Origin: Candidatus Uhrbacteria bacterium
GTDB taxonomy: Bacteria; Patescibacteriota; Patescibacteriia; GWA2-47-26
DNA length: 64,000 nucleotides
Assembly: GCA_016187515.1 (NCBI GenBank)
Contig: JACPJN010000006.1
Span: forward strand, 257,556-321,555
Reading direction: 5' to 3'
In this document: positions 1 to 64,000 of the stretch, piece by piece
Layout of the letters: every line of letters begins with the position of its first letter
How positions within the stretch are numbered: position 1 is the stretch's first letter
Notes under the pieces: model-generated
The model's input: only the letters and a program-made list of their open reading frames with translations
What the model was told of the DNA's origin: nothing
Database searches by the model: none
Made by a program: the position numbers and the translations under genes

Positions 1-454
1 TTTTCAGCGTAGGACGAACAGAAAACGAAACTAGGAAACTTCCCTCACCATCAATGAACCCGGTAATATAGGACGCGATCTCCATAGACTATTTGTTTTA
101 AGTAAGAGCCGACGTGTTGGCCCGAGCATTCTCCATTCTCGGACCCTTCCCTTTCGGGTCAGTCGTTACGGGGTCACTCCGATATCCATCGGAGGACTTC
201 CCACGGTATTGTCCTCGCACCTCGTTCCACTCGGCGCTCTGTGTACGAATCAACAAATATCACTACAAATCCAACGAATTTGTATTATTCGTAGGATTCG
301 TGCAAGATTCGTAATTCGTAACGGAGTGCGGAGCAAAAGCGACGCACGATAGGATTCCACCGTTATGAGTCGGCGTACTTATGCCGTGTTACCACAGCAT
401 TCGGGCGAGTGTTCCCGACCGGAAACATTTTTTCACCCGACAAGGGATTACGCT

Positions 455-769
455 CATTTTGTTACTCCATCTTTATGGAGGCATAGTCATTTCTGCCATG
501 CTCTGCATGTCGCCATGTCCCGACGATATTTGATATATCGGGACTCCGATTTTACATCGGAGCAGTTCGGACTATATCTTGTCCGACGCTGAGTCGGACT
601 CTGGCGTATAGTCTCTACGGACTCTCTCAACACTTTCGTGTTAAGGTTGCCTCGGTATTGTCTCGATGCTTATCGAGATGTTTACCGATATAGCCAGATT
701 TTCTTCTACCTCTTTGCAATGGCTGCAAAGTTCGAAGGAGGTCTTCCACCTCACTAAGGCAGCAATTCC
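455..769 (-). ncRNA. ORF-less group I intron in the 23S rRNA at the E. coli U1931/A1932 site
   Basis: An insertion of about 315 nt splits GTCCTAAGGU | AGCGUAAUCCCUUGUCGGGU. The 5' exon ends in U and the intron ends in G (…GUAACAAAAUG|AGCG). The internal core GAGACUAUACGCC…GUCCGACUCAGCGUCGGAC…AAGAUAUAGUCCGAAC matches the group I P7/P3 core (compare Tetrahymena CAGACUAAAUGUCGGUCGG…AAGAUAUAGUCGGACC). There is no ORF inside. Confidence 0.55.
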
Positions 770-845
770 ACCTTAGGACGATTATAGTTATCGCCGGCGT
801 TCATCAGCGCTTCGGTTCAAAGCTTCGCGCGCTCCGCGCGCAGCC

Positions 846-925
846 TATAGCATAGGGCATAGAGCAAAGGGCATAGAGATTGTTTTCTCTACGCTCTAAG
901 CTATAAGCTCTTAGCTCTAAGCTGC
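846..925. repeat. Heptamer-unit hairpin insertion (GCATAGA/GCTAAGA family) inside the 23S rRNA gene
   Basis: catagggcatagagcaaagggcatagag – loop – ctctacgctctaagctataagctcttagctctaagc. It is an imperfect inverted repeat built from tandem 7-mers. Confidence 0.6.
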
Positions 926-1054
926 GTGCGAAGCACGCTAACTTCTCCCCTTAACGTTCTGACACTGGCCAGGCATCAGCCCCTATACATTGCCTTACGG
1001 CTTCGCAGGGACCTGTGTTTTTGGTAAACAGTCGCTTGAGAGACGCTTGCTGCG

Positions 1055-1192
1055 CCCCCACACCTATCAGGTACCTTGCGTAGCACCTTGGCGCCGTACA
1101 ATGACGGTAATTATTGCAAAGTACACACTAACCTGCGTATAGTACGCAAATTGTGTGGCGCTTCGCGCCAAAGTACCTGATAGGTGTGGGGG
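1055..1192. repeat. MITE-like element bounded by 20-bp terminal inverted repeats CCCCCACACCTATCAGGTAC, inserted in the 23S rRNA gene
   Basis: cccccacacctatcaggtac at 1055-1074 and gtacctgataggtgtggggg at 1173-1192 form perfect TIRs around about 100 nt of unrelated sequence. A second copy with the same TIRs lies at 24969-25103. Confidence 0.6.
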
Positions 1193-1381
1193 AGGCCTTA
1201 TCCCGAAGTTACGGCCACTTTTTTGCCGAGTTCCTAAACGAGGGTTCTCTCGTACACCTTGGCACACTTGTGCCCGGGGACCTGTGTCGGTTTACGGTAC
1301 GGATAACCTACGACAAAATCTCAAAGCTTTTCTTGGCTCCTTGTTCATGAGAATTGACTCGACCTTGCGGCTTTGTCTGCA

Positions 1382-1505
1382 GCCGCGCTCCGCGCGGAGT
1401 TCACAGTTGTCAGTCATCAGTTCACAGTAATTGTTGTTTGTTGGACAATCAATTCAACACTGTGAACCGTGAACCGTTGACTGTAGACTCTGTGCGAAGC
1501 ACAGC
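1382..1505. repeat. GTTCACAG-family hairpin insertion in the 23S rRNA gene
   Basis: ggagttcacagttgtcagtcatcagttcacag … cactgtgaaccgtgaaccgttgactgtagactctgtg. The same unit family occurs in yebC (52258-52312) and in the phosphatase gene (41778-41875). Confidence 0.5.
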
Positions 1506-2021
1506 TATGTGCGTAACCATGAGCACACTCTCACTAGTAAGAAGCGCACCTTGAGACGACTCGTAAGCTAGCGCAGGAATATTAACCTGCTGTCCATCGG
1601 CTACGCCTTTCGGCCTCGCCTTAGGCCCGGCTCACCCTGGGTCGATTTGCGTTGCCCAGGAAACCTTCCCCTTACGGTGTGGAGGGTTCTCACCTCCATT
1701 TGTGCTACTTATGCCAACATTCTCTCTTCCTGCCGCTCCACGGCGGCTCGCGCCTACCGCTTCAACGCTGACAAGAATGCTCCCCTACCGCTCGCGCCTC
1801 GCTGCCGCTCGTCACTCGCTTTGTGTACGAATCAACGAATGCCGTTGCGAATACTACGAATTTGAATTTGTATTATTCGTAATATTCGGCAATCATTCGC
1901 AATTCGTACACAGAGTGCCAAACGATAGTGAGGCACGAGCTCTTGTCTTCGGTATACCGCTTAGCCCCGATACATTTTCAGCGCGCAAGGGCTCGACCAG
2001 TGAGCTGTTACGCTTTCTTTA

Positions 2022-2059
<38 letters not shown>

Positions 2060-2639
2060 AGCCTTTACACTTCTTTTCACACTTAGCGGTAATTTAGGGA
2101 CCTTAGACGAAGATCTGGGCTGTTTCCCTTTTGCACGACGGAGCTTAGCCCCCATCTGCTGACTCCCATGGCACCCCTGCGGCATTCGGAGGTTGATTCA
2201 ATTTGACAGCTTGCGCCGCCAAGATCGATTCAGTGCTCTACCTCCGCAGGTAATCCATAGGGCTATACCACAGTATATTTCGGGGAGAACCAGCTATCAC
2301 CCAGTTCGATTGGTATTTCACCTCTAGCCACGGGTCATCCCATAGTGTTGCACGGCTAATGGGTTCGGACCTCCCTCCGCATTTCTGCGGAGTTCATCCT
2401 GCCGATGGCTAGCTCACCGGGTTTCGGGTCTAGTCCACGCTGCTTTTGCACGAATGACTCACGAATGATTTGTGAGCAATTTGTAACAAATTACTCACGA
2501 ATATCAATTTAGTGAGTCATTCGTGCGTTAACGCCCTTTCAGACTTGGTTTCCCTGCGCCTTCGTCCCGTAGGACTTAGACTGGGCAACGCGGAACAAAC
2601 TCGTTGGCTCATTCTTCAATAGGAACACCATCACCGCGC

Positions 2640-2760
2640 ACAGCGCGGAAGCTCCAAATTCCAATTTCCAAATCACAAACAAATTCGAAATCCCAACATT
2701 CAAATCCCAAGTTTGTAATTTGGAATTTGTAATTTGGGTATTGTTTGTAATTTGGTGCTT
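2640..2760. repeat. CAAATTCCAAAT / ATTTGGAATTTG hairpin insertion in the 23S rRNA gene
   Basis: ccaaattccaatttccaaatcacaaacaaattcgaaatcccaac…caagtttgtaatttggaatttgtaatttgggtattgtttgtaatttgg. The same family is found in-frame in leuS at 62879-63060. Confidence 0.55.
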
Positions 2761-4081
2761 GGTTATTGGATATTCCGTGCTATGCACGGCTCTGATTCCT
2801 TGTAAGCGTATGGTTTCAGGTTCTATTTCACCGGCCTCACCGGCCTACTTTTCACCTTTCCCTCACGGTACTGGTTCGCTATCGGTTAGAGAGGAGTATT
2901 TAGCCTTGGCGCATAGTCGCGCCGGATTCCCACGGGATTTCACGAGTCCCGCGGTACTCAAGTATGATCATAGTAAGGCGATAACCCCTTTCGCGTACGG
3001 GACTATCACCCTCTTTGGTTGGCCTTTCCAGACCATTCTACTAGGGAAGTTACGCTACGTATACCTTACCTCACTATCAAGGCAGTGATCATGACCATCT
3101 TACAACTGCGCTCATCTTTTTAACCCTTGAGTCTTCCACAAAGCGCGTGACACTGCATCTTTCGATGAAGCGCCCGCCTCTCCGCTTTAAGATGAGGGCT
3201 CTAGGCTCATCCCCGTTCGCTCGCCGCTACTAAGGGAATACACGAATGACTCGCCAATGGAGTTACGAATTACCCACAAATAAATTCGTGAGCTATTCGT
3301 CTGCCATTAGTGAGCTATTCGCAATTAGTTTCTTTTCCTCTGGTTACTGAGATGTTTCACTTCACCAGGTTTACTTCTTGCATATTGCTATACAAGATGA
3401 TCCGATGTTAATCGGACCGGGTTGCCCCATTCGGATACCCACGGATCAAAGCTTGCTTGCCAGCTCCCCGTGGCTTATCGCAGGCTGCTGCGTCCTTCAT
3501 CGTCTCTCTCTACCAAGGCATCCACCATACGCCCTTTTGGCACTGAAGCACAAATTTGGATATATGCGCGAATACGCGCGAATCGTCACGTCCCGGTCGC
3601 AAAGCGACCGAGGATCCTCGGCAAAGCCGGGACTTGGACAATCGCGAATAAACGCGAATATGTTATTGCTTGGGTTACTAGTCGAAACTAGCAACTCGTT
3701 TTAGATGCGATTACTCTATATTCAATTGTCAATGGACTCGATAGCGCAGATGGCTACCGCCCGCTGGTTTCGCAGAATCACTATCTGCGCGATCCGCGGC
3801 CGAAAGGCATCTGTGTAATCAAAGGGCCTCGCTTCCAAGCGAGGCCCCAAAATTACACCGAAAAAACACGGCTACCCGCTTGGAAAGATTAATTTCAAGG
3901 TTTTTGCCATATTTTGGCTAAAACTTAGGGCCTCCGGCTACTTCTTATTATCACTCCTACTATGCCACACCCCCAAAATCGTGTCAAGTGCGGCTCCTCC
4001 ACAGGGTATAAACACAAAAAAGAAGCTCCACCTTCGGGTGGAGCAACAAAGGAGCTGGGTCTGTTTTGCATCGAGAGAGAT

Positions 4082-5275
4082 CTAACTCCAATCTTCCTCC
4101 AGGTCCCCCGGCTGATCGCCGACCCGCGCTTGATGAATGGCGAGGTAAGCCCGACACTTAAGCCGCAGTGTTCCCACCTGTTCAGCAACACGCCGGGCGC
4201 GGCTAAACTCATTATGATGAACAAGAGCTTGTACAAGACAGAGGCGTGCCGTATCAACTGCCGGCGTAGCGATCTTCTCGTATGTGTGCACTGCCTCATC
4301 AAGATCAGTACTCATACCTCCTTGGCTTGCCGCAATCTCCGCGAACAGAATACAGCGTTCGGTAGCATGTGGGCGAGACTTAGCAAACTGCCGTGCGGCA
4401 TTAAGTTTCCCACACTTTGCAAACGATGCTACAAGAAAATGCAGCCCTTTTACGCGCAACTTAGGACATGCTTGTGCCTCTTTTAGTAAGGTTCGCAAGT
4501 CATCCACTTCTCCCGAGTGTTGTACTATTATCGCCCATGCTGCCACTCTGGCTTCAGACAACTGCGCGGATGCAGCAAGTGCTCTCGCCCGAACCAGTTC
4601 CCCTGCTTCACTAAAGGCACGGATGAGTGGCAATTGCAACCATGCTACCGCTCTTGCGCTGTCGGCATTTCTGGCGAACGCATCCCGAACCTCGGTTGCG
4701 AGCTGTAAATCTCCGGATTCACCGGACATCGCAGCAACAAGACCACAACATCGAAATTTTTCATCCAGGCGTTGCGTGCTTTGAGTACAACGGCGAGCCT
4801 CCTCCAGTATCTCATAAAGATTACTCTCCTTAAAGATCTGAAGGAGCGCCCTTGCTCTAGATGAGGAGTCTGGGATGAGGCGTGCGATCCTTAATGCTTC
4901 CTGTATATTCCCGCAGGACAAATATGCACGCGATGTCGCTATGTATGTTTCTCCTGGAGTAGAGGGACCCTCTGGCAAGCTGGCCGCCTCTTCTACAACT
5001 CGCTCGAGGTCAAGCGGGTTACGAGTAACTGCGGCAATATCGGCGAGTCCACACACTAGCTCCTGGATATGCGTTTTGGCAGTAAAGACCTGCCGAGCCA
5101 AAATGAGCTCGTCGGTGACCGCAAATACAACTCCTGGATTTGCGAGATAACGCCGCAGGCTCGCAAGAGATACTCGACCCTCTTTGTAAAGTCTGGCCAG
5201 TACTTGGATGAAAGGAGCTAGGTCAGAAATTACTTCAATTGCAACCGTATTTTTCTGGCTCATGGCCTCCTCCAT
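4082..5275 (-). CDS. hypothetical alpha-helical repeat (TPR/HEAT-like) protein, 397 aa
   Basis: An intact 397-aa ORF rich in A/L/R/E with repeated helical segments. A strong GGAGGAGG RBS precedes the ATG. A terminator-like hairpin lies at 3822-3850 downstream. No family could be assigned by eye. Confidence 0.5.
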   Translation of the reverse strand: MEEAMSQKNTVAIEVISDLAPFIQVLARLYKEGRVSLASLRRYLANPGVVFAVTDELILARQVFTAKTHIQELVCGLADIAAVTRNPLDLERVVEEAASLPEGPSTPGETYIATSRAYLSCGNIQEALRIARLIPDSSSRARALLQIFKESNLYEILEEARRCTQSTQRLDEKFRCCGLVAAMSGESGDLQLATEVRDAFARNADSARAVAWLQLPLIRAFSEAGELVRARALAASAQLSEARVAAWAIIVQHSGEVDDLRTLLKEAQACPKLRVKGLHFLVASFAKCGKLNAARQFAKSRPHATERCILFAEIAASQGGMSTDLDEAVHTYEKIATPAVDTARLCLVQALVHHNEFSRARRVAEQVGTLRLKCRAYLAIHQARVGDQPGDLEEDWS

Positions 5276-5452
5276 GTTCCTGTTCCTCCCTGCTCATTTG
5301 GCGCCTATTCGCCAGATGGCAGTAATAAAGCATACACCAAAGCTACTACATCGGTCAAGGGGCGGGTATGACACACTGCCACAGGGTGTAGACAAAAAAA
5401 GGCGCTCCACCCTGAGCAAGGGAGGAGCTAGAAAGCGGTTTCGGGAACAAAC

Positions 5453-5872
5453 TCAGGGGGAAGAAGTGTGGCGACTGATCGGCTCTCCACTATCTCGTCC
5501 ACCACTTGGCCGATCGAGATATGACGCCGGTACGCCCGAGTGATCGACTGCCCGCAGAAGGCAGATCTCCACCCTGCTGCTAGTGAACGCGCGCGCCGCG
5601 GTTGCCCATCCAATAAGTGCTGACACGTGGCTGGCCGGGAGCGCATGGATAAGACGCTGCCAAATCTCGGAGGCGCGCGTTTCCTGCCGCTCAACCTCCT
5701 CCTCGACGCAGCGCAGACAAGCGGTGGTGTCATCTGCAAATCCCATGTGGGGTGCCTCTAAATGAGTATAGAAAAAAACAACCACCCGCTCCCCAAGCAG
5801 GTGGTTTACGATCTCACTCAACGAAATGTACAAGCGCGATGCACTTACTTGCCGGCGGTGCTCATTGCGCAT
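5453..5872 (-). CDS. hypothetical protein (frame uncertain in GC-rich DNA)
   Basis: A 139-aa ORF downstream in the same direction with no clear RBS. A 103-aa ORF in another frame (5428-5739) is an alternative. Confidence 0.25.
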   Translation of the reverse strand: MRNEHRRQVSASRLYISLSEIVNHLLGERVVVFFYTHLEAPHMGFADDTTACLRCVEEEVERQETRASEIWQRLIHALPASHVSALIGWATAARAFTSSRVEICLLRAVDHSGVPASYLDRPSGGRDSGEPISRHTSSP

Positions 5873-6054
5873 CGAAATTCAAACCATCGCGCAGTCAACC
5901 ACGATGTCCAACAAAAGAACGTGAAAGCGAGTGCGAGACTATTCGTGTCTCGATCGGAAACCAAAACACGACATGTCACAAGGAGTACAAGACTCCCCAG
6001 CGCAAATACTCGCGCGACCTTCGCGATCTGGGAAAACCGATGTGCGAATCTCAT
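5845..6054 (-). CDS. small predicted membrane protein, 69 aa
   Basis: An AGGAGG RBS lies 7 nt before the ATG (MRFAHRF…). There are two hydrophobic segments. The ORF overlaps the stop of the upstream Cys-rich gene, which suggests an operon. Confidence 0.4.
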   Translation of the reverse strand: MRFAHRFSQIAKVARVFALGSLVLLVTCRVLVSDRDTNSLALAFTFFCWTSWLTARWFEFRCAMSTAGK

Positions 6055-6056
6055 GT

Positions 6057-6338
6057 TCACTTCCTCCTGGCCCGCCGCGACCGCGGGCCTACGTAGATCA
6101 CCTGGTCGACCTGCGCTTCCCCGTGCCTTCTCGCGTATTCTTCCACACAGGTCACAAGGCGCATACCACTCACACTCAGCCGTGCTCTCCAGTTACCACA
6201 GAAAACATGCCTGCGACACTTGCTAGCCCACGCCCATCCTGGTGTGAGACGACGCTTACAGCAACTACATTTCCTGCGCCTTCCTACATAGCGTGGAGTC
6301 GTGCCTGTTTCATCGTCAACGAGTACGGCTTGTCTCAT
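6057..6338 (-). CDS. small Cys-rich (zinc-ribbon-like) hypothetical protein, 93 aa
   Basis: The start MRQAVLV was chosen because AAGGAAGCAGGAGGTG sits 8 nt upstream. The protein contains C-x-CC…C…C and an Arg-rich tail. Confidence 0.45.
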   Translation of the reverse strand: MRQAVLVDDETGTTPRYVGRRRKCSCCKRRLTPGWAWASKCRRHVFCGNWRARLSVSGMRLVTCVEEYARRHGEAQVDQVIYVGPRSRRARRK

Positions 6339-6514
6339 GGGAACACCTCCTGCTTCCTTTTTACCACACCCAATCATATAGCACAACTTCCAAAATAAAA
6401 ATTACCTCCCCCGCGTGCGACCATACCCCTCCTTGCTTTGACTATTTTGACAGGATCAGCTATACTCACCCCGTCATCCCTTCACACGCAATCCAACAAC
6501 GAAAGGAAAATGTC

Positions 6515-7387
6515 ATGGGAGACCTAGCTCCTTCTCAAATGGTGCGCGAGGCAGTCGAGTCTCTGCGGCTCAAGCTTGGCGCTCGTCGCCCGACGATCGG
6601 CCTGGTGCTCGGCTCCGGCTTGGGCGCTTACGCGGAAACCGTCCGCGATCCGGTTTCGGTTCCCTACGCCGAGATCCCGCACTTCCTGGTCCCGGCTGTC
6701 GCAGGACACGCCGGAATGCTCTGGTGCGGAACGATCGGAGAACAAACGGTCGTCGCCCTCCAAGGCCGCTGCCACCCGTACGAGGGTTACTCCATGGCGG
6801 ACCTCGTGCATCCGGTGCGCACCCTGATCGGTCTTGGCTGTCGCACGATCATCCTCACCAACGCCGCGGGCGGCATCAACCCGGCCTACCAAGCCGGCGA
6901 TCTGGTGCTCATGAGCGATCACCTCAACCTGCTTGGGCAACACCCGCTCAAGGGCCAAAACGATGACGCTCTTGGTCCGCGGTTCCCGGATATGACCGAG
7001 GTGTACTCGGCCCGACTGCGCAACCATGCGCGGGTCTGCGCCGAGATCGCTGGTCTGAAGCGGGGAGGCACGGACACAATCCGCCAATTGCCCAAGGATG
7101 GCGTGTACGCGGCCATGGCCGGCCCCAGCTACGAAACTCCGGCGGAGATCCGGATGCTTCAAGCGATGGGCGCGGACCTCGTGGGCATGTCCACCGTGCA
7201 CGAAGCCATCGCGGCGCGGCACATGGGCGCCGAGGTCATCGGAATCTCGTGCGTGACCAACCTCGCGGCCGGCATCTCGCCGACTCCGCTCTCGCACGAC
7301 GAGGTCAAGGCCGCGGCGGATGAGGCCAGGCCCCGACTTGTGGCGTGGCTGAACGAAATCATCGGCCGGCTCCCGCAGGCCGCCTAG
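6515..7387 (+). CDS. purine nucleoside phosphorylase (PNP/MTAP family)
   Basis: The protein has GLVLGSGLG, HAGML, GRCHPYEG, MSTVHEAI and ISCVTN motifs. The start was moved to MGDLAPSQ at 6515, which has GAAAGGAAAA upstream. Confidence 0.85.
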   Translation: MGDLAPSQMVREAVESLRLKLGARRPTIGLVLGSGLGAYAETVRDPVSVPYAEIPHFLVPAVAGHAGMLWCGTIGEQTVVALQGRCHPYEGYSMADLVHPVRTLIGLGCRTIILTNAAGGINPAYQAGDLVLMSDHLNLLGQHPLKGQNDDALGPRFPDMTEVYSARLRNHARVCAEIAGLKRGGTDTIRQLPKDGVYAAMAGPSYETPAEIRMLQAMGADLVGMSTVHEAIAARHMGAEVIGISCVTNLAAGISPTPLSHDEVKAAADEARPRLVAWLNEIIGRLPQAA

Positions 7388-7575
7388 TCGCACCTTAGCA
7401 ACCACACGGGCTTCAAGTCCGCACACATTAAGGAGACGCTCTTGCGCCGCCGCCGATCAGCACGATCGGTCGCGGCGCCGTTTTTTTAAAAATCACGGCG
7501 GTTCAAGTACAAGCCCGAGTTCGGGTCTTGTCTTAAATCGCCGTTTGGTTGTGGAACGAATTTTTTCGGGCTCTC

Positions 7576-8997
7576 TTACGCGGTGAGTGCACGCTCGAAC
7601 TCTTCGCGCGCCATCCGCACGAGCTCATCTGCTCTCTCCTGCGTGCGGGCATCGGAGTACGCGCGTACGACCGGTTCGGTTCCCGACGGGCGCAGAAGTA
7701 GCCATGCGCCGCTCTTCATGAACCACTTGGTTCCGTCGGTCGTGTCCGTCCACACGATCTCTTCTACGAGACTCGCGCGAAGCGATTCGGTCGCCACGGC
7801 AACCACGGCTTCCTTACGCGCATCCGGAACTTCAATTCGCACCGCCGCCTGATAGCAGCGAGGCAAGTCCGCGGCAAGCTCGGCGAGCGACTTGCCGGTC
7901 TTCGCCATGATCGCAAGCATCTTGAGCGCTGCGTAGACCCCGTCGTAACAGCACTCGAATTCCCGGAAGCCGTACTTGCCGGCGTTGGCTTCAAAAGCAA
8001 ACACCGCCTTGTGTGTGCGCACGGCCGTGTCGGTTGCGGGCTGACCAATGCGGCAATACTTCACAAGCGCGACACGTTCGCGGCAGATCTCTTCAATCAT
8101 GCCGCTCGCGTTTACCGGCGTGACCACGACATCATCGGCCTGAAGCAGGTGCCGCGCGAAGATGCCAGCCACCACGTCGTCTTGGAGCATGACGCCTTCC
8201 GGAGTGATGAACTTCACGCGATCCGCGTCGCCGTCAAAGCACGCGCCGAGCGTGAACCCTCCGTCGCGCGTGCGCGCAATCGCCTCGGCGCAGTTTTCCG
8301 GCGTGCATTCGCTCCGGCGATCCGGGATCGGCTTGGGGTCGCTGTTCAAGACCGTGTGCGTGAGCCGCAGCACCCCGAGAAGATGCTGCGAGATTTCTCC
8401 AGCGGTCCCGTTTCCGGGATCGAGGATCACACGGAACCCGGCGCCCTTGATCGCAATCCAGTCCCGCCCGAACGCGCGACAGACACTGTCTGCGTAGCGA
8501 GGAAGGCCGTTCTCGCTGGTCATGCCACCGATGTGTTCATGTCCGACAAGATACCGCCCCCGCGTGTGCTCCTCTTCCAAGAGCACATCGATCGTCGCAA
8601 GCCGAATCTCGATCGGATCGGTTACATCACGGTCGGCGTAGTGACCATTTCCGAGCATCGGAATGATCCCGATGCGCTCGGGTCTCATGTGCGAGCCGGT
8701 GACGAGAATCCCGCCGTCGAAATTTCCTTCGCGCATGTACACGCAGTACACGCCGGTCGGTACCATGCCGAGCATGACGACGTCAACGCCGACCGCCTGG
8801 AATCCGGCGATCACGGAATTGGCGAGCATGTCGGCGCCAAAGCGCTGATCGTGTCCGACAAGTACGCGCACACGCTTGCCACCTTTGGCTGATTTCAAAT
8901 TCAAGCCGTAGCATAGCGCGATACAAAACGCGAGCATGGGGGTGATCTCGAGGTTCGTTTTTCCACGAGCGCCGGAAGTGCCAAAGAGCTTTGCCAT
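7576..8997 (-). CDS. phosphohexomutase (phosphomannomutase/phosphoglucomutase, alpha-D-phosphohexomutase superfamily)
   Basis: The N-terminus reads MAKLFGTSGARG. A GHDQRF block and a TPEGV…DGDADR metal-binding loop are present. The start was trimmed to the M that follows a GGAGGAAAAACC RBS. Confidence 0.8.
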   Translation of the reverse strand: MAKLFGTSGARGKTNLEITPMLAFCIALCYGLNLKSAKGGKRVRVLVGHDQRFGADMLANSVIAGFQAVGVDVVMLGMVPTGVYCVYMREGNFDGGILVTGSHMRPERIGIIPMLGNGHYADRDVTDPIEIRLATIDVLLEEEHTRGRYLVGHEHIGGMTSENGLPRYADSVCRAFGRDWIAIKGAGFRVILDPGNGTAGEISQHLLGVLRLTHTVLNSDPKPIPDRRSECTPENCAEAIARTRDGGFTLGACFDGDADRVKFITPEGVMLQDDVVAGIFARHLLQADDVVVTPVNASGMIEEICRERVALVKYCRIGQPATDTAVRTHKAVFAFEANAGKYGFREFECCYDGVYAALKMLAIMAKTGKSLAELAADLPRCYQAAVRIEVPDARKEAVVAVATESLRASLVEEIVWTDTTDGTKWFMKSGAWLLLRPSGTEPVVRAYSDARTQERADELVRMAREEFERALTA

Positions 8998-9225
8998 GGT
9001 TTTTCCTCCACTTCGCACCTTATCATTTTTATTCTTTTCGTGCAACCTCCAAATAAAAAAGCGGGCCGGAGTTGACGCTGTAACCCAAGACCACCGCTGC
9101 ATCGCTTTTAGGAAGCGCCGAAATTGTAGCGCCGGAATCAATAATTAAAAACAGAGAAACCAGTTCCCCGTCTTTATGTGGGAAATGAAACTTCCGCGGC
9201 AGGAAATAGAGCGACTCTTCCGCCC

Positions 9226-9459
9226 TCACGCAGAGTAATCCCGTACGGAAATATCTGAGGCATAATAGATAACCGAAAGCGTTCGGGGTACGGAAAGTAT
9301 TTTGATCTCCGCAAGAGGCCGCGTCGGGACACGTTGCTTCGCATTTCGCATTACCTCTTGCAAGGTGTCCCCGGTTGCGATAATTTTGCCGTCGAGCACG
9401 GCCACCTGCTTGCCGCCATATTGTTGCACATCAATTGTGGGAATATTATTCGAGTCCAT
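9226..9459 (-). CDS. small hypothetical protein, 77 aa (DUF5678-like?)
   Basis: This is an intact ORF (…KQVAVLDGKIIATGDTLQEVMRNAK…). The family assignment is a guess. Confidence 0.3.
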   Translation of the reverse strand: MDSNNIPTIDVQQYGGKQVAVLDGKIIATGDTLQEVMRNAKQRVPTRPLAEIKILSVPRTLSVIYYASDISVRDYSA

Positions 9460-9576
9460 ACGTTTACATCATACTACGCCTCCACACCTCTTGTCAATCA
9501 TCAATCGTATACTTAAAAATAAACCTCGAAACCTTGCGGTCCGAGGCGCGTTGAAGAACACAATCCCTCCTTTTGA

Positions 9577-10458
9577 CTACTCCCCCATTGCAAACGCGGG
9601 AAACTCGCGGATGTAGGTAAGCACGCGACCGCGCGGATGTTGCGCCAGAAACGGAAGCTCGTAGGCCGGGGTACGCTCGCTCGCAAGTAGCGCCACTCGC
9701 GCGCCAAGGGTAAGCGGAAGCGCGAGATCCATCTCGAAGATGTCGCCGCCGACAACCAGATCTTCGAAGCGCGCGCTGTGCCGTTGCCGAATCGCATCAA
9801 GCGTGCGGAAGTAGCGCGGGCGGTGAAGCTGCACCGGCCGATTGAGCCCGGGAAGCTCTAGTACCGCAGGCACGCTCCAGCTCACCTCTTGCCCAGCAAC
9901 CTCGTCCGGGTCGTACTTTTTCGCGCCGCCCACTACATGAGCAGAAAGCCACTCTTCCAAACCTTCGAGCGGACCTACGAGCGCGCAAATCTTGTCGCAC
10001 ACGGCATCGGCAGCCGAGTTGGTCACGACGTAGAGGGTGTCGCGACCGTATGCCCACAACGCGAGAAACGCTTCGCGCGCGCCGGGTCGGAACACGATCT
10101 TCGTCTTCTTGTAGTGGCTCTCGTAAAGGAAGTTGAGAACGACCTCCCGATCTTGCGGATCCATAAACCTTCCGACGCGATCAAACATCAACCGCGCCAC
10201 CGCCATCATCCGCATGTAGGGATCTACCCGAGCCGGAGCCACGATCACGCGGTGCGACAACCAGCCGTGCTTGTCCGGTTCCGCGGCAATCCTGGCTTCG
10301 AACTCGACCGCGAGTCGAGCAACTTCCTGCTCGTCAAACCCGGTCAGCTTCGCCAGGTCCGCCAGGTAGGCCGCGACGAATGGTCCGCCTTCTTGCTCGG
10401 CATCGGAAAAGAACCCGTCCCAGTCGCAGACCACAACGCGATCACGTTGGCTATCCAT
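9577..10458 (-). CDS. HAD-superfamily hydrolase
   Basis: An N-terminal VVVCDWDGFF (DxD motif I) is present. A GAGGAGG RBS precedes the ATG. Confidence 0.7.
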   Translation of the reverse strand: MDSQRDRVVVCDWDGFFSDAEQEGGPFVAAYLADLAKLTGFDEQEVARLAVEFEARIAAEPDKHGWLSHRVIVAPARVDPYMRMMAVARLMFDRVGRFMDPQDREVVLNFLYESHYKKTKIVFRPGAREAFLALWAYGRDTLYVVTNSAADAVCDKICALVGPLEGLEEWLSAHVVGGAKKYDPDEVAGQEVSWSVPAVLELPGLNRPVQLHRPRYFRTLDAIRQRHSARFEDLVVGGDIFEMDLALPLTLGARVALLASERTPAYELPFLAQHPRGRVLTYIREFPAFAMGE

Positions 10459-10627
10459 GTACTCCTCCTCGGTTGGATAGTGCCGCCCCAGCGTATCACA
10501 GAATGTAAGAAACTACCAGCTAACCCATCGTTTGACAAAACTGCTATATATGAAGTAAGGTAAAGGCGGTCTTAGAACCAAAATGTTCGTTTCACTCATC
10601 CCCTGATGGGATGGAAAGAGGTGACCA

Positions 10628-12103
10628 ATGAATGCACCGCAGCACGCTTGGCAATTCCGTCTTCGACGAGCCCTGAACTGGCTCCCGCTGGGACTGGCCT
10701 ACGCGTTCATGTACATGGGCCGCTACAACCTGACTGTCGCCCAGAAGGCGCTCGGAGACAAGCTCATGCCCCCCGATGATTTCGGCTGGATCTTCGGGAT
10801 CGGCGCCTGGGTGTACGCGCTCTCCTTCCTGATAAACGGCCCGCTGACCGATCGAATCGGCGGCCGGCGCGCCATGCTCTTGGGTACCTTGGGGACGCTG
10901 TCGGCCAACGCGCTCATGGGCTTGACGCTCTACGGCAATACCCACTGGGGGTGGGAGTTCCCGATCTTTGGGACGTTTGTCGCGCTCTACTCGCTCAACA
11001 TGTACTTCCAGAACTTCGGCGCGATCGCGATCGTCACCACCAAGGCGCCCTGGTTCCATGTGGCCGAGCGCGGCACGTTCTCCACCATCTTCGGCGTGAT
11101 CATCTCGCTGGGCATCTTCTTCGCCTTTGACTGGGGCTTCGCGATCGTGGAAGCCACGCGCGGAACGTTCAAGGGCGAACTCGGTTTCTGGGCCAGCGTG
11201 TTCCAAACGCTTGCGGGAACCGGCGGTACCGGAGTCAATCAGAACTGGTGGCTGTTCTTCGCGCCCTCGATTCTTCTGGGGACGATGTGGATCGCCATGG
11301 CGCTCTGGTTGCGCAACAGTCCGGCCGAAGCGGGGTTCAGCAACTTCGCCACTGGCGAAGCCACGCTCTCGACGCACGGTGAGCGCGAACCGGCCCGCGC
11401 AGTGTTTCTCAAACTCTGGCAACACCCCGTGATTCGCATCGTGTGTCTGGTGGAGTTCTGCTCCGGAGTATTGCGCAACGGCGTCATGCACTGGTACCCC
11501 ATGTTCGCCGCCGACGTCGGCTTCAAGAAGGCCTTCCTCGTAACCGCAAACTGGGGACTGACGCTCCTGATCTGCGGCACGATCGGGGCAATTCTCACTG
11601 GCTGGTGCTCGGACAAGCTGTTCCAGTCGCGTCGTGCGCCCATGGCCGGCATCTGCTACGGCCTCATGATCGGTGCGGTAATTCTGCTCATGACCACGCT
11701 TGCGGGCAACCTCTGGTACGCCGGGATCGCCGTGATCCTGATTTCCACGAGCGTGATCGGCGTACACGGAATCTTCTCGGGTACTGCCACAGCGGACTTT
11801 GCCGGAACCAAGAACACCGGCGCGGCCGTCGGCATCGTGGACGGCATGGTGTACTTGGGAACCGGTTTGCAGGCAATCGTGATCGGCCAAATCGTTCCCC
11901 AAGGAGCGGCAGCCAAAGTGGCGGGAAACTGGGGCTGGTGGCCGACCGTACTGCTGCCGTTTACCATCCTCGGCCTGATCCTCGCGCTCCGCATCTGGAA
12001 CGCGAAGCCACAAGCGAAGGCCACGGTAGTGTCCGGCTCGGACGCGAACTGGCAGATCGCGCGCGGAAAAAATGACGGGAGAGGAATCGAACCCGTAGCG
12101 TAG
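10628..12103 (+). CDS. MFS transporter
   Basis: The 491-aa protein has about 12 hydrophobic segments. It carries MYMGRYNLTVAQ and DRIGGRR signatures. A GAAAGAGGTG RBS is present. The gene is very GC-rich. Confidence 0.8.
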   Translation: MNAPQHAWQFRLRRALNWLPLGLAYAFMYMGRYNLTVAQKALGDKLMPPDDFGWIFGIGAWVYALSFLINGPLTDRIGGRRAMLLGTLGTLSANALMGLTLYGNTHWGWEFPIFGTFVALYSLNMYFQNFGAIAIVTTKAPWFHVAERGTFSTIFGVIISLGIFFAFDWGFAIVEATRGTFKGELGFWASVFQTLAGTGGTGVNQNWWLFFAPSILLGTMWIAMALWLRNSPAEAGFSNFATGEATLSTHGEREPARAVFLKLWQHPVIRIVCLVEFCSGVLRNGVMHWYPMFAADVGFKKAFLVTANWGLTLLICGTIGAILTGWCSDKLFQSRRAPMAGICYGLMIGAVILLMTTLAGNLWYAGIAVILISTSVIGVHGIFSGTATADFAGTKNTGAAVGIVDGMVYLGTGLQAIVIGQIVPQGAAAKVAGNWGWWPTVLLPFTILGLILALRIWNAKPQAKATVVSGSDANWQIARGKNDGRGIEPVA

Positions 12104-12136
12104 CGAGGACTACGGGCCCGCAAAAATCGTACAACC

Positions 12137-12186
12137 GGCGGACGGCTGTGGGGCGCCCAAATGCCCCATCACCGTCCGCTTATTAA
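12137..12186. terminator. bidirectional hairpin terminator between the convergent MFS and tsaD genes
   Basis: ggcggacggctgtggggcgcccaaatgccccatcaccgtccgc is followed by TTATTAAATTT. Confidence 0.4.
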
Positions 12187-12188
12187 AT

Positions 12189-13520
12189 TTACCGCGGCAG
12201 CGGGCTGAATTTTTGTCCAAGTTCCCAATTCGGATCCACATCCAGTTTTTGCCACGGGGTAAACCCCCACACCAAAGGCCGCCGTTTTCCCCGTTTTGGT
12301 GTGGGGGTAAATTGTTTTGCCTGCGCCATAAAATAGCCGGCCACGGCAATCATGGCGGCGTTGTCCGTCGCGTATGCGACGGATGGCATAGAGCATAGAG
12401 CAGATGGCGTATGGCGTTTTATGGCTTCTACCAACCGCTGGCGTAATCTGGCGTTCGCTGCTACGCCGCCACCGAGGAGAACGGTTTTTACTTTGTATTT
12501 TTTTGCGGCACGAATGGTTTTTGAAACCAATACATCCACCACCGCCTCTTGAAATGCATAACACAAGGAAGCTAAGAGCTTAGGGCTAAGGGCATAGAGT
12601 TTTGCTCTATGCTCTATGCTCTGCGCTCTAAGCCAATAGAGTACGGCGGTCTTAAGACCGGAAAAACTAAAATCAAAATCCGGAGAATCAATCATGGGGC
12701 GAGGGAAAGTTAGGTGATTAGGTACGTAGGTAGTTAGGTACGTAGGTTTGTTTCCCGCGTACCTTCGTACCTTAGTACCTTCGTACCATTTCTCGGCTTC
12801 CCGAGAAATGGCCGGCCCTCCCGGGTAGCCGAGATTAAGCATCTTCGCCACTTTATCAAACGCCTCTCCGGCCGCATCGTCGCGCGTCTCACCAACAATT
12901 TTAAAATCCAAATGTCCGCGCATGAGCACCAGTTCAGTGTGGCCACCACTCACAATCAGCGCAAGCGCTGGGAATTGCATAGGGCTTAGGGCGTAGTGCG
13001 TAGGGTTTTGCTCTATGCTATATGCTCTATGCTCTATGCTGCGAATTTTCTCTCCGAGAAAATTCGCATACACATGTCCCGCCAAATGATTAACCGCCAC
13101 CACTGGTTTTTTCCAAAGCCAAGAAAGAGTGCGGGCCACCTCCACCCCCACAAGCAATGAGGTTGCCAATCCCGGACCGGCAGTAACGGCAATGGCGTCA
13201 ATTGAAGAAGACCAAGCGACTAAGCGACTAAGCGACTGGGTCGTTTGCTTTTTCTTAATCTCTTCATTTCTTAATCCCTTAATCGCTCTTTCAATCACCG
13301 GAATAATCTTCTCCACATGCGCCCGCGCCGCCACCTCCGGAACCACTCCGCCCGTTTTCGCATGAATTTTAATCTGGGACGCTATAATGTTACTTAAAAC
13401 TGAACAACGAAACGACTGAACAACCGGTTGTTTCGTTGTTTCGTTGCTCCGTCGTTCAGTTATCTCCACCACCGCCGCCGCCGTCTCATCACAACTCGTT
13501 TCAATCCCCAAAATTCTCAT
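12189..13520 (-). CDS. tsaD: tRNA N6-adenosine threonylcarbamoyltransferase TsaD (Kae1/Gcp), lengthened by about 100 aa of in-frame repeat insertions
   Basis: MRILGIETSCDETAAAVV…, HLAGH, GGGVAAN. The protein is 443 aa against about 340 aa typical. The extra segments coincide with hairpin repeat blocks at 12381-12425, 12571-12633, 12711-12811, 12977-13067 and 13201-13300. Confidence 0.85.
   Translation of the reverse strand: MRILGIETSCDETAAAVVEITERRSNETTKQPVVQSFRCSVLSNIIASQIKIHAKTGGVVPEVAARAHVEKIIPVIERAIKGLRNEEIKKKQTTQSLSRLVAWSSSIDAIAVTAGPGLATSLLVGVEVARTLSWLWKKPVVAVNHLAGHVYANFLGEKIRSIEHRAYSIEQNPTHYALSPMQFPALALIVSGGHTELVLMRGHLDFKIVGETRDDAAGEAFDKVAKMLNLGYPGGPAISREAEKWYEGTKVRRYAGNKPTYLTTYVPNHLTFPRPMIDSPDFDFSFSGLKTAVLYWLRAQSIEHRAKLYALSPKLLASLCYAFQEAVVDVLVSKTIRAAKKYKVKTVLLGGGVAANARLRQRLVEAIKRHTPSALCSMPSVAYATDNAAMIAVAGYFMAQAKQFTPTPKRGKRRPLVWGFTPWQKLDVDPNWELGQKFSPLPR
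12571..12633. repeat. heptamer hairpin (GCTAAGA/GCATAGA family) in-frame in tsaD
   Basis: gctaagagcttagggctaagggcatagag-tttt-gctctatgctctatgctctgcgctctaagc. Confidence 0.65.
12711..12811. repeat. octamer hairpin (AGGTACGT units) followed by a second short hairpin, in-frame in tsaD
   Basis: aggtacgtaggtagttaggtacgtagg – tttgtttcccgcg – taccttcgtaccttagtaccttcgtacc, then ccatttctcggcttcccgagaaatgg. Confidence 0.6.
12977..13067. repeat. heptamer hairpin followed by a short hairpin, in-frame in tsaD
   Basis: gcatagggcttagggcgtagtgcgtagggttttgctctatgctatatgctctatgctctatgc, then gcgaattttctctccgagaaaattcgc. Confidence 0.6.
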
Positions 13521-13522
13521 AT

Positions 13523-14842
13523 TTAAAAACTTTTTCTTTCTTTTAAAATCTTTCCTTCACTATACCACCTTTTCCGGAGTTCACCAGCCAAAAAGAATGA
13601 CCCGGTTACCAATACCAGATCATCTGCAAGCACGGCGGCAAGTGCGGCCGAAAGCGCATCGCGGCAATCCATATCTACTTCCGCGCGCGTTCCACGCTTT
13701 GCATACTTTTTTACAACCCGCAGTAATTCACGCGGATGCGCGCACTTGCGTAGCGGCATATCAAATCGCGTTATATAGATTTGGTCAGCTTCCGGCGCAA
13801 TCACTTTGCAAATACCGTCAATATCTTTATCAGCCGCGATCGCAAGGACTAGGTGTAATTTTCTAAACTTCACGCGTTCCACATTCGCTACTGTGGCTCT
13901 CATTTTACTGACACTATGCGCGCCATCAAGTATCACCAACGGTCTCTTCCGCATTCCTTCAAATCGACACGGCAAACGCGCTTTCTTAATCCCTTTGATA
14001 ATCGCACGTTCCGGAATTTTAAAATACTTCGCAATCTCCCATACGAGCGCCGTATTCTTTCCCTTATAATCCATCCCCAACTGCAATGTTTTAATGCTTT
14101 CATGTTTTAATGCTTTAATATCCATCACCTTCGCCCCTTTCTGCTTCCCCATCTTCTCAAACATCCGCGTGAGCTGCGGGCGCGCCTCGGCCGTAAAAAA
14201 CGGTACGCCACGGCGCATAATTCCGGCTTTTTCGCGCCCGATTTTAGTGAGCGTAGACCCGAGCAGGTGAGTATGATCATAGTCCACGTTGGTCAGCACC
14301 GTAGCTACGCATCCATTAATCAGTACACCCGGATCATATTTTCCGCCCAGTCCTACTTCCAAAACCACCCACTTACACTTTTGCCGTAAAAAATACTTTA
14401 CCGCAATCGCAAACCAAATTTCAAAATACGACGGTCCGCCGTATGGCGACTTTAAATAGGCGCGCGTAATGTATGGCTTAAGCTCATCCACGATATGCGC
14501 CAACTCTTGCGGAGAAATGTATTGGTCACCAACGCGAATCTTTTCAATGGAAGTGGTGGTGAACGGGGTGCTAAAAGAACCCACGCGCCTGCCGGCCGCG
14601 CGCAAAACCTCATGCAGCATGGCAGTTACAGACCCTTTTCCGGAAGTCCCGGCAATATGAATGAACTTGAACTGCGTCTGATTTAAAATACCAATCAATT
14701 CAAAAAAATACCTCATTCGCTTGAGGTATTTCTCCGGCTCGTTCCTATCCCGCATGTAATCCTTCTGCCCTGGAACATTTTTCAGACCCTCAAGAAACCG
14801 AATTGTCTCAAAATACGCCTCAAACTTTTTGTCCATATACAT
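13523..14842 (-). CDS. folC: folylpolyglutamate synthase / dihydrofolate synthase (Mur ligase family)
   Basis: HIAGTSGKGS P-loop, VLEVGLGG, and a Mur-ligase C-terminal region. Confidence 0.8.
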   Translation of the reverse strand: MYMDKKFEAYFETIRFLEGLKNVPGQKDYMRDRNEPEKYLKRMRYFFELIGILNQTQFKFIHIAGTSGKGSVTAMLHEVLRAAGRRVGSFSTPFTTTSIEKIRVGDQYISPQELAHIVDELKPYITRAYLKSPYGGPSYFEIWFAIAVKYFLRQKCKWVVLEVGLGGKYDPGVLINGCVATVLTNVDYDHTHLLGSTLTKIGREKAGIMRRGVPFFTAEARPQLTRMFEKMGKQKGAKVMDIKALKHESIKTLQLGMDYKGKNTALVWEIAKYFKIPERAIIKGIKKARLPCRFEGMRKRPLVILDGAHSVSKMRATVANVERVKFRKLHLVLAIAADKDIDGICKVIAPEADQIYITRFDMPLRKCAHPRELLRVVKKYAKRGTRAEVDMDCRDALSAALAAVLADDLVLVTGSFFLAGELRKRWYSEGKILKERKSF

Positions 14843-15503
14843 ACCTCGGGTTCACCAGAAACTCCCACCGCACGATCTGCCTCTTCACCAGGAAAGCGAG
14901 TGCATTATTCAAAACCACATAAGTTACCGCGATTCCAAGCGCAAAAAGCGCGCGTTCCATGGCCACCACCGGAATAAGACCGACCCAGACCGCTTTGGGA
15001 AGCGCAAACACCCAAATCCAAAGCGCGCCGCCAACCGCGTGGGCGGAAAATGTCGCGCCTAACGCACGGGCCAATAAAAATCTATCGCGCGCGAAATACA
15101 TAACAATAGGAATAAGCCAAAACATCGCGTAGTACCAAACGGTTCGTCCAATTGGGTGCGCAAGCCAAGCGGCAATCGCCAGTACCGGCACAATCCAGTT
15201 AAACCGACTTTTGCTTCCAAAATACCACGCCGCGAATAACATCGGGAAAAAACGAATAATCGTCCCGGCATCAACCGCTTGCGCGCCATGAATTAAAAAA
15301 TTTATAAACTGCATCAGAAACACCGCGATTATTCCAGGCAATGTTCCAATAAAACCAGTGGCGACCGGCCCAAAAAAATCAAACAGCGTAAACTTCGCTT
15401 TTGAGCCGGCCAGTTGCGTCACCGGAACCTGGAGCGCAAGGAGGCCGAGTACGGCAAAGAGTGCGATGAATAAGATGTTGCGTTTGGTGAAGTGTTTTTT
15501 CAT
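14820..15503 (-). CDS. integral membrane protein (possible ECF-type vitamin/folate substrate-binding S component)
   Basis: About 227 aa with 5-6 TM helices. The start was set at MKKHF. The gene lies directly downstream of folC. The function is inferred from context only. Confidence 0.45.
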   Translation of the reverse strand: MKKHFTKRNILFIALFAVLGLLALQVPVTQLAGSKAKFTLFDFFGPVATGFIGTLPGIIAVFLMQFINFLIHGAQAVDAGTIIRFFPMLFAAWYFGSKSRFNWIVPVLAIAAWLAHPIGRTVWYYAMFWLIPIVMYFARDRFLLARALGATFSAHAVGGALWIWVFALPKAVWVGLIPVVAMERALFALGIAVTYVVLNNALAFLVKRQIVRWEFLVNPRYVYGQKV

Positions 15504-15579
15504 ACTCTCTCTAACGTCATCCCCGCGGAAGCGGGGATCCATGGATTCCCGATCAAGTCGGGAATGACAACGGATTATG

Positions 15580-16368
15580 TTAAAATTCCTTTGCCTTACC
15601 AAGCTCCATTTTTACAAATTCAATGCCGCTTCCCGCCAGTCCGGTTTCAAAAATTTTGTACCACGGTACTTCCGGCCATTTTACCATAGCGTCGTGAATG
15701 GGGATAGCATATTTAGGTTTGACTTTTTTTACAAATTCCAATCCTTCCCGCACCGCCATCCATGGCGCCACCACTGGTACGGCCAGAATCTCGGCCTGTA
15801 CTTCTTCTGACGGCGTAACACAATCGCCCGGGTGGAATAATTTGCCCGCAATGAGAAAGCCGACATTTTCCACGCGCGGGAAATGATCCGCAATATGGCC
15901 GTGGTCACAGGCAATAGCACGAATAGTTACTCCCTGCACCGTACGAATCTCGCCTGGCTTCAAAATCTCAATCTTAAATTTAATACCATTCTCCGTAAGC
16001 ACCTTTTTTACTCCCTCATTCGTCAGTATCAACCCTGATTCTTGATTCATGATTCCTGATTCATAAATCTGCTTCAGCGCCTCCGGATCCGTATGATCCG
16101 CGTGCTCATGTGTCAAAAGTAAAACATTGCACTGCGGCAAATCCTCCGGCTTCAATAATTTCCGCGTGGTTCCGCGTACGGCCGCATGGTAAGCGCATGA
16201 ATGATCACACCCCATGCCGCGGCCGCCTTCCGCGTGGTTCCGCGAAGCCGTGGAAAAAGAAATTTCTCCATCATTGCCTTTAAACACATAACTGCCCGGG
16301 TCAATCAAAATCCGCGCGGTTCCTTCCTCAATAAACAAACACGAATGTCCGTATTTAGTAACACGCAT
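15580..16368 (-). CDS. MBL-fold metallo-hydrolase
   Basis: VLLLTHEHADHTD (HxHxDH) and a CDHGH motif. Confidence 0.75.
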   Translation of the reverse strand: MRVTKYGHSCLFIEEGTARILIDPGSYVFKGNDGEISFSTASRNHAEGGRGMGCDHSCAYHAAVRGTTRKLLKPEDLPQCNVLLLTHEHADHTDPEALKQIYESGIMNQESGLILTNEGVKKVLTENGIKFKIEILKPGEIRTVQGVTIRAIACDHGHIADHFPRVENVGFLIAGKLFHPGDCVTPSEEVQAEILAVPVVAPWMAVREGLEFVKKVKPKYAIPIHDAMVKWPEVPWYKIFETGLAGSGIEFVKMELGKAKEF

Positions 16369-16488
16369 AGTTTTGTTCTGGTATGGTTATACAACCAAAA
16401 ACCGAACCTATTTTGAACGGAATTGACTAATTGCCGCTGAACGAAGTTCCAACATTCTTTGGACAAAACCAGATAATAAGGAAGTCCG

Positions 16489-18777
16489 CTAATGCTGATG
16501 ATTATACGCTCCGGACATAATGAATTGTCTGGCTTCTTGCGCATTACGAGGATGTAAGCCGGGTTTTAATTCTTTCGCATAAACTGTATCTGCAAAATCC
16601 CATGTAACTTTTTTATCTTTGTCTAATATGCCTCGCCACAAGCCCCGACCGCAGGTACATGCGTATATTTCTTTAAAATCAGATGAGGATCCCAAGCAAT
16701 AAGCGTAATTATGAATATTTCCCGGCACCATTTGTTCCGGCAATGATTTTTCCCAGGTGGCGCCGCCATCGCGCGTTACGACAATATTTTCTCCATGATG
16801 TCCGACAATTAAATGATTGGCGTCTTTAGGATCAATCAAAACCATTTCGTAGTTTGGCATATGGCCAAAATTATAGAGCCAGCCGATAAAATCTATTGGC
16901 TGATCCTCTCCATATTTGCGAATGCCAGCGGTGATTTCCTGCCAGGTTTTCCCGCCGTCCTTGCTTTGGAAAATACCCCCGTATTTGCCGGAAGTTTGCT
17001 CCTCGGTTGAAAGCTGGGCAAAAAATACATTTGAAATAGCCACGAGCACGTTTGAATCGCCGGCAGACATTGCCAAACGATAAGTATATTTGAGCGAGTT
17101 ATCGCCAAGCGGCGCGAAATTACGCCCGCTATCATTGCTTTTGAACACTCCGGAGCCCAAGGCGGACGCGTACACAATGTTTGAATTATCAGGATGGAAT
17201 AATATAGAATAGACCGCGAAATCATCTATGCCTTCCGCGCGAGTCCAGCTTTGCCCTTGATCGCGCGACTCCCATAATCCCTCGCCAGACGGCGTTTCGG
17301 CTGTTTCCATGCTTACGCCAACAAGTATATGTCGGGAATCTTTTGGGTCAACCGCGATTGATTTTATGAGAGTTCCTTCGCCCCCCGGTTTATTTTTTTC
17401 AATAAATTTTCCTCCAGCTTTGGAAACGTTTCCGACAATAAATTGATCGCCTCCCAAATATACGCGCGCAAAATCGTTTGGATCAGGCCGCATAGTAATA
17501 ATATTATAATCCAAAGCCATACGTTTATATGTTTTGCCGCCATTTTTTGACCAATAAAAACCCAGCCGATCCCAGGTGCCGACATATATTTCATTCTCAT
17601 CGTTTGGATTTACATGTACTTCTCTTGTGGCAACAGAAACCATGCCGTTGTTTAATTCCCCAAAAGTTTCGCCGCCATCAGCAGAAACATAGATACCATT
17701 TCCGTGTACTCCAACATATATTTTGGAACTCAAACTTACAATTTCGCCGATCCAACTTTGCGGCAGGCCTTGTGAATTTTTTTTGTCAAAAGTAAAGCCA
17801 TCGTTTGAGGATAATAGTAACGAATCTCCTGTTCCAACGAATAGGGTTTCATTATCTGTTCCGATGCCGGTAATATTTTTTAAAGCATCTACCCTTACCC
17901 ATGATGACGCATCCTTACTCAATGCATATACACCACCGCCTTCTCTCGAATTAAATTGCAAACGTGACCCCAGCAAGTACAAGTTATTTTTGAAATTTAG
18001 AAACCGCGTGGTAGTCAAATTGTCTAATCCCGCATTAAGTGCTGCCCAGCTTTTACCCTTATCCGCGGACACCAGCACCCCGTCTTCAACCGTGCCAAGA
18101 TACATTTTTGAATTGAAAAAATAAAGATGGTTGAAGTCGTAATGCCGGTCAAACACAAAACGCCTTTCCCAATTATTCCCGCCGTCGATAGAAACGACAA
18201 GCATACTTACGCCATCATGCGTATCGCCGGGAACATATATTATTTTTGAGTCAGCCGGATCAAGCGCCGATGTATGCGCGCTGAAATTATCCGCCTGGAT
18301 ATCGCTAAGCATGTTGCCGCACAGCCCTGCCCAGCGCGCGCCGTTATTTTCCGTCTTGGAGATACAGGCGATCATTTCCGGAACATAGGCGATATTCTTA
18401 TTAACCGGATCCGCCACAATATCAAATCCGCGGTTTTCTGAAATTCCGCGTCCAATTCCGATCTGCTTCCACGAATTATTTTTTTGCAGTTCATACACTC
18501 CGCCGGAATACAAAGACGCCCAAACTGTGCCTTGATGCGGGATCATTCTAATCACCGTTCCGCCGAGCGGCCCCGATGATTGCGCCCAACCGAATTGGTC
18601 AGGATCAGCCGGAATATCAAAAGACGGATCATCAAAAACCGACTCAGACGATGGCCCGTTGATTGTTCCACCCAATCTCAATGGATGATTTCGCGCCAAG
18701 AAAAAATAGAACGCCACCAGTCCTAATACGGCTATACCTATAATCAGTGTTATTAAAATTGGCGATTTTATTTTCAT
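16489..18777 (-). CDS. secreted/membrane-anchored BNR/Asp-box repeat beta-propeller protein (sortilin/Ycf48-like)
   Basis: N-terminal TM segment (ILITLIIGIAVLGLVAFYFFLA). At least 8 Asp-box S-x-D-x-G-x-T-W motifs (SIDGGNNWERR, SADKGKSWAAL, SADGGETFGEL, SKNGGKTYKRM, SRDQGQSWTRA, SKDGGKTWQEI, TRDGGATWEKS). AT-rich codon usage. Confidence 0.7.
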   Translation of the reverse strand: MKIKSPILITLIIGIAVLGLVAFYFFLARNHPLRLGGTINGPSSESVFDDPSFDIPADPDQFGWAQSSGPLGGTVIRMIPHQGTVWASLYSGGVYELQKNNSWKQIGIGRGISENRGFDIVADPVNKNIAYVPEMIACISKTENNGARWAGLCGNMLSDIQADNFSAHTSALDPADSKIIYVPGDTHDGVSMLVVSIDGGNNWERRFVFDRHYDFNHLYFFNSKMYLGTVEDGVLVSADKGKSWAALNAGLDNLTTTRFLNFKNNLYLLGSRLQFNSREGGGVYALSKDASSWVRVDALKNITGIGTDNETLFVGTGDSLLLSSNDGFTFDKKNSQGLPQSWIGEIVSLSSKIYVGVHGNGIYVSADGGETFGELNNGMVSVATREVHVNPNDENEIYVGTWDRLGFYWSKNGGKTYKRMALDYNIITMRPDPNDFARVYLGGDQFIVGNVSKAGGKFIEKNKPGGEGTLIKSIAVDPKDSRHILVGVSMETAETPSGEGLWESRDQGQSWTRAEGIDDFAVYSILFHPDNSNIVYASALGSGVFKSNDSGRNFAPLGDNSLKYTYRLAMSAGDSNVLVAISNVFFAQLSTEEQTSGKYGGIFQSKDGGKTWQEITAGIRKYGEDQPIDFIGWLYNFGHMPNYEMVLIDPKDANHLIVGHHGENIVVTRDGGATWEKSLPEQMVPGNIHNYAYCLGSSSDFKEIYACTCGRGLWRGILDKDKKVTWDFADTVYAKELKPGLHPRNAQEARQFIMSGAYNHQH

Positions 18778-18782
18778 ATTAT

Positions 18783-18917
18783 TTATCTCAACAATTTCTC
18801 AATAGAAACTTTTAATGCTTTGGCAATTTTTGCCATAGTTTGAACGCTCGGCTTATTAACTGTGCCGCTTTCGACTGCTTTCTTTATATTTTCGCTGATT
18901 ATTCTTTCACTTGTCAT
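18783..18917 (-). CDS. possible truncated XRE-family HTH fragment, 44 aa
   Basis: MTSERIISENIKKAVESGTVNKPSVQTMAKIAKALKVSIEKLLR matches only the C-terminal half of Cro/XRE HTH domains. It abuts the left end of the IS30 element. Confidence 0.25.
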   Translation of the reverse strand: MTSERIISENIKKAVESGTVNKPSVQTMAKIAKALKVSIEKLLR

Positions 18918-18981
18918 ATTAGTAAAGTTTTGGTACTTATTGTAGTAAGTATGATTATTACCTATATTGCTATACTAGGCG

Positions 18982-20049
18982 GTCTCTAGAATCTAACGCA
19001 ATAGTAAGTTAAATGCTTCATAAGGCGTTGCGTAATCAAGAACCTTTCGAGGCCTGCCGTTGAGAAGGTGTTGCACATGCTTCACTTCTCGGCGGGAGAT
19101 CTTTGAAAAGTCAGTGCCTTTCGGAAAGAACTGTCGGATCAGGCCGTTGGTATTCTCATTCGTGCCGCGCTCCCATGGGCTCGCGGGATGAGCAAAGTAC
19201 ACCTGCATCTTCGTGTCTCCCGTGAACAGTTTATGCTCGGCCATCTCTCGGCCTTGATCGTAGGTCATGGAAAGGCGCATATGGGCAGGCAACTTCTTTG
19301 CCTCTTTGGCAAACGCTTTCCGTACCGTTTCCGCAGTTCTGTTCTTCAGGGGCACCAGAATCGTGGTGCGTGTGGTGCGTTCCACAAGGGAGCCAAGCGC
19401 GGATTGTCGGTTCTTGCCAATCAGGAGATCGCCTTCCCAGTGACCCGGGATTATCCGATCTGCAACTTCTGCCGGACGCTCTTCTATGGAGAGCATATCC
19501 TCCAGTTTCCGCTCAAAGACGGGCGTTTCTCCGTGGCGCCGTTTGTGCCGTCGCTTCCTCTCGCGCCTCAGACAGGCCAGGAGCTCTTTCTTGAGAGCAC
19601 CCTTTGGCAGAACATAGAGGTATGAGTAAATCGCTTCCGGAGATATGCGCATAGTCATATCTAGAGGATACTCCTTGGCAATCTTGCGAGCAATTTCCTC
19701 AGGTGACCAACGCAGGCGAAGTTTCGCATACACATACCGGCGAATACGGGGCTGCAGCAGGATCTTGCGTTTCCACAGCTTTCTCTTTCTGGCTTTTCGA
19801 CGGGCACGCCTGTGAGCAGTGGCTGCGCGGTACACATACCGATTGCATCCTCCTGCCGAGACCTCATGACTGATGGTGCTCACAGACCTGCCAAGGAAAC
19901 GGGCAATATCTCCAAATGAACATCCTTGGGCGAGCATTCTGCTGATCTCCTCTCGCTCACCCTCACTTAAACGATGATAATTCATAGGTCTAACGCGTTA
20001 CTGATAATACCGGAACGGTATCATAAGTGTTGCGTTAGATTCTAGAGTC
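18982..20049. mobile_element. IS30-family insertion sequence
   Basis: 20-bp terminal inverted repeats (g[t/a]ctctagaatctaacgcaa, one mismatch) at 18982-19001 and 20030-20049 enclose a single DDE transposase ORF. Confidence 0.8.
18993..19985 (-). CDS. IS30-family DDE transposase
   Basis: The N-terminal HTH reads EGEREEISRMLAQGCSFGDIARFLGRSVSTISHE. The C-terminal integrase-like core reads …MTYDQGREMAEH…AHPASPWERGTNENTNGLIRQFFPKGTDF…. Confidence 0.85.
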   Translation of the reverse strand: MNYHRLSEGEREEISRMLAQGCSFGDIARFLGRSVSTISHEVSAGGCNRYVYRAATAHRRARRKARKRKLWKRKILLQPRIRRYVYAKLRLRWSPEEIARKIAKEYPLDMTMRISPEAIYSYLYVLPKGALKKELLACLRRERKRRHKRRHGETPVFERKLEDMLSIEERPAEVADRIIPGHWEGDLLIGKNRQSALGSLVERTTRTTILVPLKNRTAETVRKAFAKEAKKLPAHMRLSMTYDQGREMAEHKLFTGDTKMQVYFAHPASPWERGTNENTNGLIRQFFPKGTDFSKISRREVKHVQHLLNGRPRKVLDYATPYEAFNLLLR

Positions 20050-20163
20050 TAACTTACTAAATAAAATGAAAATAATCAAACAAATTTCTTGGCGGCGCAT
20101 TTCGCAAAGCGAAATACAAAATTCGGCGGCGGCAAAAAAGCGAGGGCGGGCCTAGGCCGCACT

Positions 20164-20220
20164 CCGCGCGGTTCCTTCTTCAATAAATAAACACGAATGC
20201 CCGTACTTTGTAATGCGCAT
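20164..20220 (-). pseudogene. diverged duplicate of the 5' end (start codon plus about 19 codons) of the MBL-hydrolase gene
   Basis: 57 bp at about 88% identity to 16312-16368. It encodes MRITKYGHSCLFIEEGTAR, against MRVTKYGHSCLFIEEGTAR in the original. Confidence 0.6.
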
Positions 20221-20221
20221 A

Positions 20222-20905
20222 TTAGCAATTTTCGCAAAGCCCTTCGATATATCCTTTAATCCTATAAAAAAGAACCCGTTTATTAATTCTAATGCTGACC
20301 GTGCCGAATGGAAGTGATCGCTTTGGCCGCTTTAATCTACTTGCACTGCTAAGCTGTTGTGTAATGTAAAATATATCAACCGGCAATTTGGTGACTTTTG
20401 ACCAGAATATCTTTGCTTCTTCAATATCGAGATTGGGATGAACCTGGATTTGTGCGCGTATCAATTCATCAGGAACATTTAGCACCTCCCTTACAAAACG
20501 CATAAATAACGCAATGAGGCGCGGGTCGGAATTTGCAATGGCTACACGAATGTTTTTCCGACTGTGCTCGCTTTTGGTACCCTCTCCCCAGTACAAGGCA
20601 GCTCCAATGAGCAACAATTCTCTTCGTGACAAATCACCAATCTCCTCCATCGCGCGAGTATGAGCAGTTTTATTTTCTTGTAAGATAGCTTCGGTGCGAT
20701 CTTTATTGTATTGCAATAAACCGCGCTCCTGCGCAAGCAATACATTGTGCTCAAGCCGTTTCTTTGCTTCGGTTGGTAGTACAAGATCCCGAAACCAATA
20801 GCTCAATGTACCCTTCGAAGGAATACTGAGTATTTTTCTGATTTCATTATAACTCTTCCCTTGTAATCGGAGGGCTATAGCTTGTTGTTTTTCTAATCGT
20901 CTCAT
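20222..20905 (-). CDS. HTH-domain protein with a LAGLIDADG-like (homing-endonuclease-like) domain
   Basis: The N-terminal HTH reads LRLQGKSYNEIRKILSIPSKGTLSYW. The central segment LLLIGAALYWGEGTK…IRVAIANSDPRLIALFMRFVRE resembles the LAGLIDADG_3 pattern. The assignment is tentative. Confidence 0.4.
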   Translation of the reverse strand: MRRLEKQQAIALRLQGKSYNEIRKILSIPSKGTLSYWFRDLVLPTEAKKRLEHNVLLAQERGLLQYNKDRTEAILQENKTAHTRAMEEIGDLSRRELLLIGAALYWGEGTKSEHSRKNIRVAIANSDPRLIALFMRFVREVLNVPDELIRAQIQVHPNLDIEEAKIFWSKVTKLPVDIFYITQQLSSASRLKRPKRSLPFGTVSIRINKRVLFYRIKGYIEGLCENC

Positions 20906-20974
20906 ATTTGTACAGCTGTATCTACTCTATCACGGATTACTACAGCGGTACAAATCCTACTCTGCTAAAACTTC

Positions 20975-21049
20975 TGACCCCACCGGGATTTGAACCCGGG
21001 TTAGCTGGCTGAAAACCAGCTGTCCTAGACCAGGCTAGACGATGGGGTC
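20975..21049 (-). tRNA. tRNA-Glu (anticodon UUC)
   Basis: The reverse complement GACCCCATCGTCTAGCCTGGTCTAGGACAGCTGGTTTTCAGCCAGCTAACCCGGGTTCAAATCCCGGTGGGGTCA folds as a cloverleaf with a 7/7 acceptor stem and a GTTCAAATC T-loop. No CCA is encoded. Confidence 0.8.
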
Positions 21050-21104
21050 ATAATAGTATAAGATTGTACTAAGGATACCTTATTTTTGAAGTGCTGTCAA
21101 TAAT

Positions 21105-21413
21105 ATGGTGAATGAGGAGCGCATCAGAGAACTGGCCAAAGCCATGTCTAGAAAACTGGCAGGTGGTATGGACTATGGAGAGGCACAAAAGCAAGTCTTT
21201 CACGGCTTACGAGGTGATGAACGCGCTGAGTATCTATCCGCGGTGGGAAGCCGGCTCAGCATGAGCGGTCATCTTCAGCGGGCGCGGGAATTGCCTAACG
21301 TACCGCCACCGCCGAAAGATACACCCGCGACCACTGCCACAGAACAACTCGGATTTGGTTTTGGCGAAGGTCCGCGGCGGAAAATCCGCCCGCCTACGCG
21401 GCGTCACTTGTAA
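21105..21413 (+). CDS. hypothetical protein, 102 aa
   Basis: An intact ORF with a Pro-rich C-terminal half. No family recognised. Confidence 0.4.
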   Translation: MVNEERIRELAKAMSRKLAGGMDYGEAQKQVFHGLRGDERAEYLSAVGSRLSMSGHLQRARELPNVPPPPKDTPATTATEQLGFGFGEGPRRKIRPPTRRHL

Positions 21414-21482
21414 AGGCGAGTTGCATTTTTGAAATATACACGCTACACTAAAGCAATTGCCATAACCCCTCCTACCCTTATC

Positions 21483-21516
21483 TTTCCGCCCGAGGCGGAT
21501 CCGCCTCGGGCGGAAA
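21483..21516. promoter_or_regulatory. perfect 34-bp palindrome immediately upstream of the Hsp20 gene (candidate operator or terminator)
   Basis: tttccgcccgaggcggatccgcctcgggcggaaa. It does not match the CIRCE consensus. Confidence 0.3.
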
Positions 21517-21537
21517 GGGGAGGAAATAAAAGAAATT

Positions 21538-21939
21538 ATGCCTGAACTAGAATTTCTACGTCCCGAAGTCAGCCAACACGCCGAGTCCTGGCAGCTCTCG
21601 CGCGATGAGGGGGAGCTTGCGGTGGACGTCTATGAGCTGGGCAAAGCAATCTACATCAAAACCGCGATCGCCGGGGTGCGTCCGGAACATTTAAAAATTT
21701 CTCTCTCTTCCGATATGCTGACCATCCGCGGGGTACGCCATGAAGAGGAGGCCAGCGCAGAAGAGAAACGCTATCTTTGCCAAGAATGCCACTGGGGCCC
21801 GTTTTCAAGAACCATCATCTTACCCGCGGAAATTGACGCGGCCAAAGCCGAGGCCACTTTTAAAAGCGGGCTTTTGGTAATCAAGCTTCCCAAAACAAAA
21901 AAGAAAAACGAAATTAAAGTCCGGGTGGAGGAGGAATAA
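21538..21939 (+). CDS. Hsp20/alpha-crystallin family small heat-shock protein
   Basis: The alpha-crystallin domain contains …DMLTIRGVRHEE…GPFSRTIILPAEID…FKSGLLVIKLPK. Confidence 0.85.
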   Translation: MPELEFLRPEVSQHAESWQLSRDEGELAVDVYELGKAIYIKTAIAGVRPEHLKISLSSDMLTIRGVRHEEEASAEEKRYLCQECHWGPFSRTIILPAEIDAAKAEATFKSGLLVIKLPKTKKKNEIKVRVEEE

Positions 21940-22006
21940 TGCCGCGGAACCTACACTGAACTACAGCGGAACATACCCGGAATCCCGCGTATGTTCTGAA
22001 ATTTAT

Positions 22007-22216
22007 ATGCGAGCAATTATTGACCGCATGGAGGGCGCCTCGGTAGTATTGCGCGTGGATGGCCAAGAACTTTTAGTGCCCCGCGAGGAATTACCCAAAG
22101 ACGCCAAAGAGGGGTCCGCGCTTTTTTTAATTATTTCGCCAAGCGCTTCCGAAGAAGAAGCGCGCGAAAAACTAGCCAAATCAATTTTGAATGAGATTCT
22201 AAATAACGAAAAATAA
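22007..22216 (+). CDS. DUF3006-like small protein
   Basis: MRAIIDRMEGASVVLRVDGQELLVPREELPKDAKEGSALFL matches the DUF3006 pattern (compare MKAIIDRFEGDYAVLE…LP..AKEGDVL). Confidence 0.5.
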   Translation: MRAIIDRMEGASVVLRVDGQELLVPREELPKDAKEGSALFLIISPSASEEEAREKLAKSILNEILNNEK

Positions 22217-22217
22217 C

Positions 22218-22889
22218 ATGAGGGAAGGTTATCGAATAGAACCCGTGAACTGGGAACACGATCGCGATGAATTTTCGAAACGGCTCCGACAAGATACCCG
22301 ATTTTACTCCCGCGATCAGTATGCAAAAGTGTACCGTCCCGCACTAGAATACTGGGGTGTGAATTCCCCTGCTTTCATTTATCCAAAAGGGGCATTCCGG
22401 TTTAATCCATATCCCGAAACATTGCCTACCGATATTCAAGGCGACATACTAATCGCAGTAGATCGTGAGAGCGTTCCTGATCCTGACTACCTAAAGTATT
22501 TAGTCAAACATGAATACTGGGAAATTTATATTGAACGCAAACGGGGATTTAAGCTACAGACACAAGAAGCCCTGGATAGACAATTGCCAATCATCGAGCG
22601 CGATAGACCCGCTCATCGTTTTGCAACACTTAAAGAACTTGAAGCGGCTCGTGCGGATGAAAAACTTGATGCTTACATGGCTTGGTGGCAAGAATTCTAC
22701 AGGACCAACATTGAACAGATACGACGACTGCCCGAAGGGGATATTGCGCGCATTTCTTCACATTATGGTCCACATGCGACACGCGAGATGATAATCAGAA
22801 GGATAAAAGACAATCTTATATTAAAAGAAGAGTTATACGAACGAGTGAAGAATGCTCGCTTAGTAAAACCAGGACGACGTGCCGCTTAA
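22218..22889 (+). CDS. hypothetical protein, 223 aa
   Basis: An intact ORF with a 1-nt gap to the upstream gene (operonic). Contains HEYWE. No family recognised. Confidence 0.45.
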   Translation: MREGYRIEPVNWEHDRDEFSKRLRQDTRFYSRDQYAKVYRPALEYWGVNSPAFIYPKGAFRFNPYPETLPTDIQGDILIAVDRESVPDPDYLKYLVKHEYWEIYIERKRGFKLQTQEALDRQLPIIERDRPAHRFATLKELEAARADEKLDAYMAWWQEFYRTNIEQIRRLPEGDIARISSHYGPHATREMIIRRIKDNLILKEELYERVKNARLVKPGRRAA

Positions 22890-22897
22890 CCACTGGT

Positions 22898-24814
22898 ATG
22901 GACAGACCAACGACATGGTTAAAAAATATTCCTTCTACCACGCGACGATTCGTCGGGCTCGCCGTTTTCGCCACGCTTCTTATAGGAATACCATTTCTGG
23001 ACGCTATTGCGACCAAAGGATTGATTTATCCGGGCGTGTCGGTTGCTGGAGTAGAGCTGGGCGGTCAGACCGCCGAAGAAGCGCGCGCCGCCCTGAAGCG
23101 CGCCACCGCGCAGTATCTTAATGAGGCCTTTCCTTTTGTGGCGGAGGAATTACGGGCCGCTTTGCCGCTGCCTTCCTTTCTGGTCTTTGATGTGGAGGAA
23201 ACCGTACGCCGGGCGCAAACCCTGGGCGCCACCGGTTCGTTTTTTGAACGCGCCCAAGACCGCGTGAAACTCCGTACCTCGGGAATGAGCATTGATCCCG
23301 TATTTATTGTGGACGAAACGGTCTTGAATGATCTTTTGAAACAGGCCTTCAAATTACGCGAGGCACAATCCCAAAACGCGCAATTTGTATTTGCTTTTGA
23401 TAAAAAAACCCCCGCCATCACGATCAAACCGGAGGAGGCCGGTACCGCTATTGACCTTTCCGCGGCTCGGCGCGAGCTTGATGCTCGCGCGGTCGCTCTG
23501 CGCCGCGATCCAATCAACCTAACGCTTGCCCAGCGCTCGGCCACTATTTTAGCCACGGACTTGGAACCGCTTCAAAGCGCAGTGGAGGCGATCTTCAGCC
23601 GACCAATCCCGGAAATTAAACTGAAAGAAAAACACTGGACTATTCCTAAAGAAACGCTCGCCCTGTGGATCACCGCAAAAAAAAGCGGGAACAGCGTAGC
23701 GCTGGCGCTGGAGGAAAATCTCATTGCCAAATGGCTGGACGGACTGGCCAAGGAAATCGAGCGGCCACCGGAAGATGCCGTATTTGAACTGGCGCCGGAT
23801 GAAAAAAGAGTAACCAAATTTTCTTTGGGCGTTCCCGGGATCGGCCTACCCCGTAAAGAAAATGCCGCGGCAATTGCGCGTGCAATTTTACAGAACGAAC
23901 CCGCATATCTCACCGTCAACGAAACGCCGCCGAAAGTCCTTAATCCGCAGGGCGCCGAACTCGCCGAAAAGTACGGCATTAAAGAACTCGTGGGCTCCGG
24001 CACCACTGATTTTAAGGGCAGCCCGCCAAATCGGGTCAAGAATATCAAGCGCGGGGCCGATCTTTTAAATGGAACCCTCATCGCGGCTGGGGAAGAGTTT
24101 TCCTTGCTTGACCATCTGCGCCCGTTCACCCTGGAAAATGGCTATCTTCCGGAGCTCGTGATCAAAGCCGCGGAAGGACGGACTACTCCGGAGATCGGCG
24201 GCGGGCTATGCCAGATTGGCACGACCATGTTCCGCACCGTCCTTAATGCGGGTCTTCCGATTACCGCGCGCCGCAATCATTCTTACCGCGTCTCCTACTA
24301 TGAACCGCCGGTCGGAATGGATGCCACCATCTATGATCCCGCGCCGGATTTCAAATTTCTAAATGACACTGGCAGTTGGCTGCTCTTAACCGCTTATGTT
24401 GATGTGAAGGCAATGCGGATTACCTTTGAATTATGGGGTACAAAAGACCAGCGCGCCGTTACGGTTTCGGAACCGAAAATTTCCAATCTAAGAAAACCTC
24501 CGGAAAAGAAAATCATTGAAACCACCGACCTTCCTCCCGGTAAAGTAAAGTGTACGGAAAAAGCCCATGTGGGCTCCGATGCCGAGTTTACCTATACGGT
24601 AACTTATCCGGACGGACGCGTGGAGGAAAACGTATTTAAGAGCCGCTATCGTCCTTGGCAAGAGGTCTGCCTGGTGGGAGTGGAGAAAAAAGCCGAGACC
24701 GCTGAAGCGCCCGTTATCCTGCCCAGCCCGGATGCCACCACCGTGCCTTCGGCTGATACCTTGGGGGTCATCGGAGATAGCGAGATCGCTCCGCCAAACC
24801 AATCGCAAAACTAA
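22898..24814 (+). CDS. VanW-family protein with an N-terminal membrane anchor
   Basis: The N-terminal TM segment reads FVGLAVFATLLIGIPFL. The VanW core reads GGGLCQIGTTMFRTVLNAGLPI…NHSYRVSYYEP…DATIYDP. Confidence 0.75.
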   Translation: MDRPTTWLKNIPSTTRRFVGLAVFATLLIGIPFLDAIATKGLIYPGVSVAGVELGGQTAEEARAALKRATAQYLNEAFPFVAEELRAALPLPSFLVFDVEETVRRAQTLGATGSFFERAQDRVKLRTSGMSIDPVFIVDETVLNDLLKQAFKLREAQSQNAQFVFAFDKKTPAITIKPEEAGTAIDLSAARRELDARAVALRRDPINLTLAQRSATILATDLEPLQSAVEAIFSRPIPEIKLKEKHWTIPKETLALWITAKKSGNSVALALEENLIAKWLDGLAKEIERPPEDAVFELAPDEKRVTKFSLGVPGIGLPRKENAAAIARAILQNEPAYLTVNETPPKVLNPQGAELAEKYGIKELVGSGTTDFKGSPPNRVKNIKRGADLLNGTLIAAGEEFSLLDHLRPFTLENGYLPELVIKAAEGRTTPEIGGGLCQIGTTMFRTVLNAGLPITARRNHSYRVSYYEPPVGMDATIYDPAPDFKFLNDTGSWLLLTAYVDVKAMRITFELWGTKDQRAVTVSEPKISNLRKPPEKKIIETTDLPPGKVKCTEKAHVGSDAEFTYTVTYPDGRVEENVFKSRYRPWQEVCLVGVEKKAETAEAPVILPSPDATTVPSADTLGVIGDSEIAPPNQSQN

Positions 24815-24968
24815 AAGAGCGCTGTGGAGGGCTCAAGAAGATTAGTTAGAGGGGAAGCCGAGTCGAAGACCAAGCTACCCTGTAAACTAACCCCCATGCT
24901 TGTCGTGAGCCCACCAAAGCGCTCTTTGAATTTGAATTAGAAATAACAAAACTGGGCGGTCCCCCTTA

Positions 24969-25103
24969 CCCCCACACCTTTCAGGCACCCCTTGCTCGGG
25001 CATGTCTGTCTTATTCAACTGGCAGCTGTCCATTCAACACGAGATCCTCCTTTTTAGAAGATAATGCGGCATAAAATGCCGACGTGCCTGATAGGTGTGG
25101 GGG
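24969..25103. repeat. second copy of the TIR-bounded element (CCCCCACACCT[T/A]TCAGGCAC), intergenic
   Basis: cccccacacctttcaggcac at 24969-24988 and gtgcctgataggtgtggggg at 25084-25103. The internal sequence differs from the 23S copy. Confidence 0.55.
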
Positions 25104-25158
25104 TGGGATCCTCCCAGCTTTAATTTTCAACACTTCACTATAACACACCTTTCCAAAC

Positions 25159-26628
25159 TTGTCAAGCCCCTGTACAATAAGCCATTATATGGCCTCGCTT
25201 ACCCGGCTGATCGCGCGCAATACTGCCATCCATACGACGGGCAAACTTCTCAATCTGCCGATCGTGCTTATCGTCGTGGCCGTGATGACCCGCGCGCTTG
25301 GTCCCGAGGGCTTTGGCGGATATTCCACCATTATCGCCTTTTTGCAATTTTTCGGCATCACCGCCAATTTCGGCCTGCTGCTGACGGCCAACCGGCTCTT
25401 GGGAGAAACCGCGACGGAAACCGCGCGCAGCCGGCTAATGTCGAATTTATTCACCCTCCGGTTCTTTTCCTCGCTTATCTTTTTGTCCCTGGCTCCGCTC
25501 CTGGCCCTTTTATTCCCCTACCCCGCCGCGGTTAAGCAGGGCATGTTCATTACGGCGCTCTCGTTTTTAGCCATCAGCTTGGCCGAGACCTTGGTACCCG
25601 TCTTCCAAAGAGAGCTGCGCATGGGTTATGTGGCGGCCGCCGAACTGGCCGCCCGCTTCACCTTGCTTGCCGGAGTGGCGCTAACGGCGTATTTTCACGC
25701 CGGACTATTGTGGTTTTTGGCCGCGATTGTCGCTGGCAGCGCGATGCAATTCCTCATGATGCGGATCTTTACGGGAAAATTTATTGAACTGCATCTGGCC
25801 TTCGATTGGACGGTGTGGCGCAAAATTATCGGCATTTCCTGGCCCATTGGCCTATCTATCCTTTTCAATTTAATCTACCTTAAAGCCGACACCATTATTC
25901 TCTCGGCCTTGCGCACCCAGACCGAAGTGGGTTTTTACGGGGCCGCTTATCGGGTGCTGGATCAGCTGACCGGGTTTGCCACCATGTTTATCGGACTGCT
26001 CATGGTCCCGCTTACCGCCGCTTGGGTGGCCCGCGATCAAACCAGATTTCGGCGCATTTACCAGCGGGCTTTTGATGCCTACGCGGTCGTGGCCTGGCCG
26101 CTGTTAGTCGGGGCCTGGCTGATTGGCGAGCGACTGATGATTTTCGTCGCTGGCAGCGCGTTTGCGGCTTCGGGAAAAATTCTGGCGATCCTGATGATTG
26201 GGATGACTTTTGTATTTTTCTCCACGCTGTTTGGCCATGTAGTGGTGGTCGTAGACAAACAGCGCCCGATGATTTGGGGTTATGTGATTACCGCGGTAGC
26301 CGGTTTCAGCGCCTACGCGCTTACGATTCCGCGCTTTGGAATTTGGGGCGCGGCTTGGTCTACGGTTGGCGCTGAAGCCCTGATCATGATCTTAACCGCG
26401 GCCATGGTCTGGCGCGCCACCCGCGCGCCGCTGGAATTGTCTATCTTTTCCAAAGGATTGCTGGCTTCCATTATTTTAGGGCTATTCTTATACTTCACCC
26501 GCGTCTTCCCGCTGGCTATTCCATTATTTGGCGGCGCGCTCATCTACTTTGCCGCCCTCTACGCTTTCGGTGGAATTAAAAAAGAACTTATCCGCGATAT
26601 TGTTTCCTTACGCAATTCCCCCTCTTAA
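25159..26628 (+). CDS. polysaccharide biosynthesis protein / oligosaccharide flippase (MOP/Wzx-like)
   Basis: 489 aa with about 14 TM helices, typical of Wzx/MurJ-like exporters. The start could instead be 25189. Confidence 0.7.
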   Translation: MSSPCTISHYMASLTRLIARNTAIHTTGKLLNLPIVLIVVAVMTRALGPEGFGGYSTIIAFLQFFGITANFGLLLTANRLLGETATETARSRLMSNLFTLRFFSSLIFLSLAPLLALLFPYPAAVKQGMFITALSFLAISLAETLVPVFQRELRMGYVAAAELAARFTLLAGVALTAYFHAGLLWFLAAIVAGSAMQFLMMRIFTGKFIELHLAFDWTVWRKIIGISWPIGLSILFNLIYLKADTIILSALRTQTEVGFYGAAYRVLDQLTGFATMFIGLLMVPLTAAWVARDQTRFRRIYQRAFDAYAVVAWPLLVGAWLIGERLMIFVAGSAFAASGKILAILMIGMTFVFFSTLFGHVVVVVDKQRPMIWGYVITAVAGFSAYALTIPRFGIWGAAWSTVGAEALIMILTAAMVWRATRAPLELSIFSKGLLASIILGLFLYFTRVFPLAIPLFGGALIYFAALYAFGGIKKELIRDIVSLRNSPS

Positions 26629-26711
26629 GATAAGAGGGGTAGGGGGAGTTATGAATAGTTCGTAACCCCTCCCAACCTCCCCTTAACCTAAGGGGAGGAG
26701 ATCGGGTTATT

Positions 26712-28121
26712 ATGCTCTACTTACTACTTACTACTTACTACTTACTTTTCGCCCTCCTGGCCTGGAAACGGCTTCACTGGGCGGTACTTTTGATTATTGC
26801 TACCCTTCCAAGCTACCTAATCCGTTTTCATCTAGGACCAATCCCGATTACACTGCTTGAGGGAATGATACTCATTGTCGTCGCAGTATGGCTGCTACGA
26901 CAGCTTAGAGCTAAGGGCTTAGAGCTAAGGGCATTTGAAACTCTACGCTCTACGCTCTACGCCCTACGCTGGCCGCTTGCGCTATTTTTAATAGCGGCCA
27001 CCGCGGCCATGTTCGTTGCTCCGGATTGGCGCGCTGCGGCCGGTATTTGGAAGGCCTACTTTATTGAACCGACTATTTTCTTCTTGATCTTGCTTGATCT
27101 CAAACTTCACCACCCCGCCCTTCTTGATAACAACAAAATTATCCGCGCACTTTCTGTTTCCGCTCTCCTGCTTTCCGTCTACGCTATCTGCCAGCGCTTG
27201 ACCGGCTTTGGAATTCCTGCGCCATGGGACGCGGAGCTGCGGGTTACCAGCATTTTCCCATATCCCAACGCGCTTGGCCTTTTCCTTGCGCCTCTTATAC
27301 CGCTGATGATTGGAATGTTGATAGAATCTAGAAGCTGGAAAATAGAAAATAGAAAATTCTACTTACTACTTACTACTTACTACTTACTCGCAATTATCTC
27401 TTCAATAATTGCGATCGCTTTCGCCAAATCCACCGGCGCGCTGGTGGGAATCGGGGCAGGATTAATTACTATGGGTATTTTGTGGTTGCGGCAAAAATCG
27501 TGCGGCCGCACTCAATCTACCGTAGTCGCTTTGGGAATATTTGCTACACTTGCGGCACTACTTCTCATATTCTCTCTTCCAGCGCGAGATGAACTTCTTC
27601 TCCGCGACTGGTCCGGCCATGTCCGCCGCACGCAGTGGAGCGAGACCATTGTCATGCTCAAAGACCACCCACTACTTGGCGCCGGACTCGCGGGCTACCC
27701 CGAAACACTCAAACCATACCACAAGGCAACATACATCGAGATTTTTCAGTATCCGCACAACATCGTGCTCAATTTCTGGTCCGAAACCGGCCTGCTTGGC
27801 CTTCTTGCCTTTGCATGGCTTACTATCATATTTTTCCGCATAGCACTACTCAACACTCGTAACCCCTCCCAACCTCCCCTTACCCTAAGGGGAGGAGACA
27901 AAACAATCCCCCCTCTTAAGGTAAGAGGGGGCGGGGGGAGTTATGAACTCATCCCCATCGCAGCCATGGCAAGTATGACCGTGCTCCTCGTCCATGGTCT
28001 GGTTGACGTTCCCTACTTCAAGAATGACCTTGCCATTTTGTTCTGGATCGTGTATGCTTTGGGCGTTGTAAATAATAAGAACTCTTATGCAACATCTAAC
28101 CAAACTCTTCAAACTCATTGA
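26712..28121 (+). CDS. O-antigen ligase / polymerase-like (Wzy_C domain) membrane protein, with in-frame repeat insertions
   Basis: Polytopic membrane protein with HNIVLNFWSETGLLGLLAF (Wzy_C). Repeat blocks lie at 26715-26750, 26904-26968, 27355-27390 and 27859-27945. Confidence 0.7.
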   Translation: MLYLLLTTYYLLFALLAWKRLHWAVLLIIATLPSYLIRFHLGPIPITLLEGMILIVVAVWLLRQLRAKGLELRAFETLRSTLYALRWPLALFLIAATAAMFVAPDWRAAAGIWKAYFIEPTIFFLILLDLKLHHPALLDNNKIIRALSVSALLLSVYAICQRLTGFGIPAPWDAELRVTSIFPYPNALGLFLAPLIPLMIGMLIESRSWKIENRKFYLLLTTYYLLAIISSIIAIAFAKSTGALVGIGAGLITMGILWLRQKSCGRTQSTVVALGIFATLAALLLIFSLPARDELLLRDWSGHVRRTQWSETIVMLKDHPLLGAGLAGYPETLKPYHKATYIEIFQYPHNIVLNFWSETGLLGLLAFAWLTIIFFRIALLNTRNPSQPPLTLRGGDKTIPPLKVRGGGGSYELIPIAAMASMTVLLVHGLVDVPYFKNDLAILFWIVYALGVVNNKNSYATSNQTLQTH

Positions 28122-28725
28122 ACTTACCCGCTCGCAGCCGCAGTATGGTTACGCGCTTACCGGAATTCCAAAGCACGACCTCTCTGACTTGGCCGCGCAC
28201 CATTATTTAGTCGCGTTCATGGCTTGGCAGATTGCTCGTGAGCTCAATCGCGCCGGGGCAAAACTTAATGTTGAAAAAGTATTGGAATTTTCGCTGACCC
28301 ATGATTTGGGCGAACTTTTTGGCGGCGACATTTCCATGCCGTATGCTGCCATCAATCCGCGGGCGCGCCGCTTGGCCAAAGCCTTTGAAGAAGAAAATCA
28401 GCGCTTCTTTGCGCGGTTTTTTGGAGAGGACCGTGGTCATATAAAAGCGCTGACCAAAGAAATCCTTAGCGCGAAGTCGGACGAGGCACTCGTGTGTAAA
28501 GTGGCAGACTATTTGGAATGCACACACTACAAACTTTACGTGGGTTACTTGCACGATAAGCGCGACATTCCTCTCAATGTCAGCAAGCTTGCCAAAATGG
28601 TAGCCAAAATTAAAGATAAGGTTGCCAAACGCGAACTTGCAAAATTCCTCAAAGAATGGGCCAAAGAGCTGCTGAATGGCGATACATTAGATGTGCTTTG
28701 GGAAAAAGCAAAAAAGAAAAAATAG
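28087..28725 (+). CDS. HD-domain phosphohydrolase (YfbR-like)
   Basis: HD motifs: LAAHHYLVAFMAW … LTHDLGE. Confidence 0.75.
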   Translation: MQHLTKLFKLIELTRSQPQYGYALTGIPKHDLSDLAAHHYLVAFMAWQIARELNRAGAKLNVEKVLEFSLTHDLGELFGGDISMPYAAINPRARRLAKAFEEENQRFFARFFGEDRGHIKALTKEILSAKSDEALVCKVADYLECTHYKLYVGYLHDKRDIPLNVSKLAKMVAKIKDKVAKRELAKFLKEWAKELLNGDTLDVLWEKAKKKK

Positions 28726-28726
28726 T

Positions 28727-28808
28727 GGAGGGTTCGCCTAATGGCATGGCACCGCACTCGAAATGCGGCGGGAGCAATCCCTTAGAGGTTCGACTCCTCT
28801 ACCCTCCG
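28727..28808 (+). tRNA. tRNA-Ser (anticodon CGA), long variable arm
   Basis: GGAGGGTTCGCCTAATGGCATGGCACCGCACTCGAAATGCGGCGGGAGCAATCCCTTAGAGGTTCGACTCCTCTACCCTCCG. The anticodon loop is CUCGAAA. It starts 1 nt after the HD gene's stop codon. Confidence 0.9.
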
Positions 28809-28837
28809 AAATTGAACAAAGTGAAATTGAGGGCGAA

Positions 28838-28859
28838 GCCGACTCCTCTACCCTACGCC
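28838..28859 (+). repeat. partial duplicate of the tRNA-Ser 3' end (T-arm plus acceptor)
   Basis: gccgactcctctaccctacgcc against the tRNA segment ttcgactcctctaccctccg, 30 nt downstream of the intact tRNA. Confidence 0.45.
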
Positions 28860-28989
28860 AGTTGGGAAATGAAGTCATTGGCTCGCCAAATTTGCTAAAA
28901 CATTGGGTATTCACGTTAAAGATTTGCTGAAATAATATGGAGGGTCAAACAATAACTTTCGGAGTAATAATTTAATAAATGGATAAACT

Positions 28990-29301
28990 ATGAAATCAAT
29001 TATTAAGAAGAGTTTCGCATCCCCGGACGAGGTTTACAATCCAAAAGAAACGATGAGGATTGAAATTCTTGATATGGGAGAGGGTCTTAAATTGCAGAGG
29101 AATACGGCACAGCCGGAGTATCATGGGGAAGATTGTCCATATGACCATGTGCTATACGTGGTCTCAGGTAAATTCCATGTCCGCATGCCCGGTGGCGCTG
29201 AAATTGAATTTGGCCCCGGCGAAGTCGGAGTAATACCCGCCGGACACAATTTACGGGTTACCAGCAGTGAACCCGCCGTCTGGTTGGAAATCAAGCGCTA
29301 A
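28990..29301 (+). CDS. cupin-domain protein
   Basis: At 103 aa it is cupin-sized, with HVLYVVSGKF…GPGEVGVIPAGHNL. Confidence 0.6.
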   Translation: MKSIIKKSFASPDEVYNPKETMRIEILDMGEGLKLQRNTAQPEYHGEDCPYDHVLYVVSGKFHVRMPGGAEIEFGPGEVGVIPAGHNLRVTSSEPAVWLEIKR

Positions 29302-29364
29302 AGTATTATTGCCGCCAAACCCCAGTAGTAGAAGCTTCGCTTCACTACGGGGCAGGGAAAATCT

Positions 29365-30084
29365 ATGGAAATTCTATACATCTCACTCCTAACCCTCATC
29401 GCCGCCGCTATTGGAACAATCACAGGTTTCGGAACTTCCACGCTGATGATTCCAGTGCTGGTGATATTTTTCCCGCCCATGGAGGCGATATTTTTGGTAG
29501 CCATTATTCATTGGTTTGGCAACATTTGGAAAGTTACCTTGTTTCGCTCCGGTTTTAACTTGCGTCTCCTCGTACTTTTTGGTGTTGTCGGTCTTGCGAC
29601 AAGTTATCTCGGCGCGTATATCTCACTCGGAGCGAATGAGCAAATTCTGCTCCGCTTTCTCGGCGCGTTTCTCGCGGGCTATGCGCTCTTTTTGATATTT
29701 CAATCCAAATTTAAGATTCACGCCGGAAACCTAACCGCACTGTCCGGCGGAGCATTGTCGGGATTTTTTGCCGGAATGTTTGGTATCGGCGGAGCAATCC
29801 GCAGTATGTTTTTGACCGCCTTTGATTTACCGAAAGCGGTTTACATCGCCACTGCCGGAGCAATCGGGCTATTGGTTGACTCAACACGTATCATTACCTA
29901 TTTTACCGGCGGCGCGACATTACCAAAAGAACTTTGGTACGGATTGTTGCTGTTTATTCCAATTTCGTTTTTGGGAGCTCAGCTCGCGAAAAGAATTGTG
30001 GACAAAATCCCGCAAAACCAATTTCGCCTCGTGATTGCTGTATTCCTTTTTGTAACCGGATTAAAATTGCTTGTGTGGCCGTAA
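29365..30084 (+). CDS. TauE/SafE (DUF81) family sulfite/anion exporter-like membrane protein
   Basis: 239 aa with 7-8 TM helices. The GFGTSTLMIPVL and FGIGGA duplicated half-motifs are typical of TauE/SafE. Confidence 0.75.
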   Translation: MEILYISLLTLIAAAIGTITGFGTSTLMIPVLVIFFPPMEAIFLVAIIHWFGNIWKVTLFRSGFNLRLLVLFGVVGLATSYLGAYISLGANEQILLRFLGAFLAGYALFLIFQSKFKIHAGNLTALSGGALSGFFAGMFGIGGAIRSMFLTAFDLPKAVYIATAGAIGLLVDSTRIITYFTGGATLPKELWYGLLLFIPISFLGAQLAKRIVDKIPQNQFRLVIAVFLFVTGLKLLVWP

Positions 30085-30186
30085 TTCTGAATGGATCGGA
30101 TATTTTCAAACAAACACCGCCAGATTATATGAAACTCGCCGCCGTGCAGAAAATGATTGCCTTTTGATATGGGTAATATGTAAAAT

Positions 30187-30639
30187 ATGCGTATACCTTA
30201 CTACAAGCAAGAAAATTTGTGGAGTTGCGGGGCGGCCGCGATGAAAATGGCCCTGGGGGCGCTGGGAATTAAAAGATCGGAAGCACAGCTCCGCCGCCTG
30301 CTTCATACCAACCAGCGCTTCGGCACTCCCAATCGCGCCTTTCCGGCGCTGGCGGAACGTTTACGGCTTTCCTATCGGGTGGCGCGCCGCGCGCGCATCC
30401 AGGATATTAAAAATATGCTGCGGCAGGGCTTTGTGGTAATTGTCGGCTTTACCTATCCGGAAGATAAAGAAGGCCATTTTGCGGTGGTGCGTTCAGTTGA
30501 ACGCGGCAAAATTCGTCTGCTTGATCCCAGCGCTGGCCCAAATACCAGCTACCCGCATACCAAGTTTCAAAAAATCTGGAAAAGTTTTTTTGGACAAGAT
30601 CAGCGGGACCAGCGCTGGTTTATTGCGCTTAAACCCTAA
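30187..30639 (+). CDS. stand-alone peptidase C39-like (papain-fold, bacteriocin-processing type) domain protein
   Basis: YYKQENLWSCGAAAMKMAL is the Q…C active-site motif. GHFAVV (His) and LDPS (Asp) are also present. Confidence 0.6.
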   Translation: MRIPYYKQENLWSCGAAAMKMALGALGIKRSEAQLRRLLHTNQRFGTPNRAFPALAERLRLSYRVARRARIQDIKNMLRQGFVVIVGFTYPEDKEGHFAVVRSVERGKIRLLDPSAGPNTSYPHTKFQKIWKSFFGQDQRDQRWFIALKP

Positions 30640-30847
30640 AACGCGCGAGATAATATGAGACCGTTGAACAATTGATTATTTGTGCACATTCGTCAGGCCG
30701 CATGGGGCAGACAGCGCAGTAAACCCAGGGTTTTGCGGCCGTCTATTCGTGTATATTCGTGTGAACCGTCGAAGGTGTTAATCCTTCAACACTCTCAATA
30801 CATAATCCGGTTGCGCGGCGGTTGACTTCCTGCTACAATAGCGGGAT

Positions 30848-31858
30848 ATGTCGGAGAAACGCGCTATTCCCGAAATTGAAGCGCCGGATGACCAGGTCTT
30901 TGATTATACCCTGCGTCCGCGCACACTTTTGGAATTTGTGGGTCAGCAAGAGATCAAGGATAATCTGGGGATCCTCATGGGCGCAGCAAGGCACCGCAAG
31001 GAACCAATCGAGCACGTTTTGCTTTACGGCAATCCCGGACTGGGAAAAACCACGCTTGCCCACATTATTGCGCACGAGATGGGGAGCGCGATCCGCACGA
31101 CTTCCGGCCCAACGATTGAGCGGGTCGGTGACTTAGCCGCCATCCTCACTAATCTTACCCCCAACGACGCGCTATTTATTGATGAGATTCATCGCTTAAG
31201 CAAATCCGTAGAAGAAGTCCTTTACAGCGCCATGGAAGAATATGCGCTTGACCTGGTTGTCGGTAAAGGCCCGGCCGCGCGCACGCTTCGTCTTGATCTG
31301 CCGCGCTTCACGCTTATTGGCGCGACAACTCGGATGTCGCTCCTTTCCTCGCCGCTGCGCGACCGTTTCGGCGCGACTTATCATCTGACTTTCTATACCC
31401 AAGAGGATATTGAGAGAATACTTAACCGCAGCGCAAAGCTGTTGCAAGTCAAGGCCGATGCCGAGGCCTTAACTGAAATTTCCAAACGCGCGAGGCATAC
31501 CCCGCGAATTGCCAACCGCTTGCTGCGCCGTGTACGCGACTTTGCGCAAGTTAAATCCAAAGCGGCCATAACCCGCGATGTTGCCCTTGAAGCCCTCGGC
31601 TACTTAAATGTTGATCCGCATGGACTAGATGAAATTGATCGGCGCTTACTTTCTACCATCATTGAAAAATTCGCCGGCGGCCCGGTTGGACTTAATGCCT
31701 TGGCCGCCGCGACCGCGGAAGAAGAAGCAACCATTGAAGAAATTTATGAGCCCTATCTTATGCAGTTGGGACTTTTGGATCGCACCCCGCGAGGAAGAGT
31801 GGCCACTACCCGCGCTTATGAACATCTGGGAATTAAAAAATTAGGAACAATCTTATGA
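30848..31858 (+). CDS. ruvB: Holliday junction branch migration ATPase RuvB
   Basis: [22 protein letters not shown] (Walker A), DEIHRL, TTR sensor, and a C-terminal winged helix. Confidence 0.9.
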
Positions 31859-32175
31859 ATAACCTAACCGACGCAACGTTTTCTAAAGAAGTTTTAGAGT
31901 CAAAAATTCCGGTCGTCGTGGATTTTTGGGCGCCGTGGTGCGGACCTTGCAAAGTTATGGGGCCGATTTTTGAGGAGCTTTCCAAAGGGTACCCGGCTAC
32001 GGCTCTTAAATTCGCAAAGCTCAACGTGGATGAAAACTCGCAATTCCCTTCCAAATTCGGGGTCATGTCTATCCCCACTCTGATTGTTTTTAAGAACGGG
32101 AAACCGGCTGACCAATTTGTCGGCATCCAGGACAAGGTCCAGCTTAAGAAAAAACTCGACGCGATTATAAAATAG
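31855..32175 (+). CDS. trxA: thioredoxin
   Basis: WAPWCGPCK active site. 106 aa. Confidence 0.85.
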
Positions 32176-32177
32176 CT

Positions 32178-33182
32178 ATGGAGATGCTGATTATCATCGG
32201 TTCCGGGCCGGCCGGATATACGGCGGCGATTTACGCCGCGCGGGCAAACCTTAAGCCGCTTTTATTTGAAGGCAGCGAACCCGGCGGACAGCTCACGACC
32301 ACCTCGGACGTGGAAAATTACCCGGGCTACCCGGATGGCGTGCCCGGTCCAAAAATGATGGAGGATTTAAAAAAGCAAGCCGAAAGATTTGGAACACGGA
32401 TCATGAATAAGACGGTGACGAGAGTTGAGTTTGGTACTCCCACCCCTCCTAACCTCCCCTCGGGCAGGGGAGGAAACAAACCAATTTCTCCCCCTTTTCA
32501 AGGGGGAGTTAGAGGGGGTCTGTTTAAAGTTTGGTGTGGTGAGGAAATGTATGAATCCCGCGCGGTGATAATCGCGACCGGCGCTTCGGCCAAACGGCTG
32601 GGGTTAGAAAATGAAAAAAAATTATACGGGAAAGGGGTCTCGGCCTGCGCAACGTGTGATGGATTTTTTTTCAAAGAAAAAATCGTGGTGGTGGTTGGCG
32701 GCGGAGACACCGCTATGGAAGAATCACTTTTCCTCACGAAATTCGCCAAGAAGGTCTATGTTATACACCGCCGCGATGAATTCCGCGCTTCAAAAATAAT
32801 GCTGGAGCGCGCGCAAAAAAACCCGAAGATTGAATTTATTCTAAATACCGTGGTGGAAGATGTGCTGGGAGCGGATGTTGGCCATGTTACTGGTGTCAAA
32901 CTTAATAACTTAATCACTAAATCACTTAATAACTTGCCCTGTGACGGTGTTTTCGCCGCCATCGGCCACGAGCCCAATACCAAAATCTTTGCCGGACAAA
33001 TTGAACTGGACCAAAAAGGATACGTCGTAACCAAGGCCGGCTCTACTATGACATCTGTTGAAGGAGTGTTTGCCGGCGGCGACTGCGTTGACCACCAGTA
33101 TCGCCAGGCCGTCACCGCCGCCGGACTGGGCTGCGCAGCGGCAATTGATGCGGAGCGCTGGCTGGAAGCTCAAACCCATTAG
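32178..33182 (+). CDS. trxB: thioredoxin-disulfide reductase, with two in-frame repeat insertions
   Basis: IIGSGPAGYTAAIYAAR, CATCDG redox-active site, GGGDTAMEE. The extra segments lie at 32448-32521 and 32897-32934. Confidence 0.85.
   Translation: MEMLIIIGSGPAGYTAAIYAARANLKPLLFEGSEPGGQLTTTSDVENYPGYPDGVPGPKMMEDLKKQAERFGTRIMNKTVTRVEFGTPTPPNLPSGRGGNKPISPPFQGGVRGGLFKVWCGEEMYESRAVIIATGASAKRLGLENEKKLYGKGVSACATCDGFFFKEKIVVVVGGGDTAMEESLFLTKFAKKVYVIHRRDEFRASKIMLERAQKNPKIEFILNTVVEDVLGADVGHVTGVKLNNLITKSLNNLPCDGVFAAIGHEPNTKIFAGQIELDQKGYVVTKAGSTMTSVEGVFAGGDCVDHQYRQAVTAAGLGCAAAIDAERWLEAQTH
32448..32521. repeat. G/C-rich palindromic module (CCTCCCC…GGGGAGG family) in-frame in trxB
   Basis: cccacccctcctaacctcccctcgggcaggggaggaaac … ttctcccccttttcaagggggagttagagggggtc. 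Confidence 0.6.
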
Positions 33183-33186
33183 GACT

Positions 33187-34542
33187 ATGTCCACTTTTCA
33201 ATCTGCCCTTACTCAACTGGAGCGGGCGGCAAAACTGATCAATCTTGATCCGAGAATTTTAAAAGTTTTGGAAACGCCAGAGCATTTGCATGAAAAAACC
33301 CTGACGATAAAAATGGATAACGGATCCGAGCAGGAGTTTCACGCGTATCGGGTACAACATAACAATTCCCGCGGCCCGTACAAAGGCGGCATCCGTTTTC
33401 ATCCGCAAGTTGACATGGACGAAGTCAAGGCGCTCGCGCTCTGGATGACGATTAAAACCGCCGTGGTGGATATTCCATTTGGCGGAGCCAAGGGCGGCAT
33501 CACGGTTGATCCGAAAAAACTCTCTGCCCGTGAACTTGAAGAACTCTCCCGTCAATATGCGCGGGCGTTTTTTGATATTTTAGGTCCGGACAAAGATGTC
33601 CCGGCGCCGGATGTAAATACCAATCCGCAGATTATGGGGTGGATGACGGATGAATATGCAAAATTGGCAAAGGGTGGAGAGCAAAGGGCAAAGGGCTCTA
33701 CGCCATATGCTATAGGCCCTACGCAGCTGCAAGCGACGTTTACCGGAAAATCCATTGCTCATGGAGGATCTGAAGGTCGCGAAGAAGCAACCGGCTATGG
33801 AGGTTTTGTAGTGCTGGAGGCACTCCGTGTTAAACAAAGGGTAAAGAGCTTAGAGCAAAGAGCAAACAACTCTACGCCCTATGCCCTACGCCCTACGCCA
33901 ACAGTTGCCGTTCAGGGTTTTGGAAATGTTGGTTATTTTTTTGCGGAGCACGCGCACCGGGCCGGATACAAACTCATCTCCATCTCCGATTCCCGCGGCG
34001 CAATTTTGGATAAACGCACGCTCGGCATGGATCCGGAAAATATTATGAAGACCAAAAAGGAGCGCGGCACAATTGGCGGATGCTATTGTATCGGCACGGT
34101 TTGCGACTGTGAAAACTATACGCAGATTTCAAATGAAGAAATATTGGAGCTTCCGGTTGATATCTTAGTTCCGGCCGCGCTTGAGGGTGTGCTCCACAAG
34201 GATAACGCGCACAAAGTGAAAGCCAAAATTATACTGGAGATGGCCAATGGCCCAACCACTCCGGAGGCCGAGCGCATACTGCTTGAGCGCGGCACGCTCA
34301 TTGTACCGGACGTACTGGCTAATGCCGGCGGAGTCGCCACTTCGTACTTTGAATGGAAGCAGAATATGGCAGGAGAAAAGTGGAACAAGGCACAAGTGTT
34401 AGCGCAACTGAAGGAAAAATTGGAGTATGCCTTTACCGAGGTCTGGCGTACTGCACAGGAACTCCACACCGATCTCCGCACTGCGGCCTATGCCGTGGCG
34501 CTCGAGCGTTTGAAACAAGCGGTTACAGTTACCAGAACTTGA
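33187..34542 (+). CDS. gdhA: Glu/Leu/Phe/Val dehydrogenase (glutamate dehydrogenase), with two in-frame repeat insertions
   Basis: KGGIRFHP, GGAKGG, GFGNVG (Rossmann). The start was set at MSTFQ (33187). Insertions lie at 33667-33724 and 33841-33900. Confidence 0.85.
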   Translation: MSTFQSALTQLERAAKLINLDPRILKVLETPEHLHEKTLTIKMDNGSEQEFHAYRVQHNNSRGPYKGGIRFHPQVDMDEVKALALWMTIKTAVVDIPFGGAKGGITVDPKKLSARELEELSRQYARAFFDILGPDKDVPAPDVNTNPQIMGWMTDEYAKLAKGGEQRAKGSTPYAIGPTQLQATFTGKSIAHGGSEGREEATGYGGFVVLEALRVKQRVKSLEQRANNSTPYALRPTPTVAVQGFGNVGYFFAEHAHRAGYKLISISDSRGAILDKRTLGMDPENIMKTKKERGTIGGCYCIGTVCDCENYTQISNEEILELPVDILVPAALEGVLHKDNAHKVKAKIILEMANGPTTPEAERILLERGTLIVPDVLANAGGVATSYFEWKQNMAGEKWNKAQVLAQLKEKLEYAFTEVWRTAQELHTDLRTAAYAVALERLKQAVTVTRT

Positions 34543-34665
34543 CAATTTCACTAGCTTATTCTACTATTACATCGTACCTCGTCTTCCTACTGGATGACGT
34601 GGGTGAGGAGGACGAGTTTTTCTTGTCCTTTCACAATGTAATGCAACCACAAAGGAGAATACACC

Positions 34666-36930
34666 ATGGGACGCACATGGAATGCGTTGGTATTCTTGGC
34701 AGTAACACTTTTCTCAGCATTCACCTGGGCTCAGCAGGTTCCGCCTTGCGACCCGGTTGTGGTAGATGGGGCGGAAGTATTCGGTGCTGACACCAATCGC
34801 GTGGAAGCCGCAGCCCAACCACTCATCAACCGCGGGGCAACGGTGCGTATCAGAACAGTGCGCACCTATGGCAGCTACGGAAGTTTGGACCATCTTGAGG
34901 ATTCGATAGAGAAGGCGTGTCCTTCTTGGCAAGCGCCTGGAGGCGGTACGCGCAATGGCCTGATCGTGCTCATGATCGCGGTAGATGACCGTAAGGTAGG
35001 CATCTACTCCGGTGATCAATGGAAGCACGTGGTTGCGTCCAACTGGGACAACATCCAAGACCGCTCTATGAAGCCGCGGTTTCGCGATGGCGATTTCGCC
35101 GGTGGATTTATTGCCGGTATGGAAGCACTCCATCGCTTGATCGAGCAGGCAGAGAGCGCACCAGCAGGCGGCGGTGTGACCGTGGTTCAGCAACCGCCGC
35201 TCGATCTGTCTGGATGTGCGAATGTGGGATGGTTTCTTTGCATCCTCGTGTTCATCGGTTTCCTTGCCTGGGCGGGCTATGACATCCATACCAATCGCAA
35301 GCGTCGCCGCGCTGCGCAGGCCGCAGCCCAATCCAAGAAGAAGGCCGCCGCGACTCGGGTAACCGAGCTTGAAGGCGCACGTGAACTGCTCAAAGCCAAG
35401 GTGGAGATCGCCGCGGCACTGACAGCCGAAACAGACGCAGTTGACTTGTGCCGCGACTTTGGCACCTTTGATGAAGTCATTGGACGCGGATCAGCCGCGT
35501 ACACGGATCTCGGCAACAGCGCAAGCGATCCTGATCGCGGCGGCCGAACGCTTGCAGAGTACCAGCGAGCCGAACACGGCTACGATTCGGTGATTGAGAC
35601 ACTGGAGCGCGCACGGAAGATCAAGGACACGCTTGAGCGTATGATTGCCGAGATTCAGAAGGCGGCGGCAGAGGCGCCAGAGATGATCGCAGAGGCAGAA
35701 GACCGCGTAGTAGAAGCAAATAGCGTGATCACTGCCATGAAAGCCGAGGGATGGAAGACCGGGGACGCAGAGACGCAACTTGCCAGCGCAAGCTCAAAGC
35801 TCGGCGAGGCGCGTGCTGCGCTTGCAGGCAAGCAGGCAGCTGCCGCAACAGCATTTGCCAAGCACGTGATTGCCGCAACCGCAAAAGCGAAGGAGGCCGC
35901 TGAAGGCCTGCCCAAGCGCAAGGCGGCCATTGCCGCGGACTGCGGGAAGATATCCTCCCGTCTTCAGACGGTGCGAGCCGCTATTGAGGAAAGCCGGACG
36001 GTGTTTACGCGGTTGACTGAGGTGTATGCAGAATCCTCGTGGGAGGCGATCGTCGGTAACGGCAGCGAGGCGGAGGAACACGTTGAAGTGGCAGTTGCGG
36101 CGCTTGAGGCATCTCGCGCCGCAGCCACGATGGAGGAGCAGCGGTGGGAAGATGCGGAGCGTGCGGCCAAAGAGGGCAACGACGCACTCGGCCATGCCGA
36201 GGCGCTTGCACGAGCTATCGTGGAGCTCGAGGAGCGCATCAAGGTGGCAGAGCGCGAGGCACCTCGGGAGATTGAGGACGCGCAAGCTGATATCAACCGT
36301 GCGAAAGCGTACGAACAAAAGCACGACGCCGACATAGACGACGCGATGAAAGGCGAGATCCGCAAGGCAGAAACCACGCTTGCGCAGGCACGTGATGAAT
36401 TGGCCAAGACCGTGCCGGATTTCCTCCAAGTGGTCAATTTCGCGCAGAAAGCGAATGCGCATGCGGATCGTATCCTTGAAAATTCGCGCAGCCAGTACGA
36501 GGCCGCAGAGCGCCTTCGCAGGCAAGCGGCAAGTGCGCTTCGGGAAGCCGAAACTGCGGTGTCCCGTGCTCGCAACTACATCGCAAGCCACTCCAGCGAT
36601 GTGGAACATTCGGCACGCGGAACGCTCACAAATGCAGAAGCAAACCTCTCGTCAGCTCAGCGTGCGGACGGTCCAAAGGATCGCCTCACCTACGCAGGGC
36701 GTGCAAAAGCAGATGCAGACGGAGCATACCAGCGGGCGAAGTGTGACGTTGAGGAAGCCGAGGAGGAACGGCGTCGTGCACGCCGAGCCCGCGAAGCAGC
36801 TTTGCGGGCATCGTACTCATCGCGCTCGAGCACGAGTATCGGGTTCGGCGGGGGATTTGGCGGCGGGCGCAGTGGCGGCTCATCTGGTTTCGGCTTTGGC
36901 GGGCGAAGCGGCGGCTCGTCAAAGTGGTAG
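34666..36930 (+). CDS. TPM-domain (YgcG-like) membrane protein with a roughly 470-aa coiled-coil insert and a Gly-rich C-terminus
   Basis: Signal peptide, then a TPM domain (GLIVLMIAVDDRKVGIYSGDQW…MKPRFRDGDFAGGFIAGMEAL), a TM segment (VGWFLCILVFIGFLAWAG), a long A/E/K/R-rich helical region, and a GFGGGFGGGRSGGSSGFGFGG tail as in E. coli YgcG. Confidence 0.7.
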   Translation: MGRTWNALVFLAVTLFSAFTWAQQVPPCDPVVVDGAEVFGADTNRVEAAAQPLINRGATVRIRTVRTYGSYGSLDHLEDSIEKACPSWQAPGGGTRNGLIVLMIAVDDRKVGIYSGDQWKHVVASNWDNIQDRSMKPRFRDGDFAGGFIAGMEALHRLIEQAESAPAGGGVTVVQQPPLDLSGCANVGWFLCILVFIGFLAWAGYDIHTNRKRRRAAQAAAQSKKKAAATRVTELEGARELLKAKVEIAAALTAETDAVDLCRDFGTFDEVIGRGSAAYTDLGNSASDPDRGGRTLAEYQRAEHGYDSVIETLERARKIKDTLERMIAEIQKAAAEAPEMIAEAEDRVVEANSVITAMKAEGWKTGDAETQLASASSKLGEARAALAGKQAAAATAFAKHVIAATAKAKEAAEGLPKRKAAIAADCGKISSRLQTVRAAIEESRTVFTRLTEVYAESSWEAIVGNGSEAEEHVEVAVAALEASRAAATMEEQRWEDAERAAKEGNDALGHAEALARAIVELEERIKVAEREAPREIEDAQADINRAKAYEQKHDADIDDAMKGEIRKAETTLAQARDELAKTVPDFLQVVNFAQKANAHADRILENSRSQYEAAERLRRQAASALREAETAVSRARNYIASHSSDVEHSARGTLTNAEANLSSAQRADGPKDRLTYAGRAKADADGAYQRAKCDVEEAEEERRRARRAREAALRASYSSRSSTSIGFGGGFGGGRSGGSSGFGFGGRSGGSSKW

Positions 36931-36995
36931 TAGTTATGCCGCAGGAAACGCACAGCGAAACAAAAACGGCCAACAACCAACCCAGGAGGTGACCA

Positions 36996-37754
36996 ATGGC
37001 CAGTTTGTTCAAGAAGATCAGGACCGGAGTGCTCGCGCAGGCGCACAAGCTTGCCGACGCCTTGATTGACCTCGACTCGGTCGCGGCACTCAAGGTCCAC
37101 ATCCGAGACCTGGAGGAAGCACTCGAAGAACTCCAGGATGCGGCTGCGGCCGAGGTCGGCAACGTCCGTACTCTCGAGCAGGCGATCGTCGCGCTTGATG
37201 CGCGCGTGAAGGAGCTCAACTCGAATATCGAGTTCCTGCTTTCGGATGAGGACGAATCCAACGACCACCTGGCCACGCCGCTTCAGGCCAAGCTCGACAT
37301 GCTCAGCCGCGAACTCGCAGCCAAGCGCGAAGAGCTTACGGTGGCACGGCAGACCGCCTCCCAGCTCAGCGAGGCCGCGTCCAACCTCAAGGCCAAGCAC
37401 GCCTCTATGGTGGAGCGGGTGCGCTCGCTCGAGTCCCTCGAGCGGGTCGCAGAGGCCAAGGATCGCGCGGCCGAGGCGATCCGCAGCGCAGGTGCGGCGG
37501 TTGCCGGCAGCGACGGGCCGTCGGTGGACGACGTGGAAGCGCGACTGCGCCGCAAGGCGAACGTGGCCGACGCGCGGTTTACGCGCGCAATGGGCGAGTT
37601 TGCCGGAGGAGTGGAGCAGGACGTGGCGCTGGCCCAGGCCAAGGCCGCAATCGAGAGGCGCAAGGCCGAGATCGCGGCGCGCAAGGCCGCGGCGGACCAG
37701 CCCCAGCCCGTGCCGGCCGCCCCTGGCGAGCCCGCGGCGCCCGCGGCCGGCTAA
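36996..37754 (+). CDS. PspA/IM30 (phage-shock protein A / Vipp1) family protein
   Basis: The N-terminal region MASLFKKIRTGVLAQAHKLADALID…IRDLEEALEELQ aligns with E. coli PspA [25 protein letters not shown]…IQEMEDTLVEV. It is coiled-coil throughout. A strong AGGAGGTG RBS is present. Confidence 0.65.
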   Translation: MASLFKKIRTGVLAQAHKLADALIDLDSVAALKVHIRDLEEALEELQDAAAAEVGNVRTLEQAIVALDARVKELNSNIEFLLSDEDESNDHLATPLQAKLDMLSRELAAKREELTVARQTASQLSEAASNLKAKHASMVERVRSLESLERVAEAKDRAAEAIRSAGAAVAGSDGPSVDDVEARLRRKANVADARFTRAMGEFAGGVEQDVALAQAKAAIERRKAEIAARKAAADQPQPVPAAPGEPAAPAAG

Positions 37755-37784
37755 CCGGAGGAGAGGAAGGGAAAATACATCAAG

Positions 37785-37818
37785 CCCCGCGACGGGAAAC
37801 CATCGCGGGGCGTTTTCA
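37785..37818 (+). terminator. rho-independent terminator after the PspA-family gene
   Basis: ccccgcgacgggaaaccatcgcggggcgttttc. Confidence 0.6.
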
Positions 37819-37902
37819 ATTTGCCTGTGGATAAGGAGTTGTGATAAACTACCGTTTGGTATGTGGACAAATCCGCCACAACTAAACCCGAATGCATAAG
37901 GC

Positions 37903-37931
37903 GTCCCGCCCAAAAGGCGGGCGTTTTTTTG
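37903..37931 (+). terminator. second rho-independent terminator about 85 nt downstream (possible small RNA 3' end)
   Basis: cgtcccgcccaaaaggcgggcgttttttt. Confidence 0.5.
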
Positions 37932-38156
37932 TAAGTGCTTGAAATTTATGAGCGCAAGCGAAATAATTTCCCAGCACTTACAACCCGCCAGCTTGTGGGT
38001 GCCACTGAACCGGAGTCCCGACCGCGGTCGGGACGGAGGCATGCGCGGCGCTGCAAAAGGCGGGTTTGTAGCCCATTCTAAGTCCTCAAAGACATTGATG
38101 GCTTACGCCGGGCCATAAAAGTCCCCAAACCTTATCCGCTCTTTGAGAGGTGGATC

Positions 38157-38798
38157 ATGACACCTGCTGCTGCCCAAGCTGTACGCGCTGTACCCAAGCT
38201 TCCCCGTGATCTTCAGTCCGAAGATCTGCCGACCATCAAACCGCCACCGGTGCCCTCCGCGCTGGAGATCATCACACGCGCCTACGACGGAAACCACACT
38301 CTGGAGTGGTTTATCGTCGAGACGATCTTGCGCACGGTTGCCCAGGCCTTTCCGTACTTTTCCGAGGCCAAGCGCTTGCGGCAGTGGGCACAAGCGCGCG
38401 TCAATCTCAATCTGCTACGCGATCCGCCGCCTGAAGGATGTGTACTGCTCAATACTCCGGCTCTTGAACTCAAACACCCGGAGCTTCCCAAAGGCCGCAC
38501 CTACTTGCTGGTTCCGGGCGGCGCAGGTCGCGAAACGTACTGCGTGGTAGTCCTGGACCATGCCCATCTGGCACAAGCAAATCAAGAAAGCCGCCCGGTC
38601 GCGTTCAACTCCTTCCACATCGCCGCGCTGGGAATCGGCACGATATTTGCGCCCGCGATCTGCCGGCTCGTCTTTGAAACAGTCGGCAAGGCCGCGATAT
38701 TCACGGAAGCCCACATTACCTACCGGGTCTCCGCGGCGCTGCGCGTCCTGGAAGAAGAGCTCAAGCAGTTGTGGACCCTGCGCGGCCTAACTTGGTAG
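38157..38798 (+). CDS. hypothetical protein, 213 aa
   Basis: Intact GC-rich ORF with a GAGAGGTGG RBS. No family recognised. Confidence 0.45.
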   Translation: MTPAAAQAVRAVPKLPRDLQSEDLPTIKPPPVPSALEIITRAYDGNHTLEWFIVETILRTVAQAFPYFSEAKRLRQWAQARVNLNLLRDPPPEGCVLLNTPALELKHPELPKGRTYLLVPGGAGRETYCVVVLDHAHLAQANQESRPVAFNSFHIAALGIGTIFAPAICRLVFETVGKAAIFTEAHITYRVSAALRVLEEELKQLWTLRGLTW

Positions 38799-38895
38799 CC
38801 CGCCCTTTTCCCCTGCCGCCCACCGGCCCCAAAGTCGGTGGTTTTTTATTTTTGGGTATTTTTTAGCCAATTGTTTCGCAAGAGGTCTATACCCA

Positions 38896-38924
38896 TTGAC
38901 AAGCTCTCCTTTTTGTGATATAGT
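38896..38924 (+). promoter_or_regulatory. sigma70-type promoter
   Basis: TTGACA – 17 bp – TATAGT, located about 100 bp upstream of the 39028 ORF. Confidence 0.55.
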
Positions 38925-39027
38925 GTGCTGTGGCGCTGAAATAACGCAGGTTAAACTCCTGCCCTTGCCGCCCAACTACAACCTTCCCGACCGCAATCGG
39001 GGAACTACCTGAAAAGGAGAAAAGATC

Positions 39028-39414
39028 ATGGAAGGCATGCCAATGCCGGAAGTAAGAAGGGAAACGAAGCATTTCCAGGTGCTCGCCCGCCACCCGGTCC
39101 CGGGCACGAGCGAAGTGATCGCCATCGAAATCCGAGAATTCCTCGACCGCGCCGGTCGTCTGATCCGCGGGGCCGCGATCACGATCAGGTCCGGAGGGTG
39201 GTTCACGGTGGGACTGTTCGATCGCGCCTGCGGAAGCGGCGATGCGTCCAACCGCGCGGTGTACCTCTATTCCGCGCCGGACGGGGGAATGTGGGTGCTG
39301 TTCAAGCGGCCCACCGTGCCCGCGCTCCTGTCGCTTTCGGCCGCGCAGGTGGAGGCCATCGCGGACACCCTCGACAATCTGGAGCAGCGCGGCGCGATCG
39401 GACGCGCCGCGTAG
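39028..39414 (+). CDS. hypothetical protein, 128 aa
   Basis: A GAAAAGGAGAAAAG RBS is present, and a consensus promoter lies upstream. Confidence 0.45.
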   Translation: MEGMPMPEVRRETKHFQVLARHPVPGTSEVIAIEIREFLDRAGRLIRGAAITIRSGGWFTVGLFDRACGSGDASNRAVYLYSAPDGGMWVLFKRPTVPALLSLSAAQVEAIADTLDNLEQRGAIGRAA

Positions 39415-39488
39415 ATAAGGGGCAAAGTTCTTCAACCCGTGTTGCTCGCGCCCCATTTGCGAGTACACATTACACAGGAGCTCTCACC

Positions 39489-40373
39489 ATGACGACCCGT
39501 CTGGTCACGCTGTCTCTCGTCCTCGCCGCGTGCGCGATCGGGCCTGACCCGAAGGTGGAGTTCAGGACGATCGGTGCTCCCGAGCCGGCTGCCCCCGCGG
39601 TCGCGCCGGTCCGCGACGACTGTCCCAACGGCACGGCGCCGCTTTCCAACGTGCATGGCACGGCCTGCTGGCCGCGCAGTGAGCAAAACCCGCCCGCGGA
39701 GCACTGCCGTCCGGAGCGCTGTCCGGCAACCGGCTACATGCTCTGGGACTGTCCAGTGCCAACTCCGGCCCGCGACGCGCAGGGCAAGCTGATCCTCGAG
39801 GAAGCAGTCGAGCCCGAGCCCATGGTCGTGCGGCGGGAAAACCCGGACAAGATCCATGTCCAACAGCCGCGGGAAGACGAAGGGCCGTGGCTCACGTCGC
39901 GTGTCGTTGGCCCGCCGCTGGATTACAAGCCCGCGTATCTCGTGAATGCTGAAGGATCGTTCAAGTGCGAGTGTGCCACGACCCAGAGCGGCAAGACCCT
40001 GTGCCAGAACTGCAGGCTAGAGTCTGCGCAGGCGGCGGTGGATCCGAAACCGCAGGCCAAGCTCGCCGCGGAGATGCGGACATATCAGTGCCTCCTGCGC
40101 ATGGGACCGCAGCTAGTGCGCAAGGTCGCGTTCAAGGGCGCGCCTGGCAAGTTCCGGGCTCACCACGGTACCCCCAGGCGAGGTTCGGACGGTCGTCCAA
40201 GATTCACGGACGACGGCGGACACTCGTACACAGGGGCTGCGGGCGAGATCTACTTCTGCCCGTTCCGGCCGGACTGCGACGTCAGCGCCGGTCCCAACCA
40301 TTACGAGGACTGTCTGGACTTCGCCAGCTGTGAGGAGATGTGTATGGATCCGCAAGGAAAGCCCATCCGGTGA
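39489..40373 (+). CDS. Cys-rich lipoprotein (16 Cys)
   Basis: The start was chosen at MTTRLVTLSLVLAACAIG, which has a lipobox LAAC and an AGGAG RBS. The longer ORF 39198-40373 was rejected. Confidence 0.5.
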   Translation: MTTRLVTLSLVLAACAIGPDPKVEFRTIGAPEPAAPAVAPVRDDCPNGTAPLSNVHGTACWPRSEQNPPAEHCRPERCPATGYMLWDCPVPTPARDAQGKLILEEAVEPEPMVVRRENPDKIHVQQPREDEGPWLTSRVVGPPLDYKPAYLVNAEGSFKCECATTQSGKTLCQNCRLESAQAAVDPKPQAKLAAEMRTYQCLLRMGPQLVRKVAFKGAPGKFRAHHGTPRRGSDGRPRFTDDGGHSYTGAAGEIYFCPFRPDCDVSAGPNHYEDCLDFASCEEMCMDPQGKPIR

Positions 40374-40529
40374 ACTGTTCCATGGCCGTGGGGTTTGTGT
40401 GTGTTTGCGCCTCAAGCGCGACGCACGACCCCCGGCTATTTTTTATTTCCCCCGGTTTTCCAAGCGCGTACCGCTCTGGTAAGTATTCCTTGACAGGAGC
40501 GTCTATCTTGATAGGGTAGAAGTGATCCT

Positions 40530-43322
40530 ATGAAACGCATTGGCATCCTCTTTACTTTGATATTTATCCTTATCTCCGCGCTGTGGCGCGCGCCTTTGGT
40601 ATCCGCGACCATGCCGGAACAGCTTCGTCTTTCCTGGCAAAACGATCCGAAAACCACCATGACGGTAATGTGGCGGACCGATGAGCAACAGCCGTCGCCG
40701 CGCGCGCAGTACGGGACCGACGCGCAATATGGCAGTGCAGCCGAAGGCGCCACTATTCCGGCAGTTTTTCCCGGATATTTTTATCACACCGTGGAGATTA
40801 CCGGTCTTACCCCGGGCACGACCTATCACTATCGGGTAAGCAAACCTCAAGGCACCTGGTCTAACGATTTTACTTTTCGCACCGCGCCCGCCGGCCCGGT
40901 TGACTTTACCTTTACCGCGTTTGGCGACAATGGCAGCAGTACGGCTTCGGGTGATCGCGCTTTGCGCGTGCAATCGCGCGCGGTTGAGCAAAATCCGTCC
41001 CTGCATCTTGTGGCGGGTGATTTGACTTACGCGGACAAAGAAAAATGCGACGCGTCGGAAAAATGCGTGGAACGTTCCTGGGAGCAGTGGTTTTCCGAGA
41101 TGCAGCAGATTTCCGCCCAGGTACCGGTCATGACCGCGATTGGCAATCATGAAAAACATCGCAAAGTAAAGTTTGAAAATGGCGATCTATTTTACAATCG
41201 TTCGCTTGCGCTTCCTCCGGCGCATAATGAATTATATTATTCCTTTGATTATGGCGATGTGCATTTTACCATACTGGACTCCGTGAGCGCCGGACAGTTT
41301 CGCCGCGGAAAAGAGCAGTATAATTTTGTGGAGCAGGATTTGGCCGCCACCAGCAAGACCTTCAAAGTCGTGGTGTTCCACCATCTCCCTTATACTTCCG
41401 GCCATTCCCACAACGCGGATCGCCGCATTCAGGAAGAATTAACCCCGCTTTTGGAACGCTTTAATGTGGACTTGGTTATTGTTGGACACAATCATCACTA
41501 CGAACGCACCTATCCGCTAAAATACAAAGCGCCAAATGATCCGGAAATTACCTCCACTGGTTCGGAATATACAACTGCGGATGGTATTGTGTATGTGGTA
41601 ACCGGAGGCGGGGGCAGAAGCGTTTATAAATTTGGGACTGAAAAACCGGCCTGGTCCGCGGTGCGCTGCGAGTGTCATGAAATCGTACGCGTGGATGTAG
41701 ACGACGCCGGGATTCTTACGGTACGCGCGATTGATATTGACGGGAACGAAGTGGATAGATTTACAATCAGTAAAAATAGTTCACAGTCGTCGGTTCACAG
41801 TGCACAGCCGCCCACCCAACCCACCGCACTGCCTCAACCTAATAACTCAATAACCCAATCACTTAATAACTCTCAATCCATCCGCGGTTTCAACTACGCG
41901 GTTTGGTGGCACGACTCTTTGGGCAAGCCGGAGGCGCGCCGCTCGCTTGACGATCTAAAAGCTACCGGCGCGAATTACGCGGCGTTTGCGCCCTTCTGGT
42001 ACCAAGACGCGAAAACCAGCACGGCGATCGCGCGCGACGGCCGCAAGAGCGCCACCGACGAGTCGCTCACCTCCGCCATCCGCTATGCCAAATCAATCGG
42101 TTTGCGGGTCGCGTTCAAGCCCATGGTGGACTCGCGCGATGGTACTTGGCGGGGAAAGTTTGAGCCGGCTGACGCTGACGCTTGGTTTGCCAGTTACCAG
42201 GACTTTATTTTGCACTACGCCAGCCTGGCCGACGCGGAAGGCATTGACTATTTTGTGGTCGGCACGGAATTTGCTTCGCTGACCCGGCCGCAATACACGG
42301 AAAAATGGCGGGAAATTATTCGCGAGACGCGCGCGGCCTATGACGGGCCGATCACTTACGCCGCCAACTGGGGCAAGCGTCATGAAGGCGAGTATTATCA
42401 GGTGGAGTTCTGGGATGCGCTGGACGCGATTGGCATTGACGCGTATTTTCCGGTCTCCCGCGATGAAAATCCGGACGTGGCCGGAGTGCAAAACGCCTGG
42501 ACTTTTATTCATACCGGTAATCAAAATCAAAATTGGTTCGCGGATATCCGCGCCAAGCATGAGGAATTTCAAAAGCCGGTGCTTTTCACCGAGATTGGAT
42601 TTTTAAGCTGCAACGGCGCGGGTATTGAGCCATGGAAATACCCGTGTGAGCGCGGAATTGATCTGGACGAGCAAGCCGCGCTTTATGAGGGGACCATGCG
42701 ATTTTGGAAAGATGTGGATTGGATGCAAGGATTTTTGTGGTGGAGGTGGGATGTGGATCCGGACAAAGGCGGCCCCCAAGATGGCGATTATCTGGCGCAG
42801 AACAAAGCGCCGACTATTGATGCGCTAAAAAGATTTTGGTTGGCGTTTGCGCCGAGTTTGCCGTCTGCTTTGCCGCCTTCAGCCCCGCTGTCCCCTGTAG
42901 TCGAGGCCCCGACCGTGAGCATTGGAAATTCCGGTGGCGGCGCGGCGGGACTGGTAACCACTCCTTCTTCAACCGTCCCCACCTTCCCAACTTCTTCTGT
43001 TCGTCTGCCAACACCTAATTACCTAATTACCCAATCACCCAATTACCTCCGCCCATTTGCTTACAACCAACCCCGCCTGCGCTCGCTTGATGAAGAACGC
43101 GCGCGCGCCTGGGAGCTTGCGCAAGCGCTCCATCCGCGATTTCAAGGCCGGATTCCCCTGCACCGCCAGCATTGGCCGATTTACATCAATGCCTACATCT
43201 ACGGCGGCTATCCGGCAGACGCGATTTACCGTTCCATTCAACTTAGCGGCAAAACCGTGCATACCTCCATCCCCTGGAGCGCGTGGAGAAAATCCGCCGA
43301 ATACCAAAGCTATATGCGTTGA
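40530..43322 (+). CDS. secreted purple-acid-phosphatase-like metallophosphoesterase fused to a TIM-barrel glycoside-hydrolase-like domain
   Basis: Signal peptide. PAP N-terminal domain. All five PAP motifs are present: FGDNG, GDLTYAD, GNHE, VVFHH, GHNHHYE. The C-terminal half reads FNYAVWWHD…GANYAAFAPFWYQ…GLRVAFKPMVD…YFVVGTEFAS…YAANWG…DAIGIDAYFP, which is GH5/GH113-like. There are two in-frame repeat insertions at 41778-41875 and 43011-43050. Confidence 0.65.
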   Translation: MKRIGILFTLIFILISALWRAPLVSATMPEQLRLSWQNDPKTTMTVMWRTDEQQPSPRAQYGTDAQYGSAAEGATIPAVFPGYFYHTVEITGLTPGTTYHYRVSKPQGTWSNDFTFRTAPAGPVDFTFTAFGDNGSSTASGDRALRVQSRAVEQNPSLHLVAGDLTYADKEKCDASEKCVERSWEQWFSEMQQISAQVPVMTAIGNHEKHRKVKFENGDLFYNRSLALPPAHNELYYSFDYGDVHFTILDSVSAGQFRRGKEQYNFVEQDLAATSKTFKVVVFHHLPYTSGHSHNADRRIQEELTPLLERFNVDLVIVGHNHHYERTYPLKYKAPNDPEITSTGSEYTTADGIVYVVTGGGGRSVYKFGTEKPAWSAVRCECHEIVRVDVDDAGILTVRAIDIDGNEVDRFTISKNSSQSSVHSAQPPTQPTALPQPNNSITQSLNNSQSIRGFNYAVWWHDSLGKPEARRSLDDLKATGANYAAFAPFWYQDAKTSTAIARDGRKSATDESLTSAIRYAKSIGLRVAFKPMVDSRDGTWRGKFEPADADAWFASYQDFILHYASLADAEGIDYFVVGTEFASLTRPQYTEKWREIIRETRAAYDGPITYAANWGKRHEGEYYQVEFWDALDAIGIDAYFPVSRDENPDVAGVQNAWTFIHTGNQNQNWFADIRAKHEEFQKPVLFTEIGFLSCNGAGIEPWKYPCERGIDLDEQAALYEGTMRFWKDVDWMQGFLWWRWDVDPDKGGPQDGDYLAQNKAPTIDALKRFWLAFAPSLPSALPPSAPLSPVVEAPTVSIGNSGGGAAGLVTTPSSTVPTFPTSSVRLPTPNYLITQSPNYLRPFAYNQPRLRSLDEERARAWELAQALHPRFQGRIPLHRQHWPIYINAYIYGGYPADAIYRSIQLSGKTVHTSIPWSAWRKSAEYQSYMR

Positions 43323-43392
43323 ACTTGAACCCCTAACCCAGGTATGGTATTATGAGAGTGTTGAATAATAAACATACGAAAGCAGGAGCGAT

Positions 43393-45867
43393 ATGCCGGC
43401 GTTAATAAAAATCAGCGCATTCTCAAAAACGCTTTTTATCGCGGCAAGCATATTGGCAGTATTTATTGCTTTTGGATATGCCGCGCCAAACGCGCAAGCG
43501 GCTAATCATCAGCTTCCGGATCTGGTAGTGGAACGGGTGACTTTTAATCAAAACCGCCAAGCCACGGCAATCATCAAAAACGTTGGTAACGCCGCCGCGC
43601 CGCTGACCAATCCCCGCGGCTATATTTACATGCGCTGGTGGCACCCGAATAACACCCCCTCTGGCGCCGGGTACCAAGTTCGCGAGCTTTTGCCGCTTGA
43701 ACCCGGAGATACCATGGCGGCATTTTGGCCGCCCGCCTCTCCGGTCCCCTCCGGAGAAAATCTGGAGCTGCGCGCCCAGATTGTCATTCCGCCGGTCTGG
43801 AACGCGGAGCAGAATAGGTTTGATCCTATACTTCAGGAGTCGGACGCTACCAATAACACGACAACCGTCCGGCCAAGATCCGAACCGCGCATTGCGGAGG
43901 TTACCTTTGATCCGGATACGGACGTGCCCCGGGTTATAATTATCAATGCCGGAACAATGGCGCAACCAGTGACCGCTCCGCCGCTGCGTTTGACTTATCG
44001 CTGGTTTTCTACTCAAGCCCCGGGGGTGCGAGAAGAATCCCGGGATCTGCCTTATATCTTGCAGCCCGGATCACCTCGGATTGTTGAATATTCCGGAGAC
44101 CCTGAAAATGTTCCCGGATACCAGTATGGCGGCGGGCGGCTGCGGCTTTCTCTTCAACAGTCCGGAGCTGCGCTTGATGAACGCACTGTTGATACGCCCT
44201 CCCTGGCTATCAATTTGAGCGGGCATTTTGTTCCCGGTCTTCCTCCTTTGGTTACTGTTCACAATGACGGTACGGCCACCCTATCGCAAACCTCGCCTGA
44301 TTTACGCATTCGCCTGGTTTGGCATACCGGTGGCTTTCCCCCACTCCGCATCTCTCAAACCGAACTGTTATTTCCTTATTCCCTGCGGCCGGATGAAAAC
44401 CGGTCGGTCTCCGCTCCATTAAATTATACTGTCCCCGCCGACGCGCGACTGGCAAATGTCAGTTTAATTGAACCGGCCACTGGACGTACTCTGCGGCAGG
44501 TCTTGCTCACGGTAGTGCGCCCCGAGGATTCGGCTGAAGAGGTGGCGGAGCAAGAAGAGCATACGGTTGTATTCCTGATTGACAGCGCAATGCAGGCGGA
44601 TGAAGAGCCGGAAGCGCGTCCGGTTGGAGAAATTTCCACCCCGCGCTATGAAGTAACGCCCTTTGAACCCCGCGAGGAAGAAAGCGGCGTTTCGCGGGAA
44701 GAATTAAGCGCGCAAGAACGGCCGGCGCCGGCCGGGCGCGCCGCGGCTCCGGCCCCGCGGATTTTACCGGGTAATCCATTGTATGCTTTCCGTACCCTGG
44801 GTCGGGAATTGCGCGCGCTGTTCACTTTTGATCCGCAAAAAGACGCGCGGCTGCGCCTGCGCTTTGCCAGCGAAAAGATATTGGAGGCCAACGCGCTTGC
44901 CGATCGCGGGCAAACCGAACGCGCGGCAAGACACTTGCGCAGCTATAATCGCGAACTGACCAAACAGCGCGTTGCCCTTTCCGCCGTAGAAAAGCGCGAC
45001 GCGGATTCGGCCAAAGCGCTGAACACCCAAGCCATAAAAACCGAACTGTTGCACCAGGTCATCGTGAGCAAAGTGGAAAGAAAAGCGCCGGAGCACGCGC
45101 GGGCCGAAATACAGGAAACCAAAAGCGCCATTGCTCAAAACTTGGCGGAAAATATCGCGCGCGTTCCCGAGCCGGAGCGTGCCGCGCAAATCGTGTCCGA
45201 GGCGCTGGATATAAGCGGCAGCCCTTTCAGCCAGTTGCGCAATCTGGAGGTGCTCAAGGCCTTGGAAGAAAAAGTTCCGGAACAGGCCAAAAAAGCAATT
45301 GTAAAGGCGCAGGAAAACGCGGCTGAAAATCTCTCCCGCCAGATTCAGGTTTTGCCCGAATCCCAGCGCGTCTTGATTGGAGAATACGCCGGCAAGGTTG
45401 GCGGCGATAAAACGGAAACCATTAAAACCATTGACCAAATCATCACGCCGGAAACCCCTCCGGCCGTAAAAGAAACGCTGAACGCGGTTAAAGAAAAAAT
45501 TCTGGAGCAAATCGCTAAACCGGAAGCATCTCCGCCGGCCCCATCTGCTCCGGATATGCCGATAGCGCCGGCAAGCCCGAAATCCGAAGAAACCAAAATA
45601 GTCATCTGCACGCAGGAATATAATCCGGTCTGCGGCGCGGACGGCAAAACCTATCCCAACCGCTGTGTGGCGGAAAAACAAAAATTGGTTAAAGTAAATT
45701 ACGAAGGAGAGTGTAAAAAAGAGGTGGAGCAAAAACCAATACCGGAATCCATCAAAGAACCTTTGCCAGCAAAAGAACCGGCTGAATCAACCGCCAAACC
45801 CGCTCCTGCGCCGGCAACCATCACGCCCGCCAAAGAGGATGCTTCAGCTCAAAAAACCATCAAATAA
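43393..45867 (+). CDS. large secreted protein with CARDB-like N-terminal domains, a DUF5667-like region and a C-terminal Kazal-type inhibitor domain
   Basis: Signal peptide. LPDLVVERVTFNQNRQATAIIKNVGNAAAP (CARDB-like). PGNPLYAFRTLGRELRALFTFDPQKDARLRLRFASEKILEA (DUF5667-like). CTQEYNPVCGADGKTYPNRCVAEKQKLVKVNYEGECK (Kazal). Confidence 0.65.
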   Translation: MPALIKISAFSKTLFIAASILAVFIAFGYAAPNAQAANHQLPDLVVERVTFNQNRQATAIIKNVGNAAAPLTNPRGYIYMRWWHPNNTPSGAGYQVRELLPLEPGDTMAAFWPPASPVPSGENLELRAQIVIPPVWNAEQNRFDPILQESDATNNTTTVRPRSEPRIAEVTFDPDTDVPRVIIINAGTMAQPVTAPPLRLTYRWFSTQAPGVREESRDLPYILQPGSPRIVEYSGDPENVPGYQYGGGRLRLSLQQSGAALDERTVDTPSLAINLSGHFVPGLPPLVTVHNDGTATLSQTSPDLRIRLVWHTGGFPPLRISQTELLFPYSLRPDENRSVSAPLNYTVPADARLANVSLIEPATGRTLRQVLLTVVRPEDSAEEVAEQEEHTVVFLIDSAMQADEEPEARPVGEISTPRYEVTPFEPREEESGVSREELSAQERPAPAGRAAAPAPRILPGNPLYAFRTLGRELRALFTFDPQKDARLRLRFASEKILEANALADRGQTERAARHLRSYNRELTKQRVALSAVEKRDADSAKALNTQAIKTELLHQVIVSKVERKAPEHARAEIQETKSAIAQNLAENIARVPEPERAAQIVSEALDISGSPFSQLRNLEVLKALEEKVPEQAKKAIVKAQENAAENLSRQIQVLPESQRVLIGEYAGKVGGDKTETIKTIDQIITPETPPAVKETLNAVKEKILEQIAKPEASPPAPSAPDMPIAPASPKSEETKIVICTQEYNPVCGADGKTYPNRCVAEKQKLVKVNYEGECKKEVEQKPIPESIKEPLPAKEPAESTAKPAPAPATITPAKEDASAQKTIK

Positions 45868-45871
45868 CAGC

Positions 45872-46813
45872 TTAACTCTTAGCGCTGATGGCTCGGACAA
45901 CATCATCCGCGGCCGAAACATCAATGGTCATGCCCGGGCGCAAATGCCTAGAATCAAAAGCGCCGGTATTGATACCCAATTCTTTATCGCGAATTCCATT
46001 TTGCTCGCAGACGGCTTTAGCGGCCAGCAGGATATCGGCTTTGGAGACCTTCTTTTTAACCTGCGCTTTCAAAATATCCGCGACCACATCCCAAACGCGA
46101 TCGCCCGGCTTCAAAGTATGCAGCCGCTGCCGGTCTTCTTTTTCAGACGCGGCTTCGGCTTCTCCTTCGGCTTCTCCGGCCCGGCCGCGCCCTTTACTCA
46201 ATGCCCCGGTTTCCGGTTTGATGCCGCCTTCATCTGTAAAACGCGCCGCGTGCGGAGCGCCAAGCATCAGCAGTCCCGCGCCAAACGCAGCGGCCCGCCC
46301 CGCCCCTAATACTTTTCTCCATACGCTAAGCGGAACAGTTGGGGCTTGCTTCTCTTTTGGTGAAAGTTGATACTCCGCCTTAAACGGCAATCCCATGTAC
46401 TCATACGCCTTGGCAATTGCTTGTAACTGTTCACCCGCGTTTTTTGCGCCAGCCATGCCAACCAGAAGCGCTTTGAGCCGGTCTTCTTTTTCCCATGAGC
46501 CCGGAACATCCGGCCGCTCCGGATTTTTAAGGTTAAATCTTCCGGCTTTGTCTTTCGTTATACCCAATGACTTAAGCATCTCTTGAACTTCTTCTTCCGA
46601 AGCGGCTCCGGAAATATCGCGCACCGCCTCTTCAAGCGTCTGCTCTTCATACGGCGTGTCCTTAAGGTAACGCGCCGCAAGCTCGTCGCCCACGCGCTCT
46701 TTGTGCGCGCGACGTTCTTCCCTTGACGCGAATTCACGTCCTGGAACTTCAATAACGCCCGGTGCTTCAGGACTGATTCTACTATGATTTTTTTCGAAAG
46801 GTGCTTTGCGCAT
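45872..46813 (-). CDS. hypothetical protein with a C-terminal LysM domain
   Basis: HTLKPGDRVWDVVADIL…LRPGMTIDV near the C-terminus. Confidence 0.5.
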   Translation of the reverse strand: MRKAPFEKNHSRISPEAPGVIEVPGREFASREERRAHKERVGDELAARYLKDTPYEEQTLEEAVRDISGAASEEEVQEMLKSLGITKDKAGRFNLKNPERPDVPGSWEKEDRLKALLVGMAGAKNAGEQLQAIAKAYEYMGLPFKAEYQLSPKEKQAPTVPLSVWRKVLGAGRAAAFGAGLLMLGAPHAARFTDEGGIKPETGALSKGRGRAGEAEGEAEAASEKEDRQRLHTLKPGDRVWDVVADILKAQVKKKVSKADILLAAKAVCEQNGIRDKELGINTGAFDSRHLRPGMTIDVSAADDVVRAISAKS

Positions 46814-46823
46814 AAATCTTAAA

Positions 46824-46897
46824 TGGGCGCGGGAGGAGTCGAACCTCCGACCTTTACATTATCAGTGTAACGCTCTAACCAACTGAGCTACGCGCCC
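46824..46897 (-). tRNA. tRNA-Ile (anticodon GAU)
   Basis: Reverse complement GGGCGCGTAGCTCAGTTGGTTAGAGCGTTACACTGATAATGTAAAGGTCGGAGGTTCGACTCCTCCCGCGCCCA. Confidence 0.9.
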
Positions 46898-46980
46898 ATA
46901 ATCCGAATGATAAAAATAGGATACCATGCTATACTGGACAAATCAAGGGGATTGGGATAGTATGGATTAATTCGTGTTTC

Positions 46981-47052
46981 CGGGCTGTAGTGGATCGGTA
47001 CCACGCTTGGTTTGGGACCAAGAAGCAGTGGGTTCAATTCCCACCAGCCCGA
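46981..47052 (+). tRNA. tRNA-Pro (anticodon UGG)
   Basis: CGGGCTGTAGTGGATCGGTACCACGCTTGGTTTGGGACCAAGAAGCAGTGGGTTCAATTCCCACCAGCCCGA. Confidence 0.85.
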
Positions 47053-47054
47053 TT

Positions 47055-47126
47055 GCGGGTATCGTATAACGGTTATTATCTCAGTTTTCCAAACTGATGA
47101 CGCGGGTTCGACTCCCGCTACCCGCT
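47055..47126 (+). tRNA. tRNA-Gly (anticodon UCC)
   Basis: GCGGGTATCGTATAACGGTTATTATCTCAGTTTTCCAAACTGATGACGCGGGTTCGACTCCCGCTACCCGCT. Discriminator is U. It starts 2 nt after tRNA-Pro. Confidence 0.8.
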
Positions 47127-47167
47127 TTTGCACGAATTGGTTTTCTTGTGCTATACTTTATTGAAAT

Positions 47168-47623
47168 ATGGATCAGGTGATCACAATCCACGAACTGGAA
47201 TTATTTTTGCGGCTTTTTCTTGCTGCGGTTGTTGGCTGGCTGATCGGCTACGAACGCGAAGTGCTGGGCAAAGCCGCCGGCACCCGCACCTTTGGACTGG
47301 TCGCGCTGGGTTCCGCGTTATTTGCGATTGTCTCTTCCGAGGGCTTCACTGAATATATTGGAGAGAGCGCCGCCGATCCCACCCGCGTTACCTCGCTCAT
47401 TGTTTCCGGAATTGGTTTTTTAGGCGCGGGGCTGATTATATTTCGGGGTGACAAAGTGGAAGGGCTTACTACCGCGGCCGGACTTTGGGCAGTTGCGGCA
47501 GTTGGTATGGCCTTTGGCCGCGGTCTCTACACTCTAGGTATCTTTTCCGCTATACTGATCTTGCTTCTGCTTTACACAAGCCGCTGGATACATCCCGAAC
47601 ATCATGACCTTGACAAAAAATAG
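47168..47623 (+). CDS. MgtC/SapB family membrane protein
   Basis: ELFLRLFLAAVVGWLIGYERE…RTFGLVALGSALF…GIGFLGAG…AAGLWAVAAVGMAFG. Confidence 0.8.
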   Translation: MDQVITIHELELFLRLFLAAVVGWLIGYEREVLGKAAGTRTFGLVALGSALFAIVSSEGFTEYIGESAADPTRVTSLIVSGIGFLGAGLIIFRGDKVEGLTTAAGLWAVAAVGMAFGRGLYTLGIFSAILILLLLYTSRWIHPEHHDLDKK

Positions 47624-47729
47624 AGGGTGGTGTAGGATTATAAAATATGTTCACACATTCAGCGCAGATCATCATTATCGGAAAAGGCGCGGGGCAATGA
47701 ATCCCGGATTTTCATTGTTCCACGCCTGG

Positions 47730-47758
47730 CTCCGACTGCAAGGTCGGAGTTTTGGTTT
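47730..47758 (+). terminator. hairpin plus U-tract (terminator or leader attenuator)
   Basis: ctccgactgcaaggtcggagttttggtttt, about 100 nt after mgtC and about 50 nt before the next start. Confidence 0.35.
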
Positions 47759-47806
47759 TAAGTGAGGACTGCTCTTTCAACCCTAATCCAGAAAAGGAAA
47801 AGCGCG

Positions 47807-48820
47807 ATGCCGGAAAAAGTATACATGCTGAATGGGCAGATCGTTCCGGAAGCCGAGGCGCGAATCAGTCCGCTTGGGTCAGACCCGATGTTTGCCTATG
47901 GCATGATTGATCGTCTGCGAACGTTTCGGGGAACAGACGGGCGGATGCGCATGGTGGGATTGGCACAGCACCTGTCCCGCTGTCAGGCAACCGCAGCAGC
48001 GCTCTTTGGAGCGGATATTGGCGATCTGCGCCGCAGCTGGGCTGATCAGCTTGCAAGGGCGGCGCTGGCTACCGAACTTGGGGAGGTCTATCTTCATCTT
48101 GGCTATGGCCAGATGTCCAGCCCGGGGACCATGCTGCAGGGCGCGAGCGCGGGACTCACCACCTTTGTGTTTGCCAAACACGAAGGCCCGCTCTACCAAG
48201 GCCGCGACGGTAACGCGGTTTACGTATCGACTGAGCCGCAGTGGCCGCGGCCGGACGGGCCTTTGACCGCGCATAAGACCCACGGCTATCAAGAATTGCT
48301 TTGGCTCAAGAATAGAGCCCGTGCGCGCAGGCCGGACAAAGACGCGCGCAGTGTGGAAGCGCTGCTGCTGGCGCGGGACTCGTTCAGGTTTGACCGCGAC
48401 AGCAGAAACTGGGTGGTTGCCGAAGACGATCCGCTCACGGCCGAGTGCGGATGCACTTGCGCATTCGCGCTTGACCGGCAGGGCAATCTGCACTTGCCCG
48501 CGCGCGCGGTTCGTTATTTCCGCGGCGTTACGGTGCAGATTGTGGAGGCGCTGTTTCGCGCGTACTTTCCGGACAAACAGGTATTGCATGATTTGCGGCG
48601 CAGTCATCTGCTGCACAATGGCGGCACGGCTGGCACTGCCGGAGGAGTAGTGCCGATTGTGGAAGTAGATAAAAAAACCTGTGAACGCACCGAGCAGTTT
48701 GACGCGCTGGCCGCGCTTTACTGTAAGCTGTGCTGGGGCGAACTCAATCGCCGCGATCTGCAGGAGCAGTGGGCGCCGGTAATCGCAACCGGCATGAGCC
48801 AGCAGGTGGCCGTCGGCTGA
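47807..48820 (+). CDS. aminotransferase class IV-like protein (BCAT / D-Ala AT / ADC-lyase fold)
   Basis: The start was set at MPEKVYMLNGQIVPEAEARISPLG…YG…HLSR. This follows the class IV N-terminal pattern but is divergent. The gene is very GC-rich. Confidence 0.45.
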   Translation: MPEKVYMLNGQIVPEAEARISPLGSDPMFAYGMIDRLRTFRGTDGRMRMVGLAQHLSRCQATAAALFGADIGDLRRSWADQLARAALATELGEVYLHLGYGQMSSPGTMLQGASAGLTTFVFAKHEGPLYQGRDGNAVYVSTEPQWPRPDGPLTAHKTHGYQELLWLKNRARARRPDKDARSVEALLLARDSFRFDRDSRNWVVAEDDPLTAECGCTCAFALDRQGNLHLPARAVRYFRGVTVQIVEALFRAYFPDKQVLHDLRRSHLLHNGGTAGTAGGVVPIVEVDKKTCERTEQFDALAALYCKLCWGELNRRDLQEQWAPVIATGMSQQVAVG

Positions 48821-48840
48821 ACAAAATCATCGGCTCTCAG

Positions 48841-48880
48841 CCGGCAGACCAGGGACAAAACTTCCCGTCTGCCGGTTTTT
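48841..48880 (+). terminator. rho-independent terminator
   Basis: ccggcagaccagggacaaaacttcccgtctgccggtttttt. Confidence 0.6.
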
Positions 48881-48960
48881 TAATTTCGATAATATTTCGC
48901 CGCGTCTTCAGGAGAGATGGGGTTGATGATCAGTCCCGAGCCGATCTCCACCCAGCCCAG
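48880..48960 (-). pseudogene. diverged duplicate of the 3' end (about 23 codons plus stop) of the GalT-like gene
   Basis: Encodes …VEIGSGLIINPISPEDAAKYYRN*. It is about 85% identical to 50373-50454, the true C-terminus …VEIGSGLIINPVSPEDAAKYYRS*. Confidence 0.6.
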
Positions 48961-48978
48961 AGAGGATCGCCGAGTATA

Positions 48979-49692
48979 TTATTTTAGGGCCGCTAGATAA
49001 TTTTTGAGCAGGAAAATCGTTTCTTTTTTTAGATTTTTTTTCACCCACATCTTTTCTTTTTCCTCCAATTGCTCGCCTATTCCTTGTAACAATTGATTAT
49101 CTTTTATTTCTTGAATAAAAGATATGCAGTCCGGTAAATATTCTTTAACCAGCTTACCTGTGCGCGCTTTGACTATTTCCTCGCTGATATCCCAGTTATG
49201 TTTGGCAAAAAAATAGATATCGTAGATATCGCGCATGGCCATTTTTTTGCGTGCTTTCAAGGCGACCAACTTATTGGCAAAGAGGGAGTGCTGTTTTGCC
49301 GCCAGCATAGAAATACCCAAATATTCTTTTAGCTCATAGTATTGTTTGATTGCAAACGGAAACTCTCTTCTGGAGATTTCAATTTTAATATTGTGGTCTT
49401 TATCCCCATAGGAAAGTAGTGCAAAGATAGTATATTTTTTTACATAACTTTCTTTGATATCTCCATAATTTTGGATAATATTCAGAATCTTTTTCAAGAT
49501 ATTTTCCAGACCTTCTTTATCAAGATTAGCAAGCAAATCAAAATCAAGATCTACCGAGAACCGCGTCAATCCATAAAAAAAGTACGCGCAAGTTCCGCCC
49601 TTAAAGCCGAGAAACGGCGCCAGGGAAATGTCCGTATAGATATCCTTGAGAATCTGGCCCATGATGCGCTGATGCCTTGCTTTATCAAGCAT
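48979..49692 (-). CDS. abiEii: AbiEii/AbiGii-family nucleotidyltransferase toxin (type IV TA, DUF1814)
   Basis: GFKGGTCAYFFYGLTRFSVDLDFD is the NTase motif. The length matches the family. The region is AT-rich. Confidence 0.75.
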   Translation of the reverse strand: MLDKARHQRIMGQILKDIYTDISLAPFLGFKGGTCAYFFYGLTRFSVDLDFDLLANLDKEGLENILKKILNIIQNYGDIKESYVKKYTIFALLSYGDKDHNIKIEISRREFPFAIKQYYELKEYLGISMLAAKQHSLFANKLVALKARKKMAMRDIYDIYFFAKHNWDISEEIVKARTGKLVKEYLPDCISFIQEIKDNQLLQGIGEQLEEKEKMWVKKNLKKETIFLLKNYLAALK

Positions 49693-50269
49693 AGAGCTTG
49701 TGATAGGAATTAAGACGATTGATCAATTGTTTACTTTGATAAAGTGTTACTAACTGAAAGCATTTCTCCCATTGTAAACTTTTGAGATTATCAAAGTAGT
49801 ACTCCGGGAAAAGATATATCATATCCAAAAATGCGCGCTCTGGGCTGGCAATACTATAGGCGCCCCGATGAACTATACCATTAGGATTGTAGAGTATCTC
49901 ATCTTTGAGTTTTCTGAAGACAAAGCGGGAATGATCACAAATGACCTTTCGCGAAAACCGGCTTGCGAAAAAAATGGCCTGATAATATTGAAAAATTATA
50001 CCCGCTTCCCGCAATACGGTTTCAAAACTCATATAAGACGGCGTATAAATTTTGCTCCCGAGCTCCAACACGTCATAATTGTCTTGGTCCTTTACGTATA
50101 TGCCGCGGCGCAACTGATGAAGTTTGCCCTGTTTCACGTAATAATGAATGCGGGCTTTCAGTGTTGACAAATGCTTTTCTCCCCACAAAATGGCGATCTC
50201 TTTTGTGGTTAGTACGGTATTTTTAGCTCGATATAGCTCCAAAATATCAAACTTTTTCAATTTTTTCAT
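49685..50269 (-). CDS. abiEi: AbiEi-family antitoxin / transcriptional regulator
   Basis: The N-terminal winged HTH reads VLTTKEIAILWGEKHLSTLKARIHYYVKQGKLHQLRRGIYV. It overlaps the toxin gene by 8 nt. The size and arrangement are typical of AbiEi. Confidence 0.65.
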   Translation of the reverse strand: MKKLKKFDILELYRAKNTVLTTKEIAILWGEKHLSTLKARIHYYVKQGKLHQLRRGIYVKDQDNYDVLELGSKIYTPSYMSFETVLREAGIIFQYYQAIFFASRFSRKVICDHSRFVFRKLKDEILYNPNGIVHRGAYSIASPERAFLDMIYLFPEYYFDNLKSLQWEKCFQLVTLYQSKQLINRLNSYHKLYA

Positions 50270-50372
50270 AAGATGTGCACTAAAGGTAATAGAAAGTGTT
50301 ACCTTTATTGTACAATATTGCTTAAAACCGTCAATGGAAGCATCCTGTGGATAACCGCAAAAACACGCTGAC

Positions 50373-51293
50373 TCAACTCCGATAATACTTTGCCGCGTCT
50401 TCGGGGGAAACCGGATTGATGATAAGTCCCGAGCCGATCTCCACCCCAGCCCAAATTGAGCCGCGGGGGGTGATTTTCATGTAAAGATGCTGATCTTCGT
50501 CATGGATAACTTGGTGGAAGTAGAAATTGTAAGGAAGGTTAAGCGCGGCGATTTTTTTCAAAATGCGCTTTAGGATTTTTGCCCAAGAGAGCCGTTCGGC
50601 GTCATTTAAGAGCGTCACATTATCCAGGTGCCGGCGCGGCAGAATCCATACTTCGTAATTGTGCATAGAGGCGTAGGGAGTAAAGGCAATCACTTGCGCA
50701 TCCTCAAACACCAGCCGCGGCCCCGTGCGTTCGCGCGCGATCACATCGCAATACACACAACGGCCGGTACGCAGTTTATACGCTTGCACCTTCTGCGACT
50801 TATCAAAGAGGTGCGGAGGCAAGAAATGGGTGGCAAAAATCTGCGAATGCGCATGTTGGATTGAGGCGCCGGCCGGTCCGCCCGCGTTTTTAAAAATGAG
50901 AATGTATTCGATTTTTTTGTCTTTGGCGATAGCGTCCGTGCGCGCCGCATAGGTGGAGAGTAACTTCGCCACGTGTGGATCAGACAACTCTTCGAGATGG
51001 GTGCCATGTTTAGGGGTTTCCACCACGACTTCCTGCACGCCGTAGGCCTTGGGATTTTCCAAAGAGACGGCGGGGAATTTATTAGGGACGACTTTTATTT
51101 GCCACACTTTATTTCCTCCAACTTCCAGGACATATCCCTCCTGATCCAATTTTTCCGGGCAAAATCGGCAAGGAGGCGGCACCACTTTTTGCGGCGCAGT
51201 TGGCGCAACCTCATGCGGCCGCACCCCCCGCCTAGGCGCAATGATCACGTACTTGTCTTGAATATAATCTTTGCGGATCTCGGATCCCAGCAT
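50373..51293 (-). CDS. galactose-1-phosphate uridylyltransferase-like (GalT / HIT superfamily) protein
   Basis: CRFCPE zinc motif near the N-terminus. The HxHxQ active site reads SIQHAHSQ. Confidence 0.7.
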   Translation of the reverse strand: MLGSEIRKDYIQDKYVIIAPRRGVRPHEVAPTAPQKVVPPPCRFCPEKLDQEGYVLEVGGNKVWQIKVVPNKFPAVSLENPKAYGVQEVVVETPKHGTHLEELSDPHVAKLLSTYAARTDAIAKDKKIEYILIFKNAGGPAGASIQHAHSQIFATHFLPPHLFDKSQKVQAYKLRTGRCVYCDVIARERTGPRLVFEDAQVIAFTPYASMHNYEVWILPRRHLDNVTLLNDAERLSWAKILKRILKKIAALNLPYNFYFHQVIHDEDQHLYMKITPRGSIWAGVEIGSGLIINPVSPEDAAKYYRS

Positions 51294-51528
51294 AGGGCGT
51301 AGAGCATAGAGCTAAGAGTTAAGAATTGAGGGTGCTCCGAAAAGTTCTGATTCGCTTAGCTAATATTTCTCCCTCATTATACAGTTCTCGATATAACGGT
51401 TCTTTGATTAACCCTTTCTTGTAAGCAACGGTAAGTCCGTAAATGGTTTCGAAGATTGACCGTATCGCTATATCTAAAGTCTCGAATCTGAACATATTAC
51501 TCTATGCTCTTAGCTCTAAGCTCTATGC
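51291..51528. repeat. about 240-bp intergenic element bounded by inverted heptamer-repeat arms
   Basis: The left arm is gcatagggcgtagagcatagagctaagagttaag. The right arm is ctctatgctcttagctctaagctctatgc. It lies between the galT start and the ruvC stop. Confidence 0.5.
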
Positions 51529-51993
51529 CGGCAGCCGTGCTCCTGCCAGCGCGATTGCCAGTGCGTCAGCCGCGTCGTCGGGCTTGGGGATTTCTTTTAG
51601 TTTCAACAGTAATTGTACCATGCGCTGTATCTGCTGTTTATCGGCGCCTCCGTAGCCGGTCAGCGCTTGCTTTACTTCTTTGGGAGAGATTTCCACGCAA
51701 GGCACCTGAAGTTTCGCGCAAGTCATGAGTATCACTCCGCGCGCCTCGCCAACTTGTAGCGCCGTCTTTACGTTTTTCGAAAAAAATAATTTTTCTACTG
51801 CAATTTTAACCGGTCGGTATTTTTTAATAAGTTGCGTGAGCTCTTTATGGATTGTGGCAAGCCGGTTAGCGTGGCTCATGGTGGATGGTGTCTCAAAGCA
51901 TCCGTAGGTCACCGCACGCGGGACATTCTTTATTTCTTCCACTATTCCATAACCCAGCCGTGCCACACCCGGATCAATGCCAAGGATAATCAT
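51523..51993 (-). CDS. ruvC: crossover junction endodeoxyribonuclease RuvC
   Basis: MIILGIDPGVARLGYGIVEE…, with D/E catalytic residues conserved. Confidence 0.9.
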   Translation of the reverse strand: MIILGIDPGVARLGYGIVEEIKNVPRAVTYGCFETPSTMSHANRLATIHKELTQLIKKYRPVKIAVEKLFFSKNVKTALQVGEARGVILMTCAKLQVPCVEISPKEVKQALTGYGGADKQQIQRMVQLLLKLKEIPKPDDAADALAIALAGARLPA

Positions 51994-52718
51994 ATAGTAG
52001 CATTAGTATAGTATTCTGACACGTCCTCCATTTCATCAAGCGCGTCTTCTAGTGCCGCGAACTGATTTTGGGCTGCGGGTGGCGCAGTAATTTTTTCTTT
52101 TGGGACCCAAGCCAGGCCGGCATATTCCGGCGTGAGTCCGGCGGCACGGAGTTTTTCTTCAGTGGATTTAAGGGCTTCTGGTTTGGTATATACCGTGAGG
52201 CCCTCATCTTCTGGCACAATATCCTCCGCGCCGGCATCAATGAGTTTGAGTTCGAAATCACTGTGAACTGACGACTGTGAACTGCTGACTGCGAGGCGAA
52301 TTACGCCTCGCTTTTGAAACATCCACGCCACGCTGCCGCTTCCGCCTAAATTTCCTTGATGCTCCGCAAAAGTGTGCTTAAGTTCCTGATACGCGCGATT
52401 TTTATTATCCGTAACCACTTCCACCATAAACGCCACCCCGCCCGGTCCAAAACCCTCGTAGGTCTCCTGAATTAATTGCGCGCCGTCTTTGTCCGCCCCG
52501 CTCCCTTTGGCAATCGCGCGTTCAATATTGTCTTTGGGCATCTCCGCGGCTTTGGCCGTGTCAATCGCCATGCGCAGTTTAAAATTGGCGCCGGGGTCGC
52601 CGCCTTCCCGCGCCGTGAGCGTAATCGCGCGCGTGAGTTTTGAAAAAAGCACGCCTTTCTTTTTATCCGCAACGCCTTTCGGCCCTTTAATTTTGCTCCA
52701 TTTGCTATGTCTGCTCAT
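51990..52718 (-). CDS. yebC: YebC/PmpR family DNA-binding regulator, with an in-frame repeat insertion
   Basis: MSRHSKWSKIKGPKGVADKKKGVLFSKLTRAI…. The start was set at MSRHSKW. Insert …SSSQSSVHSDFELKLI… sits at 52258-52312. Confidence 0.85.
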   Translation of the reverse strand: MSRHSKWSKIKGPKGVADKKKGVLFSKLTRAITLTAREGGDPGANFKLRMAIDTAKAAEMPKDNIERAIAKGSGADKDGAQLIQETYEGFGPGGVAFMVEVVTDNKNRAYQELKHTFAEHQGNLGGSGSVAWMFQKRGVIRLAVSSSQSSVHSDFELKLIDAGAEDIVPEDEGLTVYTKPEALKSTEEKLRAAGLTPEYAGLAWVPKEKITAPPAAQNQFAALEDALDEMEDVSEYYTNATI

Positions 52719-52820
52719 AGTGAAAAAGTATAACAAAAAAGAGCGCGCATTGCAACGGCTCAAAGAAAAAACGACGGGTAGCCAAAGGCGCAACCCGTCG
52801 CGGCCGGTGGGAGCAAAGAA

Positions 52821-53351
52821 TCAGTGATCAAGAAAGACGGCGACCATGTACTGAACAAAATAGAGGGCCGTCTGCTTCCCCACGTTAACCCCTCGCGGTC
52901 CTTTGCGCGTTTTCCGCGGGAAGACCACACTCGATCGAGACAGCTCTCGATATACCTGCCTATACCGGATGCCCTCCCCATCGATCCAGCAGGACCAGCG
53001 GTGCGTGCTCGCGTCGTACGTCACCCCGCCATAGATACCACCTTCGTCCTGCAAGGCGATCGATGCGCTGGGCGACGAGCTGTCAGCGCAAACCTCCACC
53101 GTGAGGTATACCCCATCCGCTCGTACGATCTGTCGGCCAAGCGGATCCGGACGCTTTTCGTCCGCGCGGTACATGCCCTCGACGGCGTACCCAGCTGGCA
53201 GAAGTTCCCGAAACATTTGGAAGGCCTGCAGCGCTTCCACCAGATCGTCGCGCATCTTGTGGACATAACGATGGAAGTGATGCACCTGGCCGCGGGCAAC
53301 AGCTTTCAGTACCTCTTCCGGCGTTTTCTTGACAGGGAGATCTCTGCGCAT
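52821..53351 (-). CDS. hypothetical protein (strand and frame uncertain)
   Basis: A 176-aa ORF from MRRDLPVKKTPEE…. A competing plus-strand ORF, 52824-53450, looks less protein-like. Confidence 0.3.
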   Translation of the reverse strand: MRRDLPVKKTPEEVLKAVARGQVHHFHRYVHKMRDDLVEALQAFQMFRELLPAGYAVEGMYRADEKRPDPLGRQIVRADGVYLTVEVCADSSSPSASIALQDEGGIYGGVTYDASTHRWSCWIDGEGIRYRQVYRELSRSSVVFPRKTRKGPRGVNVGKQTALYFVQYMVAVFLDH

Positions 53352-53712
53352 TGGCGTGCCCCTCCTTTGGGCGTGAGAATGGTTTGCAAAACCTTTGGCA
53401 GCCGAGGTCAAGGAACAATCATCCTTGTCGGCCGCCGTGTAAATGTATGAGATACATGCACTTGCATGGCGGTCGAATAGCACTGCTTTCCATTGTAAAG
53501 AACGACAAATAACTATACCACACTTTTGCGCATTTGTCAAGTCCGGAATGTCTCAACAGAGGCAAAATGCTTTAAATAAGGGTTTTCATAACCCACCCTA
53601 CCCTCCCTTATCTTAAGGGAGGGATTGGAGACGCAAAAGGCGGCCTTTTTCAGGCCGCCCATTCGTGAGTCATTCGTTTATATTCGCGCGCTATTTGTTT
53701 TAAGTTCGTGAG

Positions 53713-56700
53713 CTATTTGTCTTTCCCTGGTTTAAACCCGGTTCCCGCCGGAATCAGCCGTCCGATAATCACATTCTCCTTCAAGCCATCCAGCCGATCC
53801 ACTTTTCCGGTTACGGCCGCGTTGATTAAGACGCGGGCGGTTTCTTGGAACGACGCGGCCGAAAGGAAGCTGCGGGTGGAAAGCGCCACTTTAGTAATTC
53901 CGAGCAAAAGTTCATCGCCAACCGAGACATTACCCTTCTGGCCCACCCCTTCATTTTCTTCATCAAACTCCGCGCGCTCCACCACCTCTCCCGGCAAGAG
54001 ATTCGTATCGCCCGGATTTTTAACCAGCACGCGCGAGAACATTTGCCGCACAATAACTTCAATGTGTTTATCGTTAAGCTTTTGTCCTTGCGAAGAGTAA
54101 ATCCCTTGCACCTCCTTAAGCATATACCACTCCACGGCTGAACGTCCGCGCAAAATATACAGCTCGTGGGGATCCAGCGCGCCTTCGGTAAGCTGGGTGC
54201 CAACCTCCACCCGATCGCCGTCTTTGACCCACAGCACATATCCCGGCGGAATAAGATATTCCTTGATTTCGCCGCTGTCTTGAGTAATCTTAATCACCTT
54301 TTGCCCGGCTTGGCCAACCAGCCGCTTCTCTGTCCCGGTCTCAATCAAGCGTTCACCGGTTTCAATGGTAACTTTACCGGAGGCGTCCGTCATAAAGGCC
54401 TTCTTTTTGGGCATGCGCGCTTCAAAAAGTTCCTCCACCCGCGGCAAACCTTGAGTAATATCCAGTCCGGCCACTCCTCCGGTGTGGAAGGTCCGCATGG
54501 TCAGCTGGGTACCGGGCTCGCCGATGGATTGCGCGGCAATCACTCCCACCGCCGTGCCGATTTTAACATCCGCGTTGTATCCCAGATCATAACCGTAGCA
54601 CTTTACGCAGAGTCCCTTGCGCGTTTTACAGCGCAACACCGACCGCACCCGCACGGCTTCAATATCCGCTCCGGCGATTTGCCGCGCCACCGCGTCGGAA
54701 ATGGCCTCGCCCTTCTTAACCGCGGTTTTGCGTCCCACTTTAACATCCTGAAGCGTATACCGGCCGATCAGGCGCGCCGCGAGCGTCTCGCCCATTTCCT
54801 CGGAATCGGCCCGCGTCAAGATCATTCCTTCCGTCTCTCCGCAGTCCGGCTCATGAATCACGACGTCCTGGGAAACATCCACCAATCGCCGGGTTAGGTA
54901 TCCGGCATTGGCCGTGCGCAGCGCGGTGTCCGAAAGACCTTTTCGCGAACCGTGGGTGGAAATGAAATATTCCAGTACTTTAAATCCTTCTTTAAACGAG
55001 GCCTTGACCGGCAGTTCAATAATATCGCCGGCCGGATTAGCCACCAGACCCTTCATGCCCACCATCTGGGTGAGCTGTCCCCAGGATCCGCGAGCGCCGG
55101 ACTCAATCATGGAGTATACCGAACCGGTTTTGTCCATTGATGATTTTGCCATTTTTACGATTTCGTCCTTAATCTCGGTCCAAATTTCAATAATTTTAGT
55201 ATGGCGCTCCGAAGCCGTTAACAGCCCGGTCTCATATTGCTCTTCCACCTCATCAACGCGCCCTTGTCCCGCGCCAAGCAGTTCTTGTTTGCGTTTAAGG
55301 TCCGGCAGGTCGGCCATTGACCAAGAAAATCCCGATCGGGTAATCGCCTTAAATCCCAGCTCTTTAATCTCGTCTAAAAGTTCGGCGGTCTTGTCCGTGC
55401 CATAGATTTCCATACAGAGCCGGACCATCTCTCCCAAACGCTTGACATCCATTTGCTGGTTGTAATAAGGAAGTTTCGGATAAAGCACGCGGTTGAAAAT
55501 AATTCGCCCGACCGTGGTCTCAAAAAGCTCTTCTTCATTATGCTTAACTTTGCGCACCTTGATCAGCTCCTGAAGACCGATTTTTTTGAACTCATAGGCC
55601 AAGACCGCGTCTTCCGGACTGCTAAAGTACTTTTTGGAGGGCGCGGCGTTAATCGCAATCGCCGTTAAATAAAAACATCCCCAAGCAATGTCTTTATTGG
55701 GCATCGCGACCGGATTGCCATGCGCCGGTTTCAATAAGTTCTTGGAGGCCAGCATAATCTCGCGGGCTTCTTGTTTTGCCTCATCGGTAAGCGGCACGTG
55801 CACCGCCATTTGGTCGCCGTCAAAATCAGCGTTGAACGCCGGACACACCAGCGGGTGGATTTGAATGGCCTTACCTTCAATCAAAATCGGCTGAAAGGCC
55901 TGAATGCCCAGCCGGTGCAAGGTCGGCGCGCGATTGAGCATCACGTGCGCGCCGCGGGTAACTTCTTCAAGAATATCCCAAATCTCCGCGCGGCCGGATT
56001 CGATAAAACGCGTGGCGGAACGAATGTTATGCACTAATTGCCGGCCAATCAACTGCGAGATTACATAGGGCTTGAAGAGCTCCAGCGCCATGCGCTTGGG
56101 AAGACCGCACTGATGAAGTTTTAAGCCGGGACCAACCACAATCACCGAGCGGCCGGAGTAATCCGTGCGCTTGCCAAGCAGATTCTGCCGGAAGCGTCCT
56201 TGCTTGCCTTTTAAAATATCGGCCAGTGAGCGCAGTTGGCGTCGGCCGCCGGTGGTGGAAGCGACGGTTTTCGCGTGGCGCGCGGAATTGTCAATCAGGG
56301 CGTCCATCGCTTCTTGCAGCATGCGCTTCTCATTGCGCACAATCACCTCGGGCGCGTTCAACTCCAGCAAGCGCTTCAAGCGATTATTGCGATTGATTAC
56401 TCGCCGATAAAGATCATTCAGATCCGAAGTGGCGAATCTACCGCCGTCCAGGGCGACCATCGGGCGCAGCTCCGGAGGGATCACCGGGATGCTTGAAATT
56501 ATCATCCAAGACGGCCTGATCTTGGTCGCCAGAAAAGCGCGCAATACTTTGATGCGCCGCACGATCTTGTCGTATTTCTGCGCCGGCGCCCCCTTCAGCT
56601 CTTCTTCCAGATTTTCCACCGTCGCGGTCAAATCCAGATGTTCGAGGAGATAGCGGATGGCCTCGGCGCCAATCCCGGCCTCAAAAATATGGCCATACTT

Positions 56701-57450
56701 CAAAGACAGCTCGTGAAAACGCTGTTCGGAAAGAATAGTGAGGGGCTCCAGCTCTTTAATCTCGCCCTCTACCGCGCTAAATTCGCCATTCAGGAGAACC
56801 AGCTTCTCACTCTCCTCCCCGGAAAGCGCGCGCAGACGGCCCGCGTCTTTTTCCGGACTCAAAGTTAACCGCGCGCGATCGTACTCGGCTTTGATCGATT
56901 TTTTCTTGCCCTTAAGCTCTTCCCGCGCCTTCTCCAGCGTCTCCTTCTTTAATTTTTCATCCACCGCGGTGATGACATAAGCGGTAAAGTACAAGATCCG
57001 CTCCAGATTTTGGACCGAGAGATCCAAAGCAAGCCCAATGCGGGAGGGCACGCCCCGCAGAAACCAGATATGCGCCACCGGCGCTTTGAGTTCAATATGG
57101 CCCATGCGCTCGCGCCGGGTGAGCGAACTGGTAACTTCCACTCCGCATTTGTCGCAAATAATCCCTTTGTAGCGGATCTTCTTATACTTGCCGCAATAGC
57201 ACTCCCAATCCTTGGTCGGACCAAAAATGCGCTCGTCAAAGAGTCCGTCTTTCTCTGGTTTTTGCGTGCGGTAATTAATGGTCTCCGGCTTGGTAATCTC
57301 GCCATGCGACCAAGAGCGGATTATTTCGGCGGAAGCGAGGCGCAGCCGAATGGAATCAAAATCCAGCACCTCGGGTTCGGACCTAAAGGACCGTTCCGGG
57401 CGCGGCGGACGGTCCAGCGCGGCGGTTGATTTTGTTGATTCTTCCAACAT
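53713..57450 (-). CDS. rpoC: DNA-directed RNA polymerase subunit beta'
   Basis: Zinc-binding CDKCGVEV, NADFDGDQM catalytic loop, and trigger loop. 1245 aa. Confidence 0.95.
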   Translation of the reverse strand: MLEESTKSTAALDRPPRPERSFRSEPEVLDFDSIRLRLASAEIIRSWSHGEITKPETINYRTQKPEKDGLFDERIFGPTKDWECYCGKYKKIRYKGIICDKCGVEVTSSLTRRERMGHIELKAPVAHIWFLRGVPSRIGLALDLSVQNLERILYFTAYVITAVDEKLKKETLEKAREELKGKKKSIKAEYDRARLTLSPEKDAGRLRALSGEESEKLVLLNGEFSAVEGEIKELEPLTILSEQRFHELSLKYGHIFEAGIGAEAIRYLLEHLDLTATVENLEEELKGAPAQKYDKIVRRIKVLRAFLATKIRPSWMIISSIPVIPPELRPMVALDGGRFATSDLNDLYRRVINRNNRLKRLLELNAPEVIVRNEKRMLQEAMDALIDNSARHAKTVASTTGGRRQLRSLADILKGKQGRFRQNLLGKRTDYSGRSVIVVGPGLKLHQCGLPKRMALELFKPYVISQLIGRQLVHNIRSATRFIESGRAEIWDILEEVTRGAHVMLNRAPTLHRLGIQAFQPILIEGKAIQIHPLVCPAFNADFDGDQMAVHVPLTDEAKQEAREIMLASKNLLKPAHGNPVAMPNKDIAWGCFYLTAIAINAAPSKKYFSSPEDAVLAYEFKKIGLQELIKVRKVKHNEEELFETTVGRIIFNRVLYPKLPYYNQQMDVKRLGEMVRLCMEIYGTDKTAELLDEIKELGFKAITRSGFSWSMADLPDLKRKQELLGAGQGRVDEVEEQYETGLLTASERHTKIIEIWTEIKDEIVKMAKSSMDKTGSVYSMIESGARGSWGQLTQMVGMKGLVANPAGDIIELPVKASFKEGFKVLEYFISTHGSRKGLSDTALRTANAGYLTRRLVDVSQDVVIHEPDCGETEGMILTRADSEEMGETLAARLIGRYTLQDVKVGRKTAVKKGEAISDAVARQIAGADIEAVRVRSVLRCKTRKGLCVKCYGYDLGYNADVKIGTAVGVIAAQSIGEPGTQLTMRTFHTGGVAGLDITQGLPRVEELFEARMPKKKAFMTDASGKVTIETGERLIETGTEKRLVGQAGQKVIKITQDSGEIKEYLIPPGYVLWVKDGDRVEVGTQLTEGALDPHELYILRGRSAVEWYMLKEVQGIYSSQGQKLNDKHIEVIVRQMFSRVLVKNPGDTNLLPGEVVERAEFDEENEGVGQKGNVSVGDELLLGITKVALSTRSFLSAASFQETARVLINAAVTGKVDRLDGLKENVIIGRLIPAGTGFKPGKDK

Positions 57451-57456
57451 ATGGGG

Positions 57457-60400
57457 CTAGCGTTTCAAACGGGTAGTTTTTACCTTGGCGGCGGCGCTTT
57501 GAGTCGCCGGGAGCGGCTTGCCGTCTTTTAAAAGCTCCACGTCCAAACATAATCCTTTAAGTTCTCGGATCAGCACTTGGAAGGCCTCGGGAATGTGCTT
57601 CTTTTGCACCGGATCGCCTTTGATAATTGACTCATACGCTTTGGATCGTCCGGTTACGTCGTCGGATTTGATCGTCAGAATTTCTTGAAGCGTATGGGCC
57701 GCGCCGTAGGCCTCGAGCGCCCAGACCTCCATTTCCCCAAACCGCTGACCGCCAAACTGGGCTTTTCCGCCCAAGGGCTGCTGGGTGATCAAGGAGTAAG
57801 GGCCGATCGAGCGCTGGTGGATCTTGTCTTCCACCATGTGCACCAGTTTCATCATATAGATGTACCCGACCGTACTCTGGCTATCAAATGCTTCTCCGCT
57901 TTTTCCGTCATAAAGCTGCACCATGCCATTTGCCGAAAATCCGGCGTTGATCAGCTCTTCTCTAATGCGCACTTCGTTGACCCCGTTTAGCGCCGGGGTA
58001 ACCACCCGGAAACCGCCGGCGTTAGCCGCGAGTCCCAGGTGGGTTTCCAGAATTTGTCCCAGATTCATCCGCGAGACCACGCCCAAGGGTGAAAGCACCA
58101 CATCCACGGGAGTTCCATCGTTTAGAAAAGGCATATCCTCCACGGCCACCACTTTTGAAATCACGCCTTTGTTGCCATGCCGGCCGGCCATTTTGTCTCC
58201 CACCTGAAGTTTCCGCATATCGGCCACGGAAATCTGGATTGACCGGGTCACGCCCGGCGGGAGTTTATCGCCGGCCTCGGCCGAAAACATTTTTATGTCA
58301 ATCACCTTGCCATGCTCGCCATGTTCCAGATATAAACTTGAGTCGCGCACGTCCCGAGCTTTTTCACCGAAAATCGCCCGCAGCAGCCGCTCTTCCGCGG
58401 AAAGTTCCGTCTCCCCTTTGGGCGTGATTTTCCCCACCAGAATATCTCCGGAGATCACCGAAGCGCCGACGCGCACGATTCCGCGTTCATCAAGATTGCG
58501 CAGTTTCTCCTCGGCAATATTGGGAATATCCGAAGTCACCACTTCCGGACCAAGTTTGGTTTCCCGCACGTCAATCGTATAGTGTTCAATGTGAATTGAG
58601 GTATAGCGATCTTGCTCAACCACCCGCTCGGAAATGATAATCGCGTCCTCATAATTGTATCCTTCCCAACTGATGAACGAAACGAGGATATTCTGACCGA
58701 GCGCCAGTTCCCCCTGATCCATCCCCGGGCCATCGGCCACTACCTGGCCGGCTGAAACCCGCGCTCCGAGCGCGACAATCGGAATCTGGTTAAGACAAGT
58801 GGAGGCATTGGAACGCAAAAATTTAGTCAGCGGAAGATTATACTCTTTTCCCGCGTCGCTTCGGATTACCACGTGCTGGCCGTCAACGGCGGAAACCACG
58901 CCGTCGGCCGGCGCGGTGACGAGGTGGCCGGAATCATAAGCCGCCCGGGACTCGACCCCGGTTCCCACGAGCGGCGCCTGCGGTCGAACGCAAGGGACCG
59001 CTTGCCGCTGCATGTTGGTGCCCATTAAGGCGCGCACCGCGTCATCATGTTCCAAAAAAGGAATCAGCGCGGTGGCAATGGAAACAATCTGGGTGGAGGA
59101 AACATCCATGTAATCAATCTCGGAGACGGGTGAGACGGCCGGCTCGCCATGCCGGCGCACATCCGCGCGCTCCGCCGCAATATAGCCCTGCTCATCAGTC
59201 GGCGTGTTTACCGAGGTGGTCGTCACGCGCTCCTCCTGGAAGGCATTGAGGTAATCCACTTCATCAGTAACCCGCATCCGCACGCTGCCGTCCGGCTGTT
59301 CCTCTTTGACGACTTTACGATAGGGCGTTTCCAGAAATCCATACTCATTGATCCGCACATAAGAGGCCAGGTGCCCCACCAGTCCGATATTGGGTCCCTC
59401 CGGGGTAGCAATCGGGCAAATGCGTCCGTAGTGCGTCGGGTGCACATCGCGCACGTCAAATCCCGCGCGCTCGCGGGAAAGTCCGCCCGGACCCATGGCC
59501 GATAATCGGCGTTTGTGTTCCAGCTCGGCCAAGGGATTGGTCTGATCCATGAATTGCGAAAGCTGGGAAGAAGTAAAGAATTCGCGAATCGCGCCCATGA
59601 CCGGACGCGCGTTAATAAGCTTTGCCGGAGTTAACAGCGCCAAATCCATGGTGGACATCCGGTCGCGCACAATCCGCTCCATGCGCATCAGCCCCACGCG
59701 AAAACGATTTTGAACCAATTCGCCGACCGGGCGGACGCGGCGATTGCCCAGATGGTCAATGTCATCCGGGTCCTCTTGAGTAACATTAAGACGAATGAGT
59801 TCGCGGACAATCGCCACGATATCTTCTTTTTTTAAAATACGCTCCTCGCGGGATTCAATCGCCGCTTTTCTGGTGATCCCCTCCGGCGCGCCGAATTTCT
59901 GCAGGAATTTATAGCGCCCGACCTTGCCGAGATCATACCGATCAAAGTTGAAAAACATGTTGTAGATCAAACTTTTGGCATTATCAACCGTCGCGAGGTC
60001 CCCCGGGCGGATGCGCTTGTACACTTCGATCAGTCCCTCATCCATATTTTTCGCGACATCTTTAGTCAGGGTTACGTCAATGTATTTCAGATTGGTGCGG
60101 GTATCCATATCGCCAAACAAACTCCGCAGCTCCTCTTCTTTCTCATATCCAAACGCGCGCAAAAGCGAGGTGACCGCCACTTTCCGTTTGCGATCGATCT
60201 TTACCCAAATTACCCCGTTCATGTCGGTCTCAAATTCCAGCCACGCTCCGCGGTTGGGAATGAGCTTCGCGCCATAATGCCGCCGACCGCGCAAAAATTC
60301 CGAGGTAAAAAATACTCCGGCCGACCGAATGAGCTGGGAAACGACCGTGCGCTCCACGCCATTAATAATAAAAGTGCCGCGGGGCGTCATTAGCGGAAGA

Positions 60401-60762
60401 TCCCCCAGATATACTTCTTGGGTCTTGACTTCTCCGCTGCGCTTATTTTGCAAACGTGCCTTGACCCGCAGCGGCGCTTCAAAAGTGACGTTTTTTACAT
60501 GCGAAGTTACCTCATCAAACTTGGGCTCGTCAAAATAATATTCATCAAACCAAAGTTCCAGATCGCGGCCGGTAAAATCTTTCATTGGCGAGACCTCTTC
60601 AAACAACTCTTTGATGCCGTGCTCAAAAAACCAGCGATAAGAATCCTTCTGGATCTCGGTAAGATCCGGAAGGACAACCTGTTCGGGAGCGGCGCCAAAA
60701 AATTTCGGCCTTTTTTCGCGGACCGGCTGGGGGGCGAAAAGTGATTTTTGCAAAGCAGGCAT
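57457..60762 (-). CDS. rpoB: DNA-directed RNA polymerase subunit beta
   Basis: 1101 aa with conserved rifampicin-cluster and catalytic regions. It sits 6 nt upstream of rpoC. Confidence 0.95.
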   Translation of the reverse strand: MPALQKSLFAPQPVREKRPKFFGAAPEQVVLPDLTEIQKDSYRWFFEHGIKELFEEVSPMKDFTGRDLELWFDEYYFDEPKFDEVTSHVKNVTFEAPLRVKARLQNKRSGEVKTQEVYLGDLPLMTPRGTFIINGVERTVVSQLIRSAGVFFTSEFLRGRRHYGAKLIPNRGAWLEFETDMNGVIWVKIDRKRKVAVTSLLRAFGYEKEEELRSLFGDMDTRTNLKYIDVTLTKDVAKNMDEGLIEVYKRIRPGDLATVDNAKSLIYNMFFNFDRYDLGKVGRYKFLQKFGAPEGITRKAAIESREERILKKEDIVAIVRELIRLNVTQEDPDDIDHLGNRRVRPVGELVQNRFRVGLMRMERIVRDRMSTMDLALLTPAKLINARPVMGAIREFFTSSQLSQFMDQTNPLAELEHKRRLSAMGPGGLSRERAGFDVRDVHPTHYGRICPIATPEGPNIGLVGHLASYVRINEYGFLETPYRKVVKEEQPDGSVRMRVTDEVDYLNAFQEERVTTTSVNTPTDEQGYIAAERADVRRHGEPAVSPVSEIDYMDVSSTQIVSIATALIPFLEHDDAVRALMGTNMQRQAVPCVRPQAPLVGTGVESRAAYDSGHLVTAPADGVVSAVDGQHVVIRSDAGKEYNLPLTKFLRSNASTCLNQIPIVALGARVSAGQVVADGPGMDQGELALGQNILVSFISWEGYNYEDAIIISERVVEQDRYTSIHIEHYTIDVRETKLGPEVVTSDIPNIAEEKLRNLDERGIVRVGASVISGDILVGKITPKGETELSAEERLLRAIFGEKARDVRDSSLYLEHGEHGKVIDIKMFSAEAGDKLPPGVTRSIQISVADMRKLQVGDKMAGRHGNKGVISKVVAVEDMPFLNDGTPVDVVLSPLGVVSRMNLGQILETHLGLAANAGGFRVVTPALNGVNEVRIREELINAGFSANGMVQLYDGKSGEAFDSQSTVGYIYMMKLVHMVEDKIHQRSIGPYSLITQQPLGGKAQFGGQRFGEMEVWALEAYGAAHTLQEILTIKSDDVTGRSKAYESIIKGDPVQKKHIPEAFQVLIRELKGLCLDVELLKDGKPLPATQSAAAKVKTTRLKR

Positions 60763-60798
60763 GTCGGTAGGCGGAAAACCGCGGACAAAAACAAACTA

Positions 60799-60826
60799 CC
60801 CTTCGCAAGGGGAAGGGAGTTTTTTT
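60799..60826 (+). terminator. hairpin plus T-run upstream of rpoB (terminator or attenuator of antisense read-through)
   Basis: cccttcgcaaggggaagggagttttttt. Confidence 0.35.
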
Positions 60827-61042
60827 GATTTAGGCTGGGGTATGAAGGTAAAAAATACGCTTCACGGCAAGGATTTATATCGCGTAATCCTTTTGGTATG
60901 GAAGACCGGCGGAATTTTCGCTAATTTCAGCCCAAATTCAGGTGAGGCGTGCCACTAAACAGCAAAGTATCCCTACTCTACCAGATTGGGTTGTTCTTGT
61001 CAAGTTTAGGAAACCGTGATAAGTTATCCACAGGAGGAATTC

Positions 61043-61855
61043 ATGGCCAAAAAGCCGGCAAAAAAGAAGAAGGAAACCCAGTCGCCCGCGCAAGCTCTGG
61101 AAGAGGCCTTTCAAGAGCTTGGAAAGTTGCTCGGCGGTACTGCCGCGTTTACGGATGAAGATGATAAAGATGGGGAAGTGCCGGCGATTTCCGGCGAAGC
61201 GCGCGCAGCAGATGTTGCGCGGCTGGTCCTGCGGCTGCGCTCCGTCATCAACACGCTTGGACGGCCAAACAGACAACTGACGAAAGTCCTGCGTCAGTTT
61301 GTCGCGCAAAATCCAACTGGCTGGATTCAGGCGGCCACGGTTGAAAAACAGCATCTTTGCTGGATTACTCCGGATGGCACGATCAAGGTTGTTTTGGTGG
61401 ATAGCCCGACCCATGGGCTGCCGGTAGACGATTTGTTGGCGCTTGTGGGGCTGAAGCAGGCCTTGCCGTTTCTCAAAGTGGATTACACCGCTGTTTGCAA
61501 AGCCGCCGAGAGTGACCAGCTTCGAAATGGCGAGGATGTGCTCGTGGCTGTTGAGGAGATATTGGCACGCCGCGTGCGCGAGCCGCGTGAAAAGCGGGTG
61601 GATATTGACTCGCTTGATCCTGCCGATACCACGCCGCTCGTGGCCGTGATTGATCCGGAAATCGCGCGGGAGCGTCTGGAAGAGCTGGAGTCGCTCGGAC
61701 TTTCGGCTGCGACCATCACCGCGCTTCGCAAAAACGGTATCAATGCCGCGTGGGACCTGCGTCACCTTTCCGGCGAAGAGATCGCTGCGCTGGAAGGCAT
61801 TGGCGAAAAGCGTGCCGCCGAAATCATGGCCGCGATTATCAAGCGCGTGAAGTAA
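61043..61855 (+). CDS. hypothetical Lys-rich protein with a C-terminal helix-hairpin-helix motif
   Basis: The start was set at MAKKPAKKKK, which has an AGGAGG RBS. The C-terminal region LRHLSGEEIAALEGIGEKRAAEIMAAI is HhH-like. Confidence 0.45.
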   Translation: MAKKPAKKKKETQSPAQALEEAFQELGKLLGGTAAFTDEDDKDGEVPAISGEARAADVARLVLRLRSVINTLGRPNRQLTKVLRQFVAQNPTGWIQAATVEKQHLCWITPDGTIKVVLVDSPTHGLPVDDLLALVGLKQALPFLKVDYTAVCKAAESDQLRNGEDVLVAVEEILARRVREPREKRVDIDSLDPADTTPLVAVIDPEIARERLEELESLGLSAATITALRKNGINAAWDLRHLSGEEIAALEGIGEKRAAEIMAAIIKRVK

Positions 61856-62121
61856 TGTATCGGCGGAAACCGAAACGCAAGGGAAAAGGCCCGCGCACCT
61901 GGGGGGAAGTGTATCGCGAGCTTGCGGCGATTGGGGCCAGGGCGGATGAGCTCTTTGCGCGGTGGAGTACGCGGATGGAGGAGGCGCTCGCGCGGGCGGG
62001 CTGTTGCATCACGATTGCCGAGATCCTCCGCGAGTTTCGCGCTCGCGCCTGGGCTCGCGCGGTGCGCGAACAGGAACAGGGTCAAAACCCGCGCAGAAGT
62101 AAACAGCTTACGTTGTTTTAG
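61855..62121 (+). CDS. small basic hypothetical protein, 88 aa
   Basis: An intact ORF that starts at the stop of the previous gene. A terminator-like hairpin follows at about 62126-62170. Confidence 0.35.
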   Translation: MYRRKPKRKGKGPRTWGEVYRELAAIGARADELFARWSTRMEEALARAGCCITIAEILREFRARAWARAVREQEQGQNPRRSKQLTLF

Positions 62122-62188
62122 GGGTATTGCTCGCTTGGGCAACCCCCTTTCTTTTTTATGGATTTGATGTTAAAATACACGATACGTT

Positions 62189-64000
62189 ATGCAAAAATAT
62201 GATCACAAGAAAATAGAAAAAAAGTGGCAGAAACGCTGGGAAAAGGAAAGCGTGTTTGCGGCCAAGGATTTTATCAAGCAGCCAACATTTTACGCGCTGG
62301 TGGAGTTTCCCTATCCTTCCGGAGAGGGCTTGCATGTTGGCCATCCGCGTTCTTATACGGCGATGGATATTGTCGCGCGTAAGCGGAGAATGGAAGGATA
62401 TAATGTTTTGTATCCGATTGGATTTGATTCGTTTGGATTGCCCACGGAAAATTACGCGATAAAAACCGGACGGCCGCCGGCGGAAATAACGCGCGAGAAC
62501 ATCGCCAATTTTACACGGCAGTTAAAAATGCTCGGTTTTAGTTTTGACTGGGCCCGGACTGTAACGACCAGCGACCCGGCGTATTATAAATGGACGCAAT
62601 GGATTTTTTTGCAATTGTTTAAACACGGACTAGCGTACAAAAAAAAGATGGCAATTAATTGGTGTTTGTCTTGCAAAATCGGTTTGGCTAATGAAGAAGT
62701 AGTGGACGGCGCCTGCGAGCGCTGTGGCGCGTCGGTTGAAAAGCGCGAAAAAGAGCAATGGATGCTCGCGATTACCAAATACGCTGACAAATTACTCGAA
62801 GGTCTTAAAGAAGTGGACTATATTGAGCGCGCGAAGGTACAGCAGGAAAATTGGATTGGACGGAGCGAAGGAGCCATTTTGAAATTCCAAATTACAAATC
62901 CCAAATCACAAACAAATTCCAAATCTCAAATTCCAAATTCCAAACTTGAGATTGAAGTGTTTACCACACGCCCTGATACGCTTTATGGGGCGACATATTT
63001 GGTGCTGGCGCCGGAGCATCCGGTGATTGGAAATTTGAAATTAGAAACTAGAAATTTGAAAGAAGTGGCGAAATATATAGAGATAGTGAAAAAGAAAACG
63101 GAAGCGGAGCGGATGAGTGTGGAGCGCGAGAAAACTGGGGTGGAACTCAAAGGAATAAAAGCAATAAACCCGGCAACCAAAGAAGCAATTCCGATTTGGG
63201 TGGCGGATTATGTGCTTGCCGGATATGGCACTGGCGCGATCATGGCCGTCCCGGCGCATGACGAGCGGGATTTTGAGTTTGCGAAAAAGTATAATCTTCC
63301 CGTGAGACATGTAGTAATGCCGAGTCTTGTTGATGGAACAAACCCGCCGAAGGACGGAAAGGAAGATACCTTTCGCAATATGATTCTCGCGATTCTGTAT
63401 GACCCGAAGGCGAATAAATATCTTACCTTGAAATGGAAGACACAGCCGTGGAGAACATTTGTCACAGGCGGCATTGAAGAAGGAGAAGATTCGGCGGCAT
63501 CGGCGCGCCGAGAGATTGCCGAAGAAACCGGATACACCAACGTGCGTTTAGTTAGAAGCTTAGGTATGACCGAGGCATTTTTCTTTGCGGCCCATAAAAA
63601 CGTGAATCGCAAAGTTCATGGGAACCACTTTTTGTTCGAGCTGATAGATGACACGCGAGTATCTATCAGCGACAAAGAAAAAGACCAGTACGATATCCAG
63701 TGGCTCTCTCCTGAAGAGCTGCGCGCGACGCATATGCAGCATGCCGAATTTGATATTCTTTGGGACCGTATTCAAACTGGCAGCGATGTATATACAGGTC
63801 CAGGCATTCTCGTAAACTCTGGGCAGTTCAATGGACTAGAACATGAAACCGCCAAATGGAAAATCACCGAAGCAGTGGGTGGTCAGCGAAAAGTTACCTA
63901 CAAACTCCGCGATTGGGTGTTTTCCAGGCAAAGATATTGGGGCGAACCCATCCCGCTGGTGTTCTGCGAACACTGCGCGGGAATAACCAATAACCAAGAA
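62189..64000 (+). CDS. leuS: leucyl-tRNA synthetase (partial, continues past the window) carrying an embedded Nudix hydrolase domain and an in-frame repeat insertion
   Basis: Class I HIGH motif (PYPSGEGLHVGH), FDSFGLP, a zinc knuckle, EVFTTRPDTLYGATYLVLAPEHP, MAVPAHDERDFEFAKKYNLP, then about 150 aa with a perfect Nudix box GGIEEGEDSAASARREIAEETGY, then GILVNSGQFNGLEHE…RDWVFSRQRYWGEPIP. Confidence 0.9.
   Translation, partial: MQKYDHKKIEKKWQKRWEKESVFAAKDFIKQPTFYALVEFPYPSGEGLHVGHPRSYTAMDIVARKRRMEGYNVLYPIGFDSFGLPTENYAIKTGRPPAEITRENIANFTRQLKMLGFSFDWARTVTTSDPAYYKWTQWIFLQLFKHGLAYKKKMAINWCLSCKIGLANEEVVDGACERCGASVEKREKEQWMLAITKYADKLLEGLKEVDYIERAKVQQENWIGRSEGAILKFQITNPKSQTNSKSQIPNSKLEIEVFTTRPDTLYGATYLVLAPEHPVIGNLKLETRNLKEVAKYIEIVKKKTEAERMSVEREKTGVELKGIKAINPATKEAIPIWVADYVLAGYGTGAIMAVPAHDERDFEFAKKYNLPVRHVVMPSLVDGTNPPKDGKEDTFRNMILAILYDPKANKYLTLKWKTQPWRTFVTGGIEEGEDSAASARREIAEETGYTNVRLVRSLGMTEAFFFAAHKNVNRKVHGNHFLFELIDDTRVSISDKEKDQYDIQWLSPEELRATHMQHAEFDILWDRIQTGSDVYTGPGILVNSGQFNGLEHETAKWKITEAVGGQRKVTYKLRDWVFSRQRYWGEPIPLVFCEHCAGITNNQE
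62879..63060. repeat. split hairpin repeat (CAAATTCCAAAT family) in-frame in leuS, with the two arms flanking a conserved catalytic-core segment
   Basis: The left arm gaaattccaaattacaaatcccaaatcacaaacaaattccaaatctcaaattccaaattccaaac is at 62879-62943. The right arm ggaaatttgaaattagaaactagaaatttgaaag is at 63026-63060. The LeuS segment EIEVFTTRPDTLYGATYLVLAPEHPVIG lies between them. Confidence 0.6.

What the first reader, a model, noticed from the sequence alone, without database searches (positions are those of the whole stretch)
12381..13300. The essential tsaD gene carries at least five in-frame hairpin-repeat insertions, adding about 100 aa
TsaD here is 443 aa against about 340 aa in typical bacteria. 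The extra residues map exactly to blocks of tandem 7-8 nt units followed by their approximate reverse complement. Examples are gctaagagcttagggctaagggcatagag / gctctatgctctatgctctgcgctctaagc, aggtacgtaggtagttaggtacgtagg / taccttcgtaccttagtaccttcgtacc, and gaccaagcgactaagcgactaagcgact / cttaatc…cttaatcgc. Every insert keeps the frame and contains no stop, so they are translated as low-complexity loops such as …HRADGVWRFMAST… and …LSPKLLASLCYAF…. This resembles Rickettsia palindromic elements (RPEs), but here the units are oligomer tandem arrays, and several distinct families are packed into one gene.
Basis: seen in the sequence. Interest (0 to 1): 0.75.

Follow-up and report, generated by a model that had tools for sequence, protein, structure and literature searches.

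The report
Translated hairpin repeats inside tsaD
An essential tRNA-modification gene of an uncultivated Uhrbacteria bacterium carries six small hairpin-shaped DNA repeats that appear to be read through as extra surface loops; the same kind of repeat also sits in its 23S ribosomal RNA gene and in at least eight other genes.

Summary
tsaD (window 12189..13520, minus strand) encodes 443 aa, against 342 aa in insert-free relatives. Nearly all the excess maps to six lineage-specific, in-frame segments. Five are hairpins built from about four copies of a 7- or 8-nt unit, a short loop, then about four reverse-complement copies. The sixth is a plain 14-bp hairpin flanked by an 8-bp direct repeat.

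The DNA is identical in four independent assemblies. The catalytic core is intact, and the inserts fall in the low-confidence loops of a confident structure model. Arrays lose their regularity exactly where a regular unit would give an in-frame stop (13 of 13 positions), so they are most likely translated, not spliced.

- One quoted peptide comes from the wrong strand.
- The 12381-12420 patch is not an insert.
- Two inserts lie outside the given coordinates.

The phenomenon is also much wider. Period-7/8 arrays number 22 in the window against 0.02 in shuffles. They sit in eight other coding genes and at 23S rRNA helix tips, and they recur in relatives' tsaD at the same loops with different units. 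Array length peaks at 30-32 nt.

Most likely this is selfish or neutral copied DNA, filtered by selection. I rate it a new variant of a known kind.

The parts
12189..13520 (-). tsaD coding sequence, 443 aa, intact. The metal-binding HxxxH motif (H145, H149) and D386 are invariant among 112 homologs.
13398..13461 (-). Insert 1 (aa 20-41). An 8-nt-unit hairpin (sense strand GAAACAAC... / ...GTTGTTTC) that lengthens the first beta-hairpin. Net gain about 14 aa.
   Evidence: (I1, I5)
13210..13284 (-). Insert 2 (aa 80-104). An 8-nt-unit hairpin: GACTAAGC x3.5 then TCTTAATC x4. It pairs best on the sense strand through G.U pairs.
   Evidence: (D5, D10)
12976..13040 (-). Insert 3 (aa 156-182). A 7-nt-unit hairpin of the GCATAGAG/CTCTATGC family, 83% identical to insert 5 over 59 nt. 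The one unit whose TAG would be in frame reads TAT.
   Evidence: D1; z = -8.6
13040..13068 (-). Perfect 13-bp palindrome (I17) next to insert 3. One half is the conserved YANFL codons; the other half (EKIR) is their inverted copy. L006 has it too.
   Evidence: (I17)
12711..12787 (-). Insert 4 (aa 245-270). An 8-nt-unit hairpin: TAGGTACG x3.6 then CGTACCTT x3.8.
   Evidence: (I3)
12571..12633 (-). Insert 5 (aa 296-317). A 7-nt-unit hairpin of the GCATAGAG family, orthologous to the copy in L006, from which it differs at 6 nt. The unit whose TAG would be in frame reads CAG.
   Evidence: (I4, D1)
12386..12402 (-). Length-neutral patch GCATAGA x2.4, encoding ALCSM. It is not an insert and not a hairpin. 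Relatives carry an ACTACGT array at the same place.
12264..12311 (-). Insert 6 (aa 404-419), 48 nt. A perfect 14-bp hairpin (ACCCCCACACCAAA / TTTGGTGTGGGGGT). It is flanked by the 8-bp direct repeat GGGGTAAA at 12256-12263 and 12304-12311. L006 and L007 lack it.
   Evidence: (I15)
842..923 (-). GCATAGAG-family hairpin inside a 106-nt insertion at a 23S rRNA helix tip (Rfam model position about 1896).
1398..1477 (-). AGTTCAC/GTGAACC hairpin inside a 134-nt insertion in the 23S rRNA gene (Rfam model position about 1522).
2653..2737 (-). CCAAATT-type 7-nt hairpin inside a roughly 140-nt insertion at E. coli position about 539 of the 23S rRNA (helix-25 region).
26903..26970 (+). In-frame GCATAGAG-family hairpin in an O-antigen-ligase-like gene.
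33666..33725 (+). In-frame GCATAGAG-family hairpin in the glutamate dehydrogenase gene, between its two Pfam domains.
33835..33899 (+). Second in-frame GCATAGAG-family hairpin in the glutamate dehydrogenase gene.
51289..51525 (.). Intergenic element. GCATAGAG-family inverted arms (51289-51324 and 51500-51525) flank a 58-aa ORF (51319..51495, minus strand). The ORF matches the C-terminal half of the four-helix-bundle / 23S rRNA IVS protein family.
62882..63061 (+). Two complementary 7-nt arrays (62882-62945 and 63026-63061) in the LeuRS gene, in two separate loops either side of a segment I read from memory as a conserved LeuRS motif.
26717..26746 (+). Solitary 30-nt module CTACTTA x4.3 in the O-antigen-ligase-like gene. 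Its array is 100% identical to the one at 27359-27388.
27338..27388 (+). GAAAATA x2.9 directly followed by the second CTACTTA x4.3 module, in frame.
14085..14119 (-). Solitary AATGCTTT x4.4 module in the FolC-like gene. The would-be in-frame TAA reads GAA.
16036..16064 (-). Solitary TGATTCA x4.1 module in a metallo-beta-lactamase-fold gene. The would-be in-frame TGA reads GGA.
32899..32935 (+). Solitary AACTTAAT x4.6 module in a thioredoxin-reductase-like gene. Both would-be in-frame TAA codons are changed.
41836..41872 (+). Solitary AATAACTC x4 module in a GH113/metallophosphatase gene.
43013..43048 (+). Solitary ACCTAATT x4.5 module in the same GH113/metallophosphatase gene.

Best explanation
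**What it is.** tsaD of this Candidatus Uhrbacteria genome looks like a working gene. It has been colonised six times by small DNA modules that are common throughout this genome and its relatives.

**The module.** The basic module is about four copies (about 30 nt) of a 7- or 8-nt unit. Most copies in tsaD are paired with an inverted copy after a 3-15 nt loop, giving hairpins of 63-77 nt.

**How they arise (inferred).** The modules arise and spread at the DNA level. My preferred route is that existing arrays are copied into new sites by template switching or templated repair, and fold-back synthesis makes the inverted arm. No dedicated transposase is seen in the window.

**How they survive.** Selection keeps only copies that are a multiple of 3 nt, free of in-frame stops, and placed where the product tolerates extra material. 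That means surface loops of proteins and tips of rRNA helices. The evidence for this filter is indirect: the frame and stop patterns, and the structure model.

**What happens to them.** In tsaD they are transcribed and translated as poorly ordered loops or as extensions of a helix or beta-hairpin. They contribute nothing specific to catalysis. Their peptide sequence then drifts freely and they are replaced over time.
For: **Lineage-specific at tolerated sites.** The inserts are absent from 342-aa relatives. The same five loops are length-variable in 11 to 69 of 112 homologs. In the AlphaFold model, the only 10-residue blocks with mean pLDDT below 80 (apart from the three C-terminal residues) overlap the inserts, against a mean pLDDT of 87.2 and pTM of 0.88. 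The core superposes on solved TsaD with TM 0.90-0.92 by target and 0.70 by query.

**Translated.**
- All 25 period-7/8 arrays inside coding genes of the window are open in the host frame.
- 13 of them are open only in that frame.
- A perfectly regular array would place 13 in-frame stops in 11 arrays. All 13 positions carry a substitution, for example TAG to CAG, TAT or TGG, and TAA to GAA.

**Copied rather than unique.**
- The GCATAGAG/CTCTATGC family occurs at seven sites in the window: rRNA, tsaD twice, Wzy, GDH twice, and one intergenic site. All share a 4+4 unit layout.
- Two CTACTTA arrays are 100% identical copies.
- L006 carries a GCATAGAG-family hairpin at tsaD loop 2, where the window has an 8-nt-unit family. 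The site was therefore hit independently.

**Clade-wide.** Eight loci from relatives (TsaD identity 39-67%) hold 0.3-1.9 period-7/8 arrays per kb, many of them in tsaD. Ten loci from other lineages (L008, L009, L011-L014 and L017-L020) have 0 to 0.12 per kb; the Omnitrophota locus L016 has two period-7 arrays, 0.10 per kb.

**No conserved peptide.** The orthologous insert 5 differs from the L006 copy at 6 nt, mostly non-synonymous.

**Signs of fold-back or templated copying.**
- A 13-bp perfect palindrome is made of the conserved YANFL codons plus their inverted copy, next to insert 3.
- One arm of insert 6 includes target-derived ACCCC, and an 8-bp direct repeat flanks that insert.
- Arrays can replace host sequence without changing length (12386-12402; L007 10057-10087).

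**Not an artefact.** The sequence is identical in four independent assemblies.
Against: - No donor-recipient pair, polymorphic empty site or enzyme was identified, so the copying mechanism is inferred.
- The sharp length mode (30-32 nt for 7-mers, with few arrays longer than 33 nt) is not predicted by simple template switching. It hints at a dedicated ruler.
- Only insert 6 shows a clear flanking direct repeat. I saw no consistent target-site duplication among the GCATAGAG-family copies.
- Some units overlap conserved host codons at their edges (L006 AAATGTA at the EK[CW] codons; L007 AGTTCAC at the F-V-SN codons). That fits origin in place as well as it fits copying.
- Translation is inferred from sequence only. 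No RNA or peptide data were available.
- All three rRNA hairpins tested fold as well or better on the rRNA sense strand, so some RNA-level selection may act there.
Confidence: 0.6

Rival explanations
1. **Origin in place.** Each array grew locally from a host 7-8-mer by replication slippage. The inverted arm arose by local fold-back or 'compensatory slippage', as proposed for eukaryotic rRNA expansion segments. Nothing moves between sites.
For: - Most sites have their own unit sequence.
- Some units run into conserved host codons: L006 AAATGTA and L007 AGTTCAC.
- The palindrome next to insert 3 is an inverted copy of host codons.
- Heptamer repeats are generally over-represented in prokaryotes. 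One proposal is that about 7 nt is the stretch of sequence that interacts with the polymerase (reviewed in PMC4679880 and PMC4692102).
Against: - Adding one 7- or 8-nt unit at a time shifts the reading frame of an essential gene, so stepwise growth inside a coding sequence is not viable.
- The same family sits at seven unrelated sites in the window with the same 4+4 layout.
- Identical 30-nt arrays occur at two sites.
- The same tsaD loop holds a 7-nt family in L006 and an 8-nt family in the window.
- The length distribution has a mode at about 4.4 units instead of decaying geometrically.
Confidence: 0.2
2. **Functional structured elements.** The hairpins are kept because they do something. 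Candidates include mRNA stability or translation pausing, RNase III sites, rRNA expansion segments with a role in the ribosome, or lineage-specific TsaD surfaces for partner binding.
For: - Fold energies are well below those of shuffles.
- The three rRNA hairpins tested fold as well or better on the rRNA sense strand, with G.U pairs there.
- rRNA insertion sites are shared among three genomes.
- The same protein loops are expanded in many relatives.
Against: - In coding genes the better-folding strand is as often antisense as sense.
- The pairing of L006's copy of insert 3 appears weakened: its arm-1 units (GCAAAGA) no longer complement its arm-2 units (CTCTACG).
- Insert peptides are not conserved even between close relatives, and they model at low confidence.
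- Different, unrelated elements occupy the same loop in different species.
- Solitary arrays have no hairpin partner.
Confidence: 0.1
3. **Removed before the mature product.** The inserts are excised from the RNA (like 23S intervening sequences or introns), bypassed by the ribosome (like the mitochondrial 'byp' elements), or spliced out as mini-inteins. The mature TsaD would then be about 340 aa.
For: - The same kind of hairpin sits at about E. coli positions 539 and 1162-1185 of the 23S rRNA, close to the classical IVS sites in helices 25 and 45. I place those helices from memory.
- An element with the same arms carries a remnant of an IVS-protein gene.
Against: - Removal would free the inserts from coding constraints, yet all are multiples of 3 nt and open in the host frame.
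- Every would-be in-frame stop is mutated away, and 13 of 25 arrays are open only in the host frame.
- The inserts are about 16-27 aa, far below my recollection of intein size; I did not search for intein motifs.
Confidence: 0.04
4. **Assembly or binning artefact.** The repeat blocks are chimeric or collapsed reads.
For: Short tandem and inverted repeats are a known source of misassembly.
Against: - The gene is identical base for base in four independent assemblies of four SRA runs, and the protein is present on 11 contigs.
- The frame and stop patterns are biologically coherent.
- The same phenomenon appears in relatives assembled by other projects: NCBI, ENA and JGI records.
Confidence: 0.01

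Closest known systems
Rickettsia palindromic elements (RPEs)
   Same: Small palindromic repeats of several families that insert in frame into unrelated housekeeping genes. They are thought to be translated at positions compatible with the protein fold (review PMC10969869). The original report that RPEs also occur in RNA genes is from my memory.
   Different: - RPEs are about 150 bp. Each family has a conserved consensus that encodes a conserved peptide (PMC10969869).
- These elements are 63-77 nt, built from 7-8-nt tandem units. They have many unit sequences and no conserved peptide.
- Solitary half-modules and length-neutral patches also exist here.
- The host is a Patescibacteria lineage.
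- Density is higher: six in one 1.3-kb gene.
Heptamer simple-sequence repeats of cyanobacteria, Xanthomonas and Beggiatoaceae (STRR, GGGAATC, TAACTGA)
   Same: - 7-nt tandem units.
- A clear preference for about four units (PMC4692102).
- Occasional inverted pairs (PMC4692102).
- Arrays that carry stop triplets and so constrain how they may overlap ORFs (PMC4679880).
[quoted passage not shown]
   Different: - The known cases are mainly intergenic and under-represented in coding regions (PMC4692102, PMC4679880). Here about three quarters of the arrays are inside coding genes and in frame.
- The four-unit preference was explained by G-quadruplex formation. Most units here have no G-tracts.
- 8-nt units and paired hairpins are common here.
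23S rRNA intervening sequences (IVS) and their four-helix-bundle protein (PF05635 / TIGR02436)
   Same: - Extended-stem insertions near the helix-25 and helix-45 positions of the 23S rRNA.
- One element with the same family of arms encloses a fragment of an IVS-protein gene.
   Different: - Classical IVSs are known from rRNA only and are cut out by RNase III (from memory). Excision could not be tested here.
- The same hairpins here also sit in frame inside protein genes.
- The IVS-protein link rests on a single intergenic copy. No other was found in 1.04 Mb of related loci.
REP / REPIN elements and bacterial MITEs
   Same: Short, abundant, hairpin-forming, non-autonomous repeats that occur in families.
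   Different: - REPs are extragenic and tied to a RAYT transposase. MITEs have terminal inverted repeats with fixed target-site duplications (PMC3733652, PMC3116915, PMC10969869).
- Here most copies are intragenic.
- I saw no consistent duplication.
- No RAYT was seen among the window ORFs I scanned.
Templated inverted insertions by fold-back synthesis at DNA breaks
   Same: Very short inverted duplications (mostly about 5-34 bp), templated from the adjacent sequence (yeast, PMC11724301). The host-derived palindrome beside insert 3 and the target-derived arm of insert 6 look like this.
   Different: That process was described for induced breaks in yeast. It does not explain tandem 7-8-nt units or shared families. 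It is an analogy for one step only.

Membership tests
Rickettsia palindromic elements | Palindromic (hairpin-forming) dispersed repeat | tested here: met
   Inverted arms of 27-29 nt at 76-85% complementarity. Fold z-scores reach -8.6.
Rickettsia palindromic elements | Inserted in frame in unrelated ORFs at positions compatible with the fold | tested here: met
   Six in tsaD, plus Wzy, GDH, LeuRS and others. The tsaD inserts lie in low-pLDDT loops of the model.
Rickettsia palindromic elements | About 150 bp, with a family consensus that encodes a conserved peptide (PMC10969869) | tested here: not met
   Elements are 63-77 nt and made of 7-8-nt units. Peptides differ between copies and between orthologs.
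Rickettsia palindromic elements | Sequence similarity to the RPE family consensus sequences | not tested
The host is Candidatus Uhrbacteria.
Heptamer simple-sequence repeats (STRR-like) | Tandem 7-nt units, about four per array | tested here: met
   TRF arrays. In 186 kb, 51 of 104 period-7 arrays have about 4 copies, with a length mode of 30-32 nt. This matches the four-unit preference reported in PMC4692102.
Heptamer simple-sequence repeats (STRR-like) | Predominantly intergenic, under-represented in coding regions | tested here: not met
   25 arrays lie inside coding genes, 6 in the rRNA gene and 2 in intergenic DNA in the window.
23S rRNA intervening sequences | Extended-stem insertion at the helix-25 or helix-45 tip | tested here: met
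   Insertions of 142 nt at E. coli position about 539, and of 93 + 36 nt at about 1162-1185. Some of the rRNA insertions fold as long helices, for example 2625-2790 (-76.2 kcal/mol); the insertion at about 1162 folds more weakly (-25.7). Helix names are inferred from position, from memory.
23S rRNA intervening sequences | Excised by RNase III, giving fragmented 23S rRNA | not testable with these tools
   Needs RNA data.
23S rRNA intervening sequences | May carry the IVS protein ORF (PF05635 / TIGR02436) | tested here: inconclusive
   A 58-aa ORF between arms of the same family matches TIGR02436 (25.9 bits against a cut-off of 24) and PF05635 (E = 4.5e-4, below its cut-off). It is intergenic and truncated, and no other copy was found.
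REP / REPIN | Extragenic location and an associated RAYT transposase | tested here: not met
   Most copies are intragenic. No Y1/RAYT domain was found among the window ORFs I scanned; the only transposase is IS30-like at 18993..19985. Only 64 kb was examined.
MITE | Terminal inverted repeats with a fixed-length target-site duplication | tested here: inconclusive
   An 8-bp direct repeat flanks insert 6 only. By eye I saw none consistent among the GCATAGAG-family copies.
Intein or translational-bypass ('byp') element | Removed from, or skipped in, the product, so free of frame and stop constraints | tested here: not met
   All inserts are in frame. 13 of 13 would-be in-frame stops are purged, and 13 of 25 arrays are open only in the host frame.

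The most novel reading that the evidence does not exclude
The tandem-unit modules of about 30 nt and their hairpins may be the miniature, gene-less form of 23S-IVS-type elements. The parent form would carry the four-helix-bundle IVS-protein gene.

On this reading a single mobile family, made by a dedicated copying mechanism with a ruler of about 4.5 units, colonises rRNA helix tips and protein surface loops alike. It would do so in Uhrbacteria-like Patescibacteria and, to judge from metagenome hits to the same CTCTATG family in other kinds of protein, well beyond them. It would then be a steady source of new peptide segments and of rRNA expansion segments in bacteria.
Probability: 0.15. Interest if true: 0.85.

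Novelty: new variant of a known kind. Interest (0 to 1): 0.68.

Why it matters
**Scale.** About 131 of the 443 codons of an essential, universally conserved enzyme derive from junk-like hairpin repeats, apparently without breaking it. The same repeats expand the 23S rRNA gene.

**How new protein loops and bacterial rRNA expansion segments may arise.** This gives a concrete, sequence-level view. DNA-level repeat insertion is followed by purging of in-frame stops, and the record is readable unit by unit.

**Extension of the RPE idea.** The Rickettsia 'selfish DNA inside genes' idea would extend to the Candidate Phyla Radiation. That may help explain why these small genomes have unusually long, insert-laden housekeeping proteins and rRNAs.

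**The four-unit preference.** Heptamer arrays in other bacteria prefer about four units, which has been explained by G-quadruplex formation. The same preference holds here for units without G-tracts, so a mechanistic ruler may be involved.

**Practical consequences.** Such inserts inflate protein lengths, disturb alignments and phylogenies of marker genes, and can mislead annotation of CPR genomes.

Tried and rejected
1. **Uniform DNA-strand polarity of the GCATAGAG family.** I thought the G-rich arm always came first and the plus strand always folded better. A direct comparison shows the better-folding strand is mixed. GC skew follows gene orientation and was uninformative.
2. **A general link to the IVS-protein gene.** An HMM built from five IVP-like proteins found no further copy in 1.04 Mb of window plus fetched loci. 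The word-indexed search found only the query itself. The full HMMER scan gave five weak hits.
3. **A known RNA family.** Rfam gave nothing for the intergenic element beyond a sub-threshold nuoG hit. At gathering thresholds it listed only 23S rRNA and tRNAs for the whole window.
4. **Target-site duplications.** Only insert 6 has one.
5. **Inverted partners for the solitary arrays.** Local alignment against 250-nt flanks found none for eight modules.
6. **G-quadruplex explanation for the four-unit preference.** Most units lack G-tracts.
7. **Literature.** Eight full-text searches found no report of such elements in Patescibacteria/CPR. Absence from this library does not prove novelty.
8. **Metagenome scan for CTCTAYGCTCTAYGCTCTA.** Only 12 had the upstream partner arm. 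The set was too heterogeneous for statistics.
9. **My first hairpin scanner.** It used Watson-Crick pairs only and required a 5-bp seed at the loop. It found 14 hairpins and missed slipped or G.U-rich ones. I replaced it with TRF-based pairing.
Full report
**1. The gene and the claim**

The finding concerns window 12381-13300. The gene there is tsaD at 12189..13520 on the minus strand, 443 aa. It matches Pfam TsaD at E = 1.8e-79 over residues 41-392. Solved TsaD proteins of E. coli and Salmonella (337 aa) align to it in blocks separated by gaps on their side.

A database search returned an identical protein on 11 contigs, the longest 355,817 bp. It also returned thousands of homologs; those I used range from 328 to 446 aa. 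A small ORF on the same long contig is named by NCBI as coming from Candidatus Uhrbacteria bacterium.

**2. Are the extra residues inserts?**

Yes. I aligned the protein with 22 homologs, then with 111. Relatives of 342 aa lack six segments that the window protein has.

| Insert | Residues | Window coordinates |
|---|---|---|
| 1 | aa 20-41 | 13398-13461 |
| 2 | aa 80-104 | 13210-13284 |
| 3 | aa 156-182 | 12976-13040 |
| 4 | aa 245-270 | 12711-12787 |
| 5 | aa 296-317 | 12571-12633 |
| 6 | aa 404-419 | 12264-12311 |

- Net gain is about 92 aa, plus a 9-aa C-terminal tail shared with close relatives. That accounts for 443 against 342.
- The hairpin DNA totals about 392 nt (131 codons), so some ancestral loop residues were overwritten.
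- The catalytic HxxxH motif (H145, H149) and D386 are invariant.

**3. Are they hairpins of tandem units?**

Five are. Repeat finding and TRF show 3.3-4.6 copies of a 7- or 8-nt unit, a loop of 3-15 nt, and 3.8-4.6 copies of the approximate reverse complement. The sixth is a plain, perfect 14-bp hairpin.

All six fold better than dinucleotide-preserving shuffles on both strands. Sense-strand z-scores run from -2.9 to -5.9, and antisense from -1.7 to -8.6.

The patch at 12386-12402 (GCATAGA x2.4) is different. It changes no length and does not fold (z = -0.04 and -1.27).

**4. Chance and artefact**

- The window holds 22 period-7/8 arrays with TRF score >= 40. Fifty dinucleotide-preserving shuffles average 0.02. 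No array of period 6 or 9 reaches that score.
- The tsaD DNA is identical in Logan assemblies of four different SRA runs. The 4.6-7.3 kb of surrounding sequence held for each differs at no more than three positions.

**5. Where the inserts sit in the protein**

An AlphaFold2 model built on the 112-sequence alignment has mean pLDDT 87.2 and pTM 0.88. Apart from the three C-terminal residues, the only 10-residue blocks with mean pLDDT below 80 overlap the inserts: aa 21-40, 91-100, 151-180, 251-270 and 401-420. A shallower dip (82) at aa 301-310 matches insert 5.

- Insert 1 lengthens a beta-hairpin.
- Parts of inserts 2, 4 and 5 are modelled as continuations of adjacent helices.
- Inserts 3 and 6 are modelled as loops.

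The model matches solved TsaD with TM 0.90-0.92 normalised by target and 0.70 normalised by query. That is, a complete TsaD core plus about 100 extra residues.

**6. Are they translated?**

For every period-7/8 array inside a coding gene of the window (25 arrays in 8 genes), I tiled the consensus unit and translated it in the host frame.

- A perfectly regular array would give 13 in-frame stops in 11 arrays.
- All 13 positions carry a substitution that removes the stop. Examples in tsaD are GCA TAG to GCG CAG, TAG to TAT, TAG to TGG and TAA to GAA.
- In several arrays these are the only deviations from regularity.
- The host frame is open in 25 of 25 arrays, and 13 arrays are open in no other sense frame.

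This is what selection for read-through predicts. It argues against RNA excision, ribosomal bypass and inteins. It remains an inference from sequence.

**7. The phenomenon is genome-wide**

The same kinds of array occur in these genes:

| Gene | Array positions |
|---|---|
| FolC-like | 14085 |
| Metallo-beta-lactamase fold | 16036 |
| O-antigen-ligase-like | 26717, 26903-26970, 27338-27388 |
| Thioredoxin-reductase-like | 32899 |
| Glutamate dehydrogenase | 33666-33725, 33835-33899 |
| GH113/phosphatase | 41836, 43013 |
| LeuRS | 62882-63061 |

Eight of these arrays have no inverted partner within 250 nt.

The 23S rRNA gene (Rfam hit 647..3549, minus strand) carries the same hairpins as insertions at helix tips:
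- 842-923, in a 106-nt insertion.
- 1398-1477, in a 134-nt insertion.
- 2653-2737, in an insertion of about 140 nt.

Several of these rRNA insertions fold as long helices. Aligned to E. coli 23S, the gene has about ten insertions, including ones at about 539 and about 1162-1185. Several sites are shared with the 23S genes of two relatives.

**8. Families**

The GCATAGAG/CTCTATGC family occurs at seven window sites with the same layout: four units, a short loop that is often T-rich, then four units. The two tsaD copies are 83% identical over 59 nt. Two CTACTTA arrays in one gene are 100% identical.

**9. Relatives**

Eight loci from genomes whose TsaD is 39-67% identical hold 0.3-1.9 period-7/8 arrays per kb, many of them inside tsaD. 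Ten loci from other lineages (L008, L009, L011-L014 and L017-L020, including Moranbacteria, Paceibacter, Balneatrix, Pelagibacteraceae, Gracilibacteria and two of the three Omnitrophota loci) hold 0 to 0.12 per kb; the third Omnitrophota locus, L016, has two period-7 arrays (0.10 per kb).

A codon alignment of the window gene with L006 (67% identity) and L007 (59%) gave the following:
- Insert 5 is orthologous in L006, with 6 nt differences that are mostly non-synonymous.
- Insert 3 is orthologous but strongly diverged, with concerted changes across the units of an arm.
- Loop 2 holds a 7-nt GCATAGAG-family hairpin in L006 but an 8-nt family in the window.
- Loop 4 holds a solitary AAATGTA array in L006.
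- L007 has a different class of palindrome (CCCTC...GAGGG, read as PSP...GEG) at the same loops.
- Insert 6 is unique to the window.

The loops are therefore hot spots with turnover. In the 112-sequence alignment, between 11 and 69 homologs have at least 6 extra residues at the five main sites.

**10. Length ruler**

I pooled 186 kb (the window plus eight relatives' loci). Period-7 array length is bimodal:
- A background at 14-20 nt.
- A peak at 24-33 nt with its mode at 30-32 nt (about 4.4 units).
- Almost nothing longer.

Of 104 period-7 arrays, 51 have about 4 copies. A slippage-only process would be expected to give a decaying distribution. [quoted passage not shown] Most units here have no G-tracts.

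**11. Clues to the mechanism**

- Next to insert 3 lies a perfect 13-bp palindrome. One half is the conserved YANFL codons and the other is their inverted copy. L006 has it too.
- Insert 6 is 48 nt flanked by the 8-bp direct repeat GGGGTAAA, and one arm includes target-derived ACCCC.
- Arrays can replace host sequence with no change in length (12386-12402; L007 10057-10087).
- Stepwise gain of single 7- or 8-nt units would shift the frame of an essential gene, so arrays most likely arrive or change in blocks.

Together with the shared families, these points make me favour templated copying of existing arrays (template switching or templated repair, with fold-back for the inverted arm), followed by selection. 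I hold that step at low confidence. The window encodes no Y1/RAYT transposase or reverse transcriptase among the ORFs I scanned, only an IS30-like transposase.

**12. A lead towards classical IVS elements**

Between ruvC and a galT-like gene, GCATAGAG-family arms (51289-51324 and 51500-51525) enclose 175 nt containing a 58-aa ORF. The ORF matches the C-terminal half of TIGR02436, the four-helix-bundle protein family (25.9 bits, cut-off 24). It also matches PF05635, the 23S rRNA intervening-sequence protein, at E = 4.5e-4, below that family's cut-off.

With hairpins at about E. coli positions 539 and 1162-1185 of the 23S (which I take from memory to be the helix-25 and helix-45 regions), this suggests kinship with classical IVSs. 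It is one case only. No other such ORF was found in 1.04 Mb of fetched DNA.

**13. Wider occurrence**

Twelve contigs have the upstream partner arm. Several copies lie in frame in proteins that my reading of the translations (no family search was run) suggests are a TolB-like protein, a pseudopilin, a multihaem cytochrome and a TPR protein. There the array often encodes a hydrophobic LCSMLYALC stretch. I did not determine the taxonomy of these contigs.

**14. Comparison with known systems**

The closest functional analogue is the Rickettsia palindromic element: several families, in-frame insertion in housekeeping genes (PMC10969869). Membership fails on size, on the conserved consensus peptide and on architecture.

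The closest structural analogue is the heptamer simple-sequence repeat of cyanobacteria, Xanthomonas and Beggiatoaceae (PMC4692102, PMC4679880; Vioque 1997 as cited in PMC2858038). Those repeats are mainly intergenic.

The rRNA copies resemble IVSs. REP/REPIN elements, MITEs, inteins and bypass elements each fail at least one tested feature.

Eight full-text searches found no description of these elements in CPR bacteria.

**15. Verdict**

- The RPE-like interpretation is supported, with corrections and a much wider scope.
- The mechanism is partly inferred.
- I rate it a new variant of a known kind, interest 0.68.

Noticed in passing
window 544-744 (minus strand) and 647-3549: The 23S rRNA gene is interrupted near E. 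coli position 1950-2080 by a group I intron-like sequence (Rfam Intron_gpI, 44.2 bits, E = 6e-10, below the gathering score of 50). The 3' third of the 23S gene is not in 647-3549 and probably lies beyond the intron, partly outside the window. L007's 23S has two such introns that do reach the gathering score.
   Followed up: partly
window 51319-51495 (minus strand), inside 51289-51525: A 58-aa ORF that NCBI names 'four helix bundle protein'. It matches the C-terminal half of TIGR02436 / PF05635 (23S rRNA IVS protein). It is enclosed by inverted GCATAGAG-family heptamer arms, in the gap between ruvC and a galT-like gene.
   Followed up: partly
window 32442-32519 (plus strand, thioredoxin-reductase-like gene); L007 tsaD loops 2-4: A second class of in-frame palindromic insert. 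It is a nested double hairpin rich in CCCCTC/GAGGGG, read as ...PPNLPSGRGG...PPFQGGVRGG... The same class (PSP...GEG peptides) fills the tsaD loops of the Uhrbacteria relative L007.
   Followed up: partly
window 3240-3319, 2446-2529, 1849-1941; also 53661-53720 and 30744-30762: A further repeat family with 9-11-nt units (ATTCGTGAGCT, ATTCGTAAT). It forms the hairpins of other 23S insertions (E. coli positions about 232, 653 and 1162). It also occurs next to rpoC and elsewhere.
   Followed up: partly
window 62174-64000 (plus strand, partial LeuRS): The LeuRS ORF contains a NUDIX domain (Pfam E = 3.3e-13, residues 404-520) after the editing domain. That is an unusual domain insertion in an aminoacyl-tRNA synthetase.
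   Followed up: no
window 13040-13068: A perfect 13-bp palindrome in tsaD made of the conserved YANFL codons and their inverted copy (EKIR), directly abutting insert 3. The relative L006 has it too. It looks like a fold-back duplication scar.
   Followed up: partly
window 21482-21517: A perfect 16-bp palindrome with a GATC loop (CTTTCCGCCCGAGGCG gatc CGCCTCGGGCGGAAAG). It lies within the listed ORFs 21466-21939 (+) and 21234-21629 (-), about 430 nt from tRNA-Glu. It is not of the tandem-unit type.
   Followed up: no
L084, L036, L136, L068, L030 (metagenome contigs): In other metagenome contigs of undetermined taxonomy, CTCTATG arrays are read in frame as LCSMLYALC-like hydrophobic stretches. 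By my reading of the translations (no family search run), the hosts are TolB-like, pseudopilin, TPR and cytochrome proteins, and the stretches fall in signal-peptide or membrane segments. In some copies the partner arm gives a charged N-terminal extension.
   Followed up: partly
window 18993-19985 (minus strand): An IS30-like transposase (HTH_38 + rve domains). It is the only transposase found among the window ORFs I scanned, and it has no evident link to the hairpin arrays.
   Followed up: no
L022 16973-17063; L007 13690-13820 and 17120-17183: Relatives carry tandem-unit hairpins inside their 23S genes. In L022 they also lie in the 23S-5S spacer. tsaD lies within a few kb of the 23S gene in the window, L007 and L022.
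   Followed up: partly

What the first reader, a model, noticed from the sequence alone, without database searches (positions are those of the whole stretch)
16312..20221. A 3.9-kb block (BNR-repeat protein plus IS30) is flanked by a duplicated 5' end of the MBL-hydrolase gene and abuts an HTH/LAGLIDADG-like gene
The first 57 bp (ATG plus 18 codons) of the MBL-hydrolase gene (16312-16368) recur at 20164-20220 at about 88% identity. The copy encodes MRITKYGHSCLFIEEGTAR and then hits an immediate stop. Between the two copies lie the AT-rich BNR/Asp-box secreted-protein gene, a possible XRE-like remnant, and an intact IS30 element. The duplicate's ATG sits 1 nt after the stop of the HTH-LAGLIDADG-like gene at 20222-20905. 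This is the same architecture as the AbiE locus: an accessory block inserted next to a gene end, with that end duplicated. It suggests a recurrent insertion mechanism in this genome, possibly endonuclease-assisted.
Basis: seen in the sequence. Interest (0 to 1): 0.55.

Follow-up and report, generated by a model that had tools for sequence, protein, structure and literature searches.

The report
Orphaned gene start beside acquired block
The short second copy of the hydrolase gene's start is the leftover stump of the genome's original copy, cut off when foreign DNA arrived together with a replacement gene start from a related bacterium; it is a clear but fairly ordinary footprint of horizontal gene transfer.

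Summary
A 59-nt direct repeat (16311-16369 / 20163-20221, 88% identical) brackets a 3.85-kb block, and independent assemblies reproduce it.

- **Ancestral site.** In relatives of this Candidatus Uhrbacteria genome, a full-length MBL gene lies directly downstream of tRNA-Glu. The copy at 20164-20220 is therefore a stump at the ancestral site.
- **Origin of the stump.** Six of its seven differences from the intact gene are synonymous. Simulation rejects "identical duplication, then decay". The two copies come from two once-functional alleles.
- **The block.** Its core (leader, truncated XRE ORF, BNR gene; 44% GC against 53% for the window) recurs at 90% DNA identity in another Uhrbacterium, in a different context. 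There it is uninterrupted, so the IS30 element inserted later.
- **The HTH gene.** It does have a LAGLIDADG fold. However, it is a conserved neighbour of tRNA-Glu in relatives that lack any insertion, so a role as the insertion agent is unsupported.
- **Recurrence.** The AbiE locus shows the same architecture (72 nt, 85%, synonymous-biased). So does a BNR homologue in a Parcubacteria contig.

Best reading: a recombinational displacement with a replacement gene terminus. Whether the join was illegitimate or site-specific is unresolved. No integrase was found.

The parts
20974..21050 (-). tRNA-Glu(UUC); the conserved backbone anchor upstream of the locus
   Evidence: ARAGORN; Rfam tRNA, 58.3 bits. 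The same tRNA precedes the MBL gene in L011, L012, L045, L046 and L048, and precedes the HTH gene in L125 and L127.
20222..20905 (-). 227-aa protein with an N-terminal HTH and a C-terminal LAGLIDADG-fold domain. It is an ancestral neighbour of tRNA-Glu, not part of the insertion.
20152..20220 (-). Orphaned 5' stump of the resident MBL gene: 19 homologous codons (20164-20220), then SAA and a stop
   Evidence: 51 of 58 nt identical to copy A, against 43-47 of 58 to any orthologue. 6 of 7 differences are synonymous. Neutral decay is rejected.
20134..20169 (-). GC-rich imperfect hairpin (11 pairs) followed by T6, resembling a terminator. Its 5' arm overlaps the last 7 nt of the stump, which makes it the candidate illegitimate joint.
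   Evidence: RNA fold. Not called by the simple terminator scan. Absent from L131, where a different terminator occupies the equivalent place.
20055..20114 (-). Leader of the transferred module, separated from the rest of the module by IS30
   Evidence: 83% identical to L131 7713-7772, which in L131 lies 16 nt from the remainder of the module.
18978..20054 (-). IS30-family insertion sequence (transposase 18993-19985; inverted repeats 18984-19001 and 20030-20047). A secondary insertion.
   Evidence: NF033563, E = 3e-87. HTH_38 plus rve. 18-nt perfect inverted repeats. It interrupts sequence that is contiguous in L131. The outer limits and the 2-5-nt target duplication (TA/TAGTA) are uncertain.
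16478..18935 (-). Transferred AT-rich module: the truncated XRE-like ORF (18783-18917) and the secreted BNR/Sortilin-type beta-propeller gene (16489-18777)
   Evidence: 2461 nt at 90% identity to L131 7789-10237. GC is 43.8% here and 41% in L131, against 52.6% and 55% for the respective hosts. Pfam. The protein is 91% identical in Uhrbacteria FULL_53_10, 74% in a Parcubacteria genome, and 60-68% in genomes that include many labelled as DPANN archaea.
16369..16477 (-). Spacer upstream of the intact MBL gene. Its origin is unknown; presumably donor context carrying the gene's present promoter.
   Evidence: No similarity to L131, to the stump's upstream region, or to a tRNA.
15580..16368 (-). Intact MBL-fold hydrolase gene. 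Copy A is its first 57 nt (16312-16368).
   Evidence: Pfam. Orthologues at 53-70% identity.
48880..48953 (-). Second case: orphaned 3' stump (last 24 codons plus stop) of the GalT-like gene, beyond the AbiE pair
   Evidence: 72 nt at 85% identity to 50375-50446. 10 of 12 nucleotide differences are synonymous. The stop codon is kept in place (TAA against TGA).
48979..50269 (-). AbiEii toxin gene (48979-49692) and the upstream 194-aa partner (49685-50269); the inserted accessory block of the second case
   Evidence: PF08843, E = 1.3e-19. The partner has no Pfam hit. The same arrangement appears in population contigs L133 and L134.
50373..51293 (-). Intact GalT/HIT-like gene whose 3' end (50375-50446) is the counterpart of the stump
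   Evidence: Pfam GalP_UDP_transf.

Best explanation
**What it is.** The copy at 20164-20220 is the orphaned start of the MBL-hydrolase gene that originally sat here, immediately after tRNA-Glu and the HTH-LAGLIDADG gene.

**How it arose.** DNA from a related Uhrbacterium recombined into that gene. The incoming DNA carried:
- a terminator-like hairpin;
- an AT-rich module (leader, decayed XRE ORF, secreted BNR beta-propeller gene);
- about 107 nt of spacer;
- an allelic MBL gene start, or possibly the whole allelic gene.

On the gene side the exchange was homologous. At the far side the incoming end was joined inside the resident gene after codon 19, most likely at a short GC-rich microhomology (GCGCGGA). 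This would be homology-facilitated illegitimate recombination, or a related one-sided repair. The hydrolase stayed intact with a new 5' end and promoter, and the old 19 codons were left as a stump. IS30 later transposed into the module's leader. The AbiE cassette at the 3' end of the GalT-like gene arose in the same way.

**Shown:** the ancestral position, the foreign module and its limits, the later arrival of IS30, and the diverged-allele origin of the two copies.

**Inferred:** the direction of transfer, the nature of the joint, and which enzymes acted.
For: **Ancestral site.** tRNA-Glu is followed within 8-13 nt by a full MBL gene in L011, L012, L045, L046 and L048. The VanW-DUF3006-HSP20-tRNA-Glu...TsaD backbone is shared with these relatives.

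**Native junction.** The HTH gene follows tRNA-Glu in L125 and L127. In L125 the next gene starts 1 nt after its stop, exactly as the stump does here.

**Diverged alleles.**
- 6 synonymous differences and 1 V/I difference out of 7 at the MBL locus; 10 of 12 synonymous at the GalT-like locus.
- Simulation of duplication plus neutral decay gives P = 0.004-0.02 and 0.002-0.015 respectively, and a joint P <= 8e-4.
- Similarity starts at the ATG for MBL and at the stop codon for the GalT-like gene.
- A and B are closer to each other (51/58) than to any orthologue (43-47/58), and only they share the codon for T17.

**Foreign module.** 90% DNA identity to L131 in an unrelated (copper-resistance) context. 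Its limits fall 48 nt and 107 nt inside the block. Low GC in both hosts.

**IS30 arrived later**.

**No recombinase.** No tyrosine or serine recombinase was found in either block or among the roughly 45 window ORFs scanned.

**The joint.** The hairpin's 5' arm overlaps the stump's last 7 nt.

**Precedent.** Orphaned gene ends left by HFIR-like displacement have been proposed for Vibrio cholerae T6SS and Rhs loci (PMC5361080).
Against: - **Identical runs at the inner edges.** Both stumps end, on the gene-internal side, in a run with no synonymous difference (16 nt and 22 nt), while about half of the remaining codons differ. That looks more like a crossover core than a random illegitimate joint.
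- **Both stumps are very short and terminal** (57 nt and 72 nt). Under a uniform joint position this is unlikely, although long direct repeats would be unstable and so lost.
- **No donor genome** with the block next to an MBL gene was found.
- **No empty-site variant** exists in the population contigs.
- **Competence genes** were not examined.
- **The microhomology is inferred** from a predicted hairpin, not observed in a donor.
Confidence: 0.5

Rival explanations
1. The block is the decayed or non-autonomous remnant of a site-specific integrative element. Its attachment site lies inside the gene's first 57 nt, and the element carries its own replacement gene start. This is what e14 and phage 21 do at the 3' end of icd, and what SXT does at the 5' end of prfC. 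The integrase has been lost or acts in trans. The 16-nt identical run is the crossover core.
For: - The architecture matches exactly: direct repeats made of a gene terminus, the intact gene continuous with the element-side copy, synonymous-biased differences, and similarity ending at the start or stop codon.
- The longest identical run lies at the gene-internal edge in both loci: 16 nt GAAGGAACCGCGCGGA and 22 nt GGGTGGAGATCGGCTCGGGACT.
- Two such loci occur within 64 kb.
- Known precedents: icd/icdC flanking e14 (PMC13626634) and SXT in the 5' end of prfC (PMC2791158).
Against: - No tyrosine or serine recombinase in either block or among the window ORFs scanned.
- The AbiE block is only 1.5 kb and holds two genes.
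- In L131 the BNR module lacks any MBL-derived flank, and its shared limits fall inside the block.
- The BNR homologue in L132 is flanked by a repeat of a different local gene, so there is no fixed attachment sequence.
- The two putative cores are unrelated in sequence.
- No second stump was found beside the MBL gene in the other 108 loci carrying the N-terminal motif.
Confidence: 0.25
2. One reading: the insertion event itself duplicated 57 nt of the target (a long target-site duplication), and the upstream copy has since decayed.
For: - Direct repeats flank the insert.
- In L132 a BNR homologue is flanked by a near-identical 30-40-nt repeat of local sequence. That looks like a fresh target duplication, at a different target.
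Against: - A decaying stump should collect mostly non-synonymous changes. Observed: 1 of 7 at the MBL locus and 2 of 12 at the GalT-like locus; simulated joint P <= 8e-4.
- Outgroup comparison suggests that the stump's own derived changes are also third-position changes.
- No indels or stops occur within the 57 nt.
- The repeat starts exactly at the ATG.
- No known transposition chemistry duplicates 57-72 nt, and the only transposase present belongs to a later IS30 insertion.
Confidence: 0.07
3. The genome once had two full MBL paralogues: one after the HTH gene, and one linked to BNR. The first was destroyed by a deletion, possibly promoted by IS30, leaving 57 nt.
For: - The two copies evolved as separate coding genes.
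- An IS30 element lies between them, with no clear target duplication.
Against: - The stump's breakpoint (20163) is 115 nt from the IS30 end (20047-20054).
- 60 of those 115 nt belong to the module leader, which is contiguous with the module in L131. IS30 therefore sits inside the module, not at the breakpoint.
- No relative carries two MBL copies at this locus.
- This model still needs an earlier event to bring the BNR-linked copy within 3 kb of the first.
Confidence: 0.1
4. The HTH-LAGLIDADG protein encoded next to the stump cut the MBL gene start and so triggered the insertion (endonuclease-assisted capture or homing).
For: - LAGLIDADG fold, with an invariant acidic residue in LYWGEG.
- The gene abuts the stump.
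- A double-strand break near codon 19 would fit a one-sided repair.
Against: - The gene family is conserved at 46-71% identity across Patescibacteria.
- It keeps the same position after tRNA-Glu in L125 and L127, with other downstream genes and no stumps.
- The AbiE and L132 cases have no such gene nearby.
- The closest structural match is the non-nuclease regulator WhiA.
- No target site was identified.
Confidence: 0.05

Closest known systems
e14 / phage 21 integration into the 3' end of icd in E. coli (the icdC pseudogene)
   Same: An inserted element is flanked by the intact gene, whose terminus the element supplies, and by a short orphaned copy of the original terminus. The two copies differ mainly by synonymous or conservative changes (PMC13626634). 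The AbiE/GalT-like locus is the direct 3'-end analogue.
   Different: e14 encodes its own integrase and excises. Here neither block encodes a recombinase, one block is only 1.5 kb, and the cargo module is found elsewhere without the gene-derived flanks.
[quoted passage not shown]
   Same: Insertion within the first codons of a conserved gene, with the incoming DNA restoring the gene's 5' end (PMC2791158).
   Different: SXT is a roughly 100-kb conjugative element with a defining tyrosine integrase and a fixed attachment site. None of these features was found here.
Homology-facilitated illegitimate recombination and displacement of gene ends (orphan 3' tips at V. cholerae T6SS effector-immunity arrays and Rhs/CDI loci)
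   Same: New DNA enters through homology on one side only. The displaced end of the resident gene stays behind as an orphan fragment, and no dedicated recombinase is needed (PMC5361080).
   Different: Those cases involve polymorphic toxin genes with variable ends, where the orphans are long. Here housekeeping-type genes keep the same sequence, the orphans are 57-72 nt, and the payload is an unrelated accessory cassette.
IS30-family insertion sequences
   Same: The element at about 18978-20054 has the family transposase (NF033563) and terminal inverted repeats.
   Different: It explains only its own roughly 1.1 kb. It did not create the 57-nt repeat or bring in the BNR module.
WhiA and single-domain LAGLIDADG homing endonucleases (I-DmoI, I-CeuI, I-CreI)
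   Different: It has one LAGLIDADG domain with an N-terminal (not C-terminal) HTH. It has no Pfam match. It shows conserved synteny rather than the patchy distribution of a selfish gene. Nuclease activity is untested.

Membership tests
Site-specific integrative element with a gene-restoring attachment site (e14/icd, SXT/prfC type) | Direct repeats at both ends, made of the target gene's terminus, with the gene kept intact | tested here: met
   59 nt at 88% at the MBL 5' end; 72 nt at 85% at the GalT-like 3' end.
Site-specific integrative element with a gene-restoring attachment site (e14/icd, SXT/prfC type) | Identical core at the crossover point | tested here: inconclusive
   16-nt and 22-nt identical runs lie at the gene-internal edges. 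They could be chance or codon conservation (roughly P = 0.06 and 0.008 by my own estimate).
Site-specific integrative element with a gene-restoring attachment site (e14/icd, SXT/prfC type) | Element-encoded tyrosine or serine recombinase | tested here: not met
   The block genes are BNR, an XRE fragment and an IS30 DDE transposase, or the AbiE pair. No recombinase domain was found among the roughly 45 window ORFs scanned.
Site-specific integrative element with a gene-restoring attachment site (e14/icd, SXT/prfC type) | The same element with the same attachment sequence in other genomes | tested here: not met
   In L131 the module lacks MBL-derived flanks. The L132 homologue is flanked by a different gene's start. 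No second stump was found in 108 MBL loci.
Homology-facilitated illegitimate recombination / gene-end displacement | Donor-type allele continuous with the foreign DNA, and recipient-type fragment on the far side | tested here: met
   The synonymous-biased divergence of the two copies rejects in-situ duplication. The stump is continuous with the conserved backbone, and copy A with the low-GC block.
Homology-facilitated illegitimate recombination / gene-end displacement | Illegitimate joint at a short, often GC-rich, microhomology | tested here: inconclusive
   A predicted hairpin's 5' arm overlaps the last 7 nt (GCGCGGA) of the stump. No donor sequence is available to confirm it.
Homology-facilitated illegitimate recombination / gene-end displacement | DNA-uptake and recombination machinery in the host | not tested
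   RuvB and RuvC are in the window. Competence genes were not searched, because the rest of the genome is not available.
IS30 family insertion sequence | IS30-type DDE transposase with an N-terminal HTH | tested here: met
   NF033563, E = 3e-87, covering profile positions 1-267. HTH_38 plus rve.
IS30 family insertion sequence | Terminal inverted repeats and a short (2-3 bp) target duplication | tested here: inconclusive
   18-nt perfect inverted repeats. Comparison with the uninterrupted L131 sequence allows a TA or TAGTA duplication, but the region also differs by an indel.
LAGLIDADG homing endonuclease | LAGLIDADG alpha-beta fold with the acidic residue at the end of the motif helix | tested here: met
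LAGLIDADG homing endonuclease | Sequence membership in Pfam LAGLIDADG_1/2/3 | tested here: not met
   No Pfam or NCBIfam hit at E <= 0.01-0.1. No PDB sequence hit.
LAGLIDADG homing endonuclease | Selfish, sporadic distribution (in introns or inteins, or free-standing with a cognate target) | tested here: not met
   The gene is conserved across Patescibacteria and syntenic after tRNA-Glu in the window, L125 and L127.
XRE / HTH_3 regulator | Complete helix-turn-helix domain | tested here: not met
   Only profile positions 29-55 of 55 are matched, at 22.8 bits against a cut-off of 23. The L131 counterpart is frameshifted.
AbiE type IV toxin-antitoxin | AbiEii nucleotidyltransferase plus an upstream AbiEi antitoxin | tested here: inconclusive
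   AbiEii PF08843, E = 1.3e-19. The overlapping upstream 194-aa gene has no Pfam hit.

The most novel reading that the evidence does not exclude
Patescibacteria (and perhaps DPANN archaea, which share the BNR gene) may have a recurrent route for inserting accessory cassettes that either needs no integrase or uses an unknown recombinase. It would target the first or last roughly 20 codons of conserved genes and supply a replacement terminus. The orphaned 40-75-nt stumps would be its signature. The identical 16-22-nt runs would be its crossover sites.
Probability: 0.15. Interest if true: 0.7.

Novelty: new member of a known kind. Interest (0 to 1): 0.36.

Why it matters
**Reading the history of acquisitions.** The stump marks exactly where foreign DNA entered, and shows that a replacement gene start came with it. 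That gives a way to read acquisition history in an uncultured Candidatus Uhrbacteria genome. Two such scars in 64 kb, and a third in a Parcubacteria contig, suggest that short orphaned gene termini could be used to map recent acquisitions in small symbiont genomes that lack obvious mobile-element genes.

**The cargo.** The block carries a secreted beta-propeller protein that is 60-68% identical in genomes labelled as DPANN archaea. This is a hint of gene flow between the two groups of ultra-small cells.

**Annotation.** The 22-codon ORF at 20152-20220 is a pseudogene fragment. The IS30 element did not build the block. The neighbouring LAGLIDADG-fold gene is a conserved resident, not a homing element.

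Tried and rejected
- **tRNA fragment upstream of copy A.** I looked for a tRNA-Glu fragment there, which would indicate a tRNA-targeting island. The best match was only 15 nt with 3 mismatches, so I rejected it.
- **More stumps at MBL loci.** I searched 132 fetched loci for a second N-terminal MBL motif. Only the window has two.
- **Empty-site variants.** I looked for them among population contigs of the MBL, HTH, AbiEii and GalT-like genes. All show the same architecture.
- **Rfam on 15000-22000.** Only the tRNA was found.
- **Simple terminator/promoter scan.** It did not call the hairpin after the stump, and found no more sites than in shuffled sequence.
- **L138 (BNR homologue, 68% identity).** It has no flanking repeat.
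- **L131.** The contig ends 137 nt after BNR, so its downstream junction cannot be seen.
- **A 25-nt match** between the spacer and the region upstream of the HTH gene in L129 (E = 0.006) was judged too weak to use.
- **IS30-mediated deletion as the cause of the truncation.** I rejected it because the breakpoint is 115 nt from the IS end and the intervening leader belongs to the module.

Full report
**1.

The repeat finder reports a single 59-nt direct-repeat pair, 16311-16369 and 20163-20221, at 88% identity and 3852 nt apart. Self-blastn gives E = 9e-14.

Copy A is the ATG and the next 18 codons (plus one base upstream) of a 262-aa MBL-fold hydrolase gene on the minus strand, 15580-16368 (Lactamase_B_3, E = 1.4e-23). 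Copy B reads MRITKYGHSCLFIEEGTAR, then SAA, then a stop. Its ATG lies one base after the stop codon of the 227-aa gene at 20222-20905.

Between the copies lie:
- a 762-aa BNR/Sortilin-type protein;
- a 44-aa ORF that matches only the second half of an HTH_3 domain;
- an IS30 element with a full-length transposase and perfect 18-nt inverted repeats.

Contigs assembled independently from several sequencing runs are collinear with the window across both junctions at 99.97% identity or better. The arrangement is therefore not an assembly artefact.

**2. Where the locus comes from, and its ancestral state**

The 227-aa protein is identical to a protein of a Candidatus Uhrbacteria metagenome-assembled genome.

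The closest genomes share the backbone VanW - DUF3006 - HSP20 - small protein - tRNA-Glu ... TsaD. In L011, L012, L045, L046 and L048, a full-length MBL orthologue starts 8-13 nt after tRNA-Glu. In L125 and L127, a 67-70% identical homologue of the 227-aa gene follows tRNA-Glu instead. In L125 the next gene starts one base after its stop, exactly as the stump does in the window.

The stump therefore sits where an MBL gene is expected. None of the fetched relatives has BNR, the 260-aa membrane protein or FolC in this slot.

**3. The two copies are two alleles, not a copy-and-decay pair**

Of the seven differences, six are synonymous third-position changes and one is V/I. The similarity begins at the ATG and stops abruptly after GGAACCGCGCGGA.

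The two copies are closer to each other (51/58) than either is to any orthologue (43-47/58). Only they share the codon for T17.

I simulated an identical duplication followed by neutral decay of the stump and purifying selection on the gene. One or fewer non-synonymous differences out of seven occurs with P = 0.004-0.02, depending on transition bias. So the stump spent most of the divergence time as part of a working gene.

**4. The block is foreign, and IS30 came later**

A contig of another Uhrbacterium (L131; its BNR protein is 91% identical) shares 2461 nt at 90% DNA identity with window 18935->16478. It also shares 60 nt at 83% with window 20114->20055. In L131 these two pieces are 16 nt apart, and they follow copper-resistance genes.

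Three things follow:
- IS30 interrupts a once-contiguous module made of a leader, the XRE fragment and BNR.
- The XRE ORF was already short before IS30 arrived, and it is frameshifted in L131.
- The module's shared limits lie 48 nt and about 107 nt inside the block's edges.

The module is 41-44% GC in hosts of 53-55% GC. BNR homologues at 60-68% identity include many from genomes labelled as DPANN archaea.

The 48 nt next to the stump fold into an 11-pair GC-rich hairpin followed by T6. The hairpin's 5' arm overlaps the last 7 nt of the stump. In L131 a different terminator occupies the same relative place.

**5. The pattern recurs**

At the AbiE locus, 72 nt at 48882-48953 repeat the 3' end of the GalT-like gene (50375-50446) at 85% identity, on the far side of the AbiEii gene and its partner gene. 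The similarity starts at the stop codon, which is kept in place (TGA against TAA). Ten of twelve nucleotide differences are synonymous. The joint simulated probability of both loci under duplication and decay is 8e-4 or less.

In a Parcubacteria contig (L132), a 74% identical BNR gene is flanked by a 30-40-nt repeat. That repeat consists of the 10 nt upstream of, and the first 8 or so codons of, the downstream YggU-like gene.

In both window loci the gene-internal edge of the repeat is a run with no differences (16 nt and 22 nt).

**6. The neighbouring HTH gene**

The family has 268 detected members across Patescibacteria, at 46-71% identity among the 120 listed. It has no Pfam, NCBIfam or PDB sequence match. 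It carries invariant LYWGEG and NSD motifs.

However, the gene's conserved position in relatives without insertions, and its absence from the AbiE and L132 cases, give no support for a role in the event.

**7. Mechanism**

The data show a displacement. Foreign DNA, together with an allelic gene terminus, became joined inside the resident gene. The gene stayed intact and an orphaned terminus was left behind.

I favour a one-sided homologous exchange with an illegitimate joint at a GC-rich microhomology, as proposed for orphaned gene ends in V. cholerae T6SS and Rhs loci (PMC5361080). My reasons are:
- no recombinase is present;
- the cargo module occurs elsewhere without gene-derived flanks;
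- a BNR homologue is flanked by a different local gene's start in L132.

The main rival is a decayed or trans-mobilised integrative element of the e14/icd or SXT/prfC type (PMC13626634; PMC2791158). That model better explains the identical runs at the inner edges and the shortness of both stumps.

The other alternatives are disfavoured respectively:
- a true target duplication;
- paralogue loss through an IS30-mediated deletion;
- endonuclease-assisted capture.

**8. Verdict**

This is a genuine and well-resolved scar of horizontal acquisition, of a kind already known from other bacteria, found here in a Candidatus Uhrbacteria genome. Its recurrence gives it moderate interest. The enzymology of the joint is the open point.

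Noticed in passing
window 16150-16260 (within the MBL gene): The MBL gene carries an in-frame insert of 38 aa, absent from all orthologues except P0002/L011. The insert is bounded by a perfect 17-nt direct repeat, CGCGGAACCACGCGGAA (16160-16176 and 16228-16244), around a palindrome. The motif GGAACCRCGCGGA occurs only four times in 64 kb: twice here, and once at the inner edge of each 57-nt copy. It resembles the in-frame palindromic elements of Rickettsia; that comparison is from my own recollection.
   Followed up: partly
window 20906-20973; L125 5954-6000; L127 5953-6000: A long imperfect palindrome (TTGTACCGCTGTA...TACAGCTGTACAA) lies between tRNA-Glu and the start of the HTH-LAGLIDADG gene. 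Palindromes with similar TTGTAC...(G/T)(T)ACAA ends occur upstream of its homologues in two other genomes. It is a candidate operator or recognition site for this dimer-type protein.
   Followed up: no
window 16489-18777: The BNR/Sortilin-type secreted protein has homologues at 60-68% identity in genomes that include many labelled Woese-, Micr-, Pace- and Aenigmarchaeota, as well as several CPR lineages. This suggests gene exchange between the two groups of ultra-small cells, or shared contamination of the bins.
   Followed up: partly
L132 765-804 and 3143-3180: In a Parcubacteria contig, the BNR homologue is flanked by a 30-40-nt direct repeat (92-93% identical) made of the start of the downstream YggU-like gene. 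The upstream copy overlaps the stop of a Cu-oxidase_4 gene.
   Followed up: partly
window 18768-18785 and 20058-20075: An 18-nt inverted repeat (94%) brackets the XRE ORF plus IS30. One arm covers the BNR start codon; the other lies just outside IS30. A 10-nt TAGTAAGTTA also occurs in inverted orientation, just inside one IS30 end and just outside the other. This may be chance in AT-rich DNA, or a trace of IS30 target preference.
   Followed up: no
window 20088-20117: Three independent short-read contigs (L004, L005, L006) end within this 30-nt stretch. It coincides with the left limit of the module shared with L131. This suggests that the module is present in more than one genome of the community.
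   Followed up: no
window 849-881, 12385-13039, 26613-26701, 26909-26972, 27857-27947, 33666-33865, 51289-51528, 53585-53626: Families of short low-complexity repeats (AGCATAGGGCATAGAGC...; CCCCTCCCAACCTCCCCTTAACCTAAGGGGAGG...) are scattered through the window. Some lie inside coding regions such as TsaD, where they add odd peptide inserts.
   Followed up: no
L129 9321-9404 and 11802-11885: In a Sungbacteria contig from the same study, an 84-nt palindromic intergenic element (90% identical copies) flanks a 2.4-kb segment.
   Followed up: no
window 15500-15602: The listed 260-aa ORF (14820-15602) overlaps the MBL gene's 3' end. Its first codons run through a palindromic repeat-like sequence (GGGGATCCATGGATTCCCGATCAAGTCGGGAATGACA). 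Gene calls on population contigs give 240 aa, so the true start is probably further downstream.
   Followed up: no

What the first reader, a model, noticed from the sequence alone, without database searches (positions are those of the whole stretch)
26617..27945. Modular G/C-rich palindromic elements: the same two hairpin modules occur in opposite order in an intergenic copy and an intragenic in-frame copy
Module A is cgtaacccctcccaacctccccttaMcctaaggggaggag. Module B is ccccctcttaagRtaagagggg…gggggagttatgaa. They appear as B-A at 26617-26700, overlapping the flippase stop codon, and as A-B at 27859-27945, where they are in-frame inside the O-antigen-ligase-like gene and translate to …NTRNPSQPPLTLRGGDKTIPPLKVRGGGGSYELIP…. 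Related modules lie in trxB (32448-32521, in-frame), upstream of hsp20 (21462-21480) and downstream of rpoC (53585-53645). The shuffled module order suggests composite elements assembled from independently mobile hairpin units.
Basis: seen in the sequence. Interest (0 to 1): 0.55.

Follow-up and report, generated by a model that had tools for sequence, protein, structure and literature searches.

The report
Triplex-type DNA repeats inserted inside genes
The two "modules" are one kind of short G/C-rich repeat (hairpin plus a mirror-image G tract, the BoxC / intrastrand-triplex type long known from E. coli) sitting in opposite orientations; in this Uhrbacteria genome and many other bacteria they are inserted in frame inside ordinary genes and kept unchanged even at silent codon positions.

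Summary
In detail: B-A at 26617-26700 and A-B at 27859-27945, with none expected by chance. The interpretation needs correcting. A and B are not two kinds of module. They are sequence variants of one ~45-nt unit read on opposite strands: C-rich arm, 3-5 nt loop, G-rich arm, 2-3 nt linker, then a G-rich tract that mirrors the G-rich arm. This is the known class II purine-motif intrastrand-triplex architecture (BoxC/PIT/TMECO; Hoyne 2000, Holder 2015). The window holds seven such units against 0.17 in shuffles. "Shuffled order" is simply the two possible inverted arrangements, and both are common in 117 loci from many phyla. Orthologous empty sites show the units are gained or lost as blocks, singly or in pairs. 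Four of the seven lie in frame in genes (O-antigen-ligase-like gene, trxB). In orthologues at 47-62% protein identity the inserted units are 95% identical, with 0/45 third-codon changes against 57/108 in the flanks. The window's units are a distinct sequence subfamily: no E. coli match and no TMECO pattern. A relative's trxB carries an E. coli-type BoxC copy at the same site. How they spread is unknown; no transposase link was found. This is a new variant of a known kind.

The parts
26615..26656 (+). Unit B1, read on the + strand. C-rich arm CCCCTCTTA 26619-26627, loop AGA, G-rich arm TAAGAGGGG 26631-26639, linker TAG, mirror tract GGGGAGTTA 26643-26651, tail TGAAT. The flippase-like gene's stop codon TAA (26626-26628) lies inside it.
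   Evidence: 8 allowed triads of 9
26660..26702 (-). Unit A1, same architecture read on the - strand. Complement of the mirror tract at 26663-26672, linker 26673-26675, arms 26676-26685 and 26689-26698, loop 26686-26688. Intergenic, 11-14 nt upstream of the ligase ATG at 26712. Its G-rich arm contains GGAGG.
   Evidence: 9 allowed triads of 10
27857..27899 (-). Unit A2, 41/43 identical to A1, differing in the loop. In frame inside the ligase-like gene.
27896..27908 (.). A-rich spacer between A2 and B2 (AGACAAAACAAT...). The L118 orthologue has a 3-nt indel here, which keeps the reading frame.
27905..27947 (+). Unit B2. Arm CCCCCTCTTA 27909-27918, loop AGG, arm TAAGAGGGGG 27922-27931, linker CG, mirror tract GGGGGAGTTA 27934-27943. 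In frame inside the ligase-like gene.
   Evidence: 9 allowed triads of 10
32442..32473 (-). Unit A3 inside trxB: CCTCCCCT / AGGGGAGG / GGAGGGGT.
32488..32519 (+). Unit B3 inside trxB: CTCCCCCTT / AAGGGGGAG / GAGGGGGTC. With A3 it makes a 26-codon insertion that is absent from all solved thioredoxin reductases and from close orthologues.
53585..53627 (-). Singlet unit between the rpoC terminator and the next gene: CCCTCCCTTA / TAAGGGAGGG / GGGTGGGTTA. The mirror tract has T opposite the A-T pair.
21462..21525 (-). Degenerate unit upstream of hsp20. Mirror tract and C-rich arm are intact, the G-rich arm is truncated, and a perfect 34-nt palindrome (21483-21516) is nested in the loop.
   Evidence: read directly from the sequence; not detected by the scan
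25159..26628 (+). Polysaccharide flippase-like gene (Pfam Polysacc_synt). Its last codons and stop are supplied by unit B1.
26712..28121 (+). O-antigen-ligase-like gene (Pfam Wzy_C), host of the A2-B2 pair at residues about 383-411.
32178..33182 (+). Thioredoxin reductase gene, host of the A3-B3 pair at residues about 88-113.

Best explanation
Each 'module' is a ~45-bp repeat of the BoxC / potential-intrastrand-triplex (PIT, 'TM') kind. It has a C-rich arm, a short loop, a complementary G-rich arm, a 2-3 nt linker, and a G-rich tract that is the mirror image of the G-rich arm. When the G-rich strand is single-stranded, the hairpin can take the tract as a third strand through G.G-C, A.A-T and T.A-T triads (class II purine motif).

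Shown here: the units exist as one family in both orientations. They occur as singlets and as inverted pairs of either polarity. They are present or absent as blocks at orthologous sites. They sit in frame inside real genes. Arm and tract covary.

Inferred: they spread as non-autonomous, structure-defined DNA, most likely while the DNA is single-stranded during replication or repair, using an unidentified host or element function. Inside genes, only copies survive that add a multiple of three bases, carry no stop codon in the used frame, and land in tolerant surface loops. These are translated as Pro/Gly-rich linkers (PPLxLRGG...). Once fixed, they are held by selection on the nucleic-acid structure rather than on the peptide, which is why silent positions do not change. 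No host function is demonstrated. The intergenic B-A copy incidentally supplies the flippase stop codon and separates two genes that overlap in a relative.

The confidence given (0.8) is for the identification as BoxC/PIT-type repeat units that are gained and lost as blocks. The dispersal mechanism and triplex formation in cells are much less certain.
For: Architecture: all 7 window units have 8-9 consecutive allowed triads, loops of 3-5 nt and linkers of 2-3 nt. The scan finds 7 units against 0.17 in shuffles.

Mirror covariation: 143 of 511 strand-readings of asymmetric hairpins have a perfect downstream mirror tract. The direct-copy control gives 27 and the upstream control 2. With the units imposed by the search pattern excluded, the counts are 50, 20 and 0. 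The tract base opposite an A-T pair is A 203, T 194, G 15, C 9; A and T are exactly the two bases allowed in purine-motif triads (PMC4666352).

The tract does not need a partner: it is kept in the singlet at 53590 and in the B-only orthologue L127.

Known family: Holder 2015 describes the same architecture and inverted pairs that always combine two variants. A relative's trxB (L126) carries, at the window's insertion site, a unit that fits the E. coli TMECO pattern. It is 85-93% identical to copies present in 5340 of 5426 E. coli genomes.

Gain and loss: L120 has overlapping flippase and ligase genes (ATGA) with no B-A pair and no intragenic A-B pair. L122 also lacks A-B, L118 has A-B, and L127 has B only. 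The trxB insert is present in P0123, P0124, P0127 and P0128 but absent in P0125 and P0126 at similar identity.

Nucleotide-level constraint: against L118 the element is 85/89 identical with 0/30 third-position changes, while the flanks are 122/171 identical with 32/57 third-position changes (p=1.7e-8). Against L127, unit B has 0/15 third-position changes against 25/51 in the flanks (p=4.6e-4). In both comparisons most of the few substitutions (3 of 4 against L118, both against L127) lie in loops, linkers or the spacer (read). Orthologous B copies are more alike (95%) than the two B copies within the window (84%).

Generality: 87 of 284 units in 117 loci lie inside long ORFs. Ten of these ORFs were checked and all are real genes: Mfd, MmeI/Eco57I methylases, AcrB, Fmt, XseA, PrmC and others.
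Against: Triplex formation is only a sequence inference here. For E. coli BoxC the triplex forms on isolated single strands in vitro but was not detected in double-stranded DNA or by in vivo footprinting (PMC4666352). In pairs, the two tracts can instead base-pair with each other: as an outer stem in A-B or as a central hairpin in B-A. So part of the tract conservation could reflect ordinary Watson-Crick pairing.

No dispersal mechanism was found: no target-site duplication, no transposase, almost nothing in phage or plasmid collections. The window's units match neither the TMECO pattern nor any E. coli sequence.

The trxB site carries units with different stems in three lineages. This fits repeated insertion or replacement better than simple vertical descent under constraint, so the two gene cases do not tell one story. 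The 117 loci were selected with a 19-mer from module A, which biases the sample.
Confidence: 0.8

Rival explanations
1. The pairs are REPIN-like or MITE-like elements, that is, REP doublets mobilised in trans by a single-copy Y1/HUH tyrosine transposase (RAYT or IS200/IS605 type). On this reading the mirror tract serves as a recognition or guide sequence, not as a triplex strand.
For: The inverted doublets with a spacer fold into strong single-strand structures, z = -3.1 to -5.2 against shuffles, as REPINs do (PMC3116915). The outer ends are conserved (TCGTAAC ... GTTATGAA) at four independent sites. Singlets look like remnants. REPs inside genes are documented (PMC3733652).
Against: The units lack the GTAG or CGTC end tag that defines the two REP superfamilies (sequences). 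A validated IS200 TnpA probe found no Y1 gene in the window and only one in about 0.95 Mb of loci. That one gene (L059) is flanked by unrelated GTCCC...GGGAC hairpins, not by these units. REP families are mostly lineage-specific, whereas these units recur across phyla. Holder 2015 found no transposase remnants near E. coli copies.
Confidence: 0.15
2. The units are cis-acting RNA elements, for example hairpins that sequester the Shine-Dalgarno sequence, RNA thermometers, terminators or mRNA stabilisers, selected for regulating the neighbouring genes.
For: The G-rich arm of A1 contains GGAGG 11-14 nt before the ligase start codon. The degenerate copy lies upstream of hsp20. The hairpins are stable.
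Against: Units occur in both orientations relative to transcription, in the middle of ORFs, and downstream of the rpoC terminator. No Rfam family matches; there are only spurious miRNA-hairpin hits far below threshold. The GGAGG-to-ATG spacing is long: 11-14 nt for the ligase gene and about 14-17 nt for hsp20. PIT elements showed no promoter or terminator activity in E. coli (PMC4666352). Purine-motif triplexes are reported not to form in RNA (same paper).
Confidence: 0.05
3. The inserted peptide (PPLxLRGG...) is what selection acts on, as a functional Pro/Gly-rich linear motif, and the DNA symmetry is a by-product.
For: The insert is retained in frame in orthologues. In the AlphaFold model, residues 88-113 of TrxB form an unstructured loop between two strands.
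Against: The ligase and trxB copies are read in different frames of the element. Intergenic copies exist. Third-codon positions are invariant (0/45) while flanking third positions are about half changed, which peptide selection cannot produce. The AlphaFold model is of modest quality overall (mean pLDDT 65).
Confidence: 0.03
4. The resemblance is chance similarity of low-complexity poly-C/poly-G sequence.
For: The sequences are strongly G/C-biased.
Against: No pattern match is expected in shuffles. The scan finds 7 structured units against 0.17 in shuffles. The same three-part architecture recurs in 311 units across 117 loci.
Confidence: 0.01

Closest known systems
BoxC / PIT elements / TMECO intrastrand triplex motifs (Bachellier 1990s; Hoyne et al. 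2000; Holder et al. 2015, PMC4666352)
   Same: Both have the C-rich arm, loop, G-rich arm, short linker and mirror G-rich tract (class II purine motif). The stems are G/C-rich and 8-10 nt long. Copies are highly conserved. Inverted pairs always join two sequence variants. Neither is linked to a transposase. A relative of this genome carries an E. coli-type copy, 85-93% identical, at the window's trxB site.
   Different: The window's units are a separate sequence subfamily: stems CCTCCCCTTA and CCCCCTCTTA, with TTA/TAA extensions that give T.A-T triads. They do not fit the TMECO pattern and have no E. coli match. E. coli copies are 'always intergenic', whereas here 4 of 7 lie in frame inside genes. 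The host is a Candidate Phyla Radiation bacterium rather than a proteobacterium or cyanobacterium.
REPINs / REP-BIME elements with RAYT transposases (Bertels & Rainey 2011, PMC3116915; Di Nocera 2013, PMC3733652)
   Same: Both consist of short palindromic units found as singlets and as inverted doublets that fold into larger hairpins. Both are assembled mosaic-fashion from unit variants. Both are occasionally intragenic.
   Different: These units have no GTAG or CGTC tag and no associated RAYT was found. They carry an extra mirror tract that REPs lack, and they are distributed across phyla.
Rickettsia palindromic elements (RPE; reviewed in PMC10969869)
   Same: Both are palindromic repeats inserted in frame into unrelated housekeeping genes, translated as extra surface peptides and tolerated by the protein.
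   Different: RPEs are about 100-150 bp, A/T-rich and restricted to Rickettsia. They encode a conserved peptide in a single frame and have no triplex-type mirror tract.

Membership tests
Intrastrand triplex motif, class II purine type (PIT / ITxF definition) | Pyrimidine arm, loop, purine arm, loop and reverse-Hoogsteen tract, in that order on one strand | tested here: met
   All 7 window units have this order, 3 on the + strand and 4 on the - strand.
Intrastrand triplex motif, class II purine type (PIT / ITxF definition) | Stem of 6-15 triplets with at most one mismatch, and loops of 1-6 nt (Holder 2015) | tested here: met
   Each unit has 8-9 allowed triads out of 8-10, a first loop of 3-5 nt and a linker of 2-3 nt.
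Intrastrand triplex motif, class II purine type (PIT / ITxF definition) | The third strand uses only G.G-C, A.A-T or T.A-T triads and covaries with the purine arm | tested here: met
   The base opposite an A-T pair is A 203, T 194, G 15, C 9. Perfect mirror tracts number 143, against controls of 27 and 2. Without the units imposed by the search pattern, the counts are 50, 20 and 0.
Intrastrand triplex motif, class II purine type (PIT / ITxF definition) | The single strand actually folds into a triplex (CD, NMR, melting) | not testable with these tools
   ViennaRNA models Watson-Crick pairs only. For E. coli BoxC the triplex was shown in vitro but not in vivo.
BoxC / TMECO in the strict sense (E. 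coli) | Sequence pattern CCCTCNCCC N3-6 GGGNGAGGG N3 GGGNGAGGG | tested here: not met
   There are 0 matches in the window. The pattern is met by units in the relative L126.
BoxC / TMECO in the strict sense (E. coli) | Sequence similarity to E. coli copies | tested here: not met
   The window A-B pair has no blastn match in 5,426 E. coli genomes. The L126 unit matches at 85-93%.
BoxC / TMECO in the strict sense (E. coli) | Always intergenic | tested here: not met
   4 of 7 units lie inside ORFs 26712-28121 and 32178-33182.
BoxC / TMECO in the strict sense (E. coli) | Inverted pairs combine two different sequence variants | tested here: met
   All three window pairs join an A-type stem (GGGGAGG) with a B-type stem (GAGGGGG or GGGGGAG). 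Compare.
REP / REPIN-RAYT | An unpaired GTAG or CGTC tag at one end of the palindrome | tested here: not met
   The unit ends read ...GGGGTTACGA and ...GAGTTATGAA.
REP / REPIN-RAYT | Inverted doublets that fold as a hairpin in single-stranded DNA | tested here: met
   Folding energies are -22 to -25 kcal/mol, z = -3.1 to -5.2.
REP / REPIN-RAYT | A cognate RAYT (Y1 transposase) gene flanked by the repeats | tested here: inconclusive
   There is no Y1 gene in the window. One was found in about 0.95 Mb of loci and it is flanked by unrelated hairpins. The rest of the source genome could not be examined.
MITE | Terminal inverted repeats plus a target-site duplication and a parent insertion sequence | tested here: inconclusive
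   The pair ends are inverted (TCGTAAC / TTCATAAC). No consistent duplication is seen at the filled sites in the window, L118 or L128, and no parent IS was seen. The flanks are too diverged to define junctions exactly.
Rickettsia palindromic elements | In-frame insertion of a palindromic repeat into unrelated genes | tested here: met
   The host genes are the ligase-like gene and trxB here. Elsewhere they include Mfd, Fmt, XseA, PrmC, AcrB and others.
Rickettsia palindromic elements | Sequence homology to RPE families | not tested
   No RPE sequences were compared. Composition and length differ.

The most novel reading that the evidence does not exclude
These triplex-type units may be a cross-phylum, structure-defined mobile DNA. 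On this reading they insert repeatedly at the same permissive or preferred sites of conserved genes. Supporting observations are three lineages with different stems at one trxB codon, and a Candidate Phyla Radiation copy up to 93% identical to E. coli BoxC. After insertion they would be kept by purifying selection on a three-stranded DNA fold inside coding sequence. That would make them functional for the host or for an unknown enzyme that recognises the triplex, not decaying junk.
Probability: 0.2. Interest if true: 0.75.

Novelty: new variant of a known kind. Interest (0 to 1): 0.55.

Why it matters
BoxC/PIT elements have been known since the 1990s, yet neither a function nor a means of spread has been established. 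In E. coli they are purely intergenic, which makes selection on them hard to measure. In-frame copies provide a built-in control. Silent codon positions should drift freely, yet here they are frozen (0/45 changed against 57/108 in the flanks). Arm, complement and mirror tract also change together between lineages. This offers a direct comparative test of whether a three-stranded DNA fold is under selection in vivo. It also shows that these repeats reshape proteins, adding 26-30 residue Pro/Gly loops to TrxB, Fmt, Mfd, PrmC, XseA and others, in many uncultivated bacteria. Finally, annotators should recognise that peptides of the 'PPLxLRGG / GEGxGEV' kind in metagenomic proteins are translated repeats.

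Tried and rejected
- **Rfam.** The gathering-threshold search found nothing at the elements. The E-value search gave only miRNA-precursor hits of 16-30 bits against cut-offs of 58-142, which reflect a generic long hairpin.
- **Literature search with sequence strings.** All hits were irrelevant primers and promoters.
- **Exact-protein look-up of the ligase.** Not on record.
- **Phage or plasmid vector.** One viral contig (L123) in 2.9 million matched the 19-mer; it carries about 5 units. blastn found nothing in INPHARED phages, PLSDB plasmids or E. coli genomes for the window pair.
- **RAYT / IS200 association.** None found.
- **Target-site duplication.** None is consistent across filled sites.
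- **'Circle junction' reading of B-A.** The idea was a right end joined to a left end. It was dropped because the TTAYGAA tail belongs to every single unit, including the singlet.
- **G-quadruplex reading.** It does not explain the mirrored A/T positions.
- **AlphaFold2 of TrxB.** The model is mediocre (mean pLDDT 65). It shows only that residues 88-113 are a low-confidence coil between two strands. No fold search was run.
- **Metagenome scan.** Not used. The closest ligase relative among 5.8 billion proteins is 62% identical, so near-identical strains with empty alleles are unlikely to be found.
Full report
**Observation**

The A hairpin core CTCCCCTTANCCTAAGGGGAG occurs at 26677-26697 and 27874-27894. 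The B core CCCCTCTTAAGRTAAGAGGGG occurs at 26619-26639 and 27910-27930. No match is expected in 100 dinucleotide-preserving shuffles, even with three mismatches allowed. The repeat finder independently pairs 26660-26701 with 27857-27898 (98%) and 26613-26646 with 27904-27937 (88%).

The upstream ORF 25159-26628 (Pfam Polysacc_synt) ends with TAA at 26626-26628, inside module B. ORF 26712-28121 (Pfam Wzy_C) reads straight through the A-B copy as ...NTRNPSQPPLTLRGGDKTIPPLKVRGGGGSYELIP.... The trxB copy and the copy downstream of rpoC are real. The copy upstream of hsp20 is a degenerate remnant with a 34-nt perfect palindrome nested in its loop. The source is a Candidatus Uhrbacteria contig of 355,817 bp.

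**What the modules are**

Module B turns out to be the same kind of object as the reverse complement of module A. When all copies are oriented alike, each reads: C-rich arm (8-10 nt), loop (3-5 nt), complementary G-rich arm, linker (2-3 nt), then a G-rich tract that is the mirror image, not the complement, of the G-rich arm. For example, A on the - strand is CCTCCCCTTA-GGT-TAAGGGGAGG-TTG-GGAGGGGTTA. B on the + strand is CCCCCTCTTA-AGG-TAAGAGGGGG-CG-GGGGGAGTTA.

All seven window units show 8-9 consecutive positions at which the tract could lie antiparallel on the G-rich arm as G.G-C, A.A-T or T.A-T triads. A scan for this three-part architecture finds exactly these seven units: 26619-26650 (+), 26665-26698 (-), 27862-27895 (-), 27909-27942 (+), 32442-32473 (-), 32488-32519 (+) and 53590-53623 (-). 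It also returns one overlapping re-reading of A1. Block shuffles give a mean of 0.17.

So "A-B" is a pair with the tracts pointing outward, and "B-A" is a pair with the tracts pointing inward. With Watson-Crick pairing only, A-B folds as an outer stem enclosing two hairpins, and B-A folds as three hairpins in a row. Energies are -22 to -25 kcal/mol, z = -3.1 to -5.2.

**Relatives elsewhere**

These come from Gallionellaceae, Nitrosomonadales, Thiothrix, Nitrospirota, Desulfobacterota, Bacteroidota, Chloroflexota, cyanobacteria and at least a dozen Candidate Phyla Radiation lineages. The flanks show the same architecture, usually with a partner unit.

The loci hold 311 units. Among adjacent pairs, 62 are '-+', 35 are '+-' and 17 are same-strand. 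Both orders are therefore normal for the family.

The mirror relation is not an artefact of my scanner. Among hairpins with an asymmetric purine arm, selected without regard to flanks, 143 of 511 strand-readings have a perfect mirror tract just downstream. A direct-copy control gives 27 and an upstream control gives 2. With the units imposed by the search pattern removed, the counts are 50, 20 and 0. The tract base opposite an A-T pair is A 203, T 194, G 15, C 9, which are the two bases permitted by purine-motif triads. Copying by a polymerase does not generate a mirror repeat, so this symmetry has to be maintained by selection or by recognition of the shape. That last step is inference.

**Known family**

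This is the BoxC / PIT / 'TM' class. It was first seen as a palindromic E. coli repeat, then rediscovered by Hoyne et al. (2000) as potential intrastrand triplex elements, and surveyed by Holder et al. 2015 (PMC4666352).

Holder et al. define class II as pyrimidine arm, purine arm, then reverse-Hoogsteen tract. They find G/C-rich motifs enriched over scrambled genomes. They show a stable triplex for the isolated single strand, but not in duplex DNA or in vivo. They find no promoter, terminator or transposase association. In E. coli the copies are 'always intergenic', and inverted pairs always join a type A with a type B variant.

The window's units meet the structural definition. However, they do not meet the E. 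coli TMECO pattern and have no similarity to E. coli, plasmid or phage sequences. They are a separate subfamily. Rfam has no family for them.

The link to E. coli is nevertheless direct. At the same trxB codon, a relative (L126) carries CCCTCTCCC-TTTAT-GGGAGAGGG-TTG-GGGTGAGGG. This fits the TMECO pattern and is 85-93% identical to copies found in 5340 of 5426 E. coli genomes, with a median of 17 places per genome, none of them annotated.

**Insertion and loss**

L120, an orthologous flippase-ligase-HD locus (ligase 59% identical), has the flippase stop overlapping the ligase start (ATGA) and no intergenic pair. It also lacks the intragenic pair, as does L122. L118 (62% identical) has A-B at the same codon. 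L127 (47% identical) has only B there, with the same left spacer ACAAT and the same right junction. L128 has an A-B pair in a different loop of the same protein.

In TrxB, residues 88-113 have no counterpart in any solved thioredoxin reductase: query 88 then 113 maps to chain residues 102 then 101. Orthologues at 77-80% identity either have an insert at that site (P0123, P0124, P0127, P0128) or lack it (P0125, P0126). L125 gives the empty site, GGCGCACGCCCATTTAAAG.

The three filled trxB sites carry different stems, each internally consistent in all three strands:
- window: CCTCCCC / GGGGAGG / CCCCTCC
- L124: TCCCCTCCC / GGGAGGGGA / CCCTCCCCTC
- L126: CCCTCTCCC / GGGAGAGGG / complement of GGGGTGAGGGG

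This means either three-way compensatory change or repeated insertion at one site.

**Constraint**

Between the window and L118, the 89-nt pair is 85/89 identical with 0 of 30 third-codon positions changed. The flanking coding sequence is 122/171 identical with 32 of 57 third positions changed (p = 1.7e-8). Between the window and L127, unit B has 0/15 third positions changed against 25/51 in the flanks (p = 4.6e-4). Combined, the count is 0/45 against 57/108 (p = 6.5e-12).

Most of the few substitutions are in loops, linkers or the spacer: 3 of the 4 against L118, plus a frame-preserving 3-nt indel in the spacer, and both against L127. The exception is one change in the C-rich arm of the L118 B unit. 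Orthologous B copies are more alike (95%) than the two B copies within the window (84%). That argues for descent with nucleotide-level constraint rather than homogenisation by gene conversion. Selection on the peptide cannot explain invariant silent sites, and the ligase and trxB copies are read in different frames of the element.

**Generality of in-frame copies**

In the 117 loci, 87 of 284 units away from contig ends lie inside long stop-free frames. The ten ORFs checked by Pfam are all real genes: Mfd, two MmeI/Eco57I-type methylases, AcrB, an amine oxidase, a WD40 protein, PrmC, DUF3048, Fmt (with two inserts) and XseA. The inserted peptides look like NPSQPPLxLRGG...PPLxVRGGEGE or TPPNLPLSGEE...SPDKGELEGV. 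An AlphaFold2 model of the window's TrxB is mediocre (mean pLDDT 65), but it places residues 88-113 as a low-confidence coil between two strands.

**Mechanism**

The following are shown:
- one unit family occurs in both orientations;
- units are gained and lost as blocks, singly and in pairs;
- units are translated in frame;
- arm and tract covary;
- silent sites are frozen.

The following are inferred. The units spread as non-autonomous, structure-defined DNA, probably at a single-stranded stage. Gene copies survive only if they keep the frame and sit in loops. They are then held by selection on the nucleic-acid fold.

The following remain unknown: the agent of dispersal, and whether the triplex forms in cells.

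A REPIN/RAYT-type mechanism is the main rival. However, the units lack the GTAG/CGTC tags. No Y1 transposase gene lies in the window. The single Y1 gene in about 0.95 Mb of loci is flanked by unrelated GTCCC...GGGAC hairpins. Regulatory-RNA, peptide-motif and chance readings are weak for the reasons given in their entries.

**Verdict**

The finding is real and well above chance, but it belongs to a known kind of repeat. The 'two modules in shuffled order' are one unit in two orientations. The new elements are:
- its abundance in a Candidate Phyla Radiation genome;
- frequent in-frame residence in housekeeping genes, in contrast to E. coli;
- the codon-position evidence for nucleotide-level selection;
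- different variants occupying one trxB site, including an E. coli-type copy.

I could not find any of this in the literature searched.

Noticed in passing
window 849-923, 2653-2736 (inside the 23S rRNA gene 647-3549, - strand); 12385-13284 (inside tsaD 12189-13520, - strand); 26901-26970 (ligase gene); 33666-33724 and 33833-33899 (gdh 33058-34542); 51289-51321 / 51498-51528: There is a second, unrelated repeat class: inverted pairs of tandem heptamer or octamer arrays such as (GCATAGG)n ... (CTCTAAG)n, which form hairpins. They sit inside protein genes and inside the 23S rRNA gene. TsaD is 443 aa, with the 264-position Pfam profile stretched over residues 41-392. The 23S rRNA gene scores only 1398 bits over its full length. 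The arrays resemble cyanobacterial STRR heptamer repeats (from memory, not tested).
   Followed up: partly
window 26716-26746 and 27358-27388: A 31-nt (CTACTTA)x4.3 array occurs twice, 100% identical, within the ligase gene. Both copies are translated as YLLLTTYYLL in transmembrane-like segments that align with ordinary hydrophobic sequence in homologues.
   Followed up: no
window 21483-21516: A perfect 34-nt palindrome TTTCCGCCCGAGGCGGA|TCCGCCTCGGGCGGAAA is nested in the loop of the degenerate triplex-type unit upstream of hsp20.
   Followed up: no
L076, L079, L083, L098 (Gallionella, Sulfuricellaceae and Gammaproteobacteria; positions of the pattern matches): A ~40-nt sequence (GCGAGCATCCGCTGCGCGGATTGCCTGCTTGACCC...) is inserted, in either orientation, into the hairpin loop (TGA|CAA) of triplex-type units. 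This suggests another small element that targets these loops.
   Followed up: no
L126 10303-10352 and 10359-10390 (trxB of a relative); also 10779-10858, 11777-11808, 20405-20483: This relative of the window genome carries E. coli-type BoxC/TMECO units. A second pair lies at another site in the same trxB. The first unit is up to 93% identical to E. coli copies.
   Followed up: partly
L123 (IMG/VR UViG_3300038466_000063) 3077-3389 and 5795-5838: This was the only viral contig matching the 19-mer. It carries about five triplex-type units within 7.4 kb. It could be a phage of a unit-rich host or a misbinned fragment.
   Followed up: no
L125 10942-12330: In the Uhrbacteria relative whose trxB lacks the insert, a reverse transcriptase (RVT_1) gene and a bAvd-like gene lie directly downstream of trxB. 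This looks like a diversity-generating retroelement. The window has gdh in that position instead.
   Followed up: no
L059 200-900: A Y1 (IS200-like) transposase gene in a Patescibacteria contig is flanked by GTCCC(N3-5)GGGAC hairpins, a REP/RAYT-like arrangement. These hairpins are unrelated to the triplex-type unit 350 nt away.
   Followed up: partly
window 48882-48953 vs 50375-50446; 16311-16369 vs 20163-20221: Two further direct repeats, 85% and 88% identical over 59-72 nt, lie at or near the ends of neighbouring - strand ORFs. They may reflect paralogous gene ends.
   Followed up: no
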